A stretch of DNA of 63,124 bases, filler included. It is 3 parts of 3 records of this genome, joined end to end, with 100 filler letters (N's around TTAATTAATTAA, not from the genome) between each part and the next. Parts side by side here need not be neighbours in the genome. Positions count along the whole stretch, not along the records: positions 13,094 to 31,854 come from SRR31156797_5334; 2 more parts are not named here. One strand, given 5' to 3'. The notes beneath the pieces were generated by a model. That model did not search any database. It saw only the letters and a program-made list of their open reading frames with translations, and had not been told where the DNA came from. The stretch's first letter is position 1. Each line of letters opens with the position of its first letter. This document shows, one piece after another, positions 1 through 63,124 of the stretch. Position numbers and translations under genes: made by a program.

Positions 1-1056
1 CCATGCCCAATAAAACACTGTCCAACCATGGAACCAAGTCGAATCTTCACGGCCTACCCAGTTGGACAATGGAATAAAGTTTTCTGCATAGCCGACGGCA
101 ATGTCAGTGAATGTTCCAAAAATAGCTAATGTTGGGCCAATAACAACAATGAGAGCGATTAACGCCGCAGCAATAATCATATTGATATTACTTAAAATTT
201 TCACGCCGCCATCAAGACCTCTGGCAACAGAAATGACAGCGATACTGGTTACAACAACAATAAAGCCGATTTGTGTTGTAATGCCATTTGAAATGCCAAA
301 CAGATGACTCAAACCACCAGCGGCTTGTTGTGCACCAAATCCCAAGGAGGTAGCCAGACCAAAAATAGTGGCAAGAACGGCAAGAATATCAATGAAGTTA
401 CCAATAAAGCCCCAGCAACGTTCGCCAAAAATTGGGAAAAAAGCCGAACGAATCGTTAGTGGAAGTCCTTTGTTGTAAGAAAAGAAGGCTAATGCTAATC
501 CTACGACTGCATAAATTGCCCAAGGGTGAAGCCCCCAGTGATACATAGTTGCGCTCAGAGCAAGTGTTCTGGCTTCTTCTGTTTTCGCCTCAACGTTCAG
601 TGGCGTGCCATACCAATCCGTATAATACGCAACTGGCTCTGCGACACTCCAGAACATAAGGCCTATCCCCATTCCCGCAGCAAACAACATGCTAAACCAG
701 GACAAATAAGAAAATTCTGGCTTTGCTGTTGCTCCACCAAGACGAATTTTCCCTACAGGCGTAACCAATAAAAACACACAAAATGCGATAAACACGTTGC
801 AACCAACGATAAAGAACCAATCAAAATTATTGATTGACCAACTGCGCGCCTGTGTCAGAACCTCTTTTGCCCCTTCAGGAAAACTCAACGCCAAAACAAT
901 GAAGGCCAAAATCAGCGCAGCACTCGTACCAAATACCGGGTTATGAATGTCCATCCCCCACAGCTTTACGTTGTCTTGCCCTGTACAATAGTCCGTATCA
1001 TAAGGTTTCTTTGATCTTGACTTATACTTGGTTGGGCTATCTATCATACTTTTCAT
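1..1056 (-). CDS. BCCT-family betaine/choline/carnitine transporter (3' end runs off the window)
   Basis: Not in the ORF track because it has no stop in the window. Manual translation from ATG 1056 (GAGGGA RBS upstream) gives MKSMIDSPTKYKSRSKKPYDTDYCTGQDNVKLWGMDIHNPVF..., with the BCCT signature MYHWGLHPWAIY near 510-545 and many hydrophobic segments. Confidence 0.9.
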   Translation of the reverse strand, partial: MKSMIDSPTKYKSRSKKPYDTDYCTGQDNVKLWGMDIHNPVFGTSAALILAFIVLALSFPEGAKEVLTQARSWSINNFDWFFIVGCNVFIAFCVFLLVTPVGKIRLGGATAKPEFSYLSWFSMLFAAGMGIGLMFWSVAEPVAYYTDWYGTPLNVEAKTEEARTLALSATMYHWGLHPWAIYAVVGLALAFFSYNKGLPLTIRSAFFPIFGERCWGFIGNFIDILAVLATIFGLATSLGFGAQQAAGGLSHLFGISNGITTQIGFIVVVTSIAVISVARGLDGGVKILSNINMIIAAALIALIVVIGPTLAIFGTFTDIAVGYAENFIPLSNWVGREDSTWFHGWTVFYWAW

Positions 1057-1140
1057 AAGTTCCCTCTATATTGTTGTCTTGCCACTTCCATAAGTGGCAC
1101 CACACAAGCTCAGAACATCCTTATCTGAGCCTCACTATCT

Positions 1141-1932
1141 TTAGTGCACCACGCCTTCTTCGAGCAATAAATCAAACACTGCCTGAGCCATGTCTGGCAC
1201 GGGTTTATCTTTGAGTATCTTGCCACCGGAAGACTCGGTTTTTGCTGTTGCGGCTTTAAAGCGATCTGCCGCACTCTTCGCTTTTACGACTTTCAGTCTC
1301 TTCGCTTTTGGCTTGGCTGAGGTTTGTTCCCAGCCAACTTTAATTTCATCAACTTGCTTCTCTGTCACTTCTTGCGTGATAACGTCACACCTTCTCGCTC
1401 GACCAAACGCACTCTGACGCGGCTCCTGAGCAGCAAAATCAACGCTAGCGACAAAAGGCAGAGAAACACTAATTGCACGTCTCTGCCCTCGGGGGAGAGC
1501 TTGTAATACTCGGGCTTTACCATTTTCTACCGATAGGATTTCAGCAATTCCCATTACGATTGGGCATCGTAGCTGATAGGCAAGAAAAAAAGGCAACATG
1601 CCAGACGATTCACCACCCTCAGCACGCATGCCGGTAAGTACGATGTCCGGCATGTTGTCCCGAAAATACGCGGATAGAGTTGTGACCGCATCTTGCTGCT
1701 CTTCCTGAGCCAGAACACGAATTTCAGAAAGCCCCATACCGCTGTAATATGAGAGTGCAGGTTCCTGCGGATTACCAGCATGAACCACCTCAACCTCACT
1801 CCCACCCAAATTAAGAGCCAATTCAACCGCTCGGGCATCCGTCATCGAACGACGCGCTCGTCCGGTATCGGGATGCGCTCCAATAGAAACTAAGGTACTA
1901 ACACGAAGTGTTTGGGTTTGATTACGCTGCAT
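1141..1932 (-). CDS. etfB: Electron transfer flavoprotein beta subunit (FixA/EtfB-like) of the DMG demethylase module
   Basis: DARAVELAL, PDIVLTGMRAEGGESSGMLPF and PFVASVD..EPR motifs. Overlaps the etfA stop and follows dgcAB. Confidence 0.85.
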   Translation of the reverse strand: MQRNQTQTLRVSTLVSIGAHPDTGRARRSMTDARAVELALNLGGSEVEVVHAGNPQEPALSYYSGMGLSEIRVLAQEEQQDAVTTLSAYFRDNMPDIVLTGMRAEGGESSGMLPFFLAYQLRCPIVMGIAEILSVENGKARVLQALPRGQRRAISVSLPFVASVDFAAQEPRQSAFGRARRCDVITQEVTEKQVDEIKVGWEQTSAKPKAKRLKVVKAKSAADRFKAATAKTESSGGKILKDKPVPDMAQAVFDLLLEEGVVH

Positions 1933-3160
1933 CCTTCAGCTCCTCTGATTGGTATTTTTGAATCAAGGCGATCAGTTCACTCAAAAACTCATTACTGTCT
2001 GCAATAACACTGAGATCTGCGCGCTTAACCATATCGCAGCCAGCATCGGTATTTATCGCGATCACTTTTTCACACGCTCCAATTCCTTGCAGGTGTTGGA
2101 TTGCACCGGAAATACCCACGGCAACATAGACTCGCGCGGTCACCCAACTTCCTGTCGCACCGACCTGACGATGACGAGGCATAAAGCCGTCATCCACCGC
2201 AACTCGGCTTGCACCTTCCGTAGCGCCAAGTATTTGTGCAGCCAGATGGAATTGCTCCCAGTTGTGGATACCGTTACCTGCGGAGAGAATGAACTCGGCT
2301 TCGGTTAACGGCACCGACTGAGGATCAACGGCCACCGGTCCCAAATCTTCTATACAGGGTTCAAATTCCCCTTCAATTGAGAACTCTACCGGCAGCACTT
2401 CATGACGAGTTTCATCAACCGGTAAGGCACATTCTTCAGCTAATAACAGTACTCGTGGAGTATCGCGTTTAATGTCATGTCGACCACCAGCAGCGCGGCA
2501 CACGACCTGTTCTGAATTGACAGACCAAGCCTGAGTGGCAGGCCGCTCATTAATCAAGGCACACAGACGTGCACCAATCTCAAACCCGCCATTAATGCTG
2601 TCCGGCAGCAGCCAGTGCTTCGGCGTATATTGAGTTTCAATGCTTGACAGCACTTCAGCTCTAAGTTCAGGGCTGTAATGATCAAACATCTCACCCGCAA
2701 CAGAAATTAAACGGTCTACGCCAGCGACATCGAACTGCTCTTCTTTATGTGTCCCGAACACCACCGCTATCACTGCGCCCTGTCCCTCATACTGGCTTAT
2801 CAATTGATGAGCCTGACCCAACACGTCTTTATCGTGGCTGCTCAAGCGACCACCCGGCATATCGGGTACCACCACAATGCAAAAATCAGGCGATTCGACT
2901 TGGTGTAAAGGCAAGCGAACTTCCGCCGCACCTTTCTGGCGTAAACCTTTAACTGTACTGCCTGCCCCCTTGTTAAGACGGTCAATTCTCTTAAGACCAT
3001 TCGGCCCAATAAAACCCACCCGATGAGGGTATTTGCGAATCAAGCCAGTCGGCCCGCGTTCTTCCAGAGGCTGAGCCACCAGACTTTGGTGTTCAGGGTG
3101 AAGACGGTTACGCATAATCCATTCAGCCCGAGGGTCTCGACGTAAAATAAATTCTTCCAT
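1922..3160 (-). CDS. etfA: Electron transfer flavoprotein alpha subunit (FixB/EtfA-like) with N-terminal extension
   Basis: C-terminal FAD-binding motifs [36 protein letters not shown]. Confidence 0.92.
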   Translation of the reverse strand: MEEFILRRDPRAEWIMRNRLHPEHQSLVAQPLEERGPTGLIRKYPHRVGFIGPNGLKRIDRLNKGAGSTVKGLRQKGAAEVRLPLHQVESPDFCIVVVPDMPGGRLSSHDKDVLGQAHQLISQYEGQGAVIAVVFGTHKEEQFDVAGVDRLISVAGEMFDHYSPELRAEVLSSIETQYTPKHWLLPDSINGGFEIGARLCALINERPATQAWSVNSEQVVCRAAGGRHDIKRDTPRVLLLAEECALPVDETRHEVLPVEFSIEGEFEPCIEDLGPVAVDPQSVPLTEAEFILSAGNGIHNWEQFHLAAQILGATEGASRVAVDDGFMPRHRQVGATGSWVTARVYVAVGISGAIQHLQGIGACEKVIAINTDAGCDMVKRADLSVIADSNEFLSELIALIQKYQSEELKDAA

Positions 3161-3169
3161 TGTCTCCTC

Positions 3170-5134
3170 CTACAAAACTTCAGGCTCTGGTGTCGGTGAC
3201 CACACATCAATAGCCGGCGACGTTGGCGTCTGCTCTACCAGCATTTCTGCAACCAGTTCTGCGATATCTTTTACTTCTGGACGTGGCTCTACCACGCCTT
3301 CCAACATCGCTGTACATTGTTGGCAACCCACCGCAACCAAATCCGCTCCGGTTTCACGAATATCGTCCATACGCATATCGGCAATACGACGTTCTCCCGG
3401 GATATCGGTAATCGGCGCACCACCGCCACCGCCACAGCAACGCGAACGGAAGCCTGAACGTTCCATCTCTGAAACTTCCACCCCTAAATGCTTAAGCAGG
3501 GATCTTGGTGCTTCATATTCACCGTTGTAACGGCCGAGATAACATGGGTCGTGATAGGTCACTGTACCTGCAGAAAACTCGCCAAGTTCAATCAATCCTT
3601 TCTCAACCAGTTGATTGATAAAAGTGGTGTGGTGCCAGACCTGATACTGAGGCTTCTCATTTTCCGGATAGAAATCCGGATATTCATTTTTCAGACAATG
3701 GAAAGCGTGAGGATCAGTCGTGACGATACAATCGAATTCGTATTTCATCAGAGTCTTGATATTACATTTCGCTATGCGCTGGAATGTCGCATCATCACCC
3801 AAGCGTCTGGCGACATCGCCACTATCCAGTTCTTCATCACCAAGAAATGCGAAATTGATTTTTGCAGCTTTCAGTATTTGCACAAATGCCTTAAGAATAC
3901 GCTGGCTGCGCATATCAAAGGCACCATCAGAAACCCAGAACAAAACGTCTGCACGTTTAACATCAGACATCAGATTAATGTCTTGGTCGGCCGCCCAGTT
4001 TGAACGCTTATTCGGTGCATGACCATTTGGATTGTCAGTGAAAATAATGTTCTCTAGTACTTCCACACCTTTGTTCGGCGTTTCTCCTTTTTCCATCGTC
4101 AGGAAACGGCGCATATCGACAACAGCATCCACATGCTCAATCATCATCGGACATTCTTCAACGCAAGCTCGGCAAGTCGTACACGACCACAATGTCTCTG
4201 CATTCAAAACACCATTAACAATCGGCTTATGTGGGTCACCTTTGGCGCAACCTACTTCCTTACCCGGATAAGGGCTTCCTGCGTATTTCTTATCACTACC
4301 GCCAGCCAAACCAACCACCATATCCTGAATCAGTTTTTTCGGATTCAGTGGCTGACCTGCGGCAAATGCCGGACAAACCGCTTCACAACGTCCACATTGC
4401 ACACAGGCGTCAAAGCCAAGCAACTGGTTCCATTTAAAATCGGACGGGTTTTCCACCCCTAACTTTTCAGCGTTTAGATCAACAGGCTTTAGTCCGGTAG
4501 AACGACCACCACCAAAACGTTCAGCACGACGGTGAAAGGCCAGATGCAGTGAGCCAGCAAACGCATGCTTCATTGGCCCACCCCATCCCATACCGAAAAA
4601 CATTTCTCCGACACCCCAGATGATGGCAGCAATCAAAACCACAGAGACAACCACATTAAAAATGTCTCCGGAGACCACGCCAGAAGCAGGCAGGGTTGCA
4701 ATGAAAAAGCTGACTGAAAACATCAGTAAACTTTTAGGCAACCTCATCCACGGACCTTTAGATAAACGGGAAGGCGGATTAAGACGGCGTCGAACAACAA
4801 ACAGTGCACCGCAAAACATCAGTCCAAGCGACGCTAATAACACCCAAGAGAGGATTTGCGGCGCAAAGCCAAAACCGTGTACCGCAACAATGAGTACAAC
4901 CGACAGAACAAAACCGCCAGCGGTGGCTACGTGAGTATTCGACATCACTTTATCGCGAGCGACGACATGGTGTAAGTCAACGAGATAGCGACGAGGCATC
5001 GCCGCCAACCCAGCCAACAGAGCAACCTTTTCAGGCTGCCCTCTTCGCCACATATTGATGCGGCGAATCATTCCAATGACAGTCAGAAGTCCGACTGCCA
5101 TGAGAAGGATTGGGATTACCGATTCCAGCAACAT
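3170..5134 (-). CDS. dgcB: Dimethylglycine demethylation protein DgcB (membrane Fe-S oxidoreductase with CCG domains)
   Basis: N-terminal TM helices, CVQCGRCEAVCP and CTTCRACVEECP [4Fe-4S] motifs, HDPCYLGR and CCGGGGG motifs. Directly downstream of dgcA. Confidence 0.9.
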   Translation of the reverse strand: MLLESVIPILLMAVGLLTVIGMIRRINMWRRGQPEKVALLAGLAAMPRRYLVDLHHVVARDKVMSNTHVATAGGFVLSVVLIVAVHGFGFAPQILSWVLLASLGLMFCGALFVVRRRLNPPSRLSKGPWMRLPKSLLMFSVSFFIATLPASGVVSGDIFNVVVSVVLIAAIIWGVGEMFFGMGWGGPMKHAFAGSLHLAFHRRAERFGGGRSTGLKPVDLNAEKLGVENPSDFKWNQLLGFDACVQCGRCEAVCPAFAAGQPLNPKKLIQDMVVGLAGGSDKKYAGSPYPGKEVGCAKGDPHKPIVNGVLNAETLWSCTTCRACVEECPMMIEHVDAVVDMRRFLTMEKGETPNKGVEVLENIIFTDNPNGHAPNKRSNWAADQDINLMSDVKRADVLFWVSDGAFDMRSQRILKAFVQILKAAKINFAFLGDEELDSGDVARRLGDDATFQRIAKCNIKTLMKYEFDCIVTTDPHAFHCLKNEYPDFYPENEKPQYQVWHHTTFINQLVEKGLIELGEFSAGTVTYHDPCYLGRYNGEYEAPRSLLKHLGVEVSEMERSGFRSRCCGGGGGAPITDIPGERRIADMRMDDIRETGADLVAVGCQQCTAMLEGVVEPRPEVKDIAELVAEMLVEQTPTSPAIDVWSPTPEPEVL

Positions 5135-5143
5135 AGGCTCACC

Positions 5144-7207
5144 TTAAAGATCTTTACACAGGCGTAATGCGTCATAGATAGCCGCATGAGTATTGCGTTG
5201 AGAGACACAATCCCCCAGACGCCACAAAATCATTCCGTCTTGCGCTTCACTCAACACCGGCTGTGCTTTAGCCGCGAACAGTGTTTCATTGTCTATCTGA
5301 CCGCGATTCACAGATTCCGCTTTTAACTCGTAATAAAGCTCTTCATTAGGGCGAATACCGTTCTCAACCACAACCTGATCAACCACACGCTCTTCTTTCT
5401 GGCCGGTATACTCGTTCTCCAGCAGTGCGATTAAATTGTCACCTTCTCGATATACTTTCATCAATGCGAGATCAGACGTCATAATCACTTCTTTCTCATA
5501 CAGGCTTCGGTAATAGGTTGGGAATGTCGTACCACCGATACCAACACCCGGTTTAATATCATCCGTAACCAGTTCAACCTGAGCGCCTTTCGCCGTCAGG
5601 TAGTCAGCGGCAGACATTCCGGAGAACTCACAAATAGTGTCAAATACCAGAACATTTTTGCCCGGCTCTACCGTGCCATTGAGAATGTCCCATGAAGACA
5701 CAACCAGACCTTCAGCCGCTCCCCAATCTGGATTCTGCTCAATAAACGGAGTACCGCCTGTCGCAAGAATGCAAACATCAGGTTTCAGCTCACGGATCAT
5801 ATCGGCATTGGCTGGCGTATTAAGCAGTACCTCGACTTCCAAACGATTAAGCTCCATCGCTAACCAGCGCGTAATACCCGCCATCTGATCGCGCTGTGGT
5901 GCTTTTGCTGCAATGTTAATTTGTCCGCCTAGCTCAGATGCTTTTTCAATCAGAGTGACTTTGTGCCCTCGTTCAGCGGCAACACGTGCAGCTTCCAGAC
6001 CGCCTGGTCCTCCACCGACAACCACCACATTGCGAATCGGACCTGCTGTTTTCTCGATAATATGCGGCATGCCCATGTGTTCGCGTGACGTCGCCGCATT
6101 TTGAATACACAGCACATCCAACCCCATGTATTGGCGGTCAATACAGTAGTTCGCGCCCACACACTGACGGATTTGATCCGTCTGGCCGAGTTTGATTTTG
6201 GTGATCAGGTGCGGGTCAGCAATATGGGCGCGGGTCATACCAACGAAGTCGACATAACCGCCTTCGAGAATACGTTTCGCCTGATTGGGGTCTTTGATAT
6301 TTTGTGCGTGAATAACCGGCACAGTGACCACTTCTTTAATACCCGCAGCCAAATGGAGGAAAGGCTCTGGTGGGTAGCTCATGTTCGGAATAACGTTAGC
6401 CAACGTATTGTGCGTATCACAACCCGAACCCACAACACCGAAGTAATCAACCATACCAGTAACATCATAGTACGCCGCGATTTGCTTCATATCATCGTGA
6501 GTTAAACCGTCAGGGTGGAACTCATCCCCCGTGATACGCATACCCACGACAAAATCAGGGCCAACCGCTTCGCGCACGGCTTTTAGCACTTCCATACCAA
6601 AACGCATACGGTTTTCAAACGTTCCGCCCCATTGGTCGGTACGTTTATTCACGCGAGGAGACCAGAACTGGTCAATCATATGCTGGTGAACAGCCGATAA
6701 CTCAACACCGTCGAGACCACCTTCTTTGGCACGAACCGCCGCTTTTGCGAAATCACCGATCACGCGCCAGATCTCTTCTTCTTCAATGGTTTTACACGTC
6801 GCACGGTGTACAGGTTCACGAATGCCAGAAGGTGACATCAAATTTGGCCAGTGCTCACCATCCCAGCGAGAGCGACGTCCCATATGGGTAATTTGGATCA
6901 TGATCTTACCGCCGTGCTTATGCACAGCGTCTGCGAGATTCTGGAAATGAGGAATAATTCGGTCAGTAGACAGGTTTACCGAACTCCACCAACTTTGGGG
7001 GCTGTCGATAGAAACCACGCTTGAGCCACCGCAGATACAAAGACCACAGCCACCCTTGGCTTTCTCTTCGTAGTATTTAACGTAGCGATCCGTCGTCATA
7101 CCTCCATCTGTCGCATAAACTTCGGCATGGGCTGTACTCACAATACGGTTACGGATCGTGGTTTTATTAATTTTTAATGGTTGGAACAGAATATCGAACT
7201 GGGACAT
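5144..7207 (-). CDS. dgcA: Dimethylglycine demethylation protein DgcA (NADH:flavin oxidoreductase / OYE family)
   Basis: RNRIVSTAHAEVY, QFWSPRVNKRTDQWGG, Cys cluster CVGANYC...C and Rossmann VVVVGGGPGGLEAA. Context matches the Pseudomonas dgcAB cluster. Confidence 0.92.
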   Translation of the reverse strand: MSQFDILFQPLKINKTTIRNRIVSTAHAEVYATDGGMTTDRYVKYYEEKAKGGCGLCICGGSSVVSIDSPQSWWSSVNLSTDRIIPHFQNLADAVHKHGGKIMIQITHMGRRSRWDGEHWPNLMSPSGIREPVHRATCKTIEEEEIWRVIGDFAKAAVRAKEGGLDGVELSAVHQHMIDQFWSPRVNKRTDQWGGTFENRMRFGMEVLKAVREAVGPDFVVGMRITGDEFHPDGLTHDDMKQIAAYYDVTGMVDYFGVVGSGCDTHNTLANVIPNMSYPPEPFLHLAAGIKEVVTVPVIHAQNIKDPNQAKRILEGGYVDFVGMTRAHIADPHLITKIKLGQTDQIRQCVGANYCIDRQYMGLDVLCIQNAATSREHMGMPHIIEKTAGPIRNVVVVGGGPGGLEAARVAAERGHKVTLIEKASELGGQINIAAKAPQRDQMAGITRWLAMELNRLEVEVLLNTPANADMIRELKPDVCILATGGTPFIEQNPDWGAAEGLVVSSWDILNGTVEPGKNVLVFDTICEFSGMSAADYLTAKGAQVELVTDDIKPGVGIGGTTFPTYYRSLYEKEVIMTSDLALMKVYREGDNLIALLENEYTGQKEERVVDQVVVENGIRPNEELYYELKAESVNRGQIDNETLFAAKAQPVLSEAQDGMILWRLGDCVSQRNTHAAIYDALRLCKDL

Positions 7208-7222
7208 ACTTCACCTCTGTAC

Positions 7223-7250
7223 CAGCCTTACTTCATTATGAGTAAGGCTG
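7223..7250. other. Intergenic stem-loop upstream of dgcA (mRNA stability element or partial terminator)
   Basis: CAGCCTTACT-N8-AGTAAGGCTG, a perfect 10-bp stem with no clear U-tract. Confidence 0.45.
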
Positions 7251-7289
7251 TCTTCCTTGACATTGCTTACTTTACTTAGCGTTTTTTTA

Positions 7290-7820
7290 TTAGATTGGTG
7301 TCACTTCAAACAGGCCAAATTCACAGCCTTCTTCAGCACCACTTTGCGTTTGTGCGGCCTTAGTTTTCACCGACAGCCCCATGCTTTGCGCAATCTGATC
7401 CATCGCTCCGGCAAACCAGCCTGTGAACATGTAATCCACTTTTCGGTTCACTTTTCCGTACTGATAAACGAAGCATGAATTTTCAAGACGTACACGAGCT
7501 TCGCCTTTCTCAATATCTAAATGTTCTGTGATGAAAAATCCCCAACCACGCTGAGATAAACGTTTCATGTAGTGGTCAAAAATTTCTGTTCCAACTAGAC
7601 CATGTTCTTCCGCTTCTTTTTCACACCAGTAGTACGCTGATTTGTAACCCGCTTTATACAAAATCTCTGCGTAGCGTTCAGGGCCGATTTCATCTTCGAT
7701 CCCCATATGGTTATTGACGAAAAAGTGACGAGGCACATAAAGCATGGGTAGTGCGTCGGTGGTCCATACGCCAGTTTCGTCATCAACAACAATTGGCATT
7801 TCAGGTGCGTGTGTACTCAT
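7290..7820 (-). CDS. V4R-domain protein (homolog of the gene preceding dgcA in Pseudomonas)
   Basis: PMLYVPRHFF...SQRGWG...DYMFTGWFAGAMDQ. I prefer ATG 7820 (GAAAGGGA RBS) over 7847. Confidence 0.8.
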   Translation of the reverse strand: MSTHAPEMPIVVDDETGVWTTDALPMLYVPRHFFVNNHMGIEDEIGPERYAEILYKAGYKSAYYWCEKEAEEHGLVGTEIFDHYMKRLSQRGWGFFITEHLDIEKGEARVRLENSCFVYQYGKVNRKVDYMFTGWFAGAMDQIAQSMGLSVKTKAAQTQSGAEEGCEFGLFEVTPI

Positions 7821-7868
7821 ATCGAATTTCCCTTTCAAATATTCCATTCTTTTCTGTTCCGGATGGCA

Positions 7869-8846
7869 CTATTCGCCCCAGACTTCCCCTAATACGCGTA
7901 ACCAGTTCTCTCCCATGATTTTGCGTACCTGTGATTCACTAAAACCATGTCTGAGTAGAGCTTCGGTTAAGTTTGGGAATTCTCCGAGCGTGCGAATGCC
8001 TTCTGGATTGATAATTTCGCCAAAGTTAGTCAGGCGGCGTGCATAACCTTTGTCGTGCGTCAGCCACTCAAAGAAAGGCTGCCCATGACCCTGAGTGAAA
8101 TCGGTGCCGATACCAATCTGGTCTTCACCAACCAAATCGAAGATGTAAGCGATCGCTTCAACGTAGTCATCGATGGTTGAATGGATGCCATTTTTAAGAA
8201 ACGGTGCGAACATGGTGACGCCGACAAACCCACCGTGATCGGCGATAAACTTGATGTCTTCATCAGATTTATTTCGTGGATGGTCTTTTAAACCGCTAGG
8301 TAAACAGTGGGAATAACAAACCGGTTTTTTAGATGCGAGGATGACTTCCTGAGAGGTTTTAGCGCCAACATGGGACAAATCACACATGATGCCAACGCGG
8401 TTCATCTCTGCGACAACTTCATGACCAAACCCCGATAAACCGCCGTCACGTTCATAACAGCCGGTCCCCACCAGGTTTTGGGTGTTGTAACACATTTGCA
8501 CCACGCCAACGCCAAGGTCTTTAAACACCTGAACATAACCAAGCTGGTCTTCAAACGCATGCGCATTCTGAAAGCCCATCATAATGCCCGTCTTACCTTG
8601 TTGCTTAGCGCGACGAATATCATCGGTGCTGGTTACCTTGAGAACCAAATCGCTGTTTTCTTCCAACAGGTTGTTCATTTCAACGATGTTATTAACGGTA
8701 CTTTGGAAACCTTCCCAGACAGAAACCGTGCAGTTCGCTGCTGTGATTCCACCCTTGCGCATATCTTCAAATAAAGCGCGATCCCATTTCGCAATCACTA
8801 AACCGTCAATCACAATCGAATCATCATGCAATTCCGTCGCATTCAT
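7869..8846 (-). CDS. Membrane dipeptidase (peptidase M19)-like protein of the betaine cluster
   Basis: DLSHVG, YSHC, HPRNKSD and IGIGTDF motifs, C-terminal KIMGENWLRV. Confidence 0.85.
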   Translation of the reverse strand: MNATELHDDSIVIDGLVIAKWDRALFEDMRKGGITAANCTVSVWEGFQSTVNNIVEMNNLLEENSDLVLKVTSTDDIRRAKQQGKTGIMMGFQNAHAFEDQLGYVQVFKDLGVGVVQMCYNTQNLVGTGCYERDGGLSGFGHEVVAEMNRVGIMCDLSHVGAKTSQEVILASKKPVCYSHCLPSGLKDHPRNKSDEDIKFIADHGGFVGVTMFAPFLKNGIHSTIDDYVEAIAYIFDLVGEDQIGIGTDFTQGHGQPFFEWLTHDKGYARRLTNFGEIINPEGIRTLGEFPNLTEALLRHGFSESQVRKIMGENWLRVLGEVWGE

Positions 8847-8882
8847 TTCGTCACCTATTCCTTGTGTTCCTTGTTAGTAACC

Positions 8883-8946
8883 AGAATAGGTATTACCGGT
8901 TTTCAAAAGTGTTCTGAAAACGGCATCTAAAATCCCTTTTGCGTAA
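8883..8946 (-). promoter_or_regulatory. Putative GbdR-activated promoter for the dipeptidase-V4R-dgcAB-etf operon
   Basis: Minus strand reads TTACG-N16-TGCCGTTTTCAGAAC..TTGAAA-N12-TATTCT. The same architecture recurs at 11915-11978. Confidence 0.6.
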
Positions 8947-8968
8947 CTATTTTGTCTATTTCAGATAC

Positions 8969-8998
8969 AAAAACGCCGTCGACAAAGCGACGGCGTTT
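8969..8998 (-). terminator. Rho-independent terminator of gbdR
   Basis: AAACGCCGTCG-ACAAAG-CGACGGCGTTT stem with a T-run on the minus strand, just past the gbdR stop. Confidence 0.75.
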
Positions 8999-9017
8999 CA
9001 ATGTTTATAGACAGAGA

Positions 9018-10154
9018 TTAGACAGAAACAGAACCATACGTCGGCTCGTACTGAGCTTCGTACAAAGCTTGAGATGAACGCAGTGGCGCTAAACTGTTAC
9101 CCATCAAATCAATCACATTTGGCGCATTGATTCCAGTCGCAATTGGATCACTTTCAACCAGAGCCATACCTTGAGAACCAATTCGTTCCGTCTTCGGCGA
9201 AATGCCGATGTGAAGGCGGTAGCACTTACTGAAATGAGGGGATGAGACAAAACCACATGCCGTCGCGATCTCAATGATCGACATGGTGGTTTGACGTAGT
9301 AATTGACGAGCACGATATAGACGTAGCTTTAGGTAGTATTTGGACGGCGAACACTGCAAATATTTTTGGAACAGTCGTTCTAACTGGCGACGTGACAATC
9401 CAACATAAACGGCAAGTTCATCAAGTTCGATAACTTCTTCAATATTGGCTTCCATCAGGGTAATCGCTTCAACCAATTTAGGTTGTGCCGTACCTAGCAT
9501 ATGCTTTAGCGGCACACGTTGGTAGTCACTTTCGCCACGAACCCTGTCGCAAATGAACATTTCAGAAATACTACTCCCCAGCTCACGACCAAAGTCTTTC
9601 TGAATCATAGTAATCATCATATCAAGCGGTACTGAACCACCACTACAGGTCATTCTGTCGCGATCGATGACAAACAAGTGGTTTAAACAATGAACACGAG
9701 GATGACGTTCCTGTAGAGTGGCCAAACATTCCCAGTGCACGCTACATTGGTAACCATCAAGCAGACCTGCTTCGGCCAACAAATATGGCCCGGTACAGAC
9801 TCCCCCAAGACGAACATGCTTACGGGCCAGTGATTGAAGCCAGGTGACTTGACGACGAGTATAGCTGCGAACGATATTCACACCGCCAACAACGATGACA
9901 GTATCCAGCTGAGGTGCTTCACTCATCGATGTATCCGGTGTAACAACGATACCATCGCTCGCCGTTACCGCAGATCCATCTTCACTGATCATGTACCAAT
10001 CATACAGTTCCTTACCAGTCAGTTGATTCGCCATTCTTAGCGGATCAACGGCTGATGCCAAAGCTAACATTGTAAAGTTGTTCAACAATAAAAAGCCGAT
10101 ACGGTTTACTTCTTTATTCGACTTTCCATCGATTAAATTCATTGAGACTGACAT
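9018..10154 (-). CDS. gbdR: GlxA/GbdR-family AraC regulator (DJ-1/PfpI amidase-like domain plus AraC HTH)
   Basis: FTMLALASAVDPLRMAN, GGVCTGPYLLAEAGLLDG, LSRRQLERLF, IATACGFVSSPHFSKCYR. Betaine-catabolism context. Start placed at ATG 10154 (GGAG RBS). Confidence 0.85.
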   Translation of the reverse strand: MSVSMNLIDGKSNKEVNRIGFLLLNNFTMLALASAVDPLRMANQLTGKELYDWYMISEDGSAVTASDGIVVTPDTSMSEAPQLDTVIVVGGVNIVRSYTRRQVTWLQSLARKHVRLGGVCTGPYLLAEAGLLDGYQCSVHWECLATLQERHPRVHCLNHLFVIDRDRMTCSGGSVPLDMMITMIQKDFGRELGSSISEMFICDRVRGESDYQRVPLKHMLGTAQPKLVEAITLMEANIEEVIELDELAVYVGLSRRQLERLFQKYLQCSPSKYYLKLRLYRARQLLRQTTMSIIEIATACGFVSSPHFSKCYRLHIGISPKTERIGSQGMALVESDPIATGINAPNVIDLMGNSLAPLRSSQALYEAQYEPTYGSVSV

Positions 10155-10257
10155 GGCGCACTCCATTGCATATTGACGATTGTGGAGATTTATTTTTAAG
10201 CAGAGTTACCTGTTGATTTATGTTTAGTTAACTCGCCGTGTTAAGCACCATCACCTG

Positions 10258-10273
10258 TGCAATATCTGCGCCT
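10258..10273 (-). promoter_or_regulatory. Putative sigma54 (-24/-12) promoter of gbdR
   Basis: Minus strand AGGCGC-AGATA-TTGCA gives GG-N10-GC, close to TGGCAC-N5-TTGCW, about 100 bp upstream of the start. Confidence 0.6.
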
Positions 10274-10421
10274 ATTATTGCCATTTTGTTACGTATTTAT
10301 TTCGTCATTGAATTAATCGTTTTTAAACACATATCTATTTGTCTTTACTATATTTTTTCTTATCAGCATGAAAAATGCAATCGTTTACAACACGGTAGAC
10401 ACTATACGAACTGATTAAAAT

Positions 10422-10457
10422 TGCACCAAATCTATCTTACTGCACCATCGTGGTTAG
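10422..10457. promoter_or_regulatory. Putative NtrC-type enhancer sites
   Basis: TGCACCA at 10422 and TGCACCATCGTGGTTAG at 10441, compared with NtrC consensus TGCACCA-N3-TGGTGCA. They lie 150-185 bp upstream of the sigma54 element. Confidence 0.45.
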
Positions 10458-10484
10458 TAAGATGTTAAACGCAAAAACCATTTG

Positions 10485-11864
10485 TTAACATTCAATGGCA
10501 TTAACCGCTAATCCACCGCGAGAAGTTTCTTTGTATTTATCTTGCATATCACGCCCGGTGTCCCTCATGGTACGAATCACTTTATCTAAAGAAATAAAAT
10601 GCTGACCATCTCCTCTCAATGCCATATTTGCCGCATTAATCGATTTCACCGCTGCGATAGCATTTCTTTCTATACAGGGAACCTGAACTAAGCCGCCTAC
10701 GGGATCACAAGTCAGACCAAGGTTATGTTCCAAAGCGATTTCGGCCGCATTTTCAACCTGTTCAGGTGTACCGCCTAACACTTCAGCTAATCCTGCCGCT
10801 GCCATCGCACTAGCAGACCCTACTTCTCCCTGACAACCGACCTCGGCTCCGGAGATGGAAGCATTCTTTTTACATAACGAGCCCACTGCCGTCGCTGCCA
10901 GCATGAAAGTGACAACATCCTTTGGCTTTGCTTTAGGATGAAACTTCATGTGGTACATCAAGACTGCCGGAATGATCCCTGCGGCCCCATTAGTGGGTGC
11001 CGTCACCATGCGACCACCAGCAGCATTTTCTTCATTCACCGCCAGAGCGTATAAGTTCACCCAGTCCATACCACTCAGTGTTGAATAGATAACGTGATCT
11101 TCCGTTGATTCCACCAGCGCTTTGTGCAACGAAGCCGCGCGACGCTTAACATTCAATCCTCCCGGCAAAATACCCGTGTTCTCAATACCATTTGCGATGC
11201 ATTCCTGCATAACTTGCCATAAATGATAGATATTGGCTTTTACATCAGACTTATTGATTGAAGCACATTCATTCTTCAACACCAATTCACTGATTTTGAG
11301 CTTATGTTGTTGGCAAATTTTAAGAAGCTCTTCACCTGTACTAAACGGATAAGGAAGATCGATAAGAGCATTCTCTGAAGATTCAGTTTCTATGTCAGCT
11401 TCATCAACAACAAATCCACCACCAATTGAATAGTAGGTTTTCTCTTTGATTAAATTTTGTTCGGCATCGTAAACCGCTAACGTCATCGCATTTGGGTGAT
11501 AGTCTAAAACCTGATCATCAAAAACAAGATGAGTATTCCACTCAAATCTTATCGAACGTTTACTGGCCAGCATCAGTGTGTTGGTTTCGCACACGGCTTT
11601 AATCGTGGGATCAATCAGTGACGGGTCGATAAGATCAGGTTGGTGCCCCATTAATCCCATGACAACCGCCTTATCTGTACTGTGGCCTAATCCCGTCGCA
11701 CTTAAAGATCCAAACAACGTAATAACGACATTCTCAACCCGATAGATTTGCTCTGACTTTTCCAACTCATTAACAAACAGGTATGCCGCTTTCATTGGGC
11801 CTACAGTGTGAGAGCTCGACGGACCAATACCTACTTTAAACAAATCAAACACACTAATATTCAT
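10485..11864 (-). CDS. sdaA: L-serine ammonia-lyase (Fe-S, single chain; sdaA or sdaB paralog)
   Basis: [61 protein letters not shown]. Confidence 0.93.
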
Positions 11865-11914
11865 GACACTCCCCTAAGAAATTTAGATACCTATATAACC
11901 TTAGGTATAAATGA

Positions 11915-11978
11915 ATTATCGGGCAGCTATGGTTTCAAGAAGAGTTCTGAAACGACATCTTAAAGACTAATGTCGACT
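11915..11978 (-). promoter_or_regulatory. Putative GbdR-activated promoter of the serine dehydratase gene
   Basis: Minus strand reads AGTCG-N16-TGTCGTTTCAGAAC..TTGAAA-N12-GATAAT, matching 8883-8946. Confidence 0.6.
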
Positions 11979-11991
11979 CGAAGTGAAAGGG

Positions 11992-12026
11992 AAAAATAAA
12001 AAAGGTGGGAATAGATACCTCCCACC
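11992..12026 (-). terminator. Probable terminator after purU
   Basis: GGTGGGA-N9-TCCCACC stem followed on the minus strand by a long T-run. Confidence 0.6.
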
Positions 12027-12037
12027 AGAAAAGGCAA

Positions 12038-12907
12038 CTAGTTACTAAAGACGACAGTACGTTTACCACTTAAGAAAACACGTTTTTCTACGTGGTAACG
12101 AACAGCATTAAACAAGGTAATACGTTCAATATCCTGCCCCTTGGAGATCAGTTCTTCCGGATAATGAGCATGGTCAACGGTTTGTATGCCCTGAGTAATG
12201 ATCGGTCCTTCATCGAGATCATTATTTACGTAATGCGCTGTCGCTCCCACCATTTTCACCCCTTTTTCCCAGGCTTGATGATACGGACGAGCCCCTTTAA
12301 ATCCTGGCAACAAAGAGTGATGGATATTAATCGCTTTACCATCGAGGTATTCACACATTCCCGGCGATAACACCTGCATATATCGGGCGAGTACCGTCAG
12401 GTCAATCTCATACTGTTCCAGCAAAGCTAAAATTTGCTGTTCCTGTTCAAGCTTGGTTTCTGCGGTAATTGGCAAGTAGTAATACGGAATATTATGCCAC
12501 TTCGCTAATGGCTCTAGATCCGGATGATTTGAAATGATCACTGGTATTTCAATATTCAACTGACCCGTACGAACACGGAACAGAAGATCGTTTAAGCAGT
12601 GATCATATTTAGAAACCAGAATGGCTACACGTTCTTTTTGTGAAGAGGGAGACAAGTCCCACTTCATGCCAAAAGAGTTCGCTCGCTCCGAAAATTCTTG
12701 GTTGAACAGGTCAACGGAAAACACTTCATTCTGCGGTGTAAATTCTATACGCAAAAAGAACTGTTCTTGAACACGATCATCAAACGAATGAATTTCATTA
12801 ATGTAATTCCCTGATTCAGCCATATAACGCGTGACAACATCGACGGTACCTAAGCGGCTTGAACAACTACCGGTAAAAATCCATGTACCTGATTTACTTC
12901 TATCCAT
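12038..12907 (-). CDS. purU: Formyltetrahydrofolate deformylase
   Basis: ILVSKYDHCLNDLL, LARYMQVLS, INIHHSLLPGFKGARPYHQA, LDEGPII. ATG 12907 has a GGAG RBS (the track starts at 12919). Confidence 0.95.
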   Translation of the reverse strand: MDRSKSGTWIFTGSCSSRLGTVDVVTRYMAESGNYINEIHSFDDRVQEQFFLRIEFTPQNEVFSVDLFNQEFSERANSFGMKWDLSPSSQKERVAILVSKYDHCLNDLLFRVRTGQLNIEIPVIISNHPDLEPLAKWHNIPYYYLPITAETKLEQEQQILALLEQYEIDLTVLARYMQVLSPGMCEYLDGKAINIHHSLLPGFKGARPYHQAWEKGVKMVGATAHYVNNDLDEGPIITQGIQTVDHAHYPEELISKGQDIERITLFNAVRYHVEKRVFLSGKRTVVFSN

Positions 12908-12993
12908 GAGGAGCTCCATAAAATTAAGCCGAGCAATGGTCGCCCGGCTTTTAGGGTTTGTTTACCTTTTGCGATGATTTTTGCAGCAATTTG

Positions 12994-13093
12994 NNNNNNN
13001 NNNNNNNNNNNNNNNNNNNNNNNNNNNNNNNNNNNNNTTAATTAATTAANNNNNNNNNNNNNNNNNNNNNNNNNNNNNNNNNNNNNNNNNNNN
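12994..13093. other. Artificial contig linker (N44-TTAATTAATTAA-N44)
   Basis: 100-bp N spacer with a six-frame stop sequence. Composition and apparent taxonomy change across it. Confidence 0.98.
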
Positions 13094-13165
13094 GGTAAAG
13101 CTTGATTTTCAAATTGAGCTAATAGTACTTTTGAGACAGCCTCTCATATCATATTTGAAAAAAAA

Positions 13166-13423
13166 TTACAATCCTAGAGCTTCAGCTTCAGCATCAGAAG
13201 TTTCATCATTCTTTTTCTCAAAATCTTTATCCTTTTTTTCTTCAAATGCTGAATCTTTTTTTACATCAAGCTCTTTTTCTTCTTCAACCTTAATATCTGC
13301 CTCTGTATCCTTTTTCATTTCAGTCTTCTCTGTATCTTTTTTAACATCTTTAGTTTCACCTGAACCACAAGACATTAATGCCAGAAACAATAAGGCAATT
13401 GCTACATAAGTAATAATTTTCAT
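13166..13423 (-). CDS. Small, highly charged (K/E/D-rich) lipoprotein
   Basis: MKIITYVAIALLFLALMSC lipobox followed by a low-complexity charged tail. Confidence 0.7.
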   Translation of the reverse strand: MKIITYVAIALLFLALMSCGSGETKDVKKDTEKTEMKKDTEADIKVEEEKELDVKKDSAFEEKKDKDFEKKNDETSDAEAEALGL

Positions 13424-13484
13424 AACAGTAATTTTAAATTTAGTTGAATATCTTTTTAAAGTTCAAATCAATTAATCGATCATT

Positions 13485-14426
13485 TTATCGTTTATCTCTC
13501 ACAAAGCGAAAACCATACATAAAGTAGTTAGTATACTCTCCAACACTCACCCGATAACGGGTACGGCAAGCTTTTGATTGATCACCCCAGCTACCACCAC
13601 GTAGCACTCTTGAATTACCTGATTTTGGGCCTTGTGGATTTTCCTTCGGACTAAAACCATAATAATCGCGATCGTATTTATCAATGCACCATTCATATAC
13701 ATTTCCTGTCATATCATAAATCCCCAATTCATTGGGATTCTTTTGTCCAACTGGCTGGGTACCATGTCCTTCATAAAAATCAGAACTTTGTAGTCCCGTA
13801 GAGTTCTCATAATGCCAACCAACTTCATCCAAATTATTACTTCCGCTGTAAATAAATCCTCCACTTTTATTGCCACCCCTTGCAGCAAACTCCCATTCTG
13901 CTTCGGTAGGTAATCTTCCACCTGCCCATTTACAAAAGGCTGCTGCCCCAAACCAACTTACCTCAACCACCGGGTAATTCTCCTTACCGGGTTCTGGTAC
14001 AAACTTACCATCCACATAAGTAATTTGACTTAAGCTTTCATCAATGGAGATAAACTGCTTGCCGTTTTTCGTAGCATTTTGTCCAATACCGGATTTATTT
14101 AAAAAAACACAAAATTGCCAGTTTGTTATTTCATAGCGACTTATGTAAAAATCATCAATACTCACCTCATGTAAAGGTGTTTCATCAACACCGCATTCCT
14201 CCTGGTTCTGATCACAACCCATCATGTAAGTTCCGCCTTCAACAGCAACCAAATCCAACTCTACACCACATGAATCATCCACATAATCCTCAAATGGGTC
14301 AGCACCTTTCAGAAAGTCCCAAAACGAACCCTGATATTCAGTTTCAGCCATAGCCCCACTCTGACCACTGGCAAGATGTGCGATAAATGTTAGGAAAAAA
14401 AAGACTTTAAAAAAGGCATTTCTCAT
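13485..14426 (-). CDS. Exported formylglycine-generating enzyme (SUMF1/FGE-sulfatase) domain protein
   Basis: Signal peptide. GGTYMMG, RLPTEAEWEFAARGG, PNELGIYDMTGNVYEWC, RVLRGGSW and GFR motifs. Confidence 0.88.
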   Translation of the reverse strand: MRNAFFKVFFFLTFIAHLASGQSGAMAETEYQGSFWDFLKGADPFEDYVDDSCGVELDLVAVEGGTYMMGCDQNQEECGVDETPLHEVSIDDFYISRYEITNWQFCVFLNKSGIGQNATKNGKQFISIDESLSQITYVDGKFVPEPGKENYPVVEVSWFGAAAFCKWAGGRLPTEAEWEFAARGGNKSGGFIYSGSNNLDEVGWHYENSTGLQSSDFYEGHGTQPVGQKNPNELGIYDMTGNVYEWCIDKYDRDYYGFSPKENPQGPKSGNSRVLRGGSWGDQSKACRTRYRVSVGEYTNYFMYGFRFVRDKR

Positions 14427-14628
14427 TTTTCAATATTGAATCTCAAATTTACAATGATTTGGTTAGACTAAAAAACGACAATTTAAAGATTAAGTTACAA
14501 ATAGCTCATCAAACGTGCTTATTATAGGAAAAATTAATCTTATTTCCTCTAGACAAATTCTTTTATTCTAGAAAAAGGCTTTTCATACACACATTTTTTT
14601 TCGAAATTTGCAAACTTAATCAAATTGT

Positions 14629-16944
14629 ATGCACGAATATTTAAAACAACTAAACTCATCACAAAAAGAAGCTGTAGTAAATTACAAAGGACCTTCGCTG
14701 GTTATTGCAGGTGCAGGATCAGGTAAAACGCGGGTTTTAACTTACCGCATTGCACATCTTCTGGCCAATGGCGTTCCTCCATACAAAATACTTGCCCTCA
14801 CCTTCACAAATAAAGCTGCACGTGAAATGAAGGACCGTATTGGAGTAATTGTTGGAAGTGAACTGGCTTCGCAGCTTTGGATGGGTACTTTCCACTCTAT
14901 TTTTGCAAAAATATTGCGATACGAATCAGCCTATTTAGGTTATGAATCAAATTATACAATATATGATACTGCTGACAGTAAAAACCTTATTAAAAGCATA
15001 GTAAAAGATAAAAAACTTGATGAAAAAGCCTATAAACCAGGTATGATTCTCGGTAGAATATCTCGTGCAAAAAACAATTTAATTACACCTAAAACTTATC
15101 AAAACAATTCTAAATATTATAGCACAGATCAAGCTCATAGAATTCCACATACAGGCGAAGTCTATGCTGCGTACATGCAACGCTGCAAAATTGCCGGCGC
15201 TATGGATTTCGATGATCTTTTGATGAATACCAACATCCTTTTACGTGATCATAAAGAAGTGCTGGAAAAGTACCAAAGTAAATTCGATTACATTTTGGTT
15301 GATGAGTATCAGGATACCAACTTTGCCCAATATCTCATCATAAAAAAACTGGCCGAACAACACCATAATATTTGTGTGGTAGGTGATGATGCTCAGAGTA
15401 TTTACGGTTTTAGAGGAGCAAAAATTGAAAATATTCTGAATTTTCAAAAAGACTACCCCAATTTAAATATCTACAAGCTTGAACATAACTATCGCTCCAC
15501 AAAAAACATTGTAAATGCCGCCGGAAGCGTCATAAAACATAATCAACGACAATTACCCAAAAAGATTTACACTGAAAATGACGAAGGGGAAAAAATAAAA
15601 GTTATCCGTGCCATTACAGAAGTTGAAGAAGGTCATTTAATTGCCAATGACATTCAGGAGAAACGGTTGAGTAATCAATTAATGTTTAACGATTTTGCCA
15701 TCCTTTACCGTACCAACGCACAATCGCGTATACTGGAAGAAGCCTTACGAAAAAGAAACATTCCTTATCAAATATATGGTGGACTTTCTTTTTATCAACG
15801 TAAAGAAATTAAAGATTTAGTAGCATACATGCGGTTAACAGTTAATACAAATGATGATGAAGCTTTAAAACGTGTGATTAACTATCCGGCCAGAGGTATT
15901 GGAGCTACTACATTAACTAAACTGATAAATGCTGCCGTTCAAAATGATATCCCCATTTGGAATGTGATAAATTTACCACAGCAATATAACGTGAATATCA
16001 ACAGCGGAACACAAAAGAAATTGCAAGGATTTATAGCACTTATCAATCAATTCAAACAAGTTACTGAAACAGAAGATGCTTATGATACAGCCACTCATAT
16101 TGCCTCCACAACCGGGATATTAAAAGATTTATATAATGACCAATCACCTGAAGGTCGCAGCAGGTACGAAAATATCCAGGAATTGCTAAACGGAATCAAA
16201 GATTTTGTATCATCAGCATTTGAAGAAGGACAGGAAACTAAACTGGCTTATTATATTGAAAATGTTTCATTGCTCACTGATTTGGATAAAGATGATGAGC
16301 GAGGTTCCGACAAGGTTACCTTAATGACCATCCATATGGCAAAAGGACTCGAATTTCCACATCTATACCTTGCCGGATTAGAAGAAGGACTATTTCCATC
16401 GAACATGTCATTAGAAACACCCGAAGACATTGAAGAAGAGCGCAGACTATTTTACGTAGCACTTACAAGAGCAGAAAAAACCGCCTCTATATTTTGGTCG
16501 CAAACACGCTATAAATGGGGCTCTGCAGAATCAAAAGTTCCCAGTCGATTTTTAAAAGAGTTAGATCCTGAGTATATTGAAAACAATGGTGGCAGCTGGC
16601 AAGATGAGCCACTTATAGAATCAGGACAATCAGTTTTCAAAAGGGAAACATCTAAACCAGCTTTTGGTAATAGGTCTAGTGGGCAAACCATTCGATTCAA
16701 ACAACAGAGGCAACCTCTTAAAAGAAGTGGATCAACACAAAATGCTTCAACACCTGACTTCACTCCTGATCCTCCGGAAAAAATTAAAAATGGACAAATG
16801 GTGATGCACCAAAGATTTGGAAGGGGACATATTACTAACATTGAAGGTGATGGAACCAACAGAAAAGCCACAGTACAATTTGCCAGTGGCCGTAAAACAT
16901 TGCTACTACGATTTGCCAAATTGAAGATTATTGGTAATGAATAA
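14629..16944 (+). CDS. pcrA: ATP-dependent DNA helicase PcrA/UvrD
   Basis: AGAGSGKT, TFTNKAA, VDEYQDTN, VGDDAQSIYGFRGA, EEERRLFYVALTRA, and a C-terminal Tudor-like HQRFGRG domain. Confidence 0.95.
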   Translation: MHEYLKQLNSSQKEAVVNYKGPSLVIAGAGSGKTRVLTYRIAHLLANGVPPYKILALTFTNKAAREMKDRIGVIVGSELASQLWMGTFHSIFAKILRYESAYLGYESNYTIYDTADSKNLIKSIVKDKKLDEKAYKPGMILGRISRAKNNLITPKTYQNNSKYYSTDQAHRIPHTGEVYAAYMQRCKIAGAMDFDDLLMNTNILLRDHKEVLEKYQSKFDYILVDEYQDTNFAQYLIIKKLAEQHHNICVVGDDAQSIYGFRGAKIENILNFQKDYPNLNIYKLEHNYRSTKNIVNAAGSVIKHNQRQLPKKIYTENDEGEKIKVIRAITEVEEGHLIANDIQEKRLSNQLMFNDFAILYRTNAQSRILEEALRKRNIPYQIYGGLSFYQRKEIKDLVAYMRLTVNTNDDEALKRVINYPARGIGATTLTKLINAAVQNDIPIWNVINLPQQYNVNINSGTQKKLQGFIALINQFKQVTETEDAYDTATHIASTTGILKDLYNDQSPEGRSRYENIQELLNGIKDFVSSAFEEGQETKLAYYIENVSLLTDLDKDDERGSDKVTLMTIHMAKGLEFPHLYLAGLEEGLFPSNMSLETPEDIEEERRLFYVALTRAEKTASIFWSQTRYKWGSAESKVPSRFLKELDPEYIENNGGSWQDEPLIESGQSVFKRETSKPAFGNRSSGQTIRFKQQRQPLKRSGSTQNASTPDFTPDPPEKIKNGQMVMHQRFGRGHITNIEGDGTNRKATVQFASGRKTLLLRFAKLKIIGNE

Positions 16945-17069
16945 CTACTACTAAAATTTGAAATAGATATAAATTTCAAATACTAAAAAAAATAACTAAT
17001 TTTACACCGATAGCTAATTGACTGCTATTAACTTCAACACTATAGCTTACCAACGAAAACAAATAATAA

Positions 17070-17663
17070 ATGGATTACAACACGAATAGAGAGAAACTGA
17101 TCTTACCTGAGTATGGACGACATATCCAGAAACTTGTAGATCACATGAAGGCAATTGAAGATAAAGACGAACGATCTAGATTTGCGCATGCCCTTGTTCC
17201 AATTATGGCTCAGGTTAATACAAATATTAAAGAAAATGGCGATTTCAAACATAAGCTTTGGGATCATTTATATATTATGGCTGACTTTGATCTGGATATT
17301 GATGCTCCTTACGAAATGCCTAAACGTGAAGTTCTCAATAAAAAGCCAGATAGACTGCCATACACACAAGGAAAGTTCAAGAAAAAACACTATGGTAAAA
17401 TCATTCAGAAAATGATGGACCAAATAGATAAATATGAAGGTGAAGAACAGGATGCATTGGTAGAACTTTTAGCCAATCAGCTTAAAAAATCATACGTGAA
17501 ATGGAATAAAGAATCAGTAAATGACGATGTAATTCTAAATGATTTTGTGGAGTTAGCTGAAAAAGACATTAACTTTAAAGAAGACATAAAACTTGTGGAA
17601 GCTCGCGAAATCATGTCAAAACCAAGTAAAAAGAAAAAAGTAACCCGCAAAAACCGCAAATAA
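17070..17663 (+). CDS. DUF4290 domain protein (Bacteroidetes gene typically preceding murA)
   Basis: MDYNTNREKLILPEYGRHIQK...HKLWDHL. Overlaps the murA start (TAATG). Confidence 0.85.
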   Translation: MDYNTNREKLILPEYGRHIQKLVDHMKAIEDKDERSRFAHALVPIMAQVNTNIKENGDFKHKLWDHLYIMADFDLDIDAPYEMPKREVLNKKPDRLPYTQGKFKKKHYGKIIQKMMDQIDKYEGEEQDALVELLANQLKKSYVKWNKESVNDDVILNDFVELAEKDINFKEDIKLVEAREIMSKPSKKKKVTRKNRK

Positions 17664-18970
17664 TGGCTAGTTTTGTTATTGAAGGTGGACACCAATTAAA
17701 AGGTGAAATAATCCCGCAAGGGGCAAAAAACGAAGCACTACAAGTAATATGTGCTGTATTATTAACCGACCAGGAAGTTACAATCGACAATATCCCATCC
17801 ATCAGAGACGTGCATAAGCTTATTGAGCTGTTGAGTGGAATGAATGTCAAAGTAACACAAAACAGTCCATCCTCATATACATTCAAAGCCGACGAAGTTA
17901 ACCTTGATTACCTCAAAACAGAAGAATTCAGTCAACAAAGTCAAAGCATTAGAGGTTCAATCATGATTGCCGGCCCCCTTCTTGCCCGTTTCGGAGAAGT
18001 TTTTATTCCACGTCCGGGTGGCGATAAAATTGGTCGTCGCAGATTAGACACCCATTTTGTAGGATTAAATAAACTTGGTGCCGATTTCCATTATGATGCT
18101 GAAAAAAGCGCATTTACAGCCAAAACTAAGCGTCTTAAAGGAGCTTCTATGCTATTAGAAGAAGCCAGTGTAACGGGTACAGCTAATGTATTAATGGGAG
18201 CAGTTTTAGCCGAAGGAAAAACCACTATTTATAACGCAGCTTGCGAACCATATTTGCAGCAATTATCAAAAATGTTGGTAAAGATGGGTGCTAAAATTTC
18301 TGGTATCGCTTCTAACCTTCTCATTGTTGAAGGTGTTGAAAAATTAGATGGGTGTATTCATTCTTGTTTGCCGGACATGATTGAAGTAGGTTCATTCATT
18401 GGAATGGCAGCTATGACACAAAGTGAAATCACCATCAAAAATGCAGGTATTCAGCATCTTGGAATTATCCCACGTGCTTTTGAAAAATTAGGTATTGCCT
18501 TTCGCTTCGAAAATGACGATATTCATATTCCTGCTCAGTCCAGGTACGAAATAGAAAAATTTATCGATGGGTCAATACTTACTATTGATGATGCTCCATG
18601 GCCTGGACTTACGCCAGATTTGCTTTCAATAATATTAGTGGTAGCAACCCAGGCCAATGGAAGTGTTGTAATCCATCAAAAAATGTTTGAATCCAGACTA
18701 TTTTTCGTTGATAAATTAATTGATATGGGTGCACAAATTATTTTATGTGACCCACATAGAGCTACAGTTATTGGAACTAACCGAGCCAATAAATTAAGAC
18801 CAACAGTTATGACCAGCCCTGACATCAGAGCGGGAGTTGCATTACTTATTGCTGCCCTCTCTGCCGATGGAGTTAGCCAAATTCACAATATTGAACAAAT
18901 AGACCGTGGATACCAAAATATTGACGGCAGATTAAATGCACTTGGCGCAAAAATTACCAGATTACAATAA
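17663..18970 (+). CDS. murA: UDP-N-acetylglucosamine 1-carboxyvinyltransferase
   Basis: QGAKNEAL, PGGDKIGRR, SVTGTAN, MFESR, SPDIRAG, IDRGY. Confidence 0.96.
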   Translation: MASFVIEGGHQLKGEIIPQGAKNEALQVICAVLLTDQEVTIDNIPSIRDVHKLIELLSGMNVKVTQNSPSSYTFKADEVNLDYLKTEEFSQQSQSIRGSIMIAGPLLARFGEVFIPRPGGDKIGRRRLDTHFVGLNKLGADFHYDAEKSAFTAKTKRLKGASMLLEEASVTGTANVLMGAVLAEGKTTIYNAACEPYLQQLSKMLVKMGAKISGIASNLLIVEGVEKLDGCIHSCLPDMIEVGSFIGMAAMTQSEITIKNAGIQHLGIIPRAFEKLGIAFRFENDDIHIPAQSRYEIEKFIDGSILTIDDAPWPGLTPDLLSIILVVATQANGSVVIHQKMFESRLFFVDKLIDMGAQIILCDPHRATVIGTNRANKLRPTVMTSPDIRAGVALLIAALSADGVSQIHNIEQIDRGYQNIDGRLNALGAKITRLQ

Positions 18971-19021
18971 AACAATCTGGGAAGTTTATCGTTAGCCATT
19001 AAAATGAAATAACCAACCTAT

Positions 19022-19531
19022 ATGAGACTAATTTTTGCTATTTTTCTAACAACCACATTAACTTTCGCTTACGGTCAACAAACTGGAACGCAAATCGGAC
19101 AAATTGCACCTGAAATTACCAATACAACTCCCAATGGGAAACAACTATCACTTTCAGAATTAAAAGGCAAATTGGTATTGATTGATTTTTGGGCATCATG
19201 GTGTAGACCTTGTCGTTACGAAAACCCAAATCTTGTAAATGCATATAACAAATTCAAAGACAAAGAATTTGTCAATGGATCAGGATTCACAATTTTCAGT
19301 GTTTCATTGGACAAGAATAAAAAACAATGGATTGAAGCCATCAAAGCTGACAATCTGGTGTGGGAATATCATGTTAGTGATTTAAAAGGATGGTATGCGA
19401 TGCCAGCTCAAAAATATGGTGTAAGAAGCATTCCAAGTAACTTCCTAATTGATGAAAATGGGAAAATTGTAGCCAAAGACTTGCGTGGACCAAGATTAGA
19501 AGATGTATTAAAACAATTGGAGAAAAAGTAA
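19022..19531 (+). CDS. TlpA/ResA-like thiol-disulfide oxidoreductase
   Basis: Signal peptide, LIDFWASWCRPCR, IPSNFLID..GKI. Confidence 0.9.
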   Translation: MRLIFAIFLTTTLTFAYGQQTGTQIGQIAPEITNTTPNGKQLSLSELKGKLVLIDFWASWCRPCRYENPNLVNAYNKFKDKEFVNGSGFTIFSVSLDKNKKQWIEAIKADNLVWEYHVSDLKGWYAMPAQKYGVRSIPSNFLIDENGKIVAKDLRGPRLEDVLKQLEKK

Positions 19532-19532
19532 A

Positions 19533-20810
19533 CTATTTAATATAGAGTTTCAACATTTGTTCAATGGCATCTTGGCAGGCTACACAAAACCCTTCTGCTG
19601 TATTGGTATTCATTTTGCAATCCATTGATGGACTATAAACACCTTTTGACATATATGCACCTCCTTCAAAAACCCCTGTTTTACCTTTATATTTATTATC
19701 TCTAGGTGTTGGAACGGGTGTTCCTTTAGAAATTAAATCTTTCCATTTACCATCAAAAGCAACAAGCGTTGTAATATTCGGATTCCAGGGTTCTTTCTTC
19801 GTATCGAGCATATCTTCATAACTCACTTCACTATCATAATATTCGTCAGCCAAACCACCAAAATGATGACCAAATTCATGTACAAACACTTCTTCGCCCC
19901 AATCACTATCTGCAGCAAAAACAGAAAAATGATTGAAAATTCCCCCACCACCATAACGCTTGGTATTAACCATAATTAAAGCATAATCATATGGAGCTGA
20001 AGCAGCCACATCTTTCATTTTAAAATATTCGGTAATAGTAAGGTAACGTGAAAGATTTAAAGAATTAAAATGACTATTTAAAGCTGTGTTTTTATAAATC
20101 TCTTTCCGTGGTTCTGTTGTACCAGGTTCCATTGACTCCGGATGAACTAACCAAATATTAATTCCGGATTTATATTTATTAAAAGGTTTTTGCGAAAGCA
20201 AATATTTTGCAAATCTTTTGGTATCCTCAATTGCTTTAATTGAATCTGAAACTAAATAACCCTCTGCTATAAAAACCAAATCCAAACTATTAGATGGCTC
20301 TCCTTTACCTAAAATTCTTTGAGCTTTATAAATAGGATTCTTCTTTATGAAAAACTCTTTCTGAGGATTGATATTCCATGCACTTAATAGTTCAAACCCA
20401 TCTTTTTTTCGCAAGCGCAACTCCACTTTTATCTTATTTTTCGGAAATGGAATATTAATTGACTGCTCAAAACTTACAGGTCCTTTTCGAGTTAAGGCTG
20501 TAGTTTGCCATTCTTCAAATAAAGTTGAAAAACCGTTTCTAAAAATAAGCTGACCATTCTCACTGTAAACATCTAACCTGTATGTACCGTAGTCCATAGG
20601 CCAAACTAAACTCTTTTCATTACCAGACCAGTGCGGCTCTTCTATCAAATTTACCAAACCTGCAGTCTGGGAAGATTTTGTTCCCGTCAAAATAAAATCA
20701 ATTCGCAAAGACTTGTTGAAATTAAAGAAATCTGAAGGCTCGCTTTGAGCTAAAATTGGCTGACTAAATAAATAAATTAGTAAACTAAAAAATATGCTTA
20801 TTCTTATCAT
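19533..20810 (-). CDS. Peptidase M64 (IgA peptidase-like) metalloprotease
   Basis: Signal peptide, VFIAEGY, YGGGG, HEFGHHFGGLADEY, C-terminal CKM...FCVAC. Confidence 0.9.
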   Translation of the reverse strand: MIRISIFFSLLIYLFSQPILAQSEPSDFFNFNKSLRIDFILTGTKSSQTAGLVNLIEEPHWSGNEKSLVWPMDYGTYRLDVYSENGQLIFRNGFSTLFEEWQTTALTRKGPVSFEQSINIPFPKNKIKVELRLRKKDGFELLSAWNINPQKEFFIKKNPIYKAQRILGKGEPSNSLDLVFIAEGYLVSDSIKAIEDTKRFAKYLLSQKPFNKYKSGINIWLVHPESMEPGTTEPRKEIYKNTALNSHFNSLNLSRYLTITEYFKMKDVAASAPYDYALIMVNTKRYGGGGIFNHFSVFAADSDWGEEVFVHEFGHHFGGLADEYYDSEVSYEDMLDTKKEPWNPNITTLVAFDGKWKDLISKGTPVPTPRDNKYKGKTGVFEGGAYMSKGVYSPSMDCKMNTNTAEGFCVACQDAIEQMLKLYIK

Positions 20811-20850
20811 TTTTACTTATTTTCGTTTAAAATAACAAAATTAATGCCCA

Positions 20851-22110
20851 ATGGAAAAATTTGAGATGATATTTAAAGGTTGGCTTGAGTCAACAGGTAT
20901 GACTACTGACATAGTAAATATATTGTACATAGCTTCAAATATAATTGCTATTGCCTTAATTAGCATCATTGCAGACTGGATTGCAAAAAAAATCATTCTG
21001 CAAACTATAAAACATATTGTTCAAAGATCAAAAGTAACCTGGGACGACATCATTTATGAGCGCAAAGTATTTAATAGATTAAGTCGCCTCGCCCCTGCCA
21101 TTGTAATTTATTATCTCATAGCGATTGCTTTTCCAGATGCACCGGGTTGGGTGGCCTTTATTCAAAAACTAACCTATATCTACATGGTATTGGTTGGTAT
21201 TCTGGTATTAGATTCCTTCATAAACGCCTTACATGAAATTTACAAACAAACTCCTATCTCCAAAGACCGCTCGATTAAAGGTTATGTACAGGTAGTCCAA
21301 ATTGTTGTTTATTTCTTTGGTATCATAATTATTTTGGCGGTATTGCTTGGAAAATCACCTGGAACCTTATTGGCTGGTTTGGGAGCTTTAGCTGCTGTAC
21401 TCATGTTAGTATTTAAGGATAGTATCCTTGGTCTAGTGGCTGGTATACAATTATCATTAAATAAAATGGTAAAAATTGGAGATTGGATCACAATGCCTAG
21501 CCATAAGGCTGATGGAAATGTTATTGAAATTACTTTGAATACTGTAAAAGTACGAAACTTTGACATGACGATTACCACCATTCCAACATACGCGCTGGTA
21601 TCGCAATCATTCAATAATTGGAGCGGCATGTTGGAATCAGGCGGACGAAGAATAAAAAGGTCCATTAACATAGATTTACGCTCAGTTAAATTTTGTTCAG
21701 AAGAACTATTAGATAAACTTGAAAAGATACACCACCTTACTGACTATATTAAAGAAAGAAGAGCCGAAGTTGCTGAATTTAATAAAAGCAAAGGGGTAGA
21801 CCAGAGTATAATGGCTAATGGACGCAGACTTACAAACATTGGAATATTTAGAAAGTATATAGAAGAATATTTGAAAAATCACCCACAAATTAACATGGAC
21901 ATGACGTTTCTCATTCGTCAATTGGAACCAACTGAAATGGGCGTGCCAATTGAAATCTATGTATTCAGTAAAGAGCAAAGATGGGTACAATATGAAGGAA
22001 TTCAAGGAGATATTTTTGATCACTTATTAGCTGCAATTAATGAATTTGAATTAAGATTATATCAAAATCCAAGTGGAAGTGATTTCGCCGAATTTATCGA
22101 TAACAAATAG
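20851..22110 (+). CDS. Mechanosensitive channel, MscS family (YbdG/MscM-like)
   Basis: TM helices, LVFKDSILGLVAGIQ, GDWI, TVKVRNFD, SGGRRIKRS. Confidence 0.9.
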   Translation: MEKFEMIFKGWLESTGMTTDIVNILYIASNIIAIALISIIADWIAKKIILQTIKHIVQRSKVTWDDIIYERKVFNRLSRLAPAIVIYYLIAIAFPDAPGWVAFIQKLTYIYMVLVGILVLDSFINALHEIYKQTPISKDRSIKGYVQVVQIVVYFFGIIIILAVLLGKSPGTLLAGLGALAAVLMLVFKDSILGLVAGIQLSLNKMVKIGDWITMPSHKADGNVIEITLNTVKVRNFDMTITTIPTYALVSQSFNNWSGMLESGGRRIKRSINIDLRSVKFCSEELLDKLEKIHHLTDYIKERRAEVAEFNKSKGVDQSIMANGRRLTNIGIFRKYIEEYLKNHPQINMDMTFLIRQLEPTEMGVPIEIYVFSKEQRWVQYEGIQGDIFDHLLAAINEFELRLYQNPSGSDFAEFIDNK

Positions 22111-22132
22111 GATTAAAAACTGAGTCAAAATA

Positions 22133-22169
22133 AAAATCAGCAATTTGAACAATTCAAATTGCTGATTTT
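22133..22169. terminator. Bidirectional terminator between the convergent mscS and crp/fnr genes
   Basis: AAAATCAGCAATTTGAA-CAA-TTCAAATTGCTGATTTT, a long perfect stem. Confidence 0.75.
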
Positions 22170-22188
22170 GTTTTATGTGGAATTTACA

Positions 22189-22875
22189 CTAACCTATTTC
22201 GCTAAACTTCTGAAGTTTATTCATGTCTAATATTTTAAAAGCTTTTCCTTCAACAGCAATAATCTTCTCTTCCTTAAACTCTTTAATAGCCCGGGATAAT
22301 GTTTCCTGTGATAACTGCGTAAGCTCACTCAAATCTTTTCTACTGATTGTTAAAACAAATTCATCTGATTGGTAAATTCGTTCTGAGAGACATAATAGTA
22401 TATCAGCTAACTTTCCTGCTACTTGTTTTTGTGTAAGTGTAATTATTCGTTCATAAACTCTTGTGGCCCACAAATTCATAATTTGCATTAACGAAGCAGC
22501 AAATTTTCCATTTTGCTCTATCATTTGCTCAAACATATCAGCCTCAAACATGCAAAACTCTGAATCTTCATAAGTTGTACAAGTATAGGGGTAAACCCTA
22601 TCATTAAATAAAGCCTCAAGACCAATGAAACTTTGGCCGGGTTTAATACAAAAGATTACGTCTTTATTGGGATGTTCTAAATAAGTTTTAACAAGGCCTT
22701 CTTTAAGGAATAAAATTTTAGATGCATACACTCCCTGCTTGCAGATTACCTCTCCCTTACGATATACAACTGTTTTATGCTTTTCCTGCACAAGTTTTTG
22801 TTGCTCTTCAAGCAAATTAACAAAACAACTTGATATACAAGCGCAATCTTTACAATTCGTACTACTCATATCCAT
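22189..22875 (-). CDS. Crp/Fnr-family regulator with an N-terminal Cys cluster (FNR-like)
   Basis: N-terminal CKDCACISSC, a cNMP-like domain, and HTH recognition helix SQETLSR (FNR-type E-x-x-S-R). Confidence 0.9.
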   Translation of the reverse strand: MDMSSTNCKDCACISSCFVNLLEEQQKLVQEKHKTVVYRKGEVICKQGVYASKILFLKEGLVKTYLEHPNKDVIFCIKPGQSFIGLEALFNDRVYPYTCTTYEDSEFCMFEADMFEQMIEQNGKFAASLMQIMNLWATRVYERIITLTQKQVAGKLADILLCLSERIYQSDEFVLTISRKDLSELTQLSQETLSRAIKEFKEEKIIAVEGKAFKILDMNKLQKFSEIG

Positions 22876-22922
22876 TAAATTAATCTATAACGAAGATAAT
22901 AAATATTCCATCAAATAATGTA

Positions 22923-22936
22923 TTGATCTAGATCAA
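22923..22936. promoter_or_regulatory. Perfect FNR box in the divergent promoter region
   Basis: TTGATCTAGATCAA equals TTGAT-N4-ATCAA and is fully palindromic. Confidence 0.8.
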
Positions 22937-23140
22937 AAATGTGATTAATCTGCTTCGGATTCTTTCTTGAGACGCCTGTTAACGATAATTTAACTTATGA
23001 TTTTTTTTTAATATAGTTTTACATATCCTGCAATTATCAAGAGATACAGGACAATTAAAATTAAACAAACAAGCGGGAAATCAAACAATTAAAGAATTAA
23101 CAATTAACTATAAAAAATCACCATTAACACTACAATTACT

Positions 23141-24736
23141 ATGAATAGACTTAAAAATGTACTAGCCACAATAATTTTTACGGTGATATTACCGATAGGA
23201 GTTTTGTGGTTAACATTTACAATTGCATCGTTGGAAAACGAACCGTTGCCTATTGAGATTAACCTCAAGGCAAATGAGATCTCATCAGTAGATCATTCTC
23301 AATTTGAAGTGTTACAACGCGAATTTGTTGACCCAAGAGAAGTTACAGAAACTTGCTTGTCTTGCCACAATGGTCGCGATGAAGAAATTATGGCCACAGC
23401 CCACTGGAATTGGTTAAGAGATACTGAAGTTCCCGGACATGGAGAAGTTAGTATTGGTAAGAAAAACCTTATTAATAATTTTTGTACGGGTGTAATCGGA
23501 AATAACGGATCATGTATGCGCTGTCATATTGGATACGGATGGGAAGATGACTCTTTCGATTTTGGCGATCCAAAAAACATTGACTGTCTTGTATGTCATG
23601 ATAATACTGAAACATATTTTAAACAAAAAGGACAATACGGATGGCCTGCAACTGAAGAAACTGCAAATGACGCATATCAGGTACCTGATTATTCATATGT
23701 AGCGTCAAATGTAGGTGCACCTAAAAAGAACAATTGTGGTATTTGTCATTTCTATGGTGGTGGTGGAAACAATGTGAAGCATGGTGATTTAGAGCAAGCT
23801 TTAGTAGGTTGCAAAAGAGAAGTAGATGTTCACATGACAGCTGAAGGACTTGACATGACATGTATAGATTGTCATACAACAGAAAACCACAATATTAAAG
23901 GTAAATTATATTCTGTATCAGCAATGGACACAAACCGTATTACATGTACGCAGTGCCATACAAGTGAGCCTCACCAGGATATGATTTTGGACCGTCACTA
24001 TGCCAAAGTAACTTGTCAGGCCTGTCATATTCCAAGATATGCCAAAGTTAATGCGACTAAAATGTGGTGGGATTATTCAACTGCAGGTCGATTAAATGAA
24101 GATGGACTGCCAATTGCTGAAGATGATGCTGATGGAAATCACAATTATCTCTCAATTAAAGGTTCATTTGTTTGGGATCAAAATACCGAGCCGGATTATG
24201 TATGGTTTAATGGAACGGCTGATCACTTTTTATTTGAAGACACTATTGAAACTATCCCTGTTAAGATAAACGAGCTAATGGGCGACTATCATGATGAGAA
24301 AGCCAAAATTTGGCCGGTTAAAATTCACAAGGGTAGACAGCCTTATGATCCTGTGAATAATACCCTTATTAGTTTAAAAGTTTGGGCTCCTGAAAAAGGC
24401 ATGGGTGCATTTTGGAAAGATTTTGATTTTGGACCAGCTGCAGAAATAGGAATGGAACTGGCCGGTAGAGAATACAGCGGAGAATATGATTTTGTTGAAA
24501 CAGAAGTATTTTGGCCAATTAACCACATGGTATCTCCTAAAGAGGATGTAGTTTCATGTACTGAATGTCACTCCAGAGATGGACGTTTAGAAAATCTTAA
24601 CGGATTTTATTTACCAGGTCGTGATTACAACAAAGCCGTAAATTATGGTGGATTTGCATTAATCATATTATCTCTATTGGGTGTAATTGGCCACGGAATA
24701 GGTAGAATCATTTTTTCAATTCGCAGAAACAAATAA
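23141..24736 (+). CDS. otr: Octaheme c-type cytochrome, tetrathionate reductase (Otr) family
   Basis: Eight CxxCH motifs (CLSCH, CMRCH, CLVCH, CGICH, CIDCH, CTQCH, CQACH, CTECH), Otr-type GKKNLINNFC and GGGGNNVKHGDL, and hydrophobic N- and C-terminal anchors. Confidence 0.9.
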   Translation: MNRLKNVLATIIFTVILPIGVLWLTFTIASLENEPLPIEINLKANEISSVDHSQFEVLQREFVDPREVTETCLSCHNGRDEEIMATAHWNWLRDTEVPGHGEVSIGKKNLINNFCTGVIGNNGSCMRCHIGYGWEDDSFDFGDPKNIDCLVCHDNTETYFKQKGQYGWPATEETANDAYQVPDYSYVASNVGAPKKNNCGICHFYGGGGNNVKHGDLEQALVGCKREVDVHMTAEGLDMTCIDCHTTENHNIKGKLYSVSAMDTNRITCTQCHTSEPHQDMILDRHYAKVTCQACHIPRYAKVNATKMWWDYSTAGRLNEDGLPIAEDDADGNHNYLSIKGSFVWDQNTEPDYVWFNGTADHFLFEDTIETIPVKINELMGDYHDEKAKIWPVKIHKGRQPYDPVNNTLISLKVWAPEKGMGAFWKDFDFGPAAEIGMELAGREYSGEYDFVETEVFWPINHMVSPKEDVVSCTECHSRDGRLENLNGFYLPGRDYNKAVNYGGFALIILSLLGVIGHGIGRIIFSIRRNK

Positions 24737-24748
24737 AATCAGAAAACA

Positions 24749-25378
24749 ATGAAAAAAGTTAAGATATATAGCAAATACGAAAGATTTTGGCACTGGACAC
24801 AAATGCTACTGATCATTCTGTTAATTGTAACAGGATTTGAAATTCATGGCATGTATGAAGCATTTGGTTATGAAGCTTCAGTTAGATTACACTCCGTTGC
24901 AGGTTGGGTATTCCTTGTATTAGCAGTTTTCACTGCATTCTGGATGCTTGTAACCGGCCAAAGTCGACAATTTATACCTATTAGAAAGAATGTTAAGTCT
25001 CAAATTCTCTATTATTTATCAGGTATATTCAGAAAAGAACCACATCCAGTTGAAAAAACTGCCGATTGTAAATTAAATCCATTGCAAAGAATTGTGTACT
25101 TCGGACTTTTAATCTTGATCTTCCCAGTACAAATGGTCACTGGATTTATATATATGTATTTCCACTATTCAGATAATGTATTGGATTTACAATCTCTTGA
25201 ACCTATTGCAGTTATTCATACGCTTGGGGCATTCTTGCTAGTGGTGTTTATAATTGTACACCTTTATTTAATCACAACTGGTCATACTGTATTCACAAAT
25301 CTTTGGTCAATGATAACAGGTTATGAAAAATTAGATTGTGATGATCCAGAACCACAAACAGAAACAGCAACCAAATAA
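24749..25378 (+). CDS. Di-heme cytochrome b membrane subunit (PhsC / NiFe-hydrogenase b-type)
   Basis: ERFWHW..ITGFEIHG-like N-terminus (VTGFEIHG), RLHS, KLNPLQR, IHTLGAF..IVHLY. Four TM helices with His ligands. Confidence 0.88.
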   Translation: MKKVKIYSKYERFWHWTQMLLIILLIVTGFEIHGMYEAFGYEASVRLHSVAGWVFLVLAVFTAFWMLVTGQSRQFIPIRKNVKSQILYYLSGIFRKEPHPVEKTADCKLNPLQRIVYFGLLILIFPVQMVTGFIYMYFHYSDNVLDLQSLEPIAVIHTLGAFLLVVFIIVHLYLITTGHTVFTNLWSMITGYEKLDCDDPEPQTETATK

Positions 25379-25397
25379 TCAGAAATACCAATTAACT

Positions 25398-25916
25398 ATG
25401 AAGAAAATAATAATATTAGGACTCATTTTAGGGTCATTCATTTTAAGCAGCTGTACTTCCGGTGTAGGAAATGCAACAGCTGACCAGTTAGTTGAACAAG
25501 CATCTAAGGAAATAAAAATTATTACTCCTGAAGAGCTTTTCAATATTATGGACGCAGGTGAAGAAATCTTTACCTTAATTGATGTAAGAACTGCAATGGA
25601 ATACTATCCAGGCTACATTCCAGGAGCAGTATTAATTAACAGAGGATCTTTGGAATTTAAAATTTTAAAAGAATCATTCTGGGAAGAAGCAGGTTTATAT
25701 ATGCCTAAAAAAGACGAAAAGGTAGTAGTGTATTGCAAAAAAGGTAGCCGAGCTGCCCTTGCTGCAAAAACCCTGAAAGAAATGGGCTTTACAAATGTAT
25801 ATTCCTTAGAAGGTGGTTTCAAAAATTGGGAACTCACTTATCCTGACTGGACAGAGAAAAACCTCGAAGCAATGGGCGGAGGATCATCTACTCACGACAT
25901 GGGCGGAGGTTGCTAA
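25398..25916 (+). CDS. Single-domain rhodanese lipoprotein with a C-terminal GGGC tail
   Basis: Lipobox FILSSC, LIDVR..EY..GYIPGA, active loop YCKKGSRA, SLEGGF..W. Ends HDMGGGC-stop. Start moved to ATG 25398. Confidence 0.88.
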   Translation: MKKIIILGLILGSFILSSCTSGVGNATADQLVEQASKEIKIITPEELFNIMDAGEEIFTLIDVRTAMEYYPGYIPGAVLINRGSLEFKILKESFWEEAGLYMPKKDEKVVVYCKKGSRAALAAKTLKEMGFTNVYSLEGGFKNWELTYPDWTEKNLEAMGGGSSTHDMGGGC

Positions 25917-25964
25917 ACATAGACAATTAACCTAACTATTATTCAATAACTTAAAACAACAATT

Positions 25965-26951
25965 ATGAAAAATTTGAAATTATTATTGATCGCTTTCTTA
26001 ATCCCAACAATTCTTTTTACAGCTTGTAAAGATGAAACAAATGATGATAACAACACATCACAATCATCTCATGAAATTCTTGCTGCTTACCTTGTGGAAA
26101 ATGATATGGATTTACCAGATGTTGTAGATGCATGGATTCAGGGAGCACCTGCTTTAGCAGATGTAGCAACATTTATTGATTCATACAACATTATTGACAT
26201 TCGCAGTTCAGCTGATTACGATGCCGGTCATATTGAAGGAGCAGTAAACTCAGCATTAACAGATGTAATTACAACTGCTGGTGAATTTACAGAAACAAAA
26301 CCAGTTTTGGTTGTTTGTTACACAGGACAAACTGCTGGACATGCTGTAGTTGCCTTACGCTTAAGCGGTTACCCAGATGCTAAGGTTTTGAAATGGGGTA
26401 TGGCTGGATGGCGCACTGGCGACGACTATTCTGGCAAATGGGAATCAAAAACTGCTCAATTAAATCATTCAAATTGGGTATCAACAGGTACTGCTGCGAC
26501 AACTGTTCCTTTTACAGCTCCTGACTTAAGTATTTCTGGTAGTGATGCTGAAGCGTTATTAAATGCACAAGTGGCTTCTATGCTTGCGGGTGGATTATCA
26601 GGTGAAATGCCATCTACTATTTTAGATGCTCCACAAGATTATTTTATCAATAACTTTTGGTCAGAAACTGATTTTAACACTTATGGTCATATTGACGGAT
26701 GCTATAGAATTAATTCTTTAAGCCTAGAAGAAGAAACTATTTATAACCTTGACTCAGAAAAACCAGTTGTAACTTATTGCTGGACTGGACAAACTTCTTC
26801 TATGATTACTGCTTATTTAACAGTAATTGGTTATGATGCAGTTAGCTTAAAATTTGGTGCTAATGGAATTATTCATGACGATTTAACCGCAGCTGGTGTT
26901 CACTTTTACTCAGAACCAACTGAAGATTTACCAGTTGTACCAACAAAATAA
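25965..26951 (+). CDS. Tandem-rhodanese lipoprotein
   Basis: Lipobox LFTAC then KDETNDD. IIDIR..DYDAGHIEGA. Two Cys loops, CYTGQTA and CWTGQTS. Confidence 0.85.
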   Translation: MKNLKLLLIAFLIPTILFTACKDETNDDNNTSQSSHEILAAYLVENDMDLPDVVDAWIQGAPALADVATFIDSYNIIDIRSSADYDAGHIEGAVNSALTDVITTAGEFTETKPVLVVCYTGQTAGHAVVALRLSGYPDAKVLKWGMAGWRTGDDYSGKWESKTAQLNHSNWVSTGTAATTVPFTAPDLSISGSDAEALLNAQVASMLAGGLSGEMPSTILDAPQDYFINNFWSETDFNTYGHIDGCYRINSLSLEEETIYNLDSEKPVVTYCWTGQTSSMITAYLTVIGYDAVSLKFGANGIIHDDLTAAGVHFYSEPTEDLPVVPTK

Positions 26952-26958
26952 TACATTT

Positions 26959-26990
26959 TAACGGATAGGCTAGCGCCTATCCGTTATTTT
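26959..26990 (+). terminator. Intra-operon hairpin/terminator between the tandem rhodanese and the porin
   Basis: TAACGGATAGGC-TAGC-GCCTATCCGTTA-TTTT. Confidence 0.65.
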
Positions 26991-27041
26991 ATAAAACAAG
27001 CATACCCCTGCTTGCTTAAGTAGAACATTAAATCAATTAAC

Positions 27042-28106
27042 ATGAACTATAAAACTATACTTTTAGCAATTCTTCTCATGGGTGCATGGCAGGGATTGTT
27101 TGCACAAGGCTGCGAAGAACCAGCCGGTGATGCAGAAGGTGACGATGCCAATAAACCAAAACTTATCGGTTTCATTCAACCACAATTTGACTATAACTTT
27201 GTAAAAGATGGACCTGATACTTACGATGAAAACACCTTTAAATTTAAACGTGCTCGTATTGGTGTAACAGGTAAAATTCCTTACGACTTCGCATACTATG
27301 TAATGGTAGAAAATAGTGCATTTGTAAGTTCAACAGGAAATCCATACTTACTTGATGCATTTATCTCTTACAGGCGTTTTAAATGGGCTAATGTTTCATT
27401 CGGATCATTTAAACAACCATTTGGCCTTGAAATTAATACATCTTGCTCTGGATTGCATACTATTGAAAGATCAGAGGTTTCTAACCAATTAGTATCTCCT
27501 ATGCGAGACATGGGTGTTATGATACTTGGTGGAACTAATGAAACATTAGTGAAATATGCAGTCGCTTTTATGAATGGAAGTGGTTTGGGAAAAGTTGATA
27601 ATAACATCAAAAAAGATGTTTCCGGTCGAATTACCTTTAAACCAATTGATTTCGTAAGATTCGGTGGTAGCTTCAGATATGGTTGGCCAACAAATTCTAA
27701 TGCCGACTCAATTGACAGATTTTCACTTGCAGGAGAATTAGAAGTAAATTGGAATAATTTTATGCTCCAGGCAGAATATATCTGGGATAAAGGAGCATAT
27801 AATCTTGCCAGTGGTGGTGGTTGCGGAGGTGACCCAATGCTGCTAGGTGAAAAACGCGGTGGTTACTATATAATGGCTAAATATAAAACATATTTTATGT
27901 TTGAGCCAGTTGTAAAATATGAATTCTTCGATGTTGGAAATGATTCAGGTGACAAAAGTGGAATTTTAACATTAGGAGCAAATTACTTTTTCAATGACAA
28001 AGTAAGGCTTCAAGCAAACTACCGTTATCGTGCAGAAACAAATGATGCAAAAGATGCAGAAGTTCCAAATGATGCCTTCCTATTACAATTACAAGTTAAA
28101 TTCTAA
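27042..28106 (+). CDS. OprO/OprP-like (anion-selective) outer-membrane porin with Cys motifs
   Basis: Signal peptide, FKFKRARIGVTG, LLDAFISY, GSFKQPFGLE, RDMG, LGANYF, and C-terminal LQLQVKF (beta-barrel signal). Confidence 0.8.
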   Translation: MNYKTILLAILLMGAWQGLFAQGCEEPAGDAEGDDANKPKLIGFIQPQFDYNFVKDGPDTYDENTFKFKRARIGVTGKIPYDFAYYVMVENSAFVSSTGNPYLLDAFISYRRFKWANVSFGSFKQPFGLEINTSCSGLHTIERSEVSNQLVSPMRDMGVMILGGTNETLVKYAVAFMNGSGLGKVDNNIKKDVSGRITFKPIDFVRFGGSFRYGWPTNSNADSIDRFSLAGELEVNWNNFMLQAEYIWDKGAYNLASGGGCGGDPMLLGEKRGGYYIMAKYKTYFMFEPVVKYEFFDVGNDSGDKSGILTLGANYFFNDKVRLQANYRYRAETNDAKDAEVPNDAFLLQLQVKF

Positions 28107-28121
28107 AAAAAACTATTTATC

Positions 28122-28952
28122 ATGAGAAAAATATTTTTATCAATCACATTTGTACTGTTCCTCGTAAGTTCAATGCTAGCGCAGGATGTTATTTCTGCCA
28201 TGGACTTATTCAAGGAATCAAGAAAACCTAATGTAGTTATCGTTGACGCTCGTAGCGATGCTAAATATAAAGCTGATGCACACATCAGAAACGCTGTGCA
28301 TGTACCTTACACTGAACTTCAGAAAGATGCTCCTTACAAGGGTGCTTTAAAAAGTCCAACAGAAATCGCTCAGGTTTTAGGAAAAAATGGTGTATCTGCT
28401 GACAAAAAAATAGTTGTATATGACGAGGGTTCTGGTAAATATGCCGGACGTTTATACTGGATATTAAAGTATATGGGCGCAAAAGATGTAGTAATGCTCG
28501 ACGGAGGATTAGAAGCATGGAAAGCGAAAAGAAAACCTATTACGAAAAATCCTACTATGGCTAAAAAAGGCCAATTTAAAGCAGCACCAAATGCAGCTAT
28601 TCTAGCTAAAATGGCTGATGTTAAAAAAGGTTCTGCGGTATTACTTGACGTTCGTTCAGCAGCAGAATTCAATGGAACTGATGGAAAAAGTAAAGGTCAC
28701 GTACCAGGTTCTATCAACATTGAATATAAAGAAGTTTTGGACGGAAATGGTATGCTAAAGAGCAATTCCGATCTTGGTAGCGTTTTCAGCAAACTAGGTG
28801 GAAAAAATAAAGAAATTATTGTATTCTGTGCAACAAGTGTACGTGCAGGGGTTGTTTTCCTTGCATTAAAAGGCGCAGGTTACACAAACGTTAAAGTTTA
28901 TGATGGTGCGTACAACGAGTGGGTACATGCCGGTAATAAGCTGGATAAATAG
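28122..28952 (+). CDS. Exported two-domain sulfurtransferase (TST/SseA-like)
   Basis: Sec signal peptide, IVDAR..Y...HIRNA, GRLYWILKYMG..LDGG, LLDVRS..EF..GHVPGS, active loop FCATSVRA, YDGAYNEW. Confidence 0.9.
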   Translation: MRKIFLSITFVLFLVSSMLAQDVISAMDLFKESRKPNVVIVDARSDAKYKADAHIRNAVHVPYTELQKDAPYKGALKSPTEIAQVLGKNGVSADKKIVVYDEGSGKYAGRLYWILKYMGAKDVVMLDGGLEAWKAKRKPITKNPTMAKKGQFKAAPNAAILAKMADVKKGSAVLLDVRSAAEFNGTDGKSKGHVPGSINIEYKEVLDGNGMLKSNSDLGSVFSKLGGKNKEIIVFCATSVRAGVVFLALKGAGYTNVKVYDGAYNEWVHAGNKLDK

Positions 28953-28968
28953 TTAATTGTTAATTGGG

Positions 28969-29001
28969 AAAACCGCTTCAGTTTCTGGGGCGGTTTTTTT
29001 T
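28969..29001 (+). terminator. Rho-independent terminator ending the otr-rhodanese-porin operon
   Basis: AAAACCGCTTCAG-TTT-CTGGGGCGGTTTTTTTT. Confidence 0.8.
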
Positions 29002-29171
29002 ATTGAAATTTTAAAACATCAATCTGAATTTCATTTATATAAAATATCTGATAGTAATTCAAAACCAGATCAATTAAAACAAATCAAATATTTTTTTGCA
29101 TATCCGCTAACTCCGCTACTTGCCTAAGCATTATACTCCAAGAAACTCCAATACACTCTCCACGCTCCCAG

Positions 29172-29206
29172 TTCACTTTTCACTATAAACTATTAACTAT
29201 TCACTA
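29172..29206 (+). repeat. Degenerate 7-bp tandem repeat (TTCACTA) x5 in a C-rich, G-poor intergenic tract
   Basis: ttcactt ttcacta taaacta ttaacta ttcacta. Confidence 0.7.
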
Positions 29207-29349
29207 TTCTCGACTATCTGCAATCTACTATCTAAGCCAAACCTTCGCATTCAAAAAACTCCAAATCACAAATTCTTAAAACTGATTGGTCAAATATTTG
29301 TTGTATTAACATTTATTGCGCAAACAATTTTTAATTTTGTAGACGTTTA

Positions 29350-30468
29350 ATGAATAAAACCAAAAATTCACAAACCATGTTACAACGTTTAATTACAATC
29401 ATCGCAACCCTAACAATATCATTCACAGTGCTAAACGCACAACAACAAGGGCCTTATATAGCTTTTGATAAAGTCGTTCACGATTATGGAAAAATCAAAG
29501 AGAATGATGGAATTGCCAAATACCAGTTTGAATTTACAAACACCGGTAGTGCTCCATTAATCATCAATGAAGTAAAACCTACTTGTGGATGTACCAGTTC
29601 TGAATATACCAAAAAGCCTGTAAGTCCGGGAGAAAAAGGGTTTATTTCTGCTGAGTTTAACCCCAAAAATCGTCCCGGTCCATTTAACAAAACAATTAGA
29701 GTTTTTACCAATTCTGCAACAAATCCAAATGTTGTACTCAGAATTAAAGGTGACGTACAACCTAAACCTCGCTCAATTGAAGATGATTATCCAAGAAGTA
29801 TGGGGCCATTGCGTTTCGACAATACCCAATTTGCTTTTATGAATATCTCAAATAAGGAGAAAAGAATGAGCACAGTTAAGTTTATAAATGCTTCAGAAGA
29901 AGAGCTTACACTTGAATTTGGAAATCTTCCTGCTTATTTGGACGTTACAATAAATCCTAAGACAGTAAAGCCCGGTGAAACAGGAGAAATCCAAACCACA
30001 TTCCTTGGAGATAAAGCAAATGACCTTGGCTACATAAGAGGTAGAATGTCATTAAAAATAAATGGAGATATCAATCCCCGACATAATATGGTAGTTACAG
30101 CTTTGGTAAACGAAGATTTCTCTCATTTGTCTGAAGAAGAGCTTGCAAACGCTCCACATATTAAATTTGAAAATGAAAAATTTGAATTTGGCACTATCAC
30201 TGAGGGTGAAAAAGTAACACACGAATTCAAATTCACCAATACGGGTAAAAGCGACCTTATCATTCGTAAAGTTCATGCTAGTTGTGGATGCACAGCTGTA
30301 GCACCACCTAAAAAGGCTATTAAACCAGGAGAAACCAGTTCTATTAAAGCTACTTTCAACTCTAGAGGAAAACACAACAGACAGCATAAAACAATTCGTA
30401 TTTATGCCAACGACCCTGAAAATAGTATATCTACTCTAATTATTAGAGGAGAAGTAAAAAAAAAGTAA
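29350..30468 (+). CDS. DUF1573 domain protein (three Ig-like domains)
   Basis: Two repeats of F.FTNTG..PL/DLII..V..(T/S)CGCT. Signal peptide; the start may be MLQRL at 29377. Confidence 0.88.
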   Translation: MNKTKNSQTMLQRLITIIATLTISFTVLNAQQQGPYIAFDKVVHDYGKIKENDGIAKYQFEFTNTGSAPLIINEVKPTCGCTSSEYTKKPVSPGEKGFISAEFNPKNRPGPFNKTIRVFTNSATNPNVVLRIKGDVQPKPRSIEDDYPRSMGPLRFDNTQFAFMNISNKEKRMSTVKFINASEEELTLEFGNLPAYLDVTINPKTVKPGETGEIQTTFLGDKANDLGYIRGRMSLKINGDINPRHNMVVTALVNEDFSHLSEEELANAPHIKFENEKFEFGTITEGEKVTHEFKFTNTGKSDLIIRKVHASCGCTAVAPPKKAIKPGETSSIKATFNSRGKHNRQHKTIRIYANDPENSISTLIIRGEVKKK

Positions 30469-30499
30469 AAGCGCAGGAGCTTAGAATATATTAAAACAG

Positions 30500-30526
30500 A
30501 AGAGGGCGAAAAGCCCTCTTTTTTTT
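30500..30526 (+). terminator. Rho-independent terminator
   Basis: AAGAGGGC-GAAAA-GCCCTCTT followed by a T-run. Confidence 0.8.
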
Positions 30527-30658
30527 ATATTAACATATATCTTTATAAGGATAAACACTGCATTTTATAGGCAAAAAACACCTTACATATTTTTCGCACC
30601 AAACAAAAAGGTATTTACTTTGTAGATTATAAATCAATCTGAAAAGATCACATAATCA

Positions 30659-31750
30659 ATGTCTGATAAAAAAGAACCATATAAAAGTGCACTCAAAGTA
30701 AATGAGGGTGTAAATCAACCACCCAGCATTAGCCCCAGTGCACGCCATAATTTTAAACGGTTTCGTAAAAAAGAGCTAACACTTGACGAATACTACGATG
30801 GCATTGTAAATGGTAATCGTAGCATATTAAGCCGAGCTATCACATTAGTTGAAAGTGCTTTGCCAGTGCATCAGGAAATGGCTCAGCAGATTATAGAAAA
30901 GTGTATTCCCCTTTCAGGTAACTCTATACGAATTGGGATTACAGGCGTGCCGGGTGTTGGAAAAAGTACATTTATTGAATCACTCGGTACTGAAATAACT
31001 TCAAGAGGACATAAACTCGCTGTTTTAGCTATTGACCCAAGTAGTGAACGTTCAAAGGGTTCTATTTTAGGAGATAAAACACGAATGGAAAACTTATCCA
31101 GTAATCCTCATGCATTTATTCGCCCCTCACCTTCAGCTGGCTCTCTGGGAGGAGTAGCTAGAAAAACGCGTGAGTCAATGATACTTTGCGAGGCAGCAGG
31201 TTTCGATACTATTTTTATCGAAACGGTAGGTGTTGGACAAAGTGAAACAGCCGTGCATTCCATGGTTGATTTCTTTTTACTCCTTATGCTTGCTGGCGCA
31301 GGAGATGAATTGCAAGGCATTAAACGAGGAATTATGGAAATGGCTGATGCCATTGCTATCAACAAAGCTGACGGAACAAATAAAGATAAAGCCAATCGTG
31401 CCAAAGCTGAATACACTAGTGCATTGCATCTCTTCCCTCCTTCTCCATCAAAATGGTCACCAAAAGTGGTTACATGTTCGGCATTGCATCACATTGATAT
31501 TAACCGAGTTTGGGATACTATTAACGACTATAAAAAACTCACACAGGAAAACCAGTATTGGTTCCACAAACGCAAAGAACAGTCCCGCTATTGGATGTAT
31601 GAAACCATTAATGAGCAACTGCGCAATAATTTTTATCATAATGATGAAATATCGAAAGAGTTAAAAAATGCCGAAGACGATGTATTAAGCAATAAGCTAA
31701 GCTCCTTTCAGGCTGCACAGAAACTGCTCGACGAGTATTTTAAAAGATGA
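30659..31750 (+). CDS. meaB: Methylmalonyl-CoA mutase-associated GTPase MeaB/ArgK
   Basis: GITGVPGVGKST, DPSS..KGSILGDKTRM, ETVGVGQSE, GDELQGIKRG, NKADG. Confidence 0.93.
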   Translation: MSDKKEPYKSALKVNEGVNQPPSISPSARHNFKRFRKKELTLDEYYDGIVNGNRSILSRAITLVESALPVHQEMAQQIIEKCIPLSGNSIRIGITGVPGVGKSTFIESLGTEITSRGHKLAVLAIDPSSERSKGSILGDKTRMENLSSNPHAFIRPSPSAGSLGGVARKTRESMILCEAAGFDTIFIETVGVGQSETAVHSMVDFFLLLMLAGAGDELQGIKRGIMEMADAIAINKADGTNKDKANRAKAEYTSALHLFPPSPSKWSPKVVTCSALHHIDINRVWDTINDYKKLTQENQYWFHKRKEQSRYWMYETINEQLRNNFYHNDEISKELKNAEDDVLSNKLSSFQAAQKLLDEYFKR

Positions 31751-31769
31751 GGTTTCAATCAAAAAGAGA

Positions 31770-31854
31770 ACAGAATACAGAATACAGAATGCAGAATACA
31801 GAATACAGAGGACAGAAAACAGAGAACAGAATACAGAAAACAGAAGACAGAAAA
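31770..31854 (+). repeat. 7-bp tandem repeat (ACAGAAT consensus) x12 at the contig end
   Basis: acagaat x3, gcagaat, acagaat, acagagg, acagaaa, acagaga, acagaat, acagaaa, acagaag, acagaaa, running into the linker. Confidence 0.9.
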
Positions 31855-31954
31855 NNNNNNNNNNNNNNNNNNNNNNNNNNNNNNNNNNNNNNNNNNNNTT
31901 AATTAATTAANNNNNNNNNNNNNNNNNNNNNNNNNNNNNNNNNNNNNNNNNNNN
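31855..31954. other. Artificial contig linker (N44-TTAATTAATTAA-N44)
   Basis: Identical to the linker at 12994-13093. Confidence 0.98.
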
Positions 31955-33712
31955 CATGGGTGTCCTGATTTCATGGCTCATGTTTGCAAGGAATGCTGAT
32001 TTCAGCCGGTCGGATTCTTCGGCTTTGGCCCTGGCCTGTTCAAGAGCCCGGTTTTTTTGGATACGCTCTATAAATGTACCCACATTGTTGGCAATGATTT
32101 CGAGGGTTTCCAGGTCATTTTGATTGTAGGCATCGCGGTTGTGGTAATCCTGTATAGCCAGCACACCCAAAACTTCATTGTTGTCGGCATTTATCAATGG
32201 CGCTCCAAGCCAAACACTGCTTTCGTTTCCAACAAGTTTGATCTCATTCTTTTCCGTGAGTTCTTTTTTATTTATGTGGTTTATTATTTGCCCCTTTCCT
32301 TTTCGTCTCACATAATCGGTCAGGCTGCCTTTAATGTCAATCGCGTCATTTGATTCCCAGTTTTCGGTTTCATCTTCAAAATAGGGGAAAGTATATTTAT
32401 CATTATCTTTTTGGTATAAAGCCACAAAGAGGTTTCTGGCAGGCATAATGCTGGCCACCTGCCGGTGCATCATTTCAAGGAAATCATGAAAGCTCAGATC
32501 CATTTGTGATACTTTGGATATTTCGTACAGGACATTGCGGATTTGTTCCGACTTGTTTTGTTCGGTAATATCGGTTATAATAGAAAACAGGTATGTTTTG
32601 CCATTTATCAGATTTGGAGTTGAATGCACTTCTACATCTTTTACAGTGCCATTTTTTGTGACATGTTTAAATTGGAACTTATTGGCCTGGAACTTATGCG
32701 CCTGCTTCATTTTTTTAATCACTTCCGGCTTCGAAAGCTGATTTAAATTAAAAATGGAAAATTTTGAAAATTCTTCTTTTGTGTAACCATAAAATTCTTC
32801 GGCAGCTTTATTGGCGTTTTTAATGCTACCATCATCAGGATCAATCAATAGCATAACCGCATTGTGATTTTCAAACAGGTTCCTGAATCGGTTTTCACTT
32901 TCTACAAGTTTGCTATGTTGCTCCTTGCTTTTGGTAATGTCTTCAGAGATAATCTGAACACCAATTATTTGCTTGTTGTCATCTTTTATTCGGGCATAAG
33001 TACTTCTAAACCAATAAGATTTGTTGTTGATCATTAGATTATCGTCGTAAGCTTGTGTTTTGTTGCTTTTCAGGGCGATTTTCATCCTGCGCATATATTC
33101 TTCAGCCTGTTTCACCGGAAATATATCAAAAATGCTTTTCCCACTAAAGTCGGATGGTATTCCACCCATTGTTTTGGCTGCCATATCGTTATAGGAAATT
33201 ACCATTCCATTCGGTTTGTAATAGCCAACCCGTAATCCGGAATGCTCATGCAACAGTCGGTAACGTTGTTCATTCTCAACCACAGCAAATTCAGCCTTTT
33301 TGCGTTCACTGATATCGATTGCCGAGGCAGCCAAATATTCGGGATTTCCGTCCTGATCATAAATTGTTAAACCCGTCATAAGCATCGGAAACCTGGTTCC
33401 ATCCTTATGCAGGTGCCATACCTCCTCATGCTCATACCCGCCTTCTTTTATCAGCATTTGGTTTAATTTTATTACTCTGGGAAGTTGGTCTTCACTGTGA
33501 AAAACGGATAGATTTTTCCCAATCAACGCTTCTTTTTTATACCCATGGATTTCAGCAAAGTACCTGTTCAGGTATAAAATATTGCCCTCTTCGTCTGTAA
33601 TGGCACTGCCATAAAGTGATTTTTCAAGCACAGTCCTGAAGATTGAATTTTCTGCTGCCTCCAGCTTTTGCCTCTTCTCTGCTATTTTCCTGCTTTCATT
33701 TGTTTTTTTCAT
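31955..33712 (-). CDS. PAS-PAS-PAS-GAF sensor histidine kinase (3' truncated at the contig edge)
   Basis: Three PAS repeats, a GAF domain (WLGAPL..VLGVLAIQ), then ESDRLKSAFLANMSHEIRTPM up to the gap. Confidence 0.88.
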
Positions 33713-33726
33713 AGCCTTTTTGTTGG

Positions 33727-36700
33727 TTAGCTGATTTCTCCTTTATAATGCTTGTTCATGGTTTCGAGGAGGGTGGCTTTTTTAACAGGTTTTGGGAGGT
33801 AATCGTTACATCCTGCTTCCAGCGCCTTTTCGCGGTCACCACTCAGGGCATAGGCAGTTTGGGCAATGATGATGATTTCCCTGTTGAATTTTCTGATTTC
33901 CTTTGTGGCATCATAACCATTCATTTCGGGCATTTTAATGTCCATCAAAACAACCGAAATTTCCGGTTTGGCTTTAACCAAATCAACAGCCTTCCTGCCC
34001 GAAATCACATGGAGAATTTCTCTACATTCATTTTTTAGTATTTCGGTAAGATACATATCGGAGGTTTCCTCATCCTCAGCAATTAGAATTATGGCATCTT
34101 CAAGTGTTTTTGATTTTTGCCGCATACCTGGTTTTTCCTTTTCGTTTACTTTGCCCTCGTTGGGCTGGACATTCTGAGCCGGGATTTCCAGGAAAAATGT
34201 TGAGCCCCCTAGTTCATTGGATTCAACCCAGATATTTCCACCAAGCATTTTTGCATACGCTTTTGAAATGGCCAGTCCAAGGCCTGCACCTTCCATGGCT
34301 TTTTTATCTTCGATATCGGCCTGTACAAAACGTTCAAAAATGGCCTCCCGGCGGTCTTCACTTACGCCAATACCGGTATCTTTAACAAAAAACCTGATGT
34401 TGGACTTGTGCTCCTGATAGCCAAATTCAACATTTCCGTCAGGTGTGTATTTAACCGCATTTTTGAGTAGGTTGGCCAGGATGGCATAAAGCTTCTCGCG
34501 ATCGGTAACCAGTATGTCACCGGTAGATTCCTCCGGGAATAGGCATTTAAAATCCAGGCCTTTTTTGGCCATCTCCGGTTTAAAAAAGCTGCACAGAAAT
34601 TCGGTCTGTTCCCGGAGGTTGGTTTCTGTCGGCGTATACTCAACCTGTCCTGCTTCAATTTTAGATATGTCAATCAGGTCGTTGATGATGTTGAGCATCC
34701 GTTCCCCGCTTTTTTCGATCACATAGATGTACTTATCACGTTGTTCACCGGAAAGTTCAGGTTCTTTTAGCAGGTCTGCAAAACCAAGAATGCCATTCAT
34801 GGGTGTCCTGATTTCGTGGCTCATGTTGGCGAGGAAGGCTGATTTCAACCGGTCGGATTCCTCGGCCTGTTCCTTGGCATCGATTAACTCCTGATCTGCC
34901 TTCTTTTTATCAGTGATATCACGGGCAGTTACCACAGAGCCAATTATTTTTCCGTTACTGTCGAGCACAGGGCCAAAGTTATAACTGCCAATCCAGGTTT
35001 CGCCGGTATCTTTGCGTTTGAGATGGTATTCCTCATTTATTCCATACTCTCCTCTAAGTGCTCTGTTTACAGCCCACCTGTCTAATGGCAATAATTTTCC
35101 GTCGGGATAAAAGACGTCCAGGAAAGCAGGATACGCATCCAGGGTTCTGGCACATTCCTCTCTTGTTTTAAATTTATGAAAAGTGGCAAATGCCTCATTG
35201 AAATTGATAAATGCGCCAGTTAAATCCGAGATAAAAACTGCATCAGACATACTTTCGAGTGCAGCATTAAGTCTACCGGAAATTTCTTCCGCTTGTTCCT
35301 TGGCTTTAACCAGCTCCATTTCCGTTCGTTTTTGTGTGGTGATGTCGTGGAGCACTCCGGTAACTTTAACCGGAACTCCATTTTCATCTCTGATGAGTTC
35401 ACCCAATGAACGGATTATTTTTTGTTCATTTGAGTTTAGCGGATCAACTGAAAAAATAATATCGTAAGGTTTGTTTTTTTCGATAAGATCGATCATGGTC
35501 TGGTTAACCCGGTCTCTATCGGCAGAATCAACCAGTTTCATGACCTCTGATGATGAGAAAAAATCTTTATTCAAATCCAGCCCGTACATTCTTTTCCCTT
35601 CATCAGAACCCCAGAACTGATCATTAATCAAATCGTATTCCCAGCTTCCGATGTGCCCTACCTCCTGAGCCTTGCGATAACGATTTTCACTGGTTTCTGC
35701 CATCTCTTTGGCCTTCATCAATTCCGCTTCTGCCTTTTTTTGTTTTGTAATGTCCCGAAACTCAACAACCCTTGCTTTTTTGCCTTTGTATGGGATCATT
35801 CTTGCTTCGAGCTGAAGCGGGTATTGCTCACCATTTTTACGTAAACCAAAGGCTTCATATGGTTTTTCGTATTCGGCAAGGATATTGTCCATTACCACTT
35901 TCCTTGATTTTTCTGCGATAAGCAGCAGGCCATCCATGCCAATCAATTCTTCGAAGCTGTAGCCTGTGATTTCGCTCAACCCCTTGTTACAATCCAGAAT
36001 TAAACCTTTATCGTGTATGGTAATTCCGCCAAACGAAGCATTGTGCAATGCTTTAAACCTTGTCTCACTTTCCTTTAGGGATTGTTCTGCTTTTTTTCGA
36101 TCATGGATATCGAACATGGCACCCAGCACCTGGGTGGCTATACCTTTTTCGTTTTTCCTGAAAACCGAATTTGTAAGCAACATCCAGCGCCACTCTCCCT
36201 GGTGTTTCAACCTGATCTCCACCTCGTATTTATCTATCTCAGGGTTGCCGATCATTTCTGCTGATTTTTCCCCAAGTTTTGCGAAATCATCAGGATGTGT
36301 CAGTTCTGAAATATCGTGGTAGGTTAATGCGTCAGTGGATTTTTCAAGATTTTGAAAGAATTTTTTATGTACTTCATTGGTGTAAATGTTTTGTTGTTTT
36401 TCAACATCATAAATATAAATGAGGGCAGGTGTGGTGTTGGCAACAGCATTGGCAAATAGTTCGCTTTCGCGGAGTGCTTTTTCATTGAGCTTACGATCGG
36501 TAATATCCCGGGCAATACCGTAAAAATGGAAGATTCCATCAACCATATATTTTTTGCCGCTGACCTCCACAGGAAAAATTTCACCATTTTTGCGCTGATG
36601 ATTTGTTTCAAAAGTATGTTGCTGGTCAGCAGGTATTTTATCCCAGAATTCGAGAAACTGACCGAGGTCGAAATTCGGGTCAACTTCTGATATCTCTTTT

Positions 36701-38961
36701 CCGATCAGTTCATCCTGCTTATAACCTAAATTTTTACAGGCGGTGGAGTTTACTTCCAAAAAGCGGCCTTTGTCCGAAATGAGGAATATGGCGTCAGATG
36801 CCGTTTCGATGAGGTTCCGGTAGCGTTCTTCGCTGCTTTTGAGTGCTTTATCCCTTTCGATCCTTTGTGATATGTCTCTGGCCAGGCCCAAAACAACTTT
36901 TTTGCCTCCCATTACCACAGGTTGTGTTTGAATTTCGACGGGTATTTTTCTGCCATCTTTTCGTATCAACTGAAATTCATCCGGGCCGGTGCTTTTTCCT
37001 AAAACATTTTTTGCCATGCCTTTAAGTGCTTTTGGCAATTCGATGGCTGGTAGTAATTTTAGTTTTGTAAAGTCTTTACCCAGCAAATCATCTTTATTAT
37101 AGCCCAGTAATTCTTCTGCTTTCTTATTGCCGTCAATAAACCGTCCTTTCAAATCATTGATGTAATAAGCATCTGGTGCCAATTCAAATAGTGTTTTAAA
37201 CTTCTCTTCGGATTCGGTGAGTGCCTGTTCGGCATTTTTCTGGACGGTAATGTCGCGACCAACCCCCACAATTTCTTTTACTTCACCGTTTTCATCCAGT
37301 ATGGCTTTGTCTTCCCACCCAAACCATTTCCACCCGTCCCGGGTCATGGCGCGTTGCTCCATATACGCCTGGTGTGGTGGATGGTAAATTTCCTTCATGG
37401 CTTCCTCGGTTGTGGCTCTGTCATCCGGGTGGACCAACGGCATAAAGGCTTTGCCCAATAATTCCTCAGCAGTTTTGCCAAACATCTGACAGTAGGAGGG
37501 GCTGACAAACATGAATTTACCTTCGTGATCTACTTTTACCACAAGGTCGGTTTGATTTTCGATAATCAGCCTGTAGTTGCTTTCGCTGCGTTTTAGTTTT
37601 GCTTCGGCCTTTTTCTGCCAGGTGATGTCGTAATTGATGCCGGTCATTTTTAGGGCTCTGCCTGCATCATCGCGCGTGATCACTGCATTGGCTTTCAGAT
37701 ACCTGATTTCCTTGTTGGGTCGTATAATACGAAACTCAGTATCAAAATCTTTTTCACCATTGATGGCCAGTTGTACTTCATGGTCAGTTTTTTCAATATC
37801 ATCCGGATGCACACCCTTTTTCCAGGTTTCATAGGCGACTCCAAAATTTTCTGGTGAAGTGCCGTAAAGTTTAAACATCCACTCATCCCACGTGAGTTTA
37901 TTGTTCACCAAATCAAGTTCCCAAACACCAAATTTTGCTGAATCTGCAGCAAGCTTTAGGCGTTCAGTCAGTTCGCGCAATTGCTCCTGTGCTTCCTGTT
38001 TTGATGTGATATTGCTTGTAACTACCGAAATGCCCTTTACTTCTACACCTTCTTTTATGGGGTTCAACCAGATCTCAAAAATCATTTTTCCCTGGTCAAG
38101 ATCGAAAGTTTCAATCTCATTGACTGATTGTCCTTTTAAAACTTTGTTATATCTCTTTACCCATTTTTCTTTTTCATCGGCGGGTACACATGCTGTAATG
38201 TCTGTACCTTTTTTCAGCTCTACACCATAGTAGTGTTTGAATTCTTCCCTGAACTTGTTGTTTACAGTTAAGATTCTGAAGTTTCTGTCAACCGACCATA
38301 TCGAATCGCCTGCACTTTCAAGCACTGCTGCTAAATTTGCTTCACTTTCACGGAGTGAATTTTCGATTGCCCTTTTCTCCGTAACATCTTCTCCGGAGCT
38401 AAATATTCCGAAAATACTTCCATCGTTACTGTGAAGGACTGAATTGTGCCAGGCTATGTTGCGTTCAGTACCGTCAGGCCTGATAATGTAGCTTTCATAG
38501 TATTCAACAGGTTCAAGGTTGCCCGAAATTATTTTATTGAAAACTTCCTTTACATCAGTTATTTCACGTTGTGGGAGAAAATTATCAAACCAGTTTTTGC
38601 CGATGATTTCATGTTTGGGTAATCCCAAAATTTCGCAACCTTTGGCGTTGATATCAGAAACGGTCTGATCCTCATTCAAAGCGAGCATCATAACCGCTGC
38701 CATATCCAAATACTGGCGGGTTATATCCCTTTGTGTTGTCAGATTATGTATTATCTTTTCAAGATTCAGCTCTTCTGCCTCCCCTCCATTGTAACCTAAA
38801 ATATCACGGAGTTTTTTGTTGAATCGTATATGTTCTCCGTCAGGCTCAACCTGAAGCATTCCGGATGTAATCCGGCTAAAACTGTCGATCAGATTTTTAT
38901 AGCGGTTGAGTTCCTGCTCTGTTTTATGCAATTTATCTTTTAAGTCCCGGATGTTTTCCAT
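33727..38961 (-). CDS. Large soluble hybrid histidine kinase (about 10 PAS + HisKA + HATPase + REC)
   Basis: Many PAS/PAC repeats, SHEIRTPMN, NLLKNAVKY, DTGIG, GAGLGL, receiver LMDIKMP..KP. No TM segment seen. Confidence 0.92.
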   Translation of the reverse strand: MENIRDLKDKLHKTEQELNRYKNLIDSFSRITSGMLQVEPDGEHIRFNKKLRDILGYNGGEAEELNLEKIIHNLTTQRDITRQYLDMAAVMMLALNEDQTVSDINAKGCEILGLPKHEIIGKNWFDNFLPQREITDVKEVFNKIISGNLEPVEYYESYIIRPDGTERNIAWHNSVLHSNDGSIFGIFSSGEDVTEKRAIENSLRESEANLAAVLESAGDSIWSVDRNFRILTVNNKFREEFKHYYGVELKKGTDITACVPADEKEKWVKRYNKVLKGQSVNEIETFDLDQGKMIFEIWLNPIKEGVEVKGISVVTSNITSKQEAQEQLRELTERLKLAADSAKFGVWELDLVNNKLTWDEWMFKLYGTSPENFGVAYETWKKGVHPDDIEKTDHEVQLAINGEKDFDTEFRIIRPNKEIRYLKANAVITRDDAGRALKMTGINYDITWQKKAEAKLKRSESNYRLIIENQTDLVVKVDHEGKFMFVSPSYCQMFGKTAEELLGKAFMPLVHPDDRATTEEAMKEIYHPPHQAYMEQRAMTRDGWKWFGWEDKAILDENGEVKEIVGVGRDITVQKNAEQALTESEEKFKTLFELAPDAYYINDLKGRFIDGNKKAEELLGYNKDDLLGKDFTKLKLLPAIELPKALKGMAKNVLGKSTGPDEFQLIRKDGRKIPVEIQTQPVVMGGKKVVLGLARDISQRIERDKALKSSEERYRNLIETASDAIFLISDKGRFLEVNSTACKNLGYKQDELIGKEISEVDPNFDLGQFLEFWDKIPADQQHTFETNHQRKNGEIFPVEVSGKKYMVDGIFHFYGIARDITDRKLNEKALRESELFANAVANTTPALIYIYDVEKQQNIYTNEVHKKFFQNLEKSTDALTYHDISELTHPDDFAKLGEKSAEMIGNPEIDKYEVEIRLKHQGEWRWMLLTNSVFRKNEKGIATQVLGAMFDIHDRKKAEQSLKESETRFKALHNASFGGITIHDKGLILDCNKGLSEITGYSFEELIGMDGLLLIAEKSRKVVMDNILAEYEKPYEAFGLRKNGEQYPLQLEARMIPYKGKKARVVEFRDITKQKKAEAELMKAKEMAETSENRYRKAQEVGHIGSWEYDLINDQFWGSDEGKRMYGLDLNKDFFSSSEVMKLVDSADRDRVNQTMIDLIEKNKPYDIIFSVDPLNSNEQKIIRSLGELIRDENGVPVKVTGVLHDITTQKRTEMELVKAKEQAEEISGRLNAALESMSDAVFISDLTGAFINFNEAFATFHKFKTREECARTLDAYPAFLDVFYPDGKLLPLDRWAVNRALRGEYGINEEYHLKRKDTGETWIGSYNFGPVLDSNGKIIGSVVTARDITDKKKADQELIDAKEQAEESDRLKSAFLANMSHEIRTPMNGILGFADLLKEPELSGEQRDKYIYVIEKSGERMLNIINDLIDISKIEAGQVEYTPTETNLREQTEFLCSFFKPEMAKKGLDFKCLFPEESTGDILVTDREKLYAILANLLKNAVKYTPDGNVEFGYQEHKSNIRFFVKDTGIGVSEDRREAIFERFVQADIEDKKAMEGAGLGLAISKAYAKMLGGNIWVESNELGGSTFFLEIPAQNVQPNEGKVNEKEKPGMRQKSKTLEDAIILIAEDEETSDMYLTEILKNECREILHVISGRKAVDLVKAKPEISVVLMDIKMPEMNGYDATKEIRKFNREIIIIAQTAYALSGDREKALEAGCNDYLPKPVKKATLLETMNKHYKGEIS

Positions 38962-38974
38962 TTGGGTTTAGTTT

Positions 38975-41900
38975 TTAGAAGTAGTTGTTAATCAGTTGGA
39001 TCAGTTCGTTTCTCTTTACAGGTTTTGCTATATAATCATTACATCCTGCCTCTATCGATTTCTCCCTGTCGCCTGCAAGCGCAAAAGCTGTTTGGGCAAT
39101 AATGATGATGTCTTTATTAAATTTCCTGATCTCCTTTGTGGCGTCATAACCATTCACTTCATGCATTTTTATATCCATCAGGATGAGGTCGATATCCGGA
39201 TCGTCTTTGCAAAGTTCAATGGCTTTTGTTCCGCTTTTGGCATGGAGCAGTTCCTTACAGTTACCATCTAATATTTCGGTGAGAAACAGATCAGCAGTTT
39301 CGTCGTCTTCAACAATCAAAACGCGGAGGTTTTGAAGGCTTTTTTCTGCCAAAGCAAATTTTTCATGGTCTACAGCGGTGGTTTTATCGGAAGGTCTGGT
39401 ATGGTAGGGTATTGTGAAATAAAAGGCAGAACCCTTCCCGGGATCAGAATCAACCCAAATCTTTCCGCCCAGCATTTGAGTATATGCTTTTGTTATAGCA
39501 AGCCCCAAACCGGCACCTTCGTAGGGTTTTGCAATTTGCAGATCGGCCTGAACAAACCGCTCGAAGATGGCCTGATGGCGGTTCCTGGCAATGCCGATAC
39601 CCGTGTCTTTTACATAAAACTGCAACATGGGAGCCTTGGTTTTCGTGTCCGTTGTTTTGGTATAACCAAATTCAATTGTTCCCTCGTTTGTATATTTTAA
39701 AGCATTTTTTAGCAGGTTTGTAAGAATCGCGTAAACCTTTTCTTTATCTGTGATGATGGTGGCTTCATTGTCGGACAAACCTTTTTTATACGAGAAAAGA
39801 AACCCTTTGGCTTCGGCCTCGGGTTTAAAAAATGTATACAGGAAATTTATTTGTTTATTGAGGTTGGTGTTTGAAACTACAAGTTCCATCTGCCCGGATT
39901 CAATTTTTGAGATGTCAATCAAATCGTTGATGATGTTGAGCATGCGTTCGCCACTTTTGATGATAACACCTGAATATTTCCGTTTTTCTTCGCTGGATAA
40001 ATCCGGTTCTTGCAGCAGTTCTGCAAATCCTATAATCCCGTTCATCGGGGTGCGGATTTCATGGCTCATGTTTGCAAGGAACGCTGATTTGAGCCGGTCT
40101 GATTCTTCAGCCTGTTCTTTGGCTTTTTTCAGTTCGGCCAGTATTTTCTTGTCTTGAGTAATGTCCTCTTTTACAGCAACAAAATGGTTGATTTCACCAT
40201 CATTGTTTTGTATGGGAGATATGCTTGCACGTTCCCAGTACAACTCACCATTTTTCTTTTTATTCCTGAATTCACCATACCATTCGTTTCCTTCTAAAAT
40301 AGTGCACCAAAGATTTTTATAGTAAGTTTGATCATGTTCCCCGGATTGCAAAATCCGTGGATTCTGCCCCATGGCCTCATCATATGAGTATCCTGTAAGT
40401 TTTGTAAACTGCGGGTTAACATATTCAATAACTCCGGACTTATCGGTGATAACAATGCTTTCAGGGCTTTGTTCTACTGCTTTACTAAGCTTGCTGGCCT
40501 GGTCCTCAGCTATTTTACGTTCAGTGATATCAGAAATTATGCCCTCAATATGAATCAGGTTTCCTGCATCATCAAAAATACCACGGCCTTTTTCCCACAC
40601 CCACTTTATTTCGCCCGAGGCGGTCTGGATTTCATATTCCATCTCCACAGGTAATTTTGCATTAATATGCTTTTGCCAGGTTCCCCAGATATGTTTCTGG
40701 TATTTTGGAAGAATAATGTCGTTGAAGGCCAGTATCTTGTTCTCTACTAAATGTTCCGGTTTGTATCCGGTTATATCTGTACATCCCTCACTAACAAATT
40801 CCATGGTCCAGTCGTGGTCATTTCTGCAGCGATACACCATGCCGTTCAGGTTTGACAAGAGGGTGGCATAACTCAGGTTCTGTGCTTCAAGTTCTTTCCT
40901 GGCCTGGTGGCTTTCTGTGATGTCGCTTGCGACGGCATAAATGAGGTTATCCTCAAGGGAGGCAATCGCCGACCAGGCAAGCCATCGGTATCCACCACCT
41001 TTATGTTTATATCGATTCTGAAAATAAAAGGTGGTTTGTCCATCAGCCAGCTTGCTCATCTCTTGCTCAGTATTGCTAATATCATCAGGATGTATATGGT
41101 CGTAAATTTTTGTTCCTTTCAGTTCATCAATTTTATAGCCCAAAATATTTTCCCAGCCTTTGTTTAATTTGAGCATTGTACCTTCCATGTCAACGATGAT
41201 ATGAATGTTTATGGGTTGTTCAAAGAACTTGTCCATCGTATTTTTCATGCGCCTGGATTCTGTTATATCCCTAACTATGCCAATGGTCCTGACGGGATTA
41301 CCATTATCATCGAATTCATTTTTACCCGTTCCATGTAACCAGATAATATCTCCTCCTTTTTGCAAAATTCTGAACTCGAAATCCATCAATTTATCTGCTT
41401 TCAGGGAATTTTCCAGATGGGCTGTTGCTCGTTCCACGTCGTCCGGATGGATGTAAGATATAAAATCTTCATGTGTGAATGCTTCATTTTGGTATTTTAT
41501 GCCCAATAATTTAAAAAGTCCTTTCGACCAGTATCCTTTTCCTGTTTTCCAGTTTCGTTCAAAAAATCCCAGTTGGCCGATTTCTTCAGCCTGTTGCATG
41601 GATAGCCTGGCGTTTTCGAGCTTAATTTGGCTTATTTTCTGCTCGGTAATGTCCGTTAAAACCACTGCAAACTGCCCTTTTTTTGGGGAAAATGCTTTCA
41701 CGTCCCACCATTTGTTCAGGTATGAAGAATGATCGATTGTTGAGGCAGGCTCTCCGGTTGATGCCACTTTGTCAAAAAAATCAATCCACTTTTGTTCGAT
41801 ATCCGGAAGAACCTCCTTGCCTCTCCTACCAATGATATCCGAAGCTTTTAATTTTGTAATCGTTTCGTAAACAGGGTTAACTGCAAGAAATGTAAAGTCA

Positions 41901-42820
41901 ACCGGTTTGCCTGCTTTATCAACGATTATTTCGTGATGTGCTACACCGGCATTGATATTGTTGAACAGTGATTTAAACCTTGATTCGCTCTCCTTGATCT
42001 GTCTTTCCATTTTGTTGCGAAAGCTGATATCCCTCACAATGGCCTGAATGTATTTTCCTCCTTTAAAATCCAGTGCATTCAATGAAACCTCTGCTTCAAA
42101 CTCCACACCATCTTTTTTTATGTGCTGCCAGAGAAACCTCTTTGGATTTCCGGCCAAAGCCTCGTTAATGTACAATTTAGCCTTCAGCATGGAGTCGGTT
42201 CCATCAGGTTGATTGGGCGGGGAAAATTCCCAGGGGGAGTGATATACTAAATCTTCATATTTAGCACATCCAAATATATTAAGGGCCGATTTGTTGCAAA
42301 AAATAAACTTTTCATCGTCCATGATCAGAATCGCATCGTAAGCACTTTCGATGAGTTGCCTGTTGATGTTTTCTTTTTCGTCCGAAAGGAATGATTGGAA
42401 ATCCGGATCATACTTTGGTTTGATGTTCAACGTAAATAAGTTTTCCTCTGGTACTTTTATTTTGTCGGCAAGTAGTGTACACTGAATTATTTTGCCGCTT
42501 TTGGTTTTAATCGATTCTTCCATTTTAAATTGCCCGGTGGATTCAGCTTTTGCCAAATAATTGTTGAGTTTGGATTCAGCATTTCCTGAATTAAATATCA
42601 GGTTTGTTAAATTAGGGCCTACTTGGGTATTAAAATCAAATTCAAGAATTTTTTGGGCCTTTGCGTTGGCGTCAATAATATTCCCGTGTGAATCGTGTAT
42701 AAGTATTGCCACATTCGAAATATGAAAAATATGCTTATATATGACTTGGTGGTTAGCTAATGAACTGGAAGCCTGTATTTTAGACAAAGTACCTTCCTGT
42801 TTATTGGTTTCTGAATTCAT
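38975..42820 (-). CDS. Soluble hybrid histidine kinase (about 7 PAS + HisKA + HATPase + REC)
   Basis: Same kinase/receiver core as the neighbour. I prefer ATG 42820 (MNSETNK) over TTG 42853. Confidence 0.92.
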   Translation of the reverse strand: MNSETNKQEGTLSKIQASSSLANHQVIYKHIFHISNVAILIHDSHGNIIDANAKAQKILEFDFNTQVGPNLTNLIFNSGNAESKLNNYLAKAESTGQFKMEESIKTKSGKIIQCTLLADKIKVPEENLFTLNIKPKYDPDFQSFLSDEKENINRQLIESAYDAILIMDDEKFIFCNKSALNIFGCAKYEDLVYHSPWEFSPPNQPDGTDSMLKAKLYINEALAGNPKRFLWQHIKKDGVEFEAEVSLNALDFKGGKYIQAIVRDISFRNKMERQIKESESRFKSLFNNINAGVAHHEIIVDKAGKPVDFTFLAVNPVYETITKLKASDIIGRRGKEVLPDIEQKWIDFFDKVASTGEPASTIDHSSYLNKWWDVKAFSPKKGQFAVVLTDITEQKISQIKLENARLSMQQAEEIGQLGFFERNWKTGKGYWSKGLFKLLGIKYQNEAFTHEDFISYIHPDDVERATAHLENSLKADKLMDFEFRILQKGGDIIWLHGTGKNEFDDNGNPVRTIGIVRDITESRRMKNTMDKFFEQPINIHIIVDMEGTMLKLNKGWENILGYKIDELKGTKIYDHIHPDDISNTEQEMSKLADGQTTFYFQNRYKHKGGGYRWLAWSAIASLEDNLIYAVASDITESHQARKELEAQNLSYATLLSNLNGMVYRCRNDHDWTMEFVSEGCTDITGYKPEHLVENKILAFNDIILPKYQKHIWGTWQKHINAKLPVEMEYEIQTASGEIKWVWEKGRGIFDDAGNLIHIEGIISDITERKIAEDQASKLSKAVEQSPESIVITDKSGVIEYVNPQFTKLTGYSYDEAMGQNPRILQSGEHDQTYYKNLWCTILEGNEWYGEFRNKKKNGELYWERASISPIQNNDGEINHFVAVKEDITQDKKILAELKKAKEQAEESDRLKSAFLANMSHEIRTPMNGIIGFAELLQEPDLSSEEKRKYSGVIIKSGERMLNIINDLIDISKIESGQMELVVSNTNLNKQINFLYTFFKPEAEAKGFLFSYKKGLSDNEATIITDKEKVYAILTNLLKNALKYTNEGTIEFGYTKTTDTKTKAPMLQFYVKDTGIGIARNRHQAIFERFVQADLQIAKPYEGAGLGLAITKAYTQMLGGKIWVDSDPGKGSAFYFTIPYHTRPSDKTTAVDHEKFALAEKSLQNLRVLIVEDDETADLFLTEILDGNCKELLHAKSGTKAIELCKDDPDIDLILMDIKMHEVNGYDATKEIRKFNKDIIIIAQTAFALAGDREKSIEAGCNDYIAKPVKRNELIQLINNYF

Positions 42821-42969
42821 AACTTGCTTTTTACACTGTATTTTGTATCGCAATTTACAGATAATTTTTTTGAATTGTTAAGGATTATTTAATTTCTTTA
42901 ATACTGTCAGTTGGCATTAAATCCAAGTTTTGCATATTAATTATTAATAAACTCAATAAACTAAAACTA

Positions 42970-43755
42970 ATGAGAAAACTTTACACTTTTATGCTATTAC
43001 TAACACTGCCTGTATTTTTTGTTTTGATGTCATACAGCAGTGGATCACCTGGCGGCAAAACCGGGTCGATGGGTGACAATGGAAACAATTGTACCCAGTG
43101 CCATACAGGAACTCCACAAAACGCTTCGGACTGGATTACGAGCGATATTCCCGGCAACGGTTTCGTTGGTGGTGAAACTTATACAATAACTGCTACAGGA
43201 GAACACTCCGGTGTTGGCAAGTTTGGATTTGAACTGACTGCCGAGGACGAAAGCGGTAATAAAGTAGGTACTTTTACAATCCTTAATAATGACGAAACAC
43301 AATTGGCAAATGCCAATTCATCCGTGACCCATACTTTTGCAGGTACAACACCGAATGGTGATGAAAAATCCTGGGATGTAGAATGGACAGCTCCGGAAGA
43401 TGTGCCGGGAGATATCACATTCTACGCAGCTTTTAATGCAGCAAATAATAACGGAAGCAATTCAGGTGATGTAATTTACTTAACCGAAACAACCTATGGA
43501 CCGGATGTTACCGGAGTGGAAGATCTTGCAACTGAATCGAGGTTTTACCCGAATCCAACAACAGGAGTTGTAAACTTTAATGTTGCTGGCGCTGATAATG
43601 GTGGTTCTGTAAAGATCTATAACCAGACCGGCCAGTTGATCGAAAGTCTTAACTCCGCTTCCGGAAATGGTCAGGTTGATTTGACCAACCAGGCCAAAGG
43701 ACTCTATTTTGTTCAGTTTAACAACGGACAAATGCAAAAATTAATCGTTAGATAA
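42970..43755 (+). CDS. Secreted Reeler-like (choice-of-anchor V type) protein with a CxxCH motif and a T9SS C-terminal sorting domain
   Basis: Signal peptide, G.TGS.GD...CTQCH, FGFELTA, W...WTAP...ITFY, and CTD YPNPT...IYNQTGQ...GLYFV...KLIVR. Confidence 0.75.
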   Translation: MRKLYTFMLLLTLPVFFVLMSYSSGSPGGKTGSMGDNGNNCTQCHTGTPQNASDWITSDIPGNGFVGGETYTITATGEHSGVGKFGFELTAEDESGNKVGTFTILNNDETQLANANSSVTHTFAGTTPNGDEKSWDVEWTAPEDVPGDITFYAAFNAANNNGSNSGDVIYLTETTYGPDVTGVEDLATESRFYPNPTTGVVNFNVAGADNGGSVKIYNQTGQLIESLNSASGNGQVDLTNQAKGLYFVQFNNGQMQKLIVR

Positions 43756-43775
43756 CCCGAAAAATCAAATAGATC

Positions 43776-43805
43776 AAAACCCCGGCCAATGCGTCGGGGT
43801 TTTTT
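43776..43805 (+). terminator. Rho-independent terminator
   Basis: AAAACCCCGGC-CAATGC-GTCGGGGTTTTTT. Confidence 0.75.
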
Positions 43806-43907
43806 ATTTTCCGGCATCAAAGTATTTCTGAATGTTGATATGAATAATTGGATATGCGGTGCATTGCAAAATGGTGTATCGTGATAGTTTGGTGGATGGT
43901 GTTCACT

Positions 43908-43959
43908 GTAGACGCGATGCATCGCGTCTCTAATTAACAGTTCAATAAGGTGTCTCTAC
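43908..43959. repeat. GTAG-family REP-like palindrome plus a second remnant
   Basis: GTAGACGCGATGCATCGCGTCTCTA (palindromic core AGACGCGATGCATCGCGTCT) and GTGTCTCTAC at 43950-43959, between convergent genes. Confidence 0.6.
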
Positions 43960-43970
43960 CAAAAAAAACG

Positions 43971-44525
43971 TTACAACCCCAAATCATCGCTAATTCCCCG
44001 CATGGCTTCGAGGCTCAGCAGGATGAAGTCGTCTAACGGGATGCCTGCTTTTTCGCATTCGCGGATTTTATCCCTGTCAACGGATGCTGCAAAATGCTTT
44101 TCTTTCATGCGTTTGCGGATGGATTTCGGTTTTACGCTTGCCAGTTTTTTATCCGGGTAAACCAAAGTGGTGGCTGTAATAAGCCCGGTGATGGTTTCGC
44201 CGGCGCAAAGGGCATGCTGGAAAACAGTGGTCCTGGGGATGCCGGTAGCTTCATCGTTATGCAGTTTGATGGCTTCAATGGCATCGGCAGGGAAACCTTT
44301 TTCATTGAGGATACGTGCCGTTTCCAGGCCGTGAATTTTCGGATCGGCATTCACCAACTCAACATCCAGGTCATGAAGCAGGCCGGCCATGGCCCATTTT
44401 TCCTCATCCTCACCCAGCTGTTTTGCAGTCGCCCTGAGTACTGCTTCCGATGCCAGGCAGTGCTTGCGGAGGTTTTCGTTTTTGATGTATTCGTGCAATA
44501 ATTCGAGTGCTTCGTTTCGGTTCAT
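43971..44525 (-). CDS. HDIG/HD-domain metal-dependent phosphohydrolase
   Basis: LRKHCLA, AGLLHDLD, HG, IKLH, KSIRKRMKEKHFAASVDR. Confidence 0.85.
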   Translation of the reverse strand: MNRNEALELLHEYIKNENLRKHCLASEAVLRATAKQLGEDEEKWAMAGLLHDLDVELVNADPKIHGLETARILNEKGFPADAIEAIKLHNDEATGIPRTTVFQHALCAGETITGLITATTLVYPDKKLASVKPKSIRKRMKEKHFAASVDRDKIRECEKAGIPLDDFILLSLEAMRGISDDLGL

Positions 44526-44747
44526 GACAATTTTCTATTTTATCTCAAAGTTATCATGATTTTAATGGAACGTGATGATGAAATTAATTTATACAGATTC
44601 TAAATCAGTATTTGATTATTAAAATGCAGTTTGTTAAAACCGTTTTTTACGGACTGAAGAAGTTGTATTTATCAGAATTTGTTTCTATTTTTGATGAATA
44701 AGCCATTGAAAAAATTAAACATCATTTTAAATCAAAAACCCGATGTT

Positions 44748-45542
44748 ATGAAAAAGCAAATCAATTTCCTTCTCATCCTCGCACTTGCAACTATTTCACC
44801 ATTATCAGCTCAACAAATTTCAACACGATACGACGTTTACAACTTTGAAGCAGGCGACCAGTTTCAAATCACAGAATCATCCTGGCAGCTTGCCATAATT
44901 ACTGATATCGAGATTCTGGAACGAATGTATGTTCCATCCGAGGATTTTTTGCTCTATGTGAGGGCTGTAACTTCCATAACTTACGAATATGAACCCAATG
45001 ACACCATTTACTCAAGTGTGGTGGATACAATTGTATATACCGGCCTCCAAAATCAGGTATTTAGTGTTGATACAGTTTTTAGTGATCCCGAAAAATACTT
45101 CGGCAGGCAGATAAACCGGGATGATTATTCTGATCCGGGATATTACTCTGCATATTCGGATTTTATCGTTGGCTGTGGAGGCGGATATTTTGTTTATAAT
45201 GGTATTGACGGTTTTGCTAAAAGATTGCTCACCTGGTATAAAAAAGGCGAGGAAGAGTGGGGAGAGGAGTTTATCATTGTTGGGCAAAGCGAAATCGAAC
45301 AAAAGGATGCGGCCATTACCCTATCACCCAATCCGGTTCAGGGAGATTATTTTACACTGTCCTGTGAGTTGTCCCAACCGCAGCAGGGACAAATCTGCAA
45401 TATAAGCGGGCAGGTCATAAAAACGTTCACTGCAACATCCGGGGTCACAAATGTTTCGGTTTCAGGCCTGCCACGTGGCCTGTATTTCATTATTCTTGAA
45501 GGAGATCAGTTTAAGGCAACTGAGAAGGTAATTATCCGGTAA
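44748..45542 (+). CDS. T9SS type-A sorting-domain protein of unknown function
   Basis: Signal peptide from ATG 44748 and C-terminal LSPNPV...NISGQ...GLYFI...KVIIR. Confidence 0.8.
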   Translation: MKKQINFLLILALATISPLSAQQISTRYDVYNFEAGDQFQITESSWQLAIITDIEILERMYVPSEDFLLYVRAVTSITYEYEPNDTIYSSVVDTIVYTGLQNQVFSVDTVFSDPEKYFGRQINRDDYSDPGYYSAYSDFIVGCGGGYFVYNGIDGFAKRLLTWYKKGEEEWGEEFIIVGQSEIEQKDAAITLSPNPVQGDYFTLSCELSQPQQGQICNISGQVIKTFTATSGVTNVSVSGLPRGLYFIILEGDQFKATEKVIIR

Positions 45543-45543
45543 C

Positions 45544-46086
45544 ATGCAACCAGGGGTAAGCAGCATATTTCGAATTATATATTTGTTCCTGTTTTTGATT
45601 CTGAACGTATTTGGTTCCGCTCAGCAATCCCTCGACGATATCATTAACCGGGCAGAAGCATCCGATATGGTGCCTATCGAAAAGATTGACTGCCACTGCC
45701 TCTGTGTGCCTAAAGGGCACTTTTTGATCATTCGTTCCCGCGAAGAGTTATTGTATCATTTTGAAAATCCATACAATGAAGACTGTAACAAACAGGATAC
45801 CCTTGCTGTGGACTTTGAAAGTGAAGCCATTGTTGCGATTTATGTTTCAATGGTAGGCATGGTTGGTTCATGGCCGAAGGTAGATTATTTTGTTGAAAGG
45901 TTCGATTTTGAGAAGACTTATGTGGTGTATCTGGAGTATCCCATACATGGAATGAGGCTGCATCACGAAAGGAGTATCATCAAAATCCCTGTAGAGTCAA
46001 ATGATTGGGATGTTGAGGTGATTGTTCTGGACAGGAGGCGCGAATTTACAGAGACTGATAAAAGTTGCCGGGATTATTATGAATGA
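45544..46086 (+). CDS. Exported hypothetical protein (PrcB C-terminal-like)
   Basis: Signal peptide. The IIRSREEL...C.....VDFESEAIVAI pattern only loosely suggests the family. Confidence 0.55.
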   Translation: MQPGVSSIFRIIYLFLFLILNVFGSAQQSLDDIINRAEASDMVPIEKIDCHCLCVPKGHFLIIRSREELLYHFENPYNEDCNKQDTLAVDFESEAIVAIYVSMVGMVGSWPKVDYFVERFDFEKTYVVYLEYPIHGMRLHHERSIIKIPVESNDWDVEVIVLDRRREFTETDKSCRDYYE

Positions 46087-46150
46087 TGGATTTAGAAACT
46101 GCAAGCAAAAATAGTTTCGTTATTGCCAGCAAAAATAGTCATACCTTTGG

Positions 46151-46678
46151 ATGACAAAATCAAAATGTATGTCAAAAACACTATTCACCGAAAAACAAAG
46201 ATTCAGGCAAATCTGGCTGCTGATCATCCTGTTTGGCATAACCGGAGTAATGCTATGGGGTTTTGTGCAACAGATCATTTTAAAAATTCCGTTTGGTAAT
46301 AATCCGGCCCCCGATTGGGTGATGTCCCTGATGGTAATTATACCCGTGTTTATATTTGGCTTTTTCTTTTCGCTAACCCTTTACACACGCATCGATAAAA
46401 ATGGGATTGCTTTTCGGTTTTATCCGGTTCACCGTAAAGACAGGCTCATCAAGTGGGAATCGCTAAATAGAGCCTGGGTAAGAAAATACAAACCCATTAC
46501 CGAATATGGTGGATGGGGTTTTCGCAGAGGCAGAAGTGGGACAGCATATAACACCAAGGGGAATATGGGCTTGCAAATGGTTTTGAAAGATGGCAAGAAA
46601 ATATTGATTGGCACGCGCAAACCCGAAGAACTCAAAAGAGCACTCGAAAAGCTTGGTAAAGCTAATCTGTCTAATTAA
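46151..46678 (+). CDS. DUF6141 / bacterial PH-like membrane protein
   Basis: LFTEKQRFRQ.W, two TM helices, YKPITEYGGWGFR, GLQ.VLKDGKKILIGT..PEEL. Confidence 0.75.
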   Translation: MTKSKCMSKTLFTEKQRFRQIWLLIILFGITGVMLWGFVQQIILKIPFGNNPAPDWVMSLMVIIPVFIFGFFFSLTLYTRIDKNGIAFRFYPVHRKDRLIKWESLNRAWVRKYKPITEYGGWGFRRGRSGTAYNTKGNMGLQMVLKDGKKILIGTRKPEELKRALEKLGKANLSN

Positions 46679-46805
46679 GAAAAATTAAGAAGCCCCGGGA
46701 TGCCACTGTTTTATTTTCAGATAAATTTGTGAGTTGCCGGCAAAGCGAGCTATGCTGGATTTATCGACAGGAATTTACACCCTAAATTAATTAAAACATA
46801 CAAAA

Positions 46806-47945
46806 ATGAATTTTGAATATACCGAAGAGCAGTTGATGATTAAACAGGCAGCCCGCGATTTTGCCAAAAAACTGGAGGCCGATGTAATTGAGCGTGATAA
46901 AAATGCAGCGTTCCCCACGGCACATGTCCGTGAACTTTCCGAACTTGGGTTCCTGGGCATGATGATCGACCCGAAGTATGGTGGTGGCGGAATGGATAGC
47001 CTCTCTTACGTAATGGCTCTTGAGGAAATCTCGAAAATCGATTCAAGTGTAGCTGTGATTATGTCGGTGCATAATTCGTTGGTATCCTATGGGATTGAAA
47101 AGTACTGCTCCGAAGAGCTTAAACAAAAATACCTTCCGGACATGGCTACCGGTGAGCGGATCGGTGCATTTTTGCTCTCCGAACCCGAGGCTGGCTCCGA
47201 TGCTACTTCGCAAAAAACATTAGCAGAAAATAAGGGTGATCATTACCTTGTGAACGGAACAAAAAACTGGATCACCAATGCGCACTCCGGTGATGTATAC
47301 ATCGTTGTTGCCCAAACGGATCCTGAAAAAAAACACCACGGGATAAATGCACTTGTGGTGGATAAAAAAACGCCTGGCATTTCACTCGGACCGCACGAAG
47401 ATAAAATGGGCATGCGCAGCAGCGACACACATTCGGTGATGTTTACCGATGTAAAAGTTCCAAAAGAGAACAGGATTGGCGAAGATGGTTTTGGGTTTAA
47501 ATTCGCCATGAAAGCACTGGAAGCAGGCCGTATCGGGATTGCCGCCCAGGCCCTTGGAATTGCTGCCGGTGCTTATGAAAGATCACTGCAGTATTCGAAG
47601 GAGCGCAAAGCTTTTGGAAAGCTTATTTCCGATCATCAGGCCATTGCGTTTAAACTGGCCGATATGTATGTAAAGATTGAAAATGCCCGTAACCTTGTTC
47701 ATAAAGCCGCATGGCTGAAGGATAGCGGGAAGGACTTTTCTCTGGCGGGCAGCATGGCAAAAGTTTATGCTGCCGATATTGCCATGGAAGTTACCACCGA
47801 AGCTGTTCAGATTCATGGAGGTTATGGGTATGTAAAAGAATACCACGTTGAGCGTTTGATGCGCGAAGCCAAACTCACCCAGATATATGAAGGGACCTCC
47901 GAAATCCAGAAAGTTGTGATCTCACGTAATATTCTCAGTGATTAA
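46806..47945 (+). CDS. Short/branched-chain acyl-CoA dehydrogenase
   Basis: LSEPEAGSDA, NGTKNWITN, KMGMRSSDT, GRIGIAAQALG, QIHGGYGY, IYEGTSEIQ. Confidence 0.93.
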   Translation: MNFEYTEEQLMIKQAARDFAKKLEADVIERDKNAAFPTAHVRELSELGFLGMMIDPKYGGGGMDSLSYVMALEEISKIDSSVAVIMSVHNSLVSYGIEKYCSEELKQKYLPDMATGERIGAFLLSEPEAGSDATSQKTLAENKGDHYLVNGTKNWITNAHSGDVYIVVAQTDPEKKHHGINALVVDKKTPGISLGPHEDKMGMRSSDTHSVMFTDVKVPKENRIGEDGFGFKFAMKALEAGRIGIAAQALGIAAGAYERSLQYSKERKAFGKLISDHQAIAFKLADMYVKIENARNLVHKAAWLKDSGKDFSLAGSMAKVYAADIAMEVTTEAVQIHGGYGYVKEYHVERLMREAKLTQIYEGTSEIQKVVISRNILSD

Positions 47946-48174
47946 TATCGCCCAACAATAACCTGATTCAGAAACCCTGTATGCACCCCATGATAATGAA
48001 ACCTGTCAGTTTTTTTGGCGCTGACAGGTTGGGCTATGTGGTAATCAGTTTTAATTCGAAATAATTAGCCCCTGTTTATCCATCGATTTAATCATCGCAA
48101 CAAACCCAACATCCTGAAAATTAAAATTGTTTTATTTTTGCTCACTTTAAAAATCAAAATTTAAAACTAGCAAT

Positions 48175-48924
48175 ATGAAAATACTTGTTTGTGTAAGTAA
48201 TGTTCCGGATACCACCACCAGGATCAAACTCACCGACGATAAATCGGCAGTTGATCTGGCAAATGTGCAGTGGATTCTCAACCCCTGGGATGAGTTGGCC
48301 CTGACGCGTGCTTTGGAACTGAAAGAAGGGTCAGGTGGAAAAATTGAAAAAGTCACCGTGATTACAGTTGGTGAAAAAAGTGCTGAGCCTACCATGCGCA
48401 AAGCGCTGGCCATTGGTGCCGACGATGCCATCCGTGTTGATGCTGCTCCTGCTGATGCCTACGCAGTTGCCCACGAAATTTCTGAGGCGGTTAAAGCCGA
48501 GAATTTCGATTTGATTATGTGTGGAATCGAATCATCTGATTATAATGGCTCAGCCATGGGCGGAATGCTTTCTGAGTTTTTGGGACTTCCTTCAGTTTCT
48601 TCTGTATCAAAGCTTGATTTTGAAGGTGACAAGGTGAAAGTTAACCGTGAAATCCCCGGAGGATTTGAAGTTGTAGAACCCGAAGGGCCTTTCGTAGCAG
48701 TAGTTCAGAAGGGTATTGCCAAAGAGCCCAGGATTCCGTCAATGCGTGGAATTATGATGGCACGTAAAAAGCCGTTGAAAGTTGTTGCTGCTGCCGGTGC
48801 TGAGGCATTAACAGCATTTGCTTCATACGAGCCACCACAACCAAAGGCTGCCTGTAAGATGATCGATCCTGAAAATGTAGGTGAACTTGTGGATCTGTTA
48901 CACAATGAAGCAAAAATTATCTGA
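48175..48924 (+). CDS. etfB: Electron transfer flavoprotein beta subunit
   Basis: MKILVCVSNVPDT, NPWDELAL, ALAIGAD, EPRIPSMRGIMMARKKP. Confidence 0.93.
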   Translation: MKILVCVSNVPDTTTRIKLTDDKSAVDLANVQWILNPWDELALTRALELKEGSGGKIEKVTVITVGEKSAEPTMRKALAIGADDAIRVDAAPADAYAVAHEISEAVKAENFDLIMCGIESSDYNGSAMGGMLSEFLGLPSVSSVSKLDFEGDKVKVNREIPGGFEVVEPEGPFVAVVQKGIAKEPRIPSMRGIMMARKKPLKVVAAAGAEALTAFASYEPPQPKAACKMIDPENVGELVDLLHNEAKII

Positions 48925-48985
48925 TTTGGAAATGTGGCAATTTGAAAGTGATGAATTTTGAAAATGAGTTGATTGAGCAATGGAT
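48922..48985 (+). repeat. Degenerate 8-bp-periodic repeat upstream of the four-helix-bundle gene
   Basis: tgatttgg aaatgtgg caatttga aagtgatg aattttga aaatgagt tgattgag caatggat. Confidence 0.6.
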
Positions 48986-49031
48986 TTTGTTGAGACAGCA
49001 GTAGTTTCTAATCGATAAACAAATATTAATA

Positions 49032-49382
49032 ATGCAAAGTAACAAAGAAAATGTAATCGTAGATTTGTCCTTTTATTTTGCTGTAGAAATTATCGAATTT
49101 TGTGATGAACTCTATGCTGCAAAAAAATTTCATGTTTCAAATCAACTTTTGAAATCAGGTACTTCTATTGGTTCTGATGTTCGAGAGGCACAAAATGCAG
49201 AAAGTAAAATTGATTTCATCCATAAAATGAAAATTGCAGCTAAAGAAGCTGATGAAACTGAATACTGGCTACTCCTTTGTAAGGAAGCAAAATCCTTTCC
49301 AGAAAATGAGGAATTGCTAGTTAAAGTCTCTTCAATCATTAAAATTCTATCTAAAATTATTGCATCATCCAAAAGAAAATAA
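49032..49382 (+). CDS. Four-helix-bundle protein (23S rRNA intervening-sequence protein / Avd-like family)
   Basis: NQLLKSGTSIGSDVREAQNAESKIDFIHKMKIAAKEADETEYWL, 116 aa, lying between etfB and etfA. Confidence 0.9.
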   Translation: MQSNKENVIVDLSFYFAVEIIEFCDELYAAKKFHVSNQLLKSGTSIGSDVREAQNAESKIDFIHKMKIAAKEADETEYWLLLCKEAKSFPENEELLVKVSSIIKILSKIIASSKRK

Positions 49383-49420
49383 TTAGCAAATTATCGAATT
49401 AACGAATTATCAAATTATAA
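49381..49420 (+). repeat. 8-bp tandem repeat (AATTAnCr) x5 downstream of the four-helix-bundle gene
   Basis: aattagca aattatcg aattaacg aattatca aattataa. Confidence 0.8.
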
Positions 49421-49424
49421 GAAT

Positions 49425-50402
49425 ATGAGTAAAGTATTAATATATACCGAAAATTTTGACGGCAAATTCAAAAAGCAAAACTTTGAAGCCGTTTCATACG
49501 GAGCTGAGATTGCGAAGCAAATGGGTGGCGAAACCGTAGCACTTTCAATTGGAAATGTGGCTGACGATGAATTGAAACAACTGGGAAAATACGGAGCCTC
49601 AAAAGTATTATCGTGTAATGGTGATAATTTTGATGCACTCGAAAATCAGGCTTTTGCTTTAGTAATTGCTGAAGCTGCAGGTAAGGAAGAAGCCACAGTT
49701 TTGGTTTTCTCCAACTCAAATTCTGCAAAAGCTGTTGCTCCAAGGGTTTCCGTAAAGCTCAAAGCAGGAATGGTATTTGCAGCAACCGGGTTGCCCAAAA
49801 GCCTTGATCCGTTTACGGTTCCAAAAAAAGTTTTCCACGGAAAAGCTTTTGCAGATGTTGAAATTAAATCCCCTGTGAAGATCATCAGCCTTTCACAAAA
49901 CTCCTTTGGTATTGTTGAAAATGCTGCTGATGCAGTCATTGAGCCATTTACTGCAAGTGTTGATGCTTCGGCATTTAAAACAAAAGTTAGCAACGTGGAG
50001 AAGGCCACCGGTAAAATCCTGTTGAATGATGCAGAAATTATTGTGTCGGGAGGCCGTGGATTGAAAAGCCCTGAAAATTGGGCTCCCCTGGAAGAACTCG
50101 CTGATATTCTTGGTGCAGCTACTGCCTGTTCCCGTCCGGTTTCTGACGAAGGCTGGCGCCCACACGCAGAGCATGTGGGACAAACCGGAAAGATTGTGGC
50201 TCCAAATCTTTACTTCGCACTTGGCATTTCAGGAGCTATCCAGCATCTTGCTGGGGTTAGTTCTTCCAAAGTAATTGTTGCCGTTAACAACGATAATGAG
50301 GCTCCGGTATTCCAGGCCGCCGATTATGGCATTATTGGTGATGTGCAAAAAATATTACCACAACTCAACGATGCATTCCGCAAATTCAAAAGCGAAAATT
50401 AG
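49425..50402 (+). CDS. etfA: Electron transfer flavoprotein alpha subunit
   Basis: [46 protein letters not shown]. Confidence 0.93.
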
Positions 50403-50433
50403 AGCGCTACTGACATAAATTTCTTTATGGGAT

Positions 50434-50475
50434 AAAAAGAGTTGGTTATATATTTGATATGACCAACTCTTTTTT
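50434..50475 (+). terminator. Probable terminator after etfA
   Basis: AAAAAGAGTTGGTTATAT...ATATGACCAACTCTTTTTT. Confidence 0.65.
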
Positions 50476-50512
50476 GTACCTTTATCCCAACATTATTTAA
50501 TTCCTAATTGCT

Positions 50513-52657
50513 TTGAAAGGTAATCATAAAGAAAAAGCACTTAAGCTCCTCTTCAATCCCTTCGTGATTGCAATCCCATTTGCGCTGATTACCATATTAC
50601 TTTTTCCGATCAGATCCCATAAAAACAGTTTGGAAACATACACCTTTGAGCCTGCTGATAAAATGGGCAGAAACACAACCCAATATTATTACGATTTGGA
50701 TAATGACGGCATTCACGAGATGATTTCCCACTTTGAAAATGGTATTGAACAAAGTGCAATTAAAATTATCCGAAACCAGGAGTACGAGTTCGGGCAGTGG
50801 AATTTCGATGGTGTTCTTCCACCAAATCAGGGAGCCCCGGCATATCTGGACTTTAATCAGGACGGTATTCTGGATGTGTTCACTTTTTACCAAAGAAAAG
50901 ATTCACTCTTTATTGGTGCTGTGGATATGCTGGTTGATTCAGCAAAACTGGTTAATAATGTTTTTTTGGATAGAATAAAAGTTGTGAATAATACCACGGA
51001 TTATGGAGCAATTTTTAATACAGTGGATTTGAATATGGATGGACGAAAAGAACTCCTGATGTTTGTAAATGCCGGCTACAGTGAACAACCGCGCAGGATA
51101 TATGCCTGGGACTTTAACGCTGGTAAGATATATAAGAGCCCGATTGTCGGTTTTAGGAATGACTTCCCGATGTTTAAAGATATTGACGGAGACAATTTGC
51201 TTGAGATCATTCCGTCTACCACCAGTTATGAAAACATTGAAAAAGGCCTTGGAATTCCATTTAATGATTATGAACGCTGGTTTGTAATTTATGATCATAA
51301 ATTAAGATTTAGATATGGACCGGTTAGAATTGGCAGAGGTGGTGGCTCTGTTATTCCATATATTTTGCATGAAAATAACAGGTCGGATATTTATCTTTTG
51401 GATGATAATCGTGAAAAAGCGGGTGAATTTCAATACTATAAATTTAACATCGGTCTGGCGAAACCGGTAGCGGTTGAAAATTTTTTTAACCAGGGTAATC
51501 TTTCATTTAATAAGGTAAATTCTGGTGATGATGCGTATTATTTTTCATACGGTTCTGATTCAGGCAGGATGGTCGTACTGGATGCGCAAAATTCTTCGGA
51601 GCCTCTATTCGATGGACATATCACACCGGGAATGTCTTACGTACAGCTGATTAATTTACCCGGATATGAAAGTCCGGTGTTGTTTTTTATTGATTCTCAG
51701 GGAGAGAAGAATATGCTGCGCTTTTTTGATATTTCCAGCTTACGTGAAGTAGTTCACTATGCAGTGCCAGCTGAGCGGGAATATCAACATATATCAGTAT
51801 ATAAAAACGTTAATGGTAAGGAGTTGGTTGCCGTTCAAATAGATGAGAATATTGCAAGCCTTGAATTCAAAACGGATCCTTATTACCTGGTCAAATTCAT
51901 TGCTATACATGTATTTATCTACTTGTTTTATATTGCGCTTATCTGGCTCATTCTTCGGTGGCAAAATAAAATTCTAAAGAAACATTACCAGCGAGAGCAG
52001 TTGATTGCTGAGCTCAAATTGAAATCCATACGCAATCAGCTTGATCCACATTTTACTTTTAATGCGGTAAATGCAATAGCCTCGGCGATTTATAGGGAGG
52101 AAAAGGAAAAGGCATATAATTATTTTTCATTATTTTCGAAACTATTAAGATCAACTACCCTTTATTCCGACAGGATGACCCGCAAGCTTTCCGACGAAAT
52201 AGAAATCACCATGCAATACCTCGACATTGAGCTTTTCAGGTACAGCAACAAATTTGAATATACCATTGATGTTGCCGATGATGTAAATGTAAATCAACAG
52301 GTGCCCAGGATGATAGTCCAGACATTTGCCGAATCAGCTGTTACCAATGGTTTGATGCATCGAAGACTGGAAGGAAAACTTAAGATCAACATCAGGAAAA
52401 AGGGGAAAAACCTTGAACTGATTTTTGAGGATAATGGTGTGGGCATTGAAGAAAGCAAAAGGCTGAATAAGCTGAAAGCATTTAGATCAATTTTGATCAT
52501 GGATGAATTCATCCGGATTTTTAATGATTTAAATAATACGAATGTTAATTACCAAATGAAGGATATAGAGCCAGAGGGTCCATTCCCGGGTACAAGAATA
52601 ATCGTAACCCTTCCTGCCGATCATTTTTATAAAGCGGTCTCAGAAAAATTAAGCTAA
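50513..52657 (+). CDS. LytS-type membrane sensor histidine kinase with FG-GAP-like (DxDxDG) periplasmic repeats
   Basis: Two TM helices around DLDNDG, DFNQDG, DLNMDG and DIDGDN repeats. H-box QLDPHFTFN and G1 box EDNGVG. TTG start. Confidence 0.82.
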   Translation: MKGNHKEKALKLLFNPFVIAIPFALITILLFPIRSHKNSLETYTFEPADKMGRNTTQYYYDLDNDGIHEMISHFENGIEQSAIKIIRNQEYEFGQWNFDGVLPPNQGAPAYLDFNQDGILDVFTFYQRKDSLFIGAVDMLVDSAKLVNNVFLDRIKVVNNTTDYGAIFNTVDLNMDGRKELLMFVNAGYSEQPRRIYAWDFNAGKIYKSPIVGFRNDFPMFKDIDGDNLLEIIPSTTSYENIEKGLGIPFNDYERWFVIYDHKLRFRYGPVRIGRGGGSVIPYILHENNRSDIYLLDDNREKAGEFQYYKFNIGLAKPVAVENFFNQGNLSFNKVNSGDDAYYFSYGSDSGRMVVLDAQNSSEPLFDGHITPGMSYVQLINLPGYESPVLFFIDSQGEKNMLRFFDISSLREVVHYAVPAEREYQHISVYKNVNGKELVAVQIDENIASLEFKTDPYYLVKFIAIHVFIYLFYIALIWLILRWQNKILKKHYQREQLIAELKLKSIRNQLDPHFTFNAVNAIASAIYREEKEKAYNYFSLFSKLLRSTTLYSDRMTRKLSDEIEITMQYLDIELFRYSNKFEYTIDVADDVNVNQQVPRMIVQTFAESAVTNGLMHRRLEGKLKINIRKKGKNLELIFEDNGVGIEESKRLNKLKAFRSILIMDEFIRIFNDLNNTNVNYQMKDIEPEGPFPGTRIIVTLPADHFYKAVSEKLS

Positions 52658-52714
52658 ACATACTAATTTAAGGTAAGGCCAGGGGGTTGATTAATTTGCT
52701 TTGTCAGTATCACA

Positions 52715-53791
52715 TCAGTGATATACTTTCACATCAGTTTCTCCTTTGATTACCCGCATACCGTTCATAGCCAGGGCTTTCATTTCATCTTCTCCGGGGT
52801 ATACATGTACGGGAGCGATTTTGTGTACCCGCTCAATAATTTTGTTTACAAACCATTTTGAGTGGGCAATACCACCTGTGATCAGGATGCCATCCACATC
52901 ACCACAAAGCACCACACTCATGGCGCCAATATCTTTGGCCACCTGATACGACATGGCTTCAAACACGAGCTCCGATTCCTTGTCACCATCCATCATTTTC
53001 ATTTCCACGGCATAGGCATCATTGGTGCCCAGGTAAGAAACCAGGCCGCCAGCACCCTTAATCATTTTCATCACATCCTTTTGGGTAAACTGCCCACTAA
53101 AACAGGTGCGTACAATATCACCAACCGGAAGTGTGCCGCTACGTTCAGGAGAAAATGGCCCTTCGCCATCCAGTCCGTTGTTCACATCAACAACACGGCC
53201 TTTGCTGTGCGCACCCACTGTTATTCCACCACCCAAATGGGCAACGACCAGGTTCATGTCCTCATATTTTCGCATTACCGATTTGGCATGAGAACGGGCC
53301 ACGGCTTTTTGATTCAATGCATGAAAAATAGACTTGCGCTGGAAACGGGCATTGCCGGTAAAACGAGCAATATCGTCCAGTTCATCAACAACAACCGGGT
53401 TGGCAATGTAGGCTTTCACACCCTTGAGTTGTTGGGCAAAAGCATCAGCGATCAGGCCACCCAGGTTGGAAGCGTGTTCGCCAATGGGACTGTTACGAAG
53501 GTCTTCCTTCATCCGCTCGTTAACCTCGTAAACACCGGATTCGATGGGTTTGAGCAAACCACCGCGGCCAACAACGGCTTTTACAACCTCCTCAGGGACT
53601 CCTCCTTCATTGAGTTGTTTGGCGATAATATCCTTGCGGTACTGGAACTGATCCGTGATTTTTTCGAAGCGGTCAAGCTCTTCAGGGTCGTGCTTGATGT
53701 TCTTCAAAAAAATGGGGTTCAAATCCACAAAAACACCAATTTTCGTGGATGTTGAACCCGGATTTATCGCTAATACTCCAATGCCTTCCAT
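52715..53791 (-). CDS. buk: Butyrate kinase
   Basis: INPGSTSTK, VGRGG, HASNLG, FHALNQKA, HLGGGITVG, GPFSPERSG, YPGEDEM. I prefer ATG 53791 over TTG 53803. Confidence 0.95.
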   Translation of the reverse strand: MEGIGVLAINPGSTSTKIGVFVDLNPIFLKNIKHDPEELDRFEKITDQFQYRKDIIAKQLNEGGVPEEVVKAVVGRGGLLKPIESGVYEVNERMKEDLRNSPIGEHASNLGGLIADAFAQQLKGVKAYIANPVVVDELDDIARFTGNARFQRKSIFHALNQKAVARSHAKSVMRKYEDMNLVVAHLGGGITVGAHSKGRVVDVNNGLDGEGPFSPERSGTLPVGDIVRTCFSGQFTQKDVMKMIKGAGGLVSYLGTNDAYAVEMKMMDGDKESELVFEAMSYQVAKDIGAMSVVLCGDVDGILITGGIAHSKWFVNKIIERVHKIAPVHVYPGEDEMKALAMNGMRVIKGETDVKVYH

Positions 53792-53849
53792 GCAACTACT
53801 CAATAATTTTTGAGGTGCAAAAATATGAATTACTTATGATTTTCGGAGT

Positions 53850-54746
53850 TTATCCGATGTTGGCTGCAAGGGCAATCGACAGGAATTTGCTCTTGTCGCT
53901 GTCTGACCTTGATGTCAGTACAACCGGCACTGCAGCACCCATGATAACCGCTGCTGCAACAGCTCCGCCCAGGAAATTGAGGGTTTTGTAAAGGATGTTT
54001 CCGGAGTCGATGCTTGGTGCCAGAATGATGTCTGTGTCGCCGGCCACATCGCTGGTAATGTTTTTCAGCTCAGCTGATTTCTTGGAGATGGCATTGTCAA
54101 TAGCCAGCGGGCCATCGATAACACAACCGGTGATTTGCTTACGATAATTCATCATCGAGATGGTGGCGGCATGCATGGTGGCTTCCATCCTTGGGTTCAC
54201 GGTTTCAACTGATCCAACGATAGCAACCTTTGGATTCGAAATATCCAGTCCGTGGAACACTTCAACTGCATTTTTGATGATCTCGATTTTGGTCATCAGA
54301 TCGGGCAGAACGTTCATGGCTGCATCCGTAACACCCAAAAGTTTGTGGTAATAAGGCGATTCAAAAACGGCCACATGGCTCAGGGTGTCACCTTTGCGAA
54401 GGCCTGCTTCTTTATCAAGGACTGCTTTCATCAATGTTCCTGTTCCAACAGCACCTTTCATCAGGATCTCGCCTTTTCCCTCTTTGATCAGCATACAGGC
54501 CTTACGTGACGCCTTACTTTTGTCTTCCTCATCATAGGTTTCCAGGCCGCTAATATCAAAACTAATTCTTTTGGCAATGGTTTGGATTTTGAGCATATCG
54601 CCAACCAGAATGGGTTCGATAATTCCCTGGTTTGTTGCATTTTTAACAGCCAGCAAGGCGTCTTCGTCACCTGCTGCGGCCACTACCAACTTACGTGTTT
54701 CTCGCTGTTTGGCCCTATCGACCAGTTCCATCAAATGTTTGATCAT
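53850..54746 (-). CDS. ptb: Phosphate butyryltransferase
   Basis: ILMKG.V.T, LSHVAV, TDAAMN, DGPLAIDNAI, GNILYK, PVVLTSRSD. Adjacent to buk. Confidence 0.9.
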   Translation of the reverse strand: MIKHLMELVDRAKQRETRKLVVAAAGDEDALLAVKNATNQGIIEPILVGDMLKIQTIAKRISFDISGLETYDEEDKSKASRKACMLIKEGKGEILMKGAVGTGTLMKAVLDKEAGLRKGDTLSHVAVFESPYYHKLLGVTDAAMNVLPDLMTKIEIIKNAVEVFHGLDISNPKVAIVGSVETVNPRMEATMHAATISMMNYRKQITGCVIDGPLAIDNAISKKSAELKNITSDVAGDTDIILAPSIDSGNILYKTLNFLGGAVAAAVIMGAAVPVVLTSRSDSDKSKFLSIALAANIG

Positions 54747-54873
54747 TATACTAAAAATTTATTTTATGATATTTATTTTCAAGCAGGTGCAAAAGTAGCC
54801 AAGATATTGTTAAGCGATTCACAATAGGAGTGTGTTTGATCTGACAACTTTTTACAGGAAGAGAAGGGGTGGA

Positions 54874-54909
54874 GTAGGCGAAAGAAGCGAAGTAGGCGAA
54901 GAAGGCGAA
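54874..54909. repeat. 9-bp tandem repeat (GTAGGCGAA consensus) x4 in a purine-rich intergenic tract
   Basis: gtaggcgaa agaagcgaa gtaggcgaa gaaggcgaa. Confidence 0.7.
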
Positions 54910-54970
54910 CGAAGAGAGGGAGGCGTGGGTTGCGGATGGAAAATAGTGGGTAAATTTTTGCGGTTAACTG

Positions 54971-57808
54971 CTAAAATCCATCAAAACTCACCGAAAAGAG
55001 GAACTCTGATTTTATATCATTTTCATCTGGAAGGTAGATAAAACGGTAGCCAAATGAGATGGGTGCCAAAAACCGGAGGGCATGAAAATCGAAGAATAGT
55101 TCTGCGCCCAGGGACTGCCATGAAACCGTTTGCCCAAAATGCTTTCCTTCGGCATAATCGTAAAACAGGTTGGTGCGGATGCGCTTGATATAAGCCAGTG
55201 ATGTGATGCTTAAATCCGGGTAAATGATCGGGAAAGCATAATTGGATTTGAAACTGAGCAACTCGGTTGTGTAAAGTCCGGTGTGTCCCCTGGGGTAGTT
55301 TACAAGGCTTGAAAACAAAGGATTGTCGTCAAATCGCTTTTGATAGCCTCCATAAAAATTCAGGCTATGATGGTTGAGGATTCCGGGGAAAAACAACCTG
55401 GTTTCTGCGGCCAGCATTTCACCCAACGTATCATTTTTAAATGGCGCCGTCCGGTAATTTAAATCCAGAATTTGTCCCCATTTCGGGTTGATGTCCCTGA
55501 AATTGCGTTTCAAAAGGTTGGAGGCATATAGACGGTAGCTGATTGCTTTGTAATTGTTACGCCTGAAAGAAACCTCCGAATCATCATCCATATCCAGTTG
55601 CAGGTATTCAAATTCCACAGAGGGCTGGATGAACCTGGAATATTTGTTGGTTGTGAAATTGAGCGGTACGCGCACGGTGGTGGAAAAGTTGGTTTCCATC
55701 CACGAAAAGTCGATGCGGTTATTGGCTGTATCGAAGGTATAGGATTTCCGCCGGCCGTATTCAGTTGAAAAATCCAGCGCCGGGTATAAACCTTCGTAGG
55801 TAAAGTTGAAATAGTATTTCCCTGATTCCTCGTTCAAGTCGTATTCCCAGCCCAGGCTGGCAAATGCTGAACTCAGGACATTTTGTGACAACAGCGAAAC
55901 ACCGGGTTTTACCTCGTAATTGTTTACATCGATAGCTGCCGGAGCCCAACTGTGAAAATTGAACAAATGCCCGGCCTTCGCATATTTTTTTGAAGGGTAA
56001 TCCGTTTTTGGAATGGCGTAGGGGTCCAGAATAGTGTCTGCCTGCACAGCTAAATCCTCGTAAAGTTTTACAAAGTTGTCTTCAACCTTTTCAAGTGGTA
56101 TTAAATTTTCGTTCCGGTCTTCCAATTCAACAATCCTGTATCCATCAGCCTGGTAATCAACAAAAACAATGTTCCCATCATCAACTATGAAAGGATCGTT
56201 TAGTCCAAACTCCACAGAGGTCAATTGTGCAATTTGTTTTGAATCCCGGTTGAGTACATACAAATTATTTATCCCGGAGTAAGCCCCGATAAATACGATA
56301 TTGTTTCCCCAAAAAACCGGCGAAGAAATATCAGTATAAGTAGATTCGGTTAAATATTCGGATTCTCCGGTTTCCGTGTCAATCAAAAGCAAACGGTTAC
56401 CCTTATCGCTGATGGTAGTGGTTACAATCGTGTTTCCCTGGCTGTTGTAGGATGGGAAAGAAAAGAATTCATTTTCGGGGGACTGAAATTCAAAAAGTGT
56501 TTCACCACTATTGGTATTGAGCACTACAATTTTATAGTCCTGATTTTCGGTGACTTCCACAGCAACAATTTTATCTCCGTCGCCGGACAGGGCAGGGGCA
56601 AAATACCTGGTTTTCTTTTTCAGTAGTTTCACCTTTCCGGTTTCCAGGTTTTTGATTTTTATCACCGAAAAATTCCGATTCTCCCAACGGGGATCATAGG
56701 CATATTCGGTCCATGCCACAAGATTTCCACCACAGGTTAAGCTGCCTCCAAGGTAATATCCGGGTGTATGTATTACTTTTTCATTACCGGAGCGGTCAAT
56801 TTCTACGAACCGCGGGATATCATCAAGCGCTCTTTTTTCAGCGATCACTGTTCCGGAGGCTGTAACATGAGGTCGGCTGTAATTCGTAAAGATGTCATTT
56901 TCCGGCGAGATGTTTTTAAGTTTGCTCAGCCAATGAATCTTGCTTTTCTGGGTTTGCCAGTCTTTTTTCAGTTCGCCCATCATATCCTGGTATAGGGTGG
57001 TCTTATTTTTCCCGGTAATATCGCGAATGCCTTCTGAAAACGGAACGATCATATAGGGTTTTCTGCCAACTTTATCCAGCGTGTGATTCCAGATTTTGGT
57101 GCCATATTCGTTCCGTGCTTTTGCAACAAGGTGATATCCCAGGATGTAATGATTCGGCGTGAAATCTTTGTACGAGCCAAAAACAGCTTTATCGTAAGGG
57201 TAGATATTATCGTCGAGAAACTGTGCCCTTAGCGGCATAACAAAGGATGGTGACCTTCCTCGTCCTGCATTACTCAGTTCGGTTTCTGCAACTACAGCAT
57301 CACCTTCCAAAAACCAAAACGGAACATACAAGCCCAAAACAGCACCTGTTACCTGCTCGCCGAATATGTAGGTTAAAGCGTTGGTAAGTCCCTGGTTAAG
57401 TTTGCTGATTTGGATAATGTGCCGGTATTCGTGCAGGGCCAGTTGCTGAAACCATTCCTGGCCATAGGTGTCCTGGGGCGGGATGGTGTAAAAATCCATT
57501 CTTCGCGGTGCCCATATTGTTTGTGCATTGGAAATTGCGGTTTGGTTATGCAGGATCACAGGCACTTTCCTGGCCCGGGTGCTAAGGCTGATGGTATCGA
57601 CGCTGGCGGCATATTCCAGCACATTGGCCACATACCTGGCTGTGCTGTCGTAGTTGCCGGGATAAATAATCTTGAAATTGGGTGTGTTAATTTGTTCCCA
57701 GTTCACCGAAGCGGGGTCCTGCCCTGAGCTGTAATATTGTGCATTAGCTTCCTGAAAAACCAGGAGCGCCACGATGAAAAAAAGGAGATTTATTGACCTT
57801 GAAATCAT
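54971..57808 (-). CDS. Outer-membrane protein: zincin-like N-domain, TolB-like beta-propeller and C-terminal Omp85-like barrel
   Basis: Signal peptide, HEYRH plus WFLEGDA, propeller repeats (PALSGDG, PSYNSQG, PVFWG), amphipathic strands ending SLGAEL..D...FLFSVSFDGF. Confidence 0.7.
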   Translation of the reverse strand: MISRSINLLFFIVALLVFQEANAQYYSSGQDPASVNWEQINTPNFKIIYPGNYDSTARYVANVLEYAASVDTISLSTRARKVPVILHNQTAISNAQTIWAPRRMDFYTIPPQDTYGQEWFQQLALHEYRHIIQISKLNQGLTNALTYIFGEQVTGAVLGLYVPFWFLEGDAVVAETELSNAGRGRSPSFVMPLRAQFLDDNIYPYDKAVFGSYKDFTPNHYILGYHLVAKARNEYGTKIWNHTLDKVGRKPYMIVPFSEGIRDITGKNKTTLYQDMMGELKKDWQTQKSKIHWLSKLKNISPENDIFTNYSRPHVTASGTVIAEKRALDDIPRFVEIDRSGNEKVIHTPGYYLGGSLTCGGNLVAWTEYAYDPRWENRNFSVIKIKNLETGKVKLLKKKTRYFAPALSGDGDKIVAVEVTENQDYKIVVLNTNSGETLFEFQSPENEFFSFPSYNSQGNTIVTTTISDKGNRLLLIDTETGESEYLTESTYTDISSPVFWGNNIVFIGAYSGINNLYVLNRDSKQIAQLTSVEFGLNDPFIVDDGNIVFVDYQADGYRIVELEDRNENLIPLEKVEDNFVKLYEDLAVQADTILDPYAIPKTDYPSKKYAKAGHLFNFHSWAPAAIDVNNYEVKPGVSLLSQNVLSSAFASLGWEYDLNEESGKYYFNFTYEGLYPALDFSTEYGRRKSYTFDTANNRIDFSWMETNFSTTVRVPLNFTTNKYSRFIQPSVEFEYLQLDMDDDSEVSFRRNNYKAISYRLYASNLLKRNFRDINPKWGQILDLNYRTAPFKNDTLGEMLAAETRLFFPGILNHHSLNFYGGYQKRFDDNPLFSSLVNYPRGHTGLYTTELLSFKSNYAFPIIYPDLSITSLAYIKRIRTNLFYDYAEGKHFGQTVSWQSLGAELFFDFHALRFLAPISFGYRFIYLPDENDIKSEFLFSVSFDGF

Positions 57809-58506
57809 TTCTCCTTTTCTTTTCTGTCCATTTCTTCCTTGAAAAATTTCCAGAGCGGATCTTTCGGAACAGGGGCGGTTATTCTGATCAGTTCTTTCTT
57901 CACCGGGTGGATGAACTCAATATACCGGGCATGCAAATGGATCGATGCATCAGGATTTGACCTGGGGAATCCATATTTTAAATCCCCTTTTATGCGGCAT
58001 TGTATGCTGGTAAGTTGAGCCCTGATCTGGTGGTGACGACCTGTGTGGAGCAATACTTCGAGTAAAAAATAGCGATCGCTTTTCGCCAGCAGTTTATAAT
58101 CCAGTTCGGCATAAACGGCATTTTTAGTGTCTTCGTCAACAACGTACGATTTGTTTTTGGATTCGTTCCTGCGCAGGTAACTGATCAACTTCGACTCAGG
58201 TTTCGGAGGGGCTTTATCAACCACCACCCAATATACTTTCTTGATTTCGCGGGCTTTAAAAATGCTGTTGAGCCTTTTGAGGGCCTTGCTGGTTTTAGCA
58301 AACATTACAGCGCCGCTCACAGGTCTGTCCAGCCGGTGCACCACGCCAAGAAACACATTGCCGGGCTTGTTGTAAGTTTCCTTCAGGTATTGTTTTACCG
58401 CATCGCGCAGGGTGGGGTCTTCCGTTTTATCGGCCTGCACAATGTCGCCGGTAATTTTGTTCACAACAATGATATGGTTATCCTCGTATAAGACCTCGTT
58501 AACCAT
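57805..58506 (-). CDS. RluA-family RNA pseudouridine synthase
   Basis: YEDNHIIVVNK, VHRLDRPVSG, TGRHHQIRAQL, IKGDLKYG, LHA. Confidence 0.92.
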   Translation of the reverse strand: MVNEVLYEDNHIIVVNKITGDIVQADKTEDPTLRDAVKQYLKETYNKPGNVFLGVVHRLDRPVSGAVMFAKTSKALKRLNSIFKAREIKKVYWVVVDKAPPKPESKLISYLRRNESKNKSYVVDEDTKNAVYAELDYKLLAKSDRYFLLEVLLHTGRHHQIRAQLTSIQCRIKGDLKYGFPRSNPDASIHLHARYIEFIHPVKKELIRITAPVPKDPLWKFFKEEMDRKEKEK

Positions 58507-58549
58507 GAGAATTTTTATTTATTGATTTTATGTGAATAGGTTCAGGTTG

Positions 58550-59380
58550 CTAATATTGCTCCCGCTCGTTGGGAAAGTCTACAGTTTTCACGTCATGGAT
58601 ATAAGTGCTCACAGAGCCTCTTACCTCCTCATACAGGTTGTGATACCGCCTGAGGAAACGTGGCGAAAACTTTTGGGTAATGCCCAGCATATCGTGCAAA
58701 ACGAGCACCTGGCCGTCAACTCCGTGGCCGGCGCCAATTCCGATGGTTGGAATCTTGATCTCATTGGTTACGCGTTCAGCCAGGTTAGCAGGAATCTTTT
58801 CCAGCACGATGCCAAAGCATCCGGCCTCTTCCAGGTGGTGTGCATCTTCAATCAGCGTTTGTGCTTCAGCGTCGTCGGTGGCCCGCACCACGTAAGTCCC
58901 GAATTTATGAATCGATTGCGGTGTAAGTCCCAGGTGTCCCATTACGGGGATTCCTGCCGAAAGTATCCGGTTTACCGATTCCAGGATTTCTCGGCCACCT
59001 TCCATTTTTATGGCATTGGCTCCTGATTCCTTCATGATTCTGATGGCCGAATGTAAAGCTTCTTTTGAGTTTCCCTGGTAAGTGCCAAAGGGCAGGTCAA
59101 CGATGACCAGGGCACGCTTTACGGCGCGCATCACCGATGAAGCATGATAGATCATTTGATCAAGGGTGATGGGCAGCGTGGTGGTGTGCCCGGCCATAAC
59201 ATTTGAAGCAGAGTCGCCCACAAGTATCACGTCAATACCGGAGGCGTCAAGAATGCCCGCAAACGAAAAATCATACGCCGTTAGCATGGCAATCTTTTCG
59301 CTTTTCAGTTTCATCTCCTGTAGCACATGGGTGGTGATTTTTTTGTACTCCGACTTCATATGGCCCGATTTTTCAATCAT
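58550..59380 (-). CDS. panB: 3-methyl-2-oxobutanoate hydroxymethyltransferase
   Basis: [50 protein letters not shown]. Start probably 59380 or 59359 rather than 59446. Confidence 0.95.
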
Positions 59381-59564
59381 ATCAAATTTTTTGGCAGAAG
59401 CTGGGCTTCTAATGTGAAATAAATATACAACAATGCCGTTAGGCAAATTGTTAATCCGTACGATTTAATTTTTTTTGAATCGTATTGGCTGACGGCAAAA
59501 CTACAAAGTTATTGGAAATAAAAACCAAGCTGATTACAAACTGACTCACCGATCTAATTTGCGC

Positions 59565-60557
59565 ATGATGAAAAATTATTTACTCCTCTCCTTGATTGCT
59601 TCCATCGTATTAATGTTCTCTGCATGTGAAACTGATGTTGACGTAAACGCCGAATGGGAAGAAATTACTGTGGTTTACGGGTTGCTGAGCCAAAATGACC
59701 AGGAACATTATTTCAGGATTAACAAAGCTTTCCTCGGTGGCAATGCACTTGAAGTTGCCCAAATCGAGGATTCGTCGAGTTATAATGGAGCGCTACAGGT
59801 TACCCTGCAGGGGTTGAATCTATCAAATGAGGTGGTGCAAACCATTCCCTTCGATACCACAACAATTTCCAATAAAGATACCGGCATGTTTTATAATCCA
59901 TACATGTTGATATATCAGGGAACCGGCGAACTTAATCCGGATCTGCTTTACAAGCTCAATATTAAGAATACGGTGTCAGGAAAGGAAGTTACAGCCTCAA
60001 CACGCCTCATCGAAAATTTCAATATTTCGCAACCACCATCCGGTGGGAAAGCTACCTTCAGACGTGATTTCACTACTTTATTCAAGTGGGGAAATGCCAT
60101 GAATGCAAAACGATACGAACCTGCTATCAGGTTTCATTATTACGAGGTTGCCAGCGGCACAACAGACACGGTGGCAAAATATGTTGATTGGGCACTGCCA
60201 ACGCAAACCGCAGACGACCTCAGTGGAGACGGCTCTCAGGAAATAGATGTCAGCAACAACGGTTTTTACGATTTTATTGCCAACAGCGTAAAGCCGGCAG
60301 ATTTTTTTGGTAACAGACTATGTGGTAAGGTTGATTTTATTGTTACTGCAGGTGGCGAGGAATACGATACTTATCTCAGGGTGAATGGCCCTTCGAACAG
60401 CCTGGTACAGGATCGTCCGGAATACACCAACATCGATAATGGTTTTGGGTTGATGTCAAGTCGTTTTAACACATCCAAAAATCGCCGGCTGCATCCCGAT
60501 TGTGAAGACGAGATTATACTTCTCGACATTGGATTCGTAACCAACCCGGAGTTGTAG
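59565..60557 (+). CDS. DUF4249-like outer-membrane lipoprotein
   Basis: Lipobox MFSAC-ETD, VVYGLL, C-terminal YTNIDNGFGL. Confidence 0.72.
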   Translation: MMKNYLLLSLIASIVLMFSACETDVDVNAEWEEITVVYGLLSQNDQEHYFRINKAFLGGNALEVAQIEDSSSYNGALQVTLQGLNLSNEVVQTIPFDTTTISNKDTGMFYNPYMLIYQGTGELNPDLLYKLNIKNTVSGKEVTASTRLIENFNISQPPSGGKATFRRDFTTLFKWGNAMNAKRYEPAIRFHYYEVASGTTDTVAKYVDWALPTQTADDLSGDGSQEIDVSNNGFYDFIANSVKPADFFGNRLCGKVDFIVTAGGEEYDTYLRVNGPSNSLVQDRPEYTNIDNGFGLMSSRFNTSKNRRLHPDCEDEIILLDIGFVTNPEL

Positions 60558-60623
60558 TTCCTTGTGATGCTGAACACACAGCAAGTTTCTCAGATTATTC
60601 GTCCTCCTTCGCTTTGCACAAAG

Positions 60624-60740
60624 CTCTATGCGCTCCGCTTTTTCAACCTTCCAATTCCCCCAATACTCCATTAAACCATCACTCCAATCCCCCAACATTC
60701 AACTTTCCTGCGCTCTGTGCTAACCTCTATGCGCTCCGCT
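60624..60740 (+). repeat. 16-bp direct repeats flanking an 8-bp tandem array
   Basis: CTCTATGCGCTCCGCT at 60624 and 60725. Between them (60651-60699): ccaattcc/ccaatact/ccattaaa/ccatcact/ccaatccc/ccaacatt. Confidence 0.7.
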
Positions 60741-60925
60741 ACCCAATCACACTTTTCAACCACGCTCCAATCTCATAACGCGCCTGAGTCCCTTTATTTA
60801 TTTCCCTTTTAAATTACATATGTAAACCACTTATTTTTAAAATGATAAGTTTATGAGGCCTTGACTTTTTGAAAAGCTACAGGCTAATTCCTTAATATTG
60901 TATTCGTTAAACAAATTATAGGATC

Positions 60926-63013
60926 ATGACAAACCAGATTATTTTCATCATTGTATTTGTACTTACAGCAGGCGTATTTTCATTTACAGCCTCAAAAATT
61001 GCTGCATATTTCAGGCTCACCAGGCCATTCCCGATTGGCGATATTCCAAAAAGAATCGGCATCATGCTGAAGGTGGCCATTGGACAGACCAAGATTTTCA
61101 GACTACCGGTTGTAGGGTTGGCGCACGCCCTGGTTTTTTGGGGTTTTATGATTGTTGCTTTCGGCAGCATCGAAATGATCATTGACGGGTTGTTTGGGAT
61201 CGAGAAATCACTGGCATTCCTGGGCGGATTTTATGATTTTATGATGGCCATTGGCGATGTGTTTGCATTGCTGGTTGCCATTTCAATTGTAGCATTCCTC
61301 ATCCGCAGGTTGCTGATGCATGTGAAGCGCTTTTATGGTGTTGAAATGAAAAAGGTGTCGAAAGTGGATGCCAACCTGGCGCTGACTGCCATCCTGTTTT
61401 TGATGGTAACCCTGCTTGGCATGAATACCTATTACCTGGTACTGAACCCCAACGATGCCGAAGGAATTTACCCGGTGAGTTCCTGGTTGATGAGCAACTT
61501 TATTAATGTGCATACCATGGATTTTCAGACCGCACATTTTTGGTTCGAATTTAACTGGTGGGCGCATATTGTCACCATTTTTGTCTTTGCCAACGCACTG
61601 CCTTACTCCAAACATTTCCACGTGTTTATGTCGGTGCCCAATGTATTCCTGAGCCGCCTGCATGAACTCGGCAAACTCGACAACATGGAAAGCGTGACCA
61701 AAGAGGTAAAGCTGATGATGGATCCTGACGCTGCCTTTGCTGAACCCGCCGAAGGTGAAGAAGAAGCCATGGAGCGCTTTGGCGTGAAGGATGTGGAAGA
61801 CATCACCTGGAAAAATTATCTCGATTCTCTTTCATGTACCGAGTGCGGAAGGTGTACTTCTGTATGTCCTGCCAATATCACCGGCAAATTGCTTTCGCCA
61901 AGAAAAATCATGATGGACACCCGCGCACGCATGAAGGAAAAAGGGCCATTCATGGTCAAGGAAGGGCTGGATTATTCCGATGAAAAATCGCTGGTAAAAA
62001 ATTATATTACCGAGGAGGAACTCTGGGCCTGTACTACGTGTAATGCCTGCGCACAGGAATGCCCCATCAATATGAACCATCCATCGCTTATCGTGGATAT
62101 GCGCCGCTACCTGTTTATGGAAGAATCTGCCGCTCCCGGCGAATTGAACAACATGTTCAGCAATGTGGAAAACAACGGCGCTCCCTGGCAATACCCACCC
62201 GAAGACCGTCTGAAGTGGGCCGAAGAAGCTGAAATAGAACTGCCCGTAATGGCCGATGTATTTGCACAGGGTAAAAAGCCTGAATACCTTTTCTGGGTTG
62301 GATCGTCTGGCGCTTATGATGACCGTTATAAAAAAGTTTCACGCGAGTTTGCCAAAATCCTCAACTACCTCAACATCGATTATGCGGTGCTTGGTGAAGA
62401 AGAGATTGATACCGGCGATTCCGCCCGCCGTGCCGGAAACGAGATGCTCTACCAGATGCAAACCCTGCAGATCATCGAGACGTTCAGGATGTACGGGGTG
62501 AAGAAGATCATCACCTGCTGCCCGCATGATTTTAACACCTTCAAAAATGAATACCCCGATTTTGACGGCAACTATGAAGTGCTGCACCACTCGCAGTTCC
62601 TGCAAAAGCTCATTGCCGACGGAACGATTAAAATGGATTCGGATAAGTTTTCCGGTAAAAAAGTAACTTTCCACGATCCCTGCTACCTGGGCCGCGGCAA
62701 CAGCGAATATGATGCCCCACGCGATGTACTGGACGCCATCCGTTGCAACCAGGTAGAAATGAAGCGCAGTAAAAGCTTTGCCTTGTGTTGCGGCGCCGGT
62801 GGCGGACAAATGTTTAAGGAAGCCGAAAAAGGCGACAAAGAAGTTTTCATCGAGCGCATTGAAGATGCCCTGGAAGTGGGTGCCGACATTGTAGCCACCG
62901 CCTGCCCGTTCTGTATGGTAATGATGACCGACGGCATCAAATACAAAAACCAGGAAGAAAACATGCAGAACTATGACATTGCCGAGATGGTGAGCATGGG
63001 GTTGGGGTTGTAA
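60926..63013 (+). CDS. Membrane Fe-S oxidoreductase, FadF/HdrD-like (putative ETF:menaquinone oxidoreductase)
   Basis: N-terminal TM domain with His residues (AHALVFWGF, WAH, PYSKHFH), CTECGRCTSVCP, CTTCNACAQECP, CCPH, HDPCYLGR, CCGAGGG, ACPFC. Confidence 0.85.
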   Translation: MTNQIIFIIVFVLTAGVFSFTASKIAAYFRLTRPFPIGDIPKRIGIMLKVAIGQTKIFRLPVVGLAHALVFWGFMIVAFGSIEMIIDGLFGIEKSLAFLGGFYDFMMAIGDVFALLVAISIVAFLIRRLLMHVKRFYGVEMKKVSKVDANLALTAILFLMVTLLGMNTYYLVLNPNDAEGIYPVSSWLMSNFINVHTMDFQTAHFWFEFNWWAHIVTIFVFANALPYSKHFHVFMSVPNVFLSRLHELGKLDNMESVTKEVKLMMDPDAAFAEPAEGEEEAMERFGVKDVEDITWKNYLDSLSCTECGRCTSVCPANITGKLLSPRKIMMDTRARMKEKGPFMVKEGLDYSDEKSLVKNYITEEELWACTTCNACAQECPINMNHPSLIVDMRRYLFMEESAAPGELNNMFSNVENNGAPWQYPPEDRLKWAEEAEIELPVMADVFAQGKKPEYLFWVGSSGAYDDRYKKVSREFAKILNYLNIDYAVLGEEEIDTGDSARRAGNEMLYQMQTLQIIETFRMYGVKKIITCCPHDFNTFKNEYPDFDGNYEVLHHSQFLQKLIADGTIKMDSDKFSGKKVTFHDPCYLGRGNSEYDAPRDVLDAIRCNQVEMKRSKSFALCCGAGGGQMFKEAEKGDKEVFIERIEDALEVGADIVATACPFCMVMMTDGIKYKNQEENMQNYDIAEMVSMGLGL

Positions 63014-63124
63014 ACTCAAAAAATGCTACAGATAATTGTTGGTTTACTGAGGATTAGCTGATACAGTAAACCGACAATGTGTCGGGTTATAAACGTGTTG
63101 AACTAAACCGCCCCCTTTCGGAGG

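Follow-up and report, generated by a model that had tools for sequence, protein, structure and literature searches.

The gene cluster at positions 22189-29001 of the window, the 63,124-nucleotide stretch of DNA (filler included) analysed here, consists of two modules rather than one, and its invariant core is the pair formed by the tandem rhodanese lipoprotein Rh2 and an OprP-fold porin. The porin carries a three-cysteine pattern that, judged from sequence, is new here for this fold. The cluster is proposed to provide an anoxia-induced conduit for sulfane sulfur across the outer membrane, joined here to a quinol-fed Otr reductase, a reading for and against which we find the case about evenly balanced.

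Gene cluster and its conservation

All seven reading frames, their order and the closing terminator are present as the initial annotation had described them. An FNR-like Crp/Fnr regulator is encoded on the minus strand (22189-22875) and is recognised by PF00027, PF13545 and the positions of its cysteines. The remaining genes lie on the plus strand and encode the octaheme cytochrome c Otr (23141-24736), a PhsC-like, four-helix cytochrome b561 (24749-25378; four hydrophobic segments), the single-domain rhodanese lipoprotein Rh1 (25398-25916; PF00581), Rh2 (25965-26951; PF00581 twice), the porin (27042-28106) and an exported two-domain TST-type sulfurtransferase (28122-28952; PF00581 twice, with an N-terminal hydrophobic signal stretch). 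The complete cassette is found, with gene order kept, in 8 of 71 Otr loci (L001, L002, L004, L005, L008, L009, L010 and L026), among them that of the cultured Roseimarinus sediminis DSM 28824.

The two modules were followed through 121 porin loci, 41 from genomes and 80 from metagenomes. Otr and cytochrome b adjoin the porin in only 6/41 genome and 8/80 metagenome loci; elsewhere their place is taken by PsrABC-like, YeeE-TusA-DsrE-Hdr or SQR-like genes. A PsrA-like gene (E 7.9e-193 against PDB 2VPW) occurs in 20/80 metagenome loci, and YeeE and HdrA in 11/41 and 8/41 genome loci, respectively, so that the recurrent neighbours PsrA-like, YeeE and HdrA are sulfur-related. A flavoprotein is encoded in 21/80 metagenome loci and in none of the 41 genome loci; it is presumably SQR-like, with Pfam giving Pyr_redox_2 only. 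Within 301 sampled genomes of one order, 42 encode the porin. Otr is commoner in these (19/42 versus 42/259; p 9e-5, kinship ignored), and the modules nevertheless occur separately, with 23/42 porin genomes giving no Otr match and 42/61 Otr genomes having no porin. The earlier view that porin and rhodaneses are co-conserved with Otr as one system is therefore not supported, and the seven-gene set is ruled out as an obligate unit. Molybdenum independence is likewise rejected as a property of these organisms, since a PsrA-like enzyme is also encoded in 6/9 full-cassette genomes; three of the nine have no PsrA match.

The porin and its three cysteines

The porin scores 90.8 bits on PF07396 (gathering score 20.9), and its structure model (pLDDT 90.2) is a 16-stranded barrel matching OprP (2O4V) in a fold search with Z 29.1, rmsd 2.6 and 294 aligned residues. 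Among 127 homologues, Cys24 in the periplasmic N-terminal arm (codon 27111) is kept in 126, and both Cys135 in constriction loop 3 (codon 27444) and Cys261 in the Gly-rich outer loop 6 (codon 27822, TGC here) are kept in all, with four alignment rows off by one column at Cys261. From the strand order in the model, one cysteine each is predicted outside the pore, within it and beneath it. Two of them belong to flexible arms, with pLDDT values of 57 and 66; across relatives the N-terminal arm spans 8-21 residues and loop 6 spans 19-23. The porin shares with OprP/OprO (PF07396, 2O4V) the 16-stranded fold and many conserved basic residues (15 Arg/Lys positions), and differs from them in its three conserved Cys/Sec positions and in a sulfur-gene rather than phosphate-transport context. 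The nine nearest outgroup porins have no cysteine at the three places, and five of them adjoin phosphate-type ABC-transporter genes. Gene context points away from phosphate selectivity for the porin.

In 6/42 porin genomes, the codon for the outer-loop Cys261 is replaced by an in-frame TGA, and the reading frame then continues unbroken to the C-terminus. On a quick tree, from which L140 was left out for its broken frame, the replacement turns up at three or more separate positions. All six genomes encode selA or selB: selA is found in 5/6 TGA-type versus 3/36 Cys-type genomes (Fisher p 3.7e-4, kinship ignored), selB in 5/5 TGA-type genomes tested, and G207, the one without a selA match, gave selB alone. 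A tRNA-Sec is present in 5/6. A hairpin follows shortly after the UGA in all six and, scored against 100 mononucleotide shuffles, is no more stable than the same place in Cys-type genes (6 versus 44, p 0.13). None of the 80 metagenome porins has a TGA at Cys261; one, L215, has an unrelated TGA at position 183. A pseudogene origin was rejected, as the same codon is affected in several lineages, the frame is open beyond it and the Sec machinery is present. These relatives are therefore predicted, as candidates, to be selenoproteins with Sec at Cys261. An exchange of Sec and Cys is a mark of a reactive residue, and Cys261 is taken to be reactive because Sec replaces it in some relatives. The window porin itself carries Cys.

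Rhodaneses and sulfurtransferase

Rh2 lies directly upstream of the porin in all 98 loci (38/38 genome and 60/60 metagenome) having at least 1300 nt of flank, and its active-site Cys118 and Cys272 are invariant (41/41). A lysine and two acidic residues directly follow the lipidated Cys21 (+2 to +4), resembling the Bacteroidetes surface lipoprotein signal K-(D/E)2 near the lipidated cysteine, which is optimal at +3 (PMC5080379). In its strict form this export signal was counted by eye in 13/34 Rh2 and 0/27 Rh1 homologues. Rh2 is probably a surface-exposed sulfur carrier, and Rh1 probably faces the periplasm because the acidic signal is absent. Rh1 combines the active-site Cys113 with a flexible C-terminal Gly-Gly-Cys arm, and both the tail and the active-site cysteine are invariant in the 11 aligned sequences. 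The TST protein has a catalytic Cys236 and no lipobox, and is presumed to be soluble and periplasmic. Its best NCBIfam match is the MST model, at 140.8 bits, under the cut-off of 250. The gene is present in 34/38 genome porin loci but in just 17/62 metagenome loci.

Otr and cytochrome b

Otr scores 579 bits on TIGR04315 (cut-off 375), contains eight CxxCH motifs and matches PDB 1SP3, the Shewanella oneidensis enzyme, with E 3.9e-119. Its Lys107, Cys115, Asn210 and Lys213 align with Lys56, Cys64, Asp150 and Lys153 of 1SP3, so that eight hemes, the heme II lysine ligand (described for 1SP3 in part of PMC3769277) and the equivalents of Cys64 and Lys153 are shared. The ligand position holds Lys in 76/77 homologues, and the position of Cys115 holds Cys in 69 and TGA in eight; PMC13188914 already lists Otr of the Sec type among proteins annotated in GenBank. 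Unlike the Shewanella enzyme, the window Otr has hydrophobic N- and C-terminal membrane anchors, as judged by hydropathy, a cytochrome b of its own together with sulfur carriers, and Asn in place of Asp150, a replacement seen in 40/77 homologues.

The cytochrome b passes the PF01292 threshold, and membership of the PhsC family is ruled out by the curated cut-off of NF011582 (108.5 bits against 204). Its gene adjoins Otr in 39/52 Otr loci, and it is presumed to be the menaquinol oxidiser for Otr. Otr together with cytochrome b561 was noted in an Ignavibacteriae genome (PMC7509429, in part). A rhodanese, YeeE, porin or Cys-tail gene is carried by 30/52 Otr loci from many phyla; Cys tails occur in 25/52 Otr loci versus none of 146 ORFs of outgroup loci. 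At the closest relative, L007 (80% identity), the locus ends after Rh1 and the genome has no porin match. That the Otr substrate in this cluster would be carrier-bound sulfur is inferred. Otr is described as also reducing nitrite in passages of PMC7509429 and PMC13510729, and for Caldithrix abyssi, which has both Otr and Psr, the growth tests reported in part of PMC5317091 gave no support for sulfur respiration.

Regulation

The pattern that we take to mark an FNR-like O2 sensor, an N-terminal cysteine cluster with a central cysteine, an FNR-type recognition helix and an FNR box, is found in the regulator (Cys8, 11, 13 and 17, Cys108 and the helix) and the box at 22923-22936. The regulator is thus likely an O2-sensing Fe-S protein. 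Its best NCBIfam match is the FNR model NF008365, and membership of that family is ruled out by the curated cut-off (62.5 against 228 bits). Scored with the box consensus assumed here for the window and its relatives, 22923-22936 is the sole 10/10 box within the window; 47 nt separate it from the start of the regulator gene, and otr begins about 200 nt away. Boxes of at least 9/10 are found in 22/44 regions upstream of FNR homologues, and the porin is linked to FNR in 24/41 genome loci.

The cluster had been described as one co-oriented unit closed by a terminator. The intrinsic terminator at its end is real (28966-29001, plus strand; -21.9 kcal/mol, z -5.8, none of 200 shuffles equally stable); the notion of one unit has to be qualified because an equally strong terminator-like hairpin with a T-run sits between Rh2 and the porin (26959-26986, plus strand; -19.8 kcal/mol, z -7.0). 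A T-run hairpin folding at -13 kcal/mol or below is found between these genes in 20/50 loci, a count made without shuffle control. The internal hairpin may set a higher output of Rh2 than of porin, and may separate the expression of porin and TST from that of otr. A scan with what we take to be the Bacteroidetes -7 promoter pattern gave 74 matches against 69.6 at chance, none of them in the fnr-otr or Rh2-porin gaps, and a sigma-70 scan gave chance level.

The initial annotation had further proposed FNR control, quinol linkage through cytochrome b, sulfur-carrier chemistry of the rhodaneses and the pairing of a surface rhodanese with a porin. Conservation and gene context argue for each of these as predictions. 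The strongest feature of the cluster, the three-Cys/Sec porin, had gone unnoticed there.

Comparison with known systems

The Geobacter extHIJKL cluster is the closest known system. It comprises the rhodanese lipoprotein ExtH, the porin ExtI and ExtKL/MccSep (PMC5877670 and PMC13510729, in part), and MccSep is a proven Mo-free polysulfide reductase according to sections of PMC13510729. As in the window, the gene for an OprP-like porin in extHIJKLMNOPQS is immediately preceded by one for a rhodanese lipoprotein; ExtH has a Gly-Gly-Cys tail as in Rh1, and a multiheme Cys/Sec enzyme is combined with a cytochrome b. Cys145 of Geobacteraceae ExtI aligns column for column with the loop-3 Cys135 (probability 96%), a feature drawn from three ExtI copies rather than a published definition; in mature ExtI this cysteine stands alone in two copies, and the third has one more near the C-terminus. 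Unlike ExtI, the window porin has two extra cysteine arms, one of them a Sec site in relatives. The terminal enzyme also differs, being Otr in the window, Psr-like or Hdr-linked in relatives and ExtKL/MccSep in the ext cluster; MccSep was found by tblastn in none of the 121 porin loci. Membership of the ExtI and ExtH families is ruled out by curated cut-offs: the porin reaches 54.1 of 150 bits on NF040900, TST 51.9 of 200 on the ExtH model, and Rh2 gives no match to the latter. In direct comparison Rh2, which has two active-site cysteines, shows a weak likeness to ExtH (probability 67%).

Wolinella Psr/Sud is a polysulfide reductase with a periplasmic sulfur carrier, and PDB 2VPW is the polysulfide reductase of T. 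thermophilus. PsrABC with such a carrier resembles the present proposal in its quinol-fed periplasmic S-S reduction and rhodanese carriers; the window cluster, unlike PsrABC, has no molybdoenzyme, and at many loci PsrABC-like genes take the position of the sink next to this porin. The inner-membrane thiosulfate transporter YeeE/TsuA works by a three-cysteine relay. Like the porin, it has three conserved cysteines along the transport path, with TusA or a rhodanese as the receiving partner; its helical fold is unrelated to the outer-membrane beta-barrel. For Psr, no description of the outer-membrane step was found in the literature searched, and one sentence in PMC6896113 suggests that polysulfide enters Deferribacter by way of a porin and a rhodanese.

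Proposed sulfur relay and alternatives

In the proposed relay, Rh2 would take sulfane sulfur from polysulfide or S0 at the cell surface on its two catalytic cysteines. The porin would then hand the sulfur on covalently from Cys/Sec261 in the outer loop via Cys135 to Cys24 on the periplasmic arm, the placement of these residues being given by model and conservation and the chemistry being conjectural; viewed in reverse, this exchange would carry reducing equivalents outwards. Two periplasmic carriers, TST and Rh1 with its Cys-tipped arm, would bring the persulfide to a sink. The least certain step is the last, in which membrane-anchored Otr would be this sink: at its Cys115/heme II site it would split the S-S bond and release sulfide, using electrons that cytochrome b draws from menaquinol. 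In other genomes the conduit would serve PsrABC-like, YeeE-TusA-DsrE-Hdr or SQR-like partners. The direction of sulfur flow in the window cluster is likewise inferred. We hold the first three steps, taken as a sulfur conduit, to be fairly probable, while covalent relay through the pore falls a little short of an even chance and Otr as the sink stands just below the balance point. More tentative still is the general proposition that porins of this family act as covalent carriers and not as passive holes, with a surface rhodanese supplying them and with sulfane sulfur, or equivalently electrons, crossing by thiol/selenol exchange along three residues of the barrel.

The cluster could instead combine two modules under one FNR promoter, with Rh2, porin and TST feeding Psr or a cytoplasmic route elsewhere, and with Otr and cytochrome b reducing a small anion (nitrite, NO, hydroxylamine or tetrathionate) without a carrier. 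The separability of porin block and Otr among genomes, the internal hairpin in 20/50 loci and the promiscuity of Otr stated in parts of PMC13510729 and PMC7509429 agree with this, and the PsrA-like enzyme encoded in trans in six of nine full-cassette genomes could be the real sink. We nevertheless consider it unlikely: three of the nine lack a PsrA match, Otr keeps Rh1 and its Cys arm as a neighbour in loci devoid of the porin block (L007, L011), Otr loci of many phyla recruit sulfur carriers (30/52), Cys115 of Otr switches with Sec, and Otr is enriched in porin genomes.

Thiol-persulfide exchange is reversible, and the conduit might therefore run outwards, exporting sulfide-derived sulfane sulfur for detoxification, or act as a mere electron sink for fermentation with no energy conservation. 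FNR linkage (24/41) and the frequent reductive partners (PsrA-like, Hdr, Otr-cytochrome b) make this quite improbable, and the SQR-like gene that would favour it is confined to metagenome porin loci (21/80, against none of 41 genome loci); in C. abyssi, sulfur only stimulated fermentation, as a section of PMC5317091 reports. Similarly improbable is that the porin serves, as ExtI has been proposed to do, as a plain anion channel admitting thiosulfate, polythionates or selenite/tellurite; its cysteines would then form a disulfide with a structural or gating role, and the rhodaneses would act after free diffusion. Three cysteines are an odd number, two of them sit on flexible arms, Sec replaces one in several lineages, and the loop-3 cysteine needs no partner because ExtI retains it alone in two of three copies. 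These features stand against the OprP fold with its 15 conserved Arg/Lys and the lower selenite and tellurite reduction after loss of extI (PMC5877670, in part).

Implications

The literature searched, mostly without subscription papers, gave no description of this architecture or of a Sec porin, and the word porin is absent from the main text of a 2026 selenoproteome review. In the discussion of the 2026 MccSep paper, the route of polysulfide across the outer membrane is stated to be unclear (PMC13510729). The porin family offers a residue-level, testable answer to this crossing, with three cysteines to mutate. If the relay is true, its Sec forms, found in Bacteroidota, would be the first selenocysteine OprP-family porins and would bring a protein of this kind into the selenoproteome; the conduit would fill the outer-membrane gap in the path of elemental-sulfur respiration. 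With Otr as the sink, this enzyme would gain a physiological substrate, carrier-bound persulfide, and the cassette gives a direct test of its role in cells. Sediment Bacteroidota are usually treated as fermenters; the present proposal points to them as active sulfur reducers.

Gene cluster and regulation

The seven genes at 22189..29001 were confirmed in their proposed order: an FNR-like regulator on the minus strand, followed on the plus strand by the octaheme cytochrome Otr, a cytochrome b, a single-domain rhodanese lipoprotein (Rh1), a tandem rhodanese lipoprotein (Rh2), a porin and an exported two-domain sulfurtransferase (TST). Otr scores 579 bits against TIGR04315 (cut-off 375 bits), carries eight heme motifs and matches 1SP3. 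Cytochrome b, porin and regulator each belong to their Pfam family and fall below the curated cut-offs for PhsC, ExtI and FNR, respectively. The divergent gap holds a perfect FNR box, scored against what we take to be the consensus, and this is the sole box of such quality in the 63 kb; boxes matching at 9/10 or better occur in 22/44 regions upstream of related regulators. Two 9-of-10 FNR-like boxes at 15220-15233 and 15299-15312, 79 nt apart, lie within a UvrD gene and are probably due to chance. The terminator proposed for the end of the cluster was borne out as a strong hairpin, and a hairpin with a T-run of equal strength stands between Rh2 and the porin. A similar Rh2-porin hairpin is found in 20/50 loci, counted without a shuffle control, and may be a device yielding more Rh2 than porin.

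Elsewhere in the window, a DUF1573 protein (29350-30468), which also flanks the shorter cassette of L007 (see below), scores above the cut-off of the OS_HP2 (seleno)protein domain and has the Cys form here. The minus-strand genes at 1141-10166 (ETF, CCG-domain, NADH:flavin oxidoreductase, DUF5943, peptidase M19 and an AraC-type regulator) form a cluster that resembles a set for the catabolism of glycine betaine and dimethylglycine. At 31907-42853, three long ORFs on the minus strand include at least two PAS-rich histidine kinases, the first ORF ending in an assembly gap of N.

Conservation and exchange of partners

The cluster is real and conserved. An Otr-based search returned 71 loci, of which 8 hold the whole cassette; L003, L006 and L016 are cut by a contig edge. 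The full set is also accompanied by a PsrA-like gene in Roseimarinus sediminis DSM 28824. The locus with the closest Otr (L007, 80% identity, flanking genes as in the window) has a cassette that stops after Rh1, as does that of L011, and no porin match was found in the L007 genome. In a draw of 301 genomes from the order to which R. sediminis belongs, 42 have a strong porin match (E 1e-90 or better) and 8 further ones a weak match alone, while a phylum-wide draw gave the porin in 3/401 genomes. Otr is present in 61 of the 301 order-level genomes, together with the porin in 19.

Porin neighbourhoods were compared at 41 genome loci (R. sediminis not included) and at 80 metagenome loci, the best of 401 that were confirmed, with redundancy kept. 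Rh2 directly precedes the porin wherever the flank suffices (38/38 genome and 60/60 metagenome loci), but Otr accompanies it at only 6/41 and 8/80 loci. TST is present at 34/38 genome versus 17/62 metagenome loci. Other partners are PsrA-like genes (4/41 and 20/80; best solved match 2VPW, below the PhsA cut-off), fused YeeE (11/41) and HdrA (8/41) with TusA, DsrE and MvhD at genome loci, and split YeeE (18/80) and a flavoprotein that we take to be SQR-like (21/80) at metagenome loci. The initial annotation had treated the porin, three rhodaneses and Otr as one unit; because of these partner counts, the conserved unit is Rh2-porin, with Otr-cytochrome b-Rh1 as one of several exchangeable sinks.

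Several variants were observed. In L008, L118, L120 and L127, Rh2 is doubled, giving four domains in about 630 aa, and two Rh2 units are also seen in many metagenome loci. A large cluster, TusA-YeeE-Rh1-Rh2-porin-TST-Rh1-DsrE-TusA-MvhD-HdrA-HdrA, occurs at L106, L107, L110, L128, L132 and L135-L137; it has the look of a full route for sulfur from the surface to the cytoplasm with an HdrA/MvhD sink at its end, HdrB and HdrC being absent among its recurring neighbours. Cytochrome b is about 380 aa long in L008, L009, L010, L011, L118, L119 and L125, and a sensory fusion is suggested by the C-terminal PAS domain of the copy tested (L118).

Three cysteines and putative selenocysteine in the porin family

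The model of the porin (pLDDT 90.2) is a 16-stranded barrel with OprP as its nearest structure (Z 29.1). Across 127 homologues (the best 120 of 480, the window copy and six loci), Cys135 and Cys261 are found in 127/127 each and Cys24 in 126/127, the exception being a fragment. The nine weak porin matches have none of the three. In a set of 150 cluster representatives, the more distant rows of full length are likewise without them. By strand order, Cys24 lies on the N-terminal arm ahead of strand 1, Cys135 within the long loop joining strands 5 and 6, and Cys261 within a Gly-rich loop joining strands 11 and 12. From general porin topology, Cys24 is presumably periplasmic, Cys135 folded into the pore and Cys261 extracellular. 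The N-terminal arm measures 8-21 residues and the Cys261 loop 19-23, from which we roughly estimate that both Cys-bearing arms can reach mid-barrel.

In 6/42 genomes (G224, G114, G261, G248, G207 and G091) a single in-frame TGA falls exactly at the Cys261 codon, and in all six the frame stays open to the terminal Phe. In a quick tree these forms sit at three or more separate positions, interspersed with Cys forms, and since two pairs are close kin, they count as three or four independent cases. SelA is found in 5/6 TGA-type versus 3/36 other genomes, selB in 5/5 TGA-type genomes tested, G207 among them, and tRNA-Sec in five of the six; in G207 neither selA nor tRNA-Sec was found. Three database representatives of the porin end just ahead of Cys261, as expected if UGA was taken as a stop. 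A SECIS test on the TGA porins was not significant, and none of the metagenome loci has the TGA form. The main text of a 2026 review of prokaryotic selenoproteins contains neither 'porin' nor 'Bacteroid'; the review lists two other outer-membrane barrels, an MtrB/PioB-family protein and a TonB-dependent receptor (PMC13188914). In this Bacteroidota sample, selA occurs in 8/46 genomes (G224, G114, G261, G248, G091, G069, G027 and G098; loci L150-L157), adjoined by tRNA-Sec in 5 of these loci.

Sulfur carriers and Otr

In Rh2 both active-site Cys are invariant, and the lipidated Cys is followed by Lys and two acidic residues, resembling the export signal that Lauber et al. described (PMC5080379). 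Read by eye, the strict signal is present in 13/34 Rh2 versus 0/27 Rh1 homologues, so that Rh2 is probably displayed at the surface. In Rh1, the active-site Cys is retained together with a tail ending in Gly-Gly-Cys.

Cys115 of Otr aligns with Cys64 of 1SP3, a residue that we take to line the heme II pocket. Position 115 is Cys in 69/77 and TGA in 8/77 homologues. The TGA-type loci are L047, L053, L059, L060, L062, L063, L064 and L069, each with a hairpin after the TGA. Named records among them are mostly Desulfobacterota, and Sec-type Otr is already known (listed in PMC13188914). Otr also carries the heme II Lys (PMC3769277). Among 52 Otr loci whose downstream flank spans 3 kb, cytochrome b is present in 39 and some sulfur carrier in 30; pairing of Otr with cytochrome b561 was noted earlier (PMC7509429). 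The Cys115/TGA exchange and the sulfur-carrier neighbours favour, without showing, S-S chemistry for Otr like that of MccSep.

A putative sulfur route across the outer membrane

The analysis establishes the genes with their order and conservation, the porin fold, the Cys/TGA exchange and the swapping of partners; from these we infer localisation, direction and the role of Otr as follows. Most likely, sulfane sulfur would be loaded by Rh2 on the cell surface and passed across the outer membrane by the porin via thiol exchange; TST and the arm of Rh1 would carry it onward, and Otr would reduce it with quinol electrons. Covalent transfer through the porin, to which we give somewhat less than an even chance, is a tentative part of this route.

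The Geobacter extHI pair works alike: ExtI (described in PMC5877670) has the same loop-3 Cys as the porin, and ExtH, like Rh1, a Gly-Gly-Cys tail. By cut-off the cluster is not a member of the ext families. MccSep, encoded downstream in the ext cluster, has been proven to reduce polysulfide, and the same paper calls it unclear how its substrate gets through the outer membrane (PMC13510729). A porin with a rhodanese has already been voiced as an entry route (PMC6896113). Another link to ext is a fused cytochrome b/multiheme gene, ExtP-ExtM-like (NF040943 and NF040969, both below cut-off), close to the cassette at L009, L010, L011, L016, L026, L113, L114 and L127; several of these loci also have a small gene that is Rieske-like in look.

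The original label 'molybdenum-independent' is weakened because 6/9 full-cassette genomes searched (G002, without porin, excluded) also have a PsrA-like gene, the query finding no match in G005, G049 and G282. In C. abyssi, Otr and Psr together need not mean respiration (PMC5317091). The interest of the cluster lies in its three-cysteine/selenocysteine porin more than in Otr.

Follow-up and report, generated by a model that had tools for sequence, protein, structure and literature searches.

The locus described here raises the question of why a rhodanese lipoprotein encoded in one cluster with an octaheme cytochrome c of the Otr family should end in a cysteine held on a Gly-rich tail, and to which partner that cysteine might deliver sulfur. 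The gene lies in the window (the whole stretch of DNA analysed, 63,124 nucleotides, assembled from three parts with filler between them), in the part that comes from SRR31156797_5334 (positions 13,094 to 31,854). The first-pass annotation had read the protein as a catalyst and carrier fused together, handing persulfide to Otr or another partner by means of a tail that resembles the swinging arm of SoxY. The crystal structure of Otr is said to date from 2004, and the enzyme was given the name tetrathionate reductase. The accessible parts of more recent papers treat its physiological role (PMC12949373; PMC8528874) and substrate (PMC12949373) as unresolved, and a 2026 knockout study, as far as its accessible part goes, found no role of Otr in tetrathionate respiration (PMC12949373). 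The reading preferred here, to which we give roughly even chances, is that the protein is a rhodanese with its own sulfur-carrier arm, SoxY-like but non-homologous, which would present sulfur to Otr.

Gene cluster and protein anatomy

The cluster and the features of the rhodanese (hereafter the arm rhodanese) are as follows.

22189..22875, minus strand: Crp/Fnr-type regulator, divergent (Pfam cNMP_binding and HTH_Crp_2)
23141..24736, plus strand: Otr-family octaheme cytochrome c, 531 aa (TIGR04315, match to PDB 1SP3)
24749..25378, plus strand: cytochrome b, 209 aa (PF01292, E 3e-29)
25398..25916, plus strand: arm rhodanese lipoprotein, 172 aa and stop (ORF, Pfam, homologue comparison)
25398..25454, plus strand: signal peptide and lipobox of the arm rhodanese, residues 1-19 (...ILSSC), read from the sequence
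25734..25736, plus strand: codon of the catalytic Cys113 in the YCKKGSR loop (homologue comparison)
25866..25904, plus strand: variable linker predicted to be disordered, residues 157-169, EAMGGGSSTHDMG (column entropy, AF2 pLDDT)
25905..25913, plus strand: invariant Gly170-Gly171-Cys172 tip (orthologue alignment)
25965..26951, plus strand: rhd2, two-domain rhodanese lipoprotein, 328 aa (Pfam; loops CYTGQTA and CWTGQTS)
27042..28106, plus strand: porin (O/P-like) with three conserved Cys (Pfam PF07396)
28122..28952, plus strand: rhd3, secreted two-domain rhodanese, 276 aa (Pfam, E 3.5e-40)

The start of the arm rhodanese was placed at ATG 25398 because homologues begin at the same point. The protein opens with MKKIIILGLILGSFILSSC... 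and closes with ...EAMGGGSSTHDMGGGC; its tail is ...EKNLEAMGGGSSTHDMGGGC, which in the window reads THDMGGGC at the end, and the codons at 25899-25916 (ATG GGC GGA GGT TGC TAA) spell M-G-G-G-C-stop. In the subgroup to which the window protein belongs, H-D-M precedes GGGC, and MGGG occurs a second time. The description of the protein as a rhodanese lipoprotein with an intact catalytic cysteine was borne out. Residues 43-145 match the rhodanese domain PF00581 with a score of 82.5 bits, where 22.2 bits suffice (E 3.2e-23), and the active site has the C-x4-R form, C113-KKGS-R118, with an invariant R118 and Cys113 lying in YCKKGSR. The lipobox region, MKKIIILGLILGSFILSS-C19, predicts lipidation at Cys19, a residue with a conservation of at least 90%; no acidic lipoprotein export signal follows Cys19 in the sequence. 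No NCBIfam model reached its cut-off with the arm rhodanese, and the closest solved structures are the ordinary rhodaneses 6mxv, 2hhg and Sud (1qxn).

The cytochrome b is presumed to be the quinol-oxidising partner of Otr; its best NCBIfam match, a weak one under the cut-off, is to 'thiosulfate reductase cytochrome B subunit'. A homologue of the Crp/Fnr regulator stands upstream of Otr in most related loci. Downstream, rhd2 carries K-D-E after its lipobox Cys, and a similar start is found in 46 of its 57 orthologues. Because this sequence resembles the Bacteroidetes lipoprotein export signal (LES), the consensus of which is given as K-(D/E)2 in the accessible part of its description (PMC5080379), rhd2 is possibly surface-exposed. 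The porin cysteines occur in an N-terminal Q-G-C just past the signal peptide, in NTxC and in the loop GGGC(G/S), and all three are kept in 56/56 orthologues. The soluble rhd3 is of the thiosulfate/mercaptopyruvate sulfurtransferase type with a single catalytic Cys236. A Pfam search of the window cluster showed no YeeE homologue, and no SoxZ, SoxB or SoxAX; it consists of Otr, cytochrome b, three rhodaneses and the porin only, along with the divergent regulator.

Conservation and predicted disorder of the tail

Relatives of the arm rhodanese were collected in a scan of one genome per species, which gave 423 loci, and the best 80 were taken, making a set of 81 orthologues with the window protein. 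All 81 end in GGC followed by a stop. In the 80 genome loci (the best of the 423), the stop codon is TAA in 64 cases, TAG in 10 and TGA in 6, and the terminal cysteine is encoded by TGC in 43 and by TGT in 37. The 21 best matches among 5.8 billion proteins, 170-182 aa long and 41-80% identical, end without exception in Cys (20 in GGC, one in GGDSC), while shorter, remoter rhodaneses do not have the tail. The GGC end is thus not a matter of chance, as all 81 orthologues and all 21 best matches end in Cys. The first-pass annotation had made its reading depend on conservation of the tail and its cysteine; since GGC is invariant in 81/81 orthologues (the window and the best 80 of 423) and recurs on other scaffolds, an objection from non-conservation does not apply.

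The remainder of the tail behaves differently from its tip. The column entropy of the alignment (A4, 74 rows) is zero at positions 170-172 and 1.3-3.1 bits at linker positions 157-169, where Gly, Ser, Glu, Ala, His and Asp are enriched. The tail extends 25-29 residues past a GGxxxW motif (median 27; 80 orthologues in which the motif was found): the sequence of the linker drifts and its length stays constant. AlphaFold2, run on this alignment, predicts the rhodanese fold with pLDDT >93 over approximately residues 30-150, after which the values drop from 83 to 50 and then to 39, residues 165-172 being below 50. The terminal cysteine had been said to sit on a flexible linker, and this agrees with the M-G-G-G-C-stop read in the DNA, the variability of the linker and the low pLDDT (50 to 39) of the tail. 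An invariant tip on a variable linker that is predicted to be disordered marks the tail as a tether whose end has a function.

Of the 81 orthologues examined (the window and the best 80 of 423), a script located the active-site loop in 77, and 76 of these have the catalytic Cys. In the exception, locus L040, an Asp stands in place of the catalytic residue and the terminal GGC is retained. Judged from the aligned sequences, the terminal tip is better conserved than the catalytic Cys.

The idea that some homologues might carry selenocysteine at the terminal position found no support: none of the rhodanese ORFs of 222 loci (2.3 Mb) ends in GG-TGA with a further stop close by, and four matches to the pattern in these loci are ordinary TGA stops after GGCGG. 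The search took in the best 80 of 423 genome relatives, and rare variants could be missed at this depth.

Linkage to Otr and distribution of the cluster

The genes for Otr and cytochrome b stand directly upstream of the arm rhodanese in 70/70 loci in which the upstream DNA extends over 2.6 kb or more. The genes rhd2, porin and rhd3 come immediately after it in 44 of the 56 loci whose downstream DNA is long enough and are displaced or absent in the remaining 12. All these counts are drawn from the best 80 of 423 loci, and by them the linkage to Otr and cytochrome b is tighter than that to the downstream trio. In loci L043-L080, a gap suggestive of an additional gene between cytochrome b and the rhodanese proved to be a PAS-domain extension of cytochrome b.

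The carriers among the best 80 of 423 loci are Bacteroidales and Marinilabiliales-type genomes. They include the cultured genera Carboxylicivirga, Roseimarinus, Labilibacter and Ancylomarina, as well as Lentimicrobiaceae and Prolixibacteraceae, and some are metagenome-assembled genomes labelled 'Chlorobiota'.

Two architectures of anchored Otr loci

A survey of 401 sampled genomes of the phylum found TIGR04315 above its cut-off in 59. Sixty-two Otr places were fetched, 52 of them with an adjacent cytochrome b (anchored) and 10 soluble. In 28 of the 52 anchored loci the arrangement differs from that of the window (type A) and is referred to as type B: after Otr and cytochrome b come a YeeE half of 171 aa and then a protein of ~396 aa, in which a YeeE half is joined to a rhodanese domain ending in GGC, GGCG, GGCS, GGCA, GGCT or GGCGA. 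The two types share the same Otr and cytochrome b pair and a terminal GGC on a rhodanese-fold domain. However, the type-B rhodanese is a dead one fused to a channel half (the catalytic Cys is absent in 27/27 aligned domains), with a short, basic tail (KKxKRVIGGC) without His and Met, whereas the type-A rhodanese is a lipoprotein in its own right, with its catalytic Cys intact and a tail that is acidic or rich in Gly and Ser, and is accompanied by a porin and two more rhodaneses. Types A and B occur together in genomes G002 and G003. We found no published description of a GGC-tailed, YeeE-fused dead rhodanese next to Otr and cytochrome b.

No tail-Cys protein was seen nearby in 24 of the 52 anchored loci, of which 22 belong to one clade and one other, L218, is cut by the end of its contig, and none was seen near the soluble Otr (0/10 loci). 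In five of five genomes with armless Otr, no GGC-tailed lipoprotein was among the eight rhodanese matches examined.

Properties of the octaheme cytochrome

The window Otr belongs to the family TIGR04315, scoring 579 bits where 375 are required, and matches PDB 1SP3 with E 3.9e-119. It has eight CXXCH motifs, the columns of which are invariant in the alignment, and a C-terminal hydrophobic helix; the His518 within this helix is shared by each of the 120 anchored forms. Neither Cys115 nor Lys107 varies among the 130 Otr sequences (130/130), Cys115 being the sole invariant Cys outside the heme motifs. The two residues align with residues 64 and 56, respectively, of the 1SP3 chain, counted by hand in the alignment, and these reportedly (Mowat et al. 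2004) line the Lys-ligated active-site heme. Given that position, the Cys115/Lys107 site would be an obvious place for a thiol arm to dock. No Otr cysteine co-varies with the presence of the arm among the 130 sequences: Cys115 is found throughout, whatever the type, and Cys224 occurs in only 63% of type A. Prediction of a complex between Otr residues 45-500 and rhodanese residues 20-172, modelled without hemes, gave scores of 0.41, 0.02 and 0.11, which lend a complex no support and are no argument against one.

The Gly-Cys tip on other rhodanese scaffolds

Tips of the same kind were found on other rhodaneses. Triple-rhodanese lipoproteins end in ...S(G/S)GCGG, 6 of 53 rhd3-type orthologues end in GGC, and in the wider family 26 of the 150 cluster representatives that best match the family profile, most of the 26 being lipoproteins, end in -GC, -GCG or -GCGG. 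A metagenomic locus (L082) has a tail-Cys rhodanese beside YeeE and TusA, with no Otr in the fetched DNA. Two more loci, L125 and L093, hold an array of YeeE, arm rhodanese, rhd2, porin, rhd3, a further arm rhodanese, DsrE and MvhD/HdrA-like genes, again with no Otr within the fetched DNA. As these rhodaneses with GGC(G)(G) tails show, the tail-Cys arm is not exclusive to Otr, and all of its contexts are concerned with sulfur trafficking (YeeE, TusA, DsrE and Hdr-like genes). Occurrence of the tip on several scaffolds points to a portable module that serves wherever sulfur changes hands in the periplasm. The tip also outlasts the catalytic Cys in cis, as it is retained in L040, where Asp replaces that residue, and in the 27 dead type-B domains.

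The association of the arm with Otr has its limits in the armless clade of anchored Otr, in the Otr-free YeeE contexts of the arm and in the lack of a co-varying Otr Cys in the sequences compared.

Comparison with known sulfur carriers

SoxY carries the C-terminal motif GGCGG. The resemblance to SoxY put forward in the first-pass annotation holds for the arm and not for the protein. As in SoxY, a Gly-flanked C-terminal Cys is placed in the periplasm on a mobile arm (predicted to be disordered in the arm rhodanese), relatives of the arm rhodanese end in GGCGG, GGCG or GCGG, and both proteins would act as covalent carriers presenting sulfur adducts to partner enzymes. Nevertheless, the arm rhodanese is not a homologue of SoxY, since Pfam finds only the rhodanese domain in it (E up to 0.01) and no SoxY family match, and the cluster has no Sox genes. 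The arm rhodanese is also a lipoprotein, its arm sits on a catalytic sulfurtransferase, its Cys is the last residue in type A (GGC-COOH), and its proposed partner is a quinol-linked octaheme reductase, in place of the oxidising enzymes of the Sox system.

The protein Sud of Wolinella succinogenes (1qxn) matches the profile of the arm rhodanese family with E 3e-14. It is a homologous single-domain periplasmic rhodanese, and it too is presumed to supply a respiratory reductase with sulfur, Psr in the case of Sud. Sud is soluble, with one Cys and no known C-terminal Cys arm, and its partner is a molybdoenzyme; the arm rhodanese adds an arm and a lipid anchor, and its proposed partner is Otr. DsrC/TusE proteins have a flexible C-terminal arm, and it is the redox-active Cys of this arm on which a membrane-linked reductase complex acts. 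The arm principle is alike, but DsrC/TusE are cytoplasmic, with a different fold and two arm cysteines, and the arm rhodanese has no Pfam match to them. The Otr of Shewanella oneidensis (1SP3) shares the eight heme motifs of the window Otr. It is soluble and is not known to stand in such an operon, whereas the window Otr is anchored by a C-terminal membrane helix, is paired with a cytochrome b of its own and is followed by the arm rhodanese.

A study of Desulfurivibrio (PMC12142623) proposed that sulfur is imported by lipoprotein rhodaneses together with a porin and YeeE, and the accessible part of the paper does not mention a terminal Cys. A search of openly available full-text articles found neither a rhodanese with a terminal Cys arm nor a link between such a protein and Otr.

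Proposed mechanism and alternative explanations

The tail probably carries sulfur to Otr, because the Gly-Gly-Cys tail is invariant and the gene always stands right after Otr and its cytochrome b. From the gene context and the analogy with SoxY we infer how the sulfur might be loaded and handed over and in which direction the electrons would flow. According to the chemistry of the rhodanese family, Cys113 would take sulfane sulfur from thiosulfate or polysulfide and form a persulfide. The disordered linker of ~13 residues would let Cys172 reach Cys113 and collect the sulfur. The adduct on Cys172 would be a persulfide or polysulfide or, in the event of an attack on tetrathionate, a thiosulfonate. 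From Cys172 the sulfur would next be offered to the membrane-anchored Otr, encoded two genes upstream, which would reduce the adduct with quinol electrons supplied via cytochrome b and so regenerate the thiol. The possibly surface-exposed rhd2, the Cys-bearing porin and the soluble rhd3 may bring sulfur in from outside.

Two other explanations keep the sulfur chemistry and change the destination of the sulfur; we consider both unlikely, to a similar degree. Cys172 might be a resolving cysteine that works within its own protein and serves recycling, attacking the Cys113 persulfide with release of sulfide, or forming a Cys113-Cys172 disulfide or trisulfide that is subsequently reduced, and not a carrier to another protein. 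Both thiols are located in one polypeptide, 56-60 residues apart, the disordered tail would be long enough to fold back on the domain, and both cysteines are kept in 76 of the 77 type-A orthologues with a located loop. On the other hand, the tip is more conserved than the cysteine it would resolve: L040 retains GGC with Asp at the catalytic position, and the 27 YeeE-fused domains beside Otr retain it with no catalytic Cys at all. These dead-rhodanese forms are the strongest argument against an internal role. Alternatively, the arm might be a general periplasmic shuttle that moves sulfur from the porin and the surface rhodanese to any acceptor (a YeeE importer or other rhodaneses), Otr being merely co-regulated and reducing a free product such as sulfite or tetrathionate. 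Tail-Cys rhodaneses that accompany YeeE and TusA (L082) or lie in YeeE arrays (L125, L093) without Otr fit such a role, as do the conserved Cys near the mature N-terminus of the porin and the import model for Desulfurivibrio, in which, as far as the accessible part of the paper goes, lipoprotein rhodaneses, a porin and YeeE take part (PMC12142623). The type-A gene, however, is linked to Otr and cytochrome b in 70/70 loci against 44/56 for the trio, and a YeeE homologue was not seen in the window cluster.

The remaining explanations assign the cysteine to other chemistry. In octaheme MccA, which is related to Otr, a Cys binds copper, and in SoxAX and TsdA a Cys serves as heme ligand. By analogy, Cys172 together with the His and Met of the tail could bind Cu(I) or another metal, or ligate a heme or metal site of Otr, and act as a chaperone or a regulatory plug; the H-D-M before GGGC and the second MGGG of the window subgroup would suit this. 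We nonetheless regard it as improbable, as a single thiol makes a poor metal site, the His and Met are not conserved (linker columns of 2.2-3.1 bits, with only GGC invariant) and the basic type-B tails lack both. Handling of selenium or tellurium is slightly more doubtful still. It would make the locus an ExtHI-like cluster for chalcogen oxyanions, with adducts of the selenotrisulfide type on the arm thiol, and it draws on weak NCBIfam matches of the porin to ExtI (54 bits) and of rhd3 to ExtH (52 bits), proteins of the Geobacter selenite/tellurite operon. Both scores fall far short of the curated cut-offs (150 and 200 bits), the genes that make up the related contexts (YeeE, TusA, DsrE, Hdr-like genes and Otr) are classical sulfur genes, and a Sec variant was not found in the 222 loci. 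Least probable, and very much so, is a structural or processing function, either as an intermolecular disulfide that forms a dimer or an envelope tether or as a signal for recognition or cleavage. A C-terminal Cys is able to form interchain disulfides, and Sud-type periplasmic rhodaneses are dimers. But a disulfide needs neither an invariant Gly-Gly nor a long disordered linker of fixed length, and the repeated grafting of the tip onto unrelated rhodanese scaffolds, together with its presence on dead domains beside Otr, speaks against this function.

Significance for sulfur respiration in Bacteroidota

The occurrence of a Cys arm beside membrane-anchored Otr in two independent architectures supplies a testable candidate for the substrate of Otr, namely, protein-bound sulfur. 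The carrier would be of a type that resembles SoxY and DsrC in principle and is built on a rhodanese. A more far-reaching proposal, put forward tentatively and with the view that it is rather less likely to be right than wrong, is that Otr-type octaheme cytochromes are carrier-dependent reductases whose substrate is the sulfur on a Gly-Gly-Cys arm (persulfide, polysulfide or thiosulfonate), and that the arm is the last link of a molybdenum-free thiol relay of the envelope. In such a relay, sulfur would pass from the surface rhodanese to the porin with its N-terminal Cys arm, then to the periplasmic rhodaneses and the arm, and finally to Otr and cytochrome b, which connect it to quinol. If true, the relay would let the cells of these Bacteroidota respire external sulfur compounds. 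As the gene set is present in many anaerobic marine and sediment Bacteroidota, it may represent an overlooked, molybdenum-independent route for the respiration of sulfur compounds.

Invariant residues of Otr and extension of its cytochrome b

Two residues of the octaheme cytochrome Otr, encoded at the head of the rhodanese cluster, stand out in alignments of its relatives:

23483-23485, + strand: Otr Cys115, in gene 23141-24736; the seventeenth cysteine, outside the eight CXXCH motifs
24692-24694, + strand: Otr His518, in the same gene; within the C-terminal membrane helix

All 130 Otr sequences, drawn from all four locus types, have Cys115, and its position in the alignment corresponds to residue 64 in the chain of 1SP3, the Otr structure of Shewanella oneidensis. 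His518 is likewise invariant among the anchored forms (120/120), and the helix that carries it is missing from all 10 soluble Otr forms. This histidine might ligate a heme or make contact with cytochrome b. In one branch the cytochrome b itself is lengthened to 381-390 aa by a PAS domain fused at its C-terminus (L044, L054 and about 20 other relatives' loci among L043-L080), and through this extension the quinol oxidase could sense redox state or a ligand.

Another part of the joined window encodes further PAS proteins:

33730-42820, - strand: two very large hybrid histidine kinases (1744 and 1281 aa), both rich in PAS domains

These kinases adjoin a PAS/GAF protein and sit downstream of the cluster, at a distance of 5 kb in the joined window, on a record separate from that of the cluster, so that genomic neighbourhood is not implied.

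Double rhodaneses and porin

25965-26951, + strand: rhd2, a 328-aa double-rhodanese lipoprotein with a C-K-D-E start after the lipobox
27042-28106, + strand: porin

A K-(D/E)-rich start is found in 46 of the 57 rhd2 orthologues and is similar to the Bacteroidetes lipoprotein export signal, the consensus for this comparison being taken from PMC5080379. Because of this resemblance, rhd2 may be located on the cell surface. Unlike rhd2, the arm rhodanese (the GGC-ending lipoprotein of the cluster) has no such start after its lipobox.

Three cysteines of the porin are kept in all orthologues (56/56). The first forms a Q-G-C directly after the predicted signal-peptidase I site and is followed by an acidic stretch; the second lies within NTxC and the third within a loop GGGC(G/S), which reads GGGCGG in the window. 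Judged by its sequence, the Q-G-C with its acidic stretch looks like a mirror-image, N-terminal cysteine arm, which would face the periplasm.

A Ser/Lys-rich tail ending in GGC has also been gained by the secreted double rhodanese rhd3 in 6 of 53 orthologues (L045, L049, L058, L069, L070 and L078).

Variants and combinations of arms

Roseimarinus and Labilibacter each possess two Otr-cytochrome b loci, one with a lipoprotein arm and one with a YeeE-fused arm:

L161 (G002) and L162 (G003): Otr-cytochrome b loci of Roseimarinus and Labilibacter

In one orthologue of the arm rhodanese encoded beside Otr and cytochrome b (L040:8001-8510), Asp replaces the catalytic Cys (…LYDKKGNR…) and the GGC end is retained. 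A rhodanese of 146 aa that lacks a signal peptide (L229; G103:C1:2242254-2242430, - strand) ends in a Cys-rich tail (…SGGCCCGSPSGSSNSSGSCC); the Otr locus of its genome is without an arm.

Arm rhodaneses also occur at three metagenome loci, with no Otr in the DNA covered around them:

L125:3990-15119
L093:6754-15085
L082:6349-9224

Their tails are GGCGG or GCGG and, taken as a group, these loci encode, beside the arm rhodaneses, a full-length YeeE, proteins resembling TusA or DsrE, and iron-sulfur flavoproteins of MvhD/HdrA-like type. They resemble a version of the window cluster's periplasmic module for import and cytoplasmic processing.
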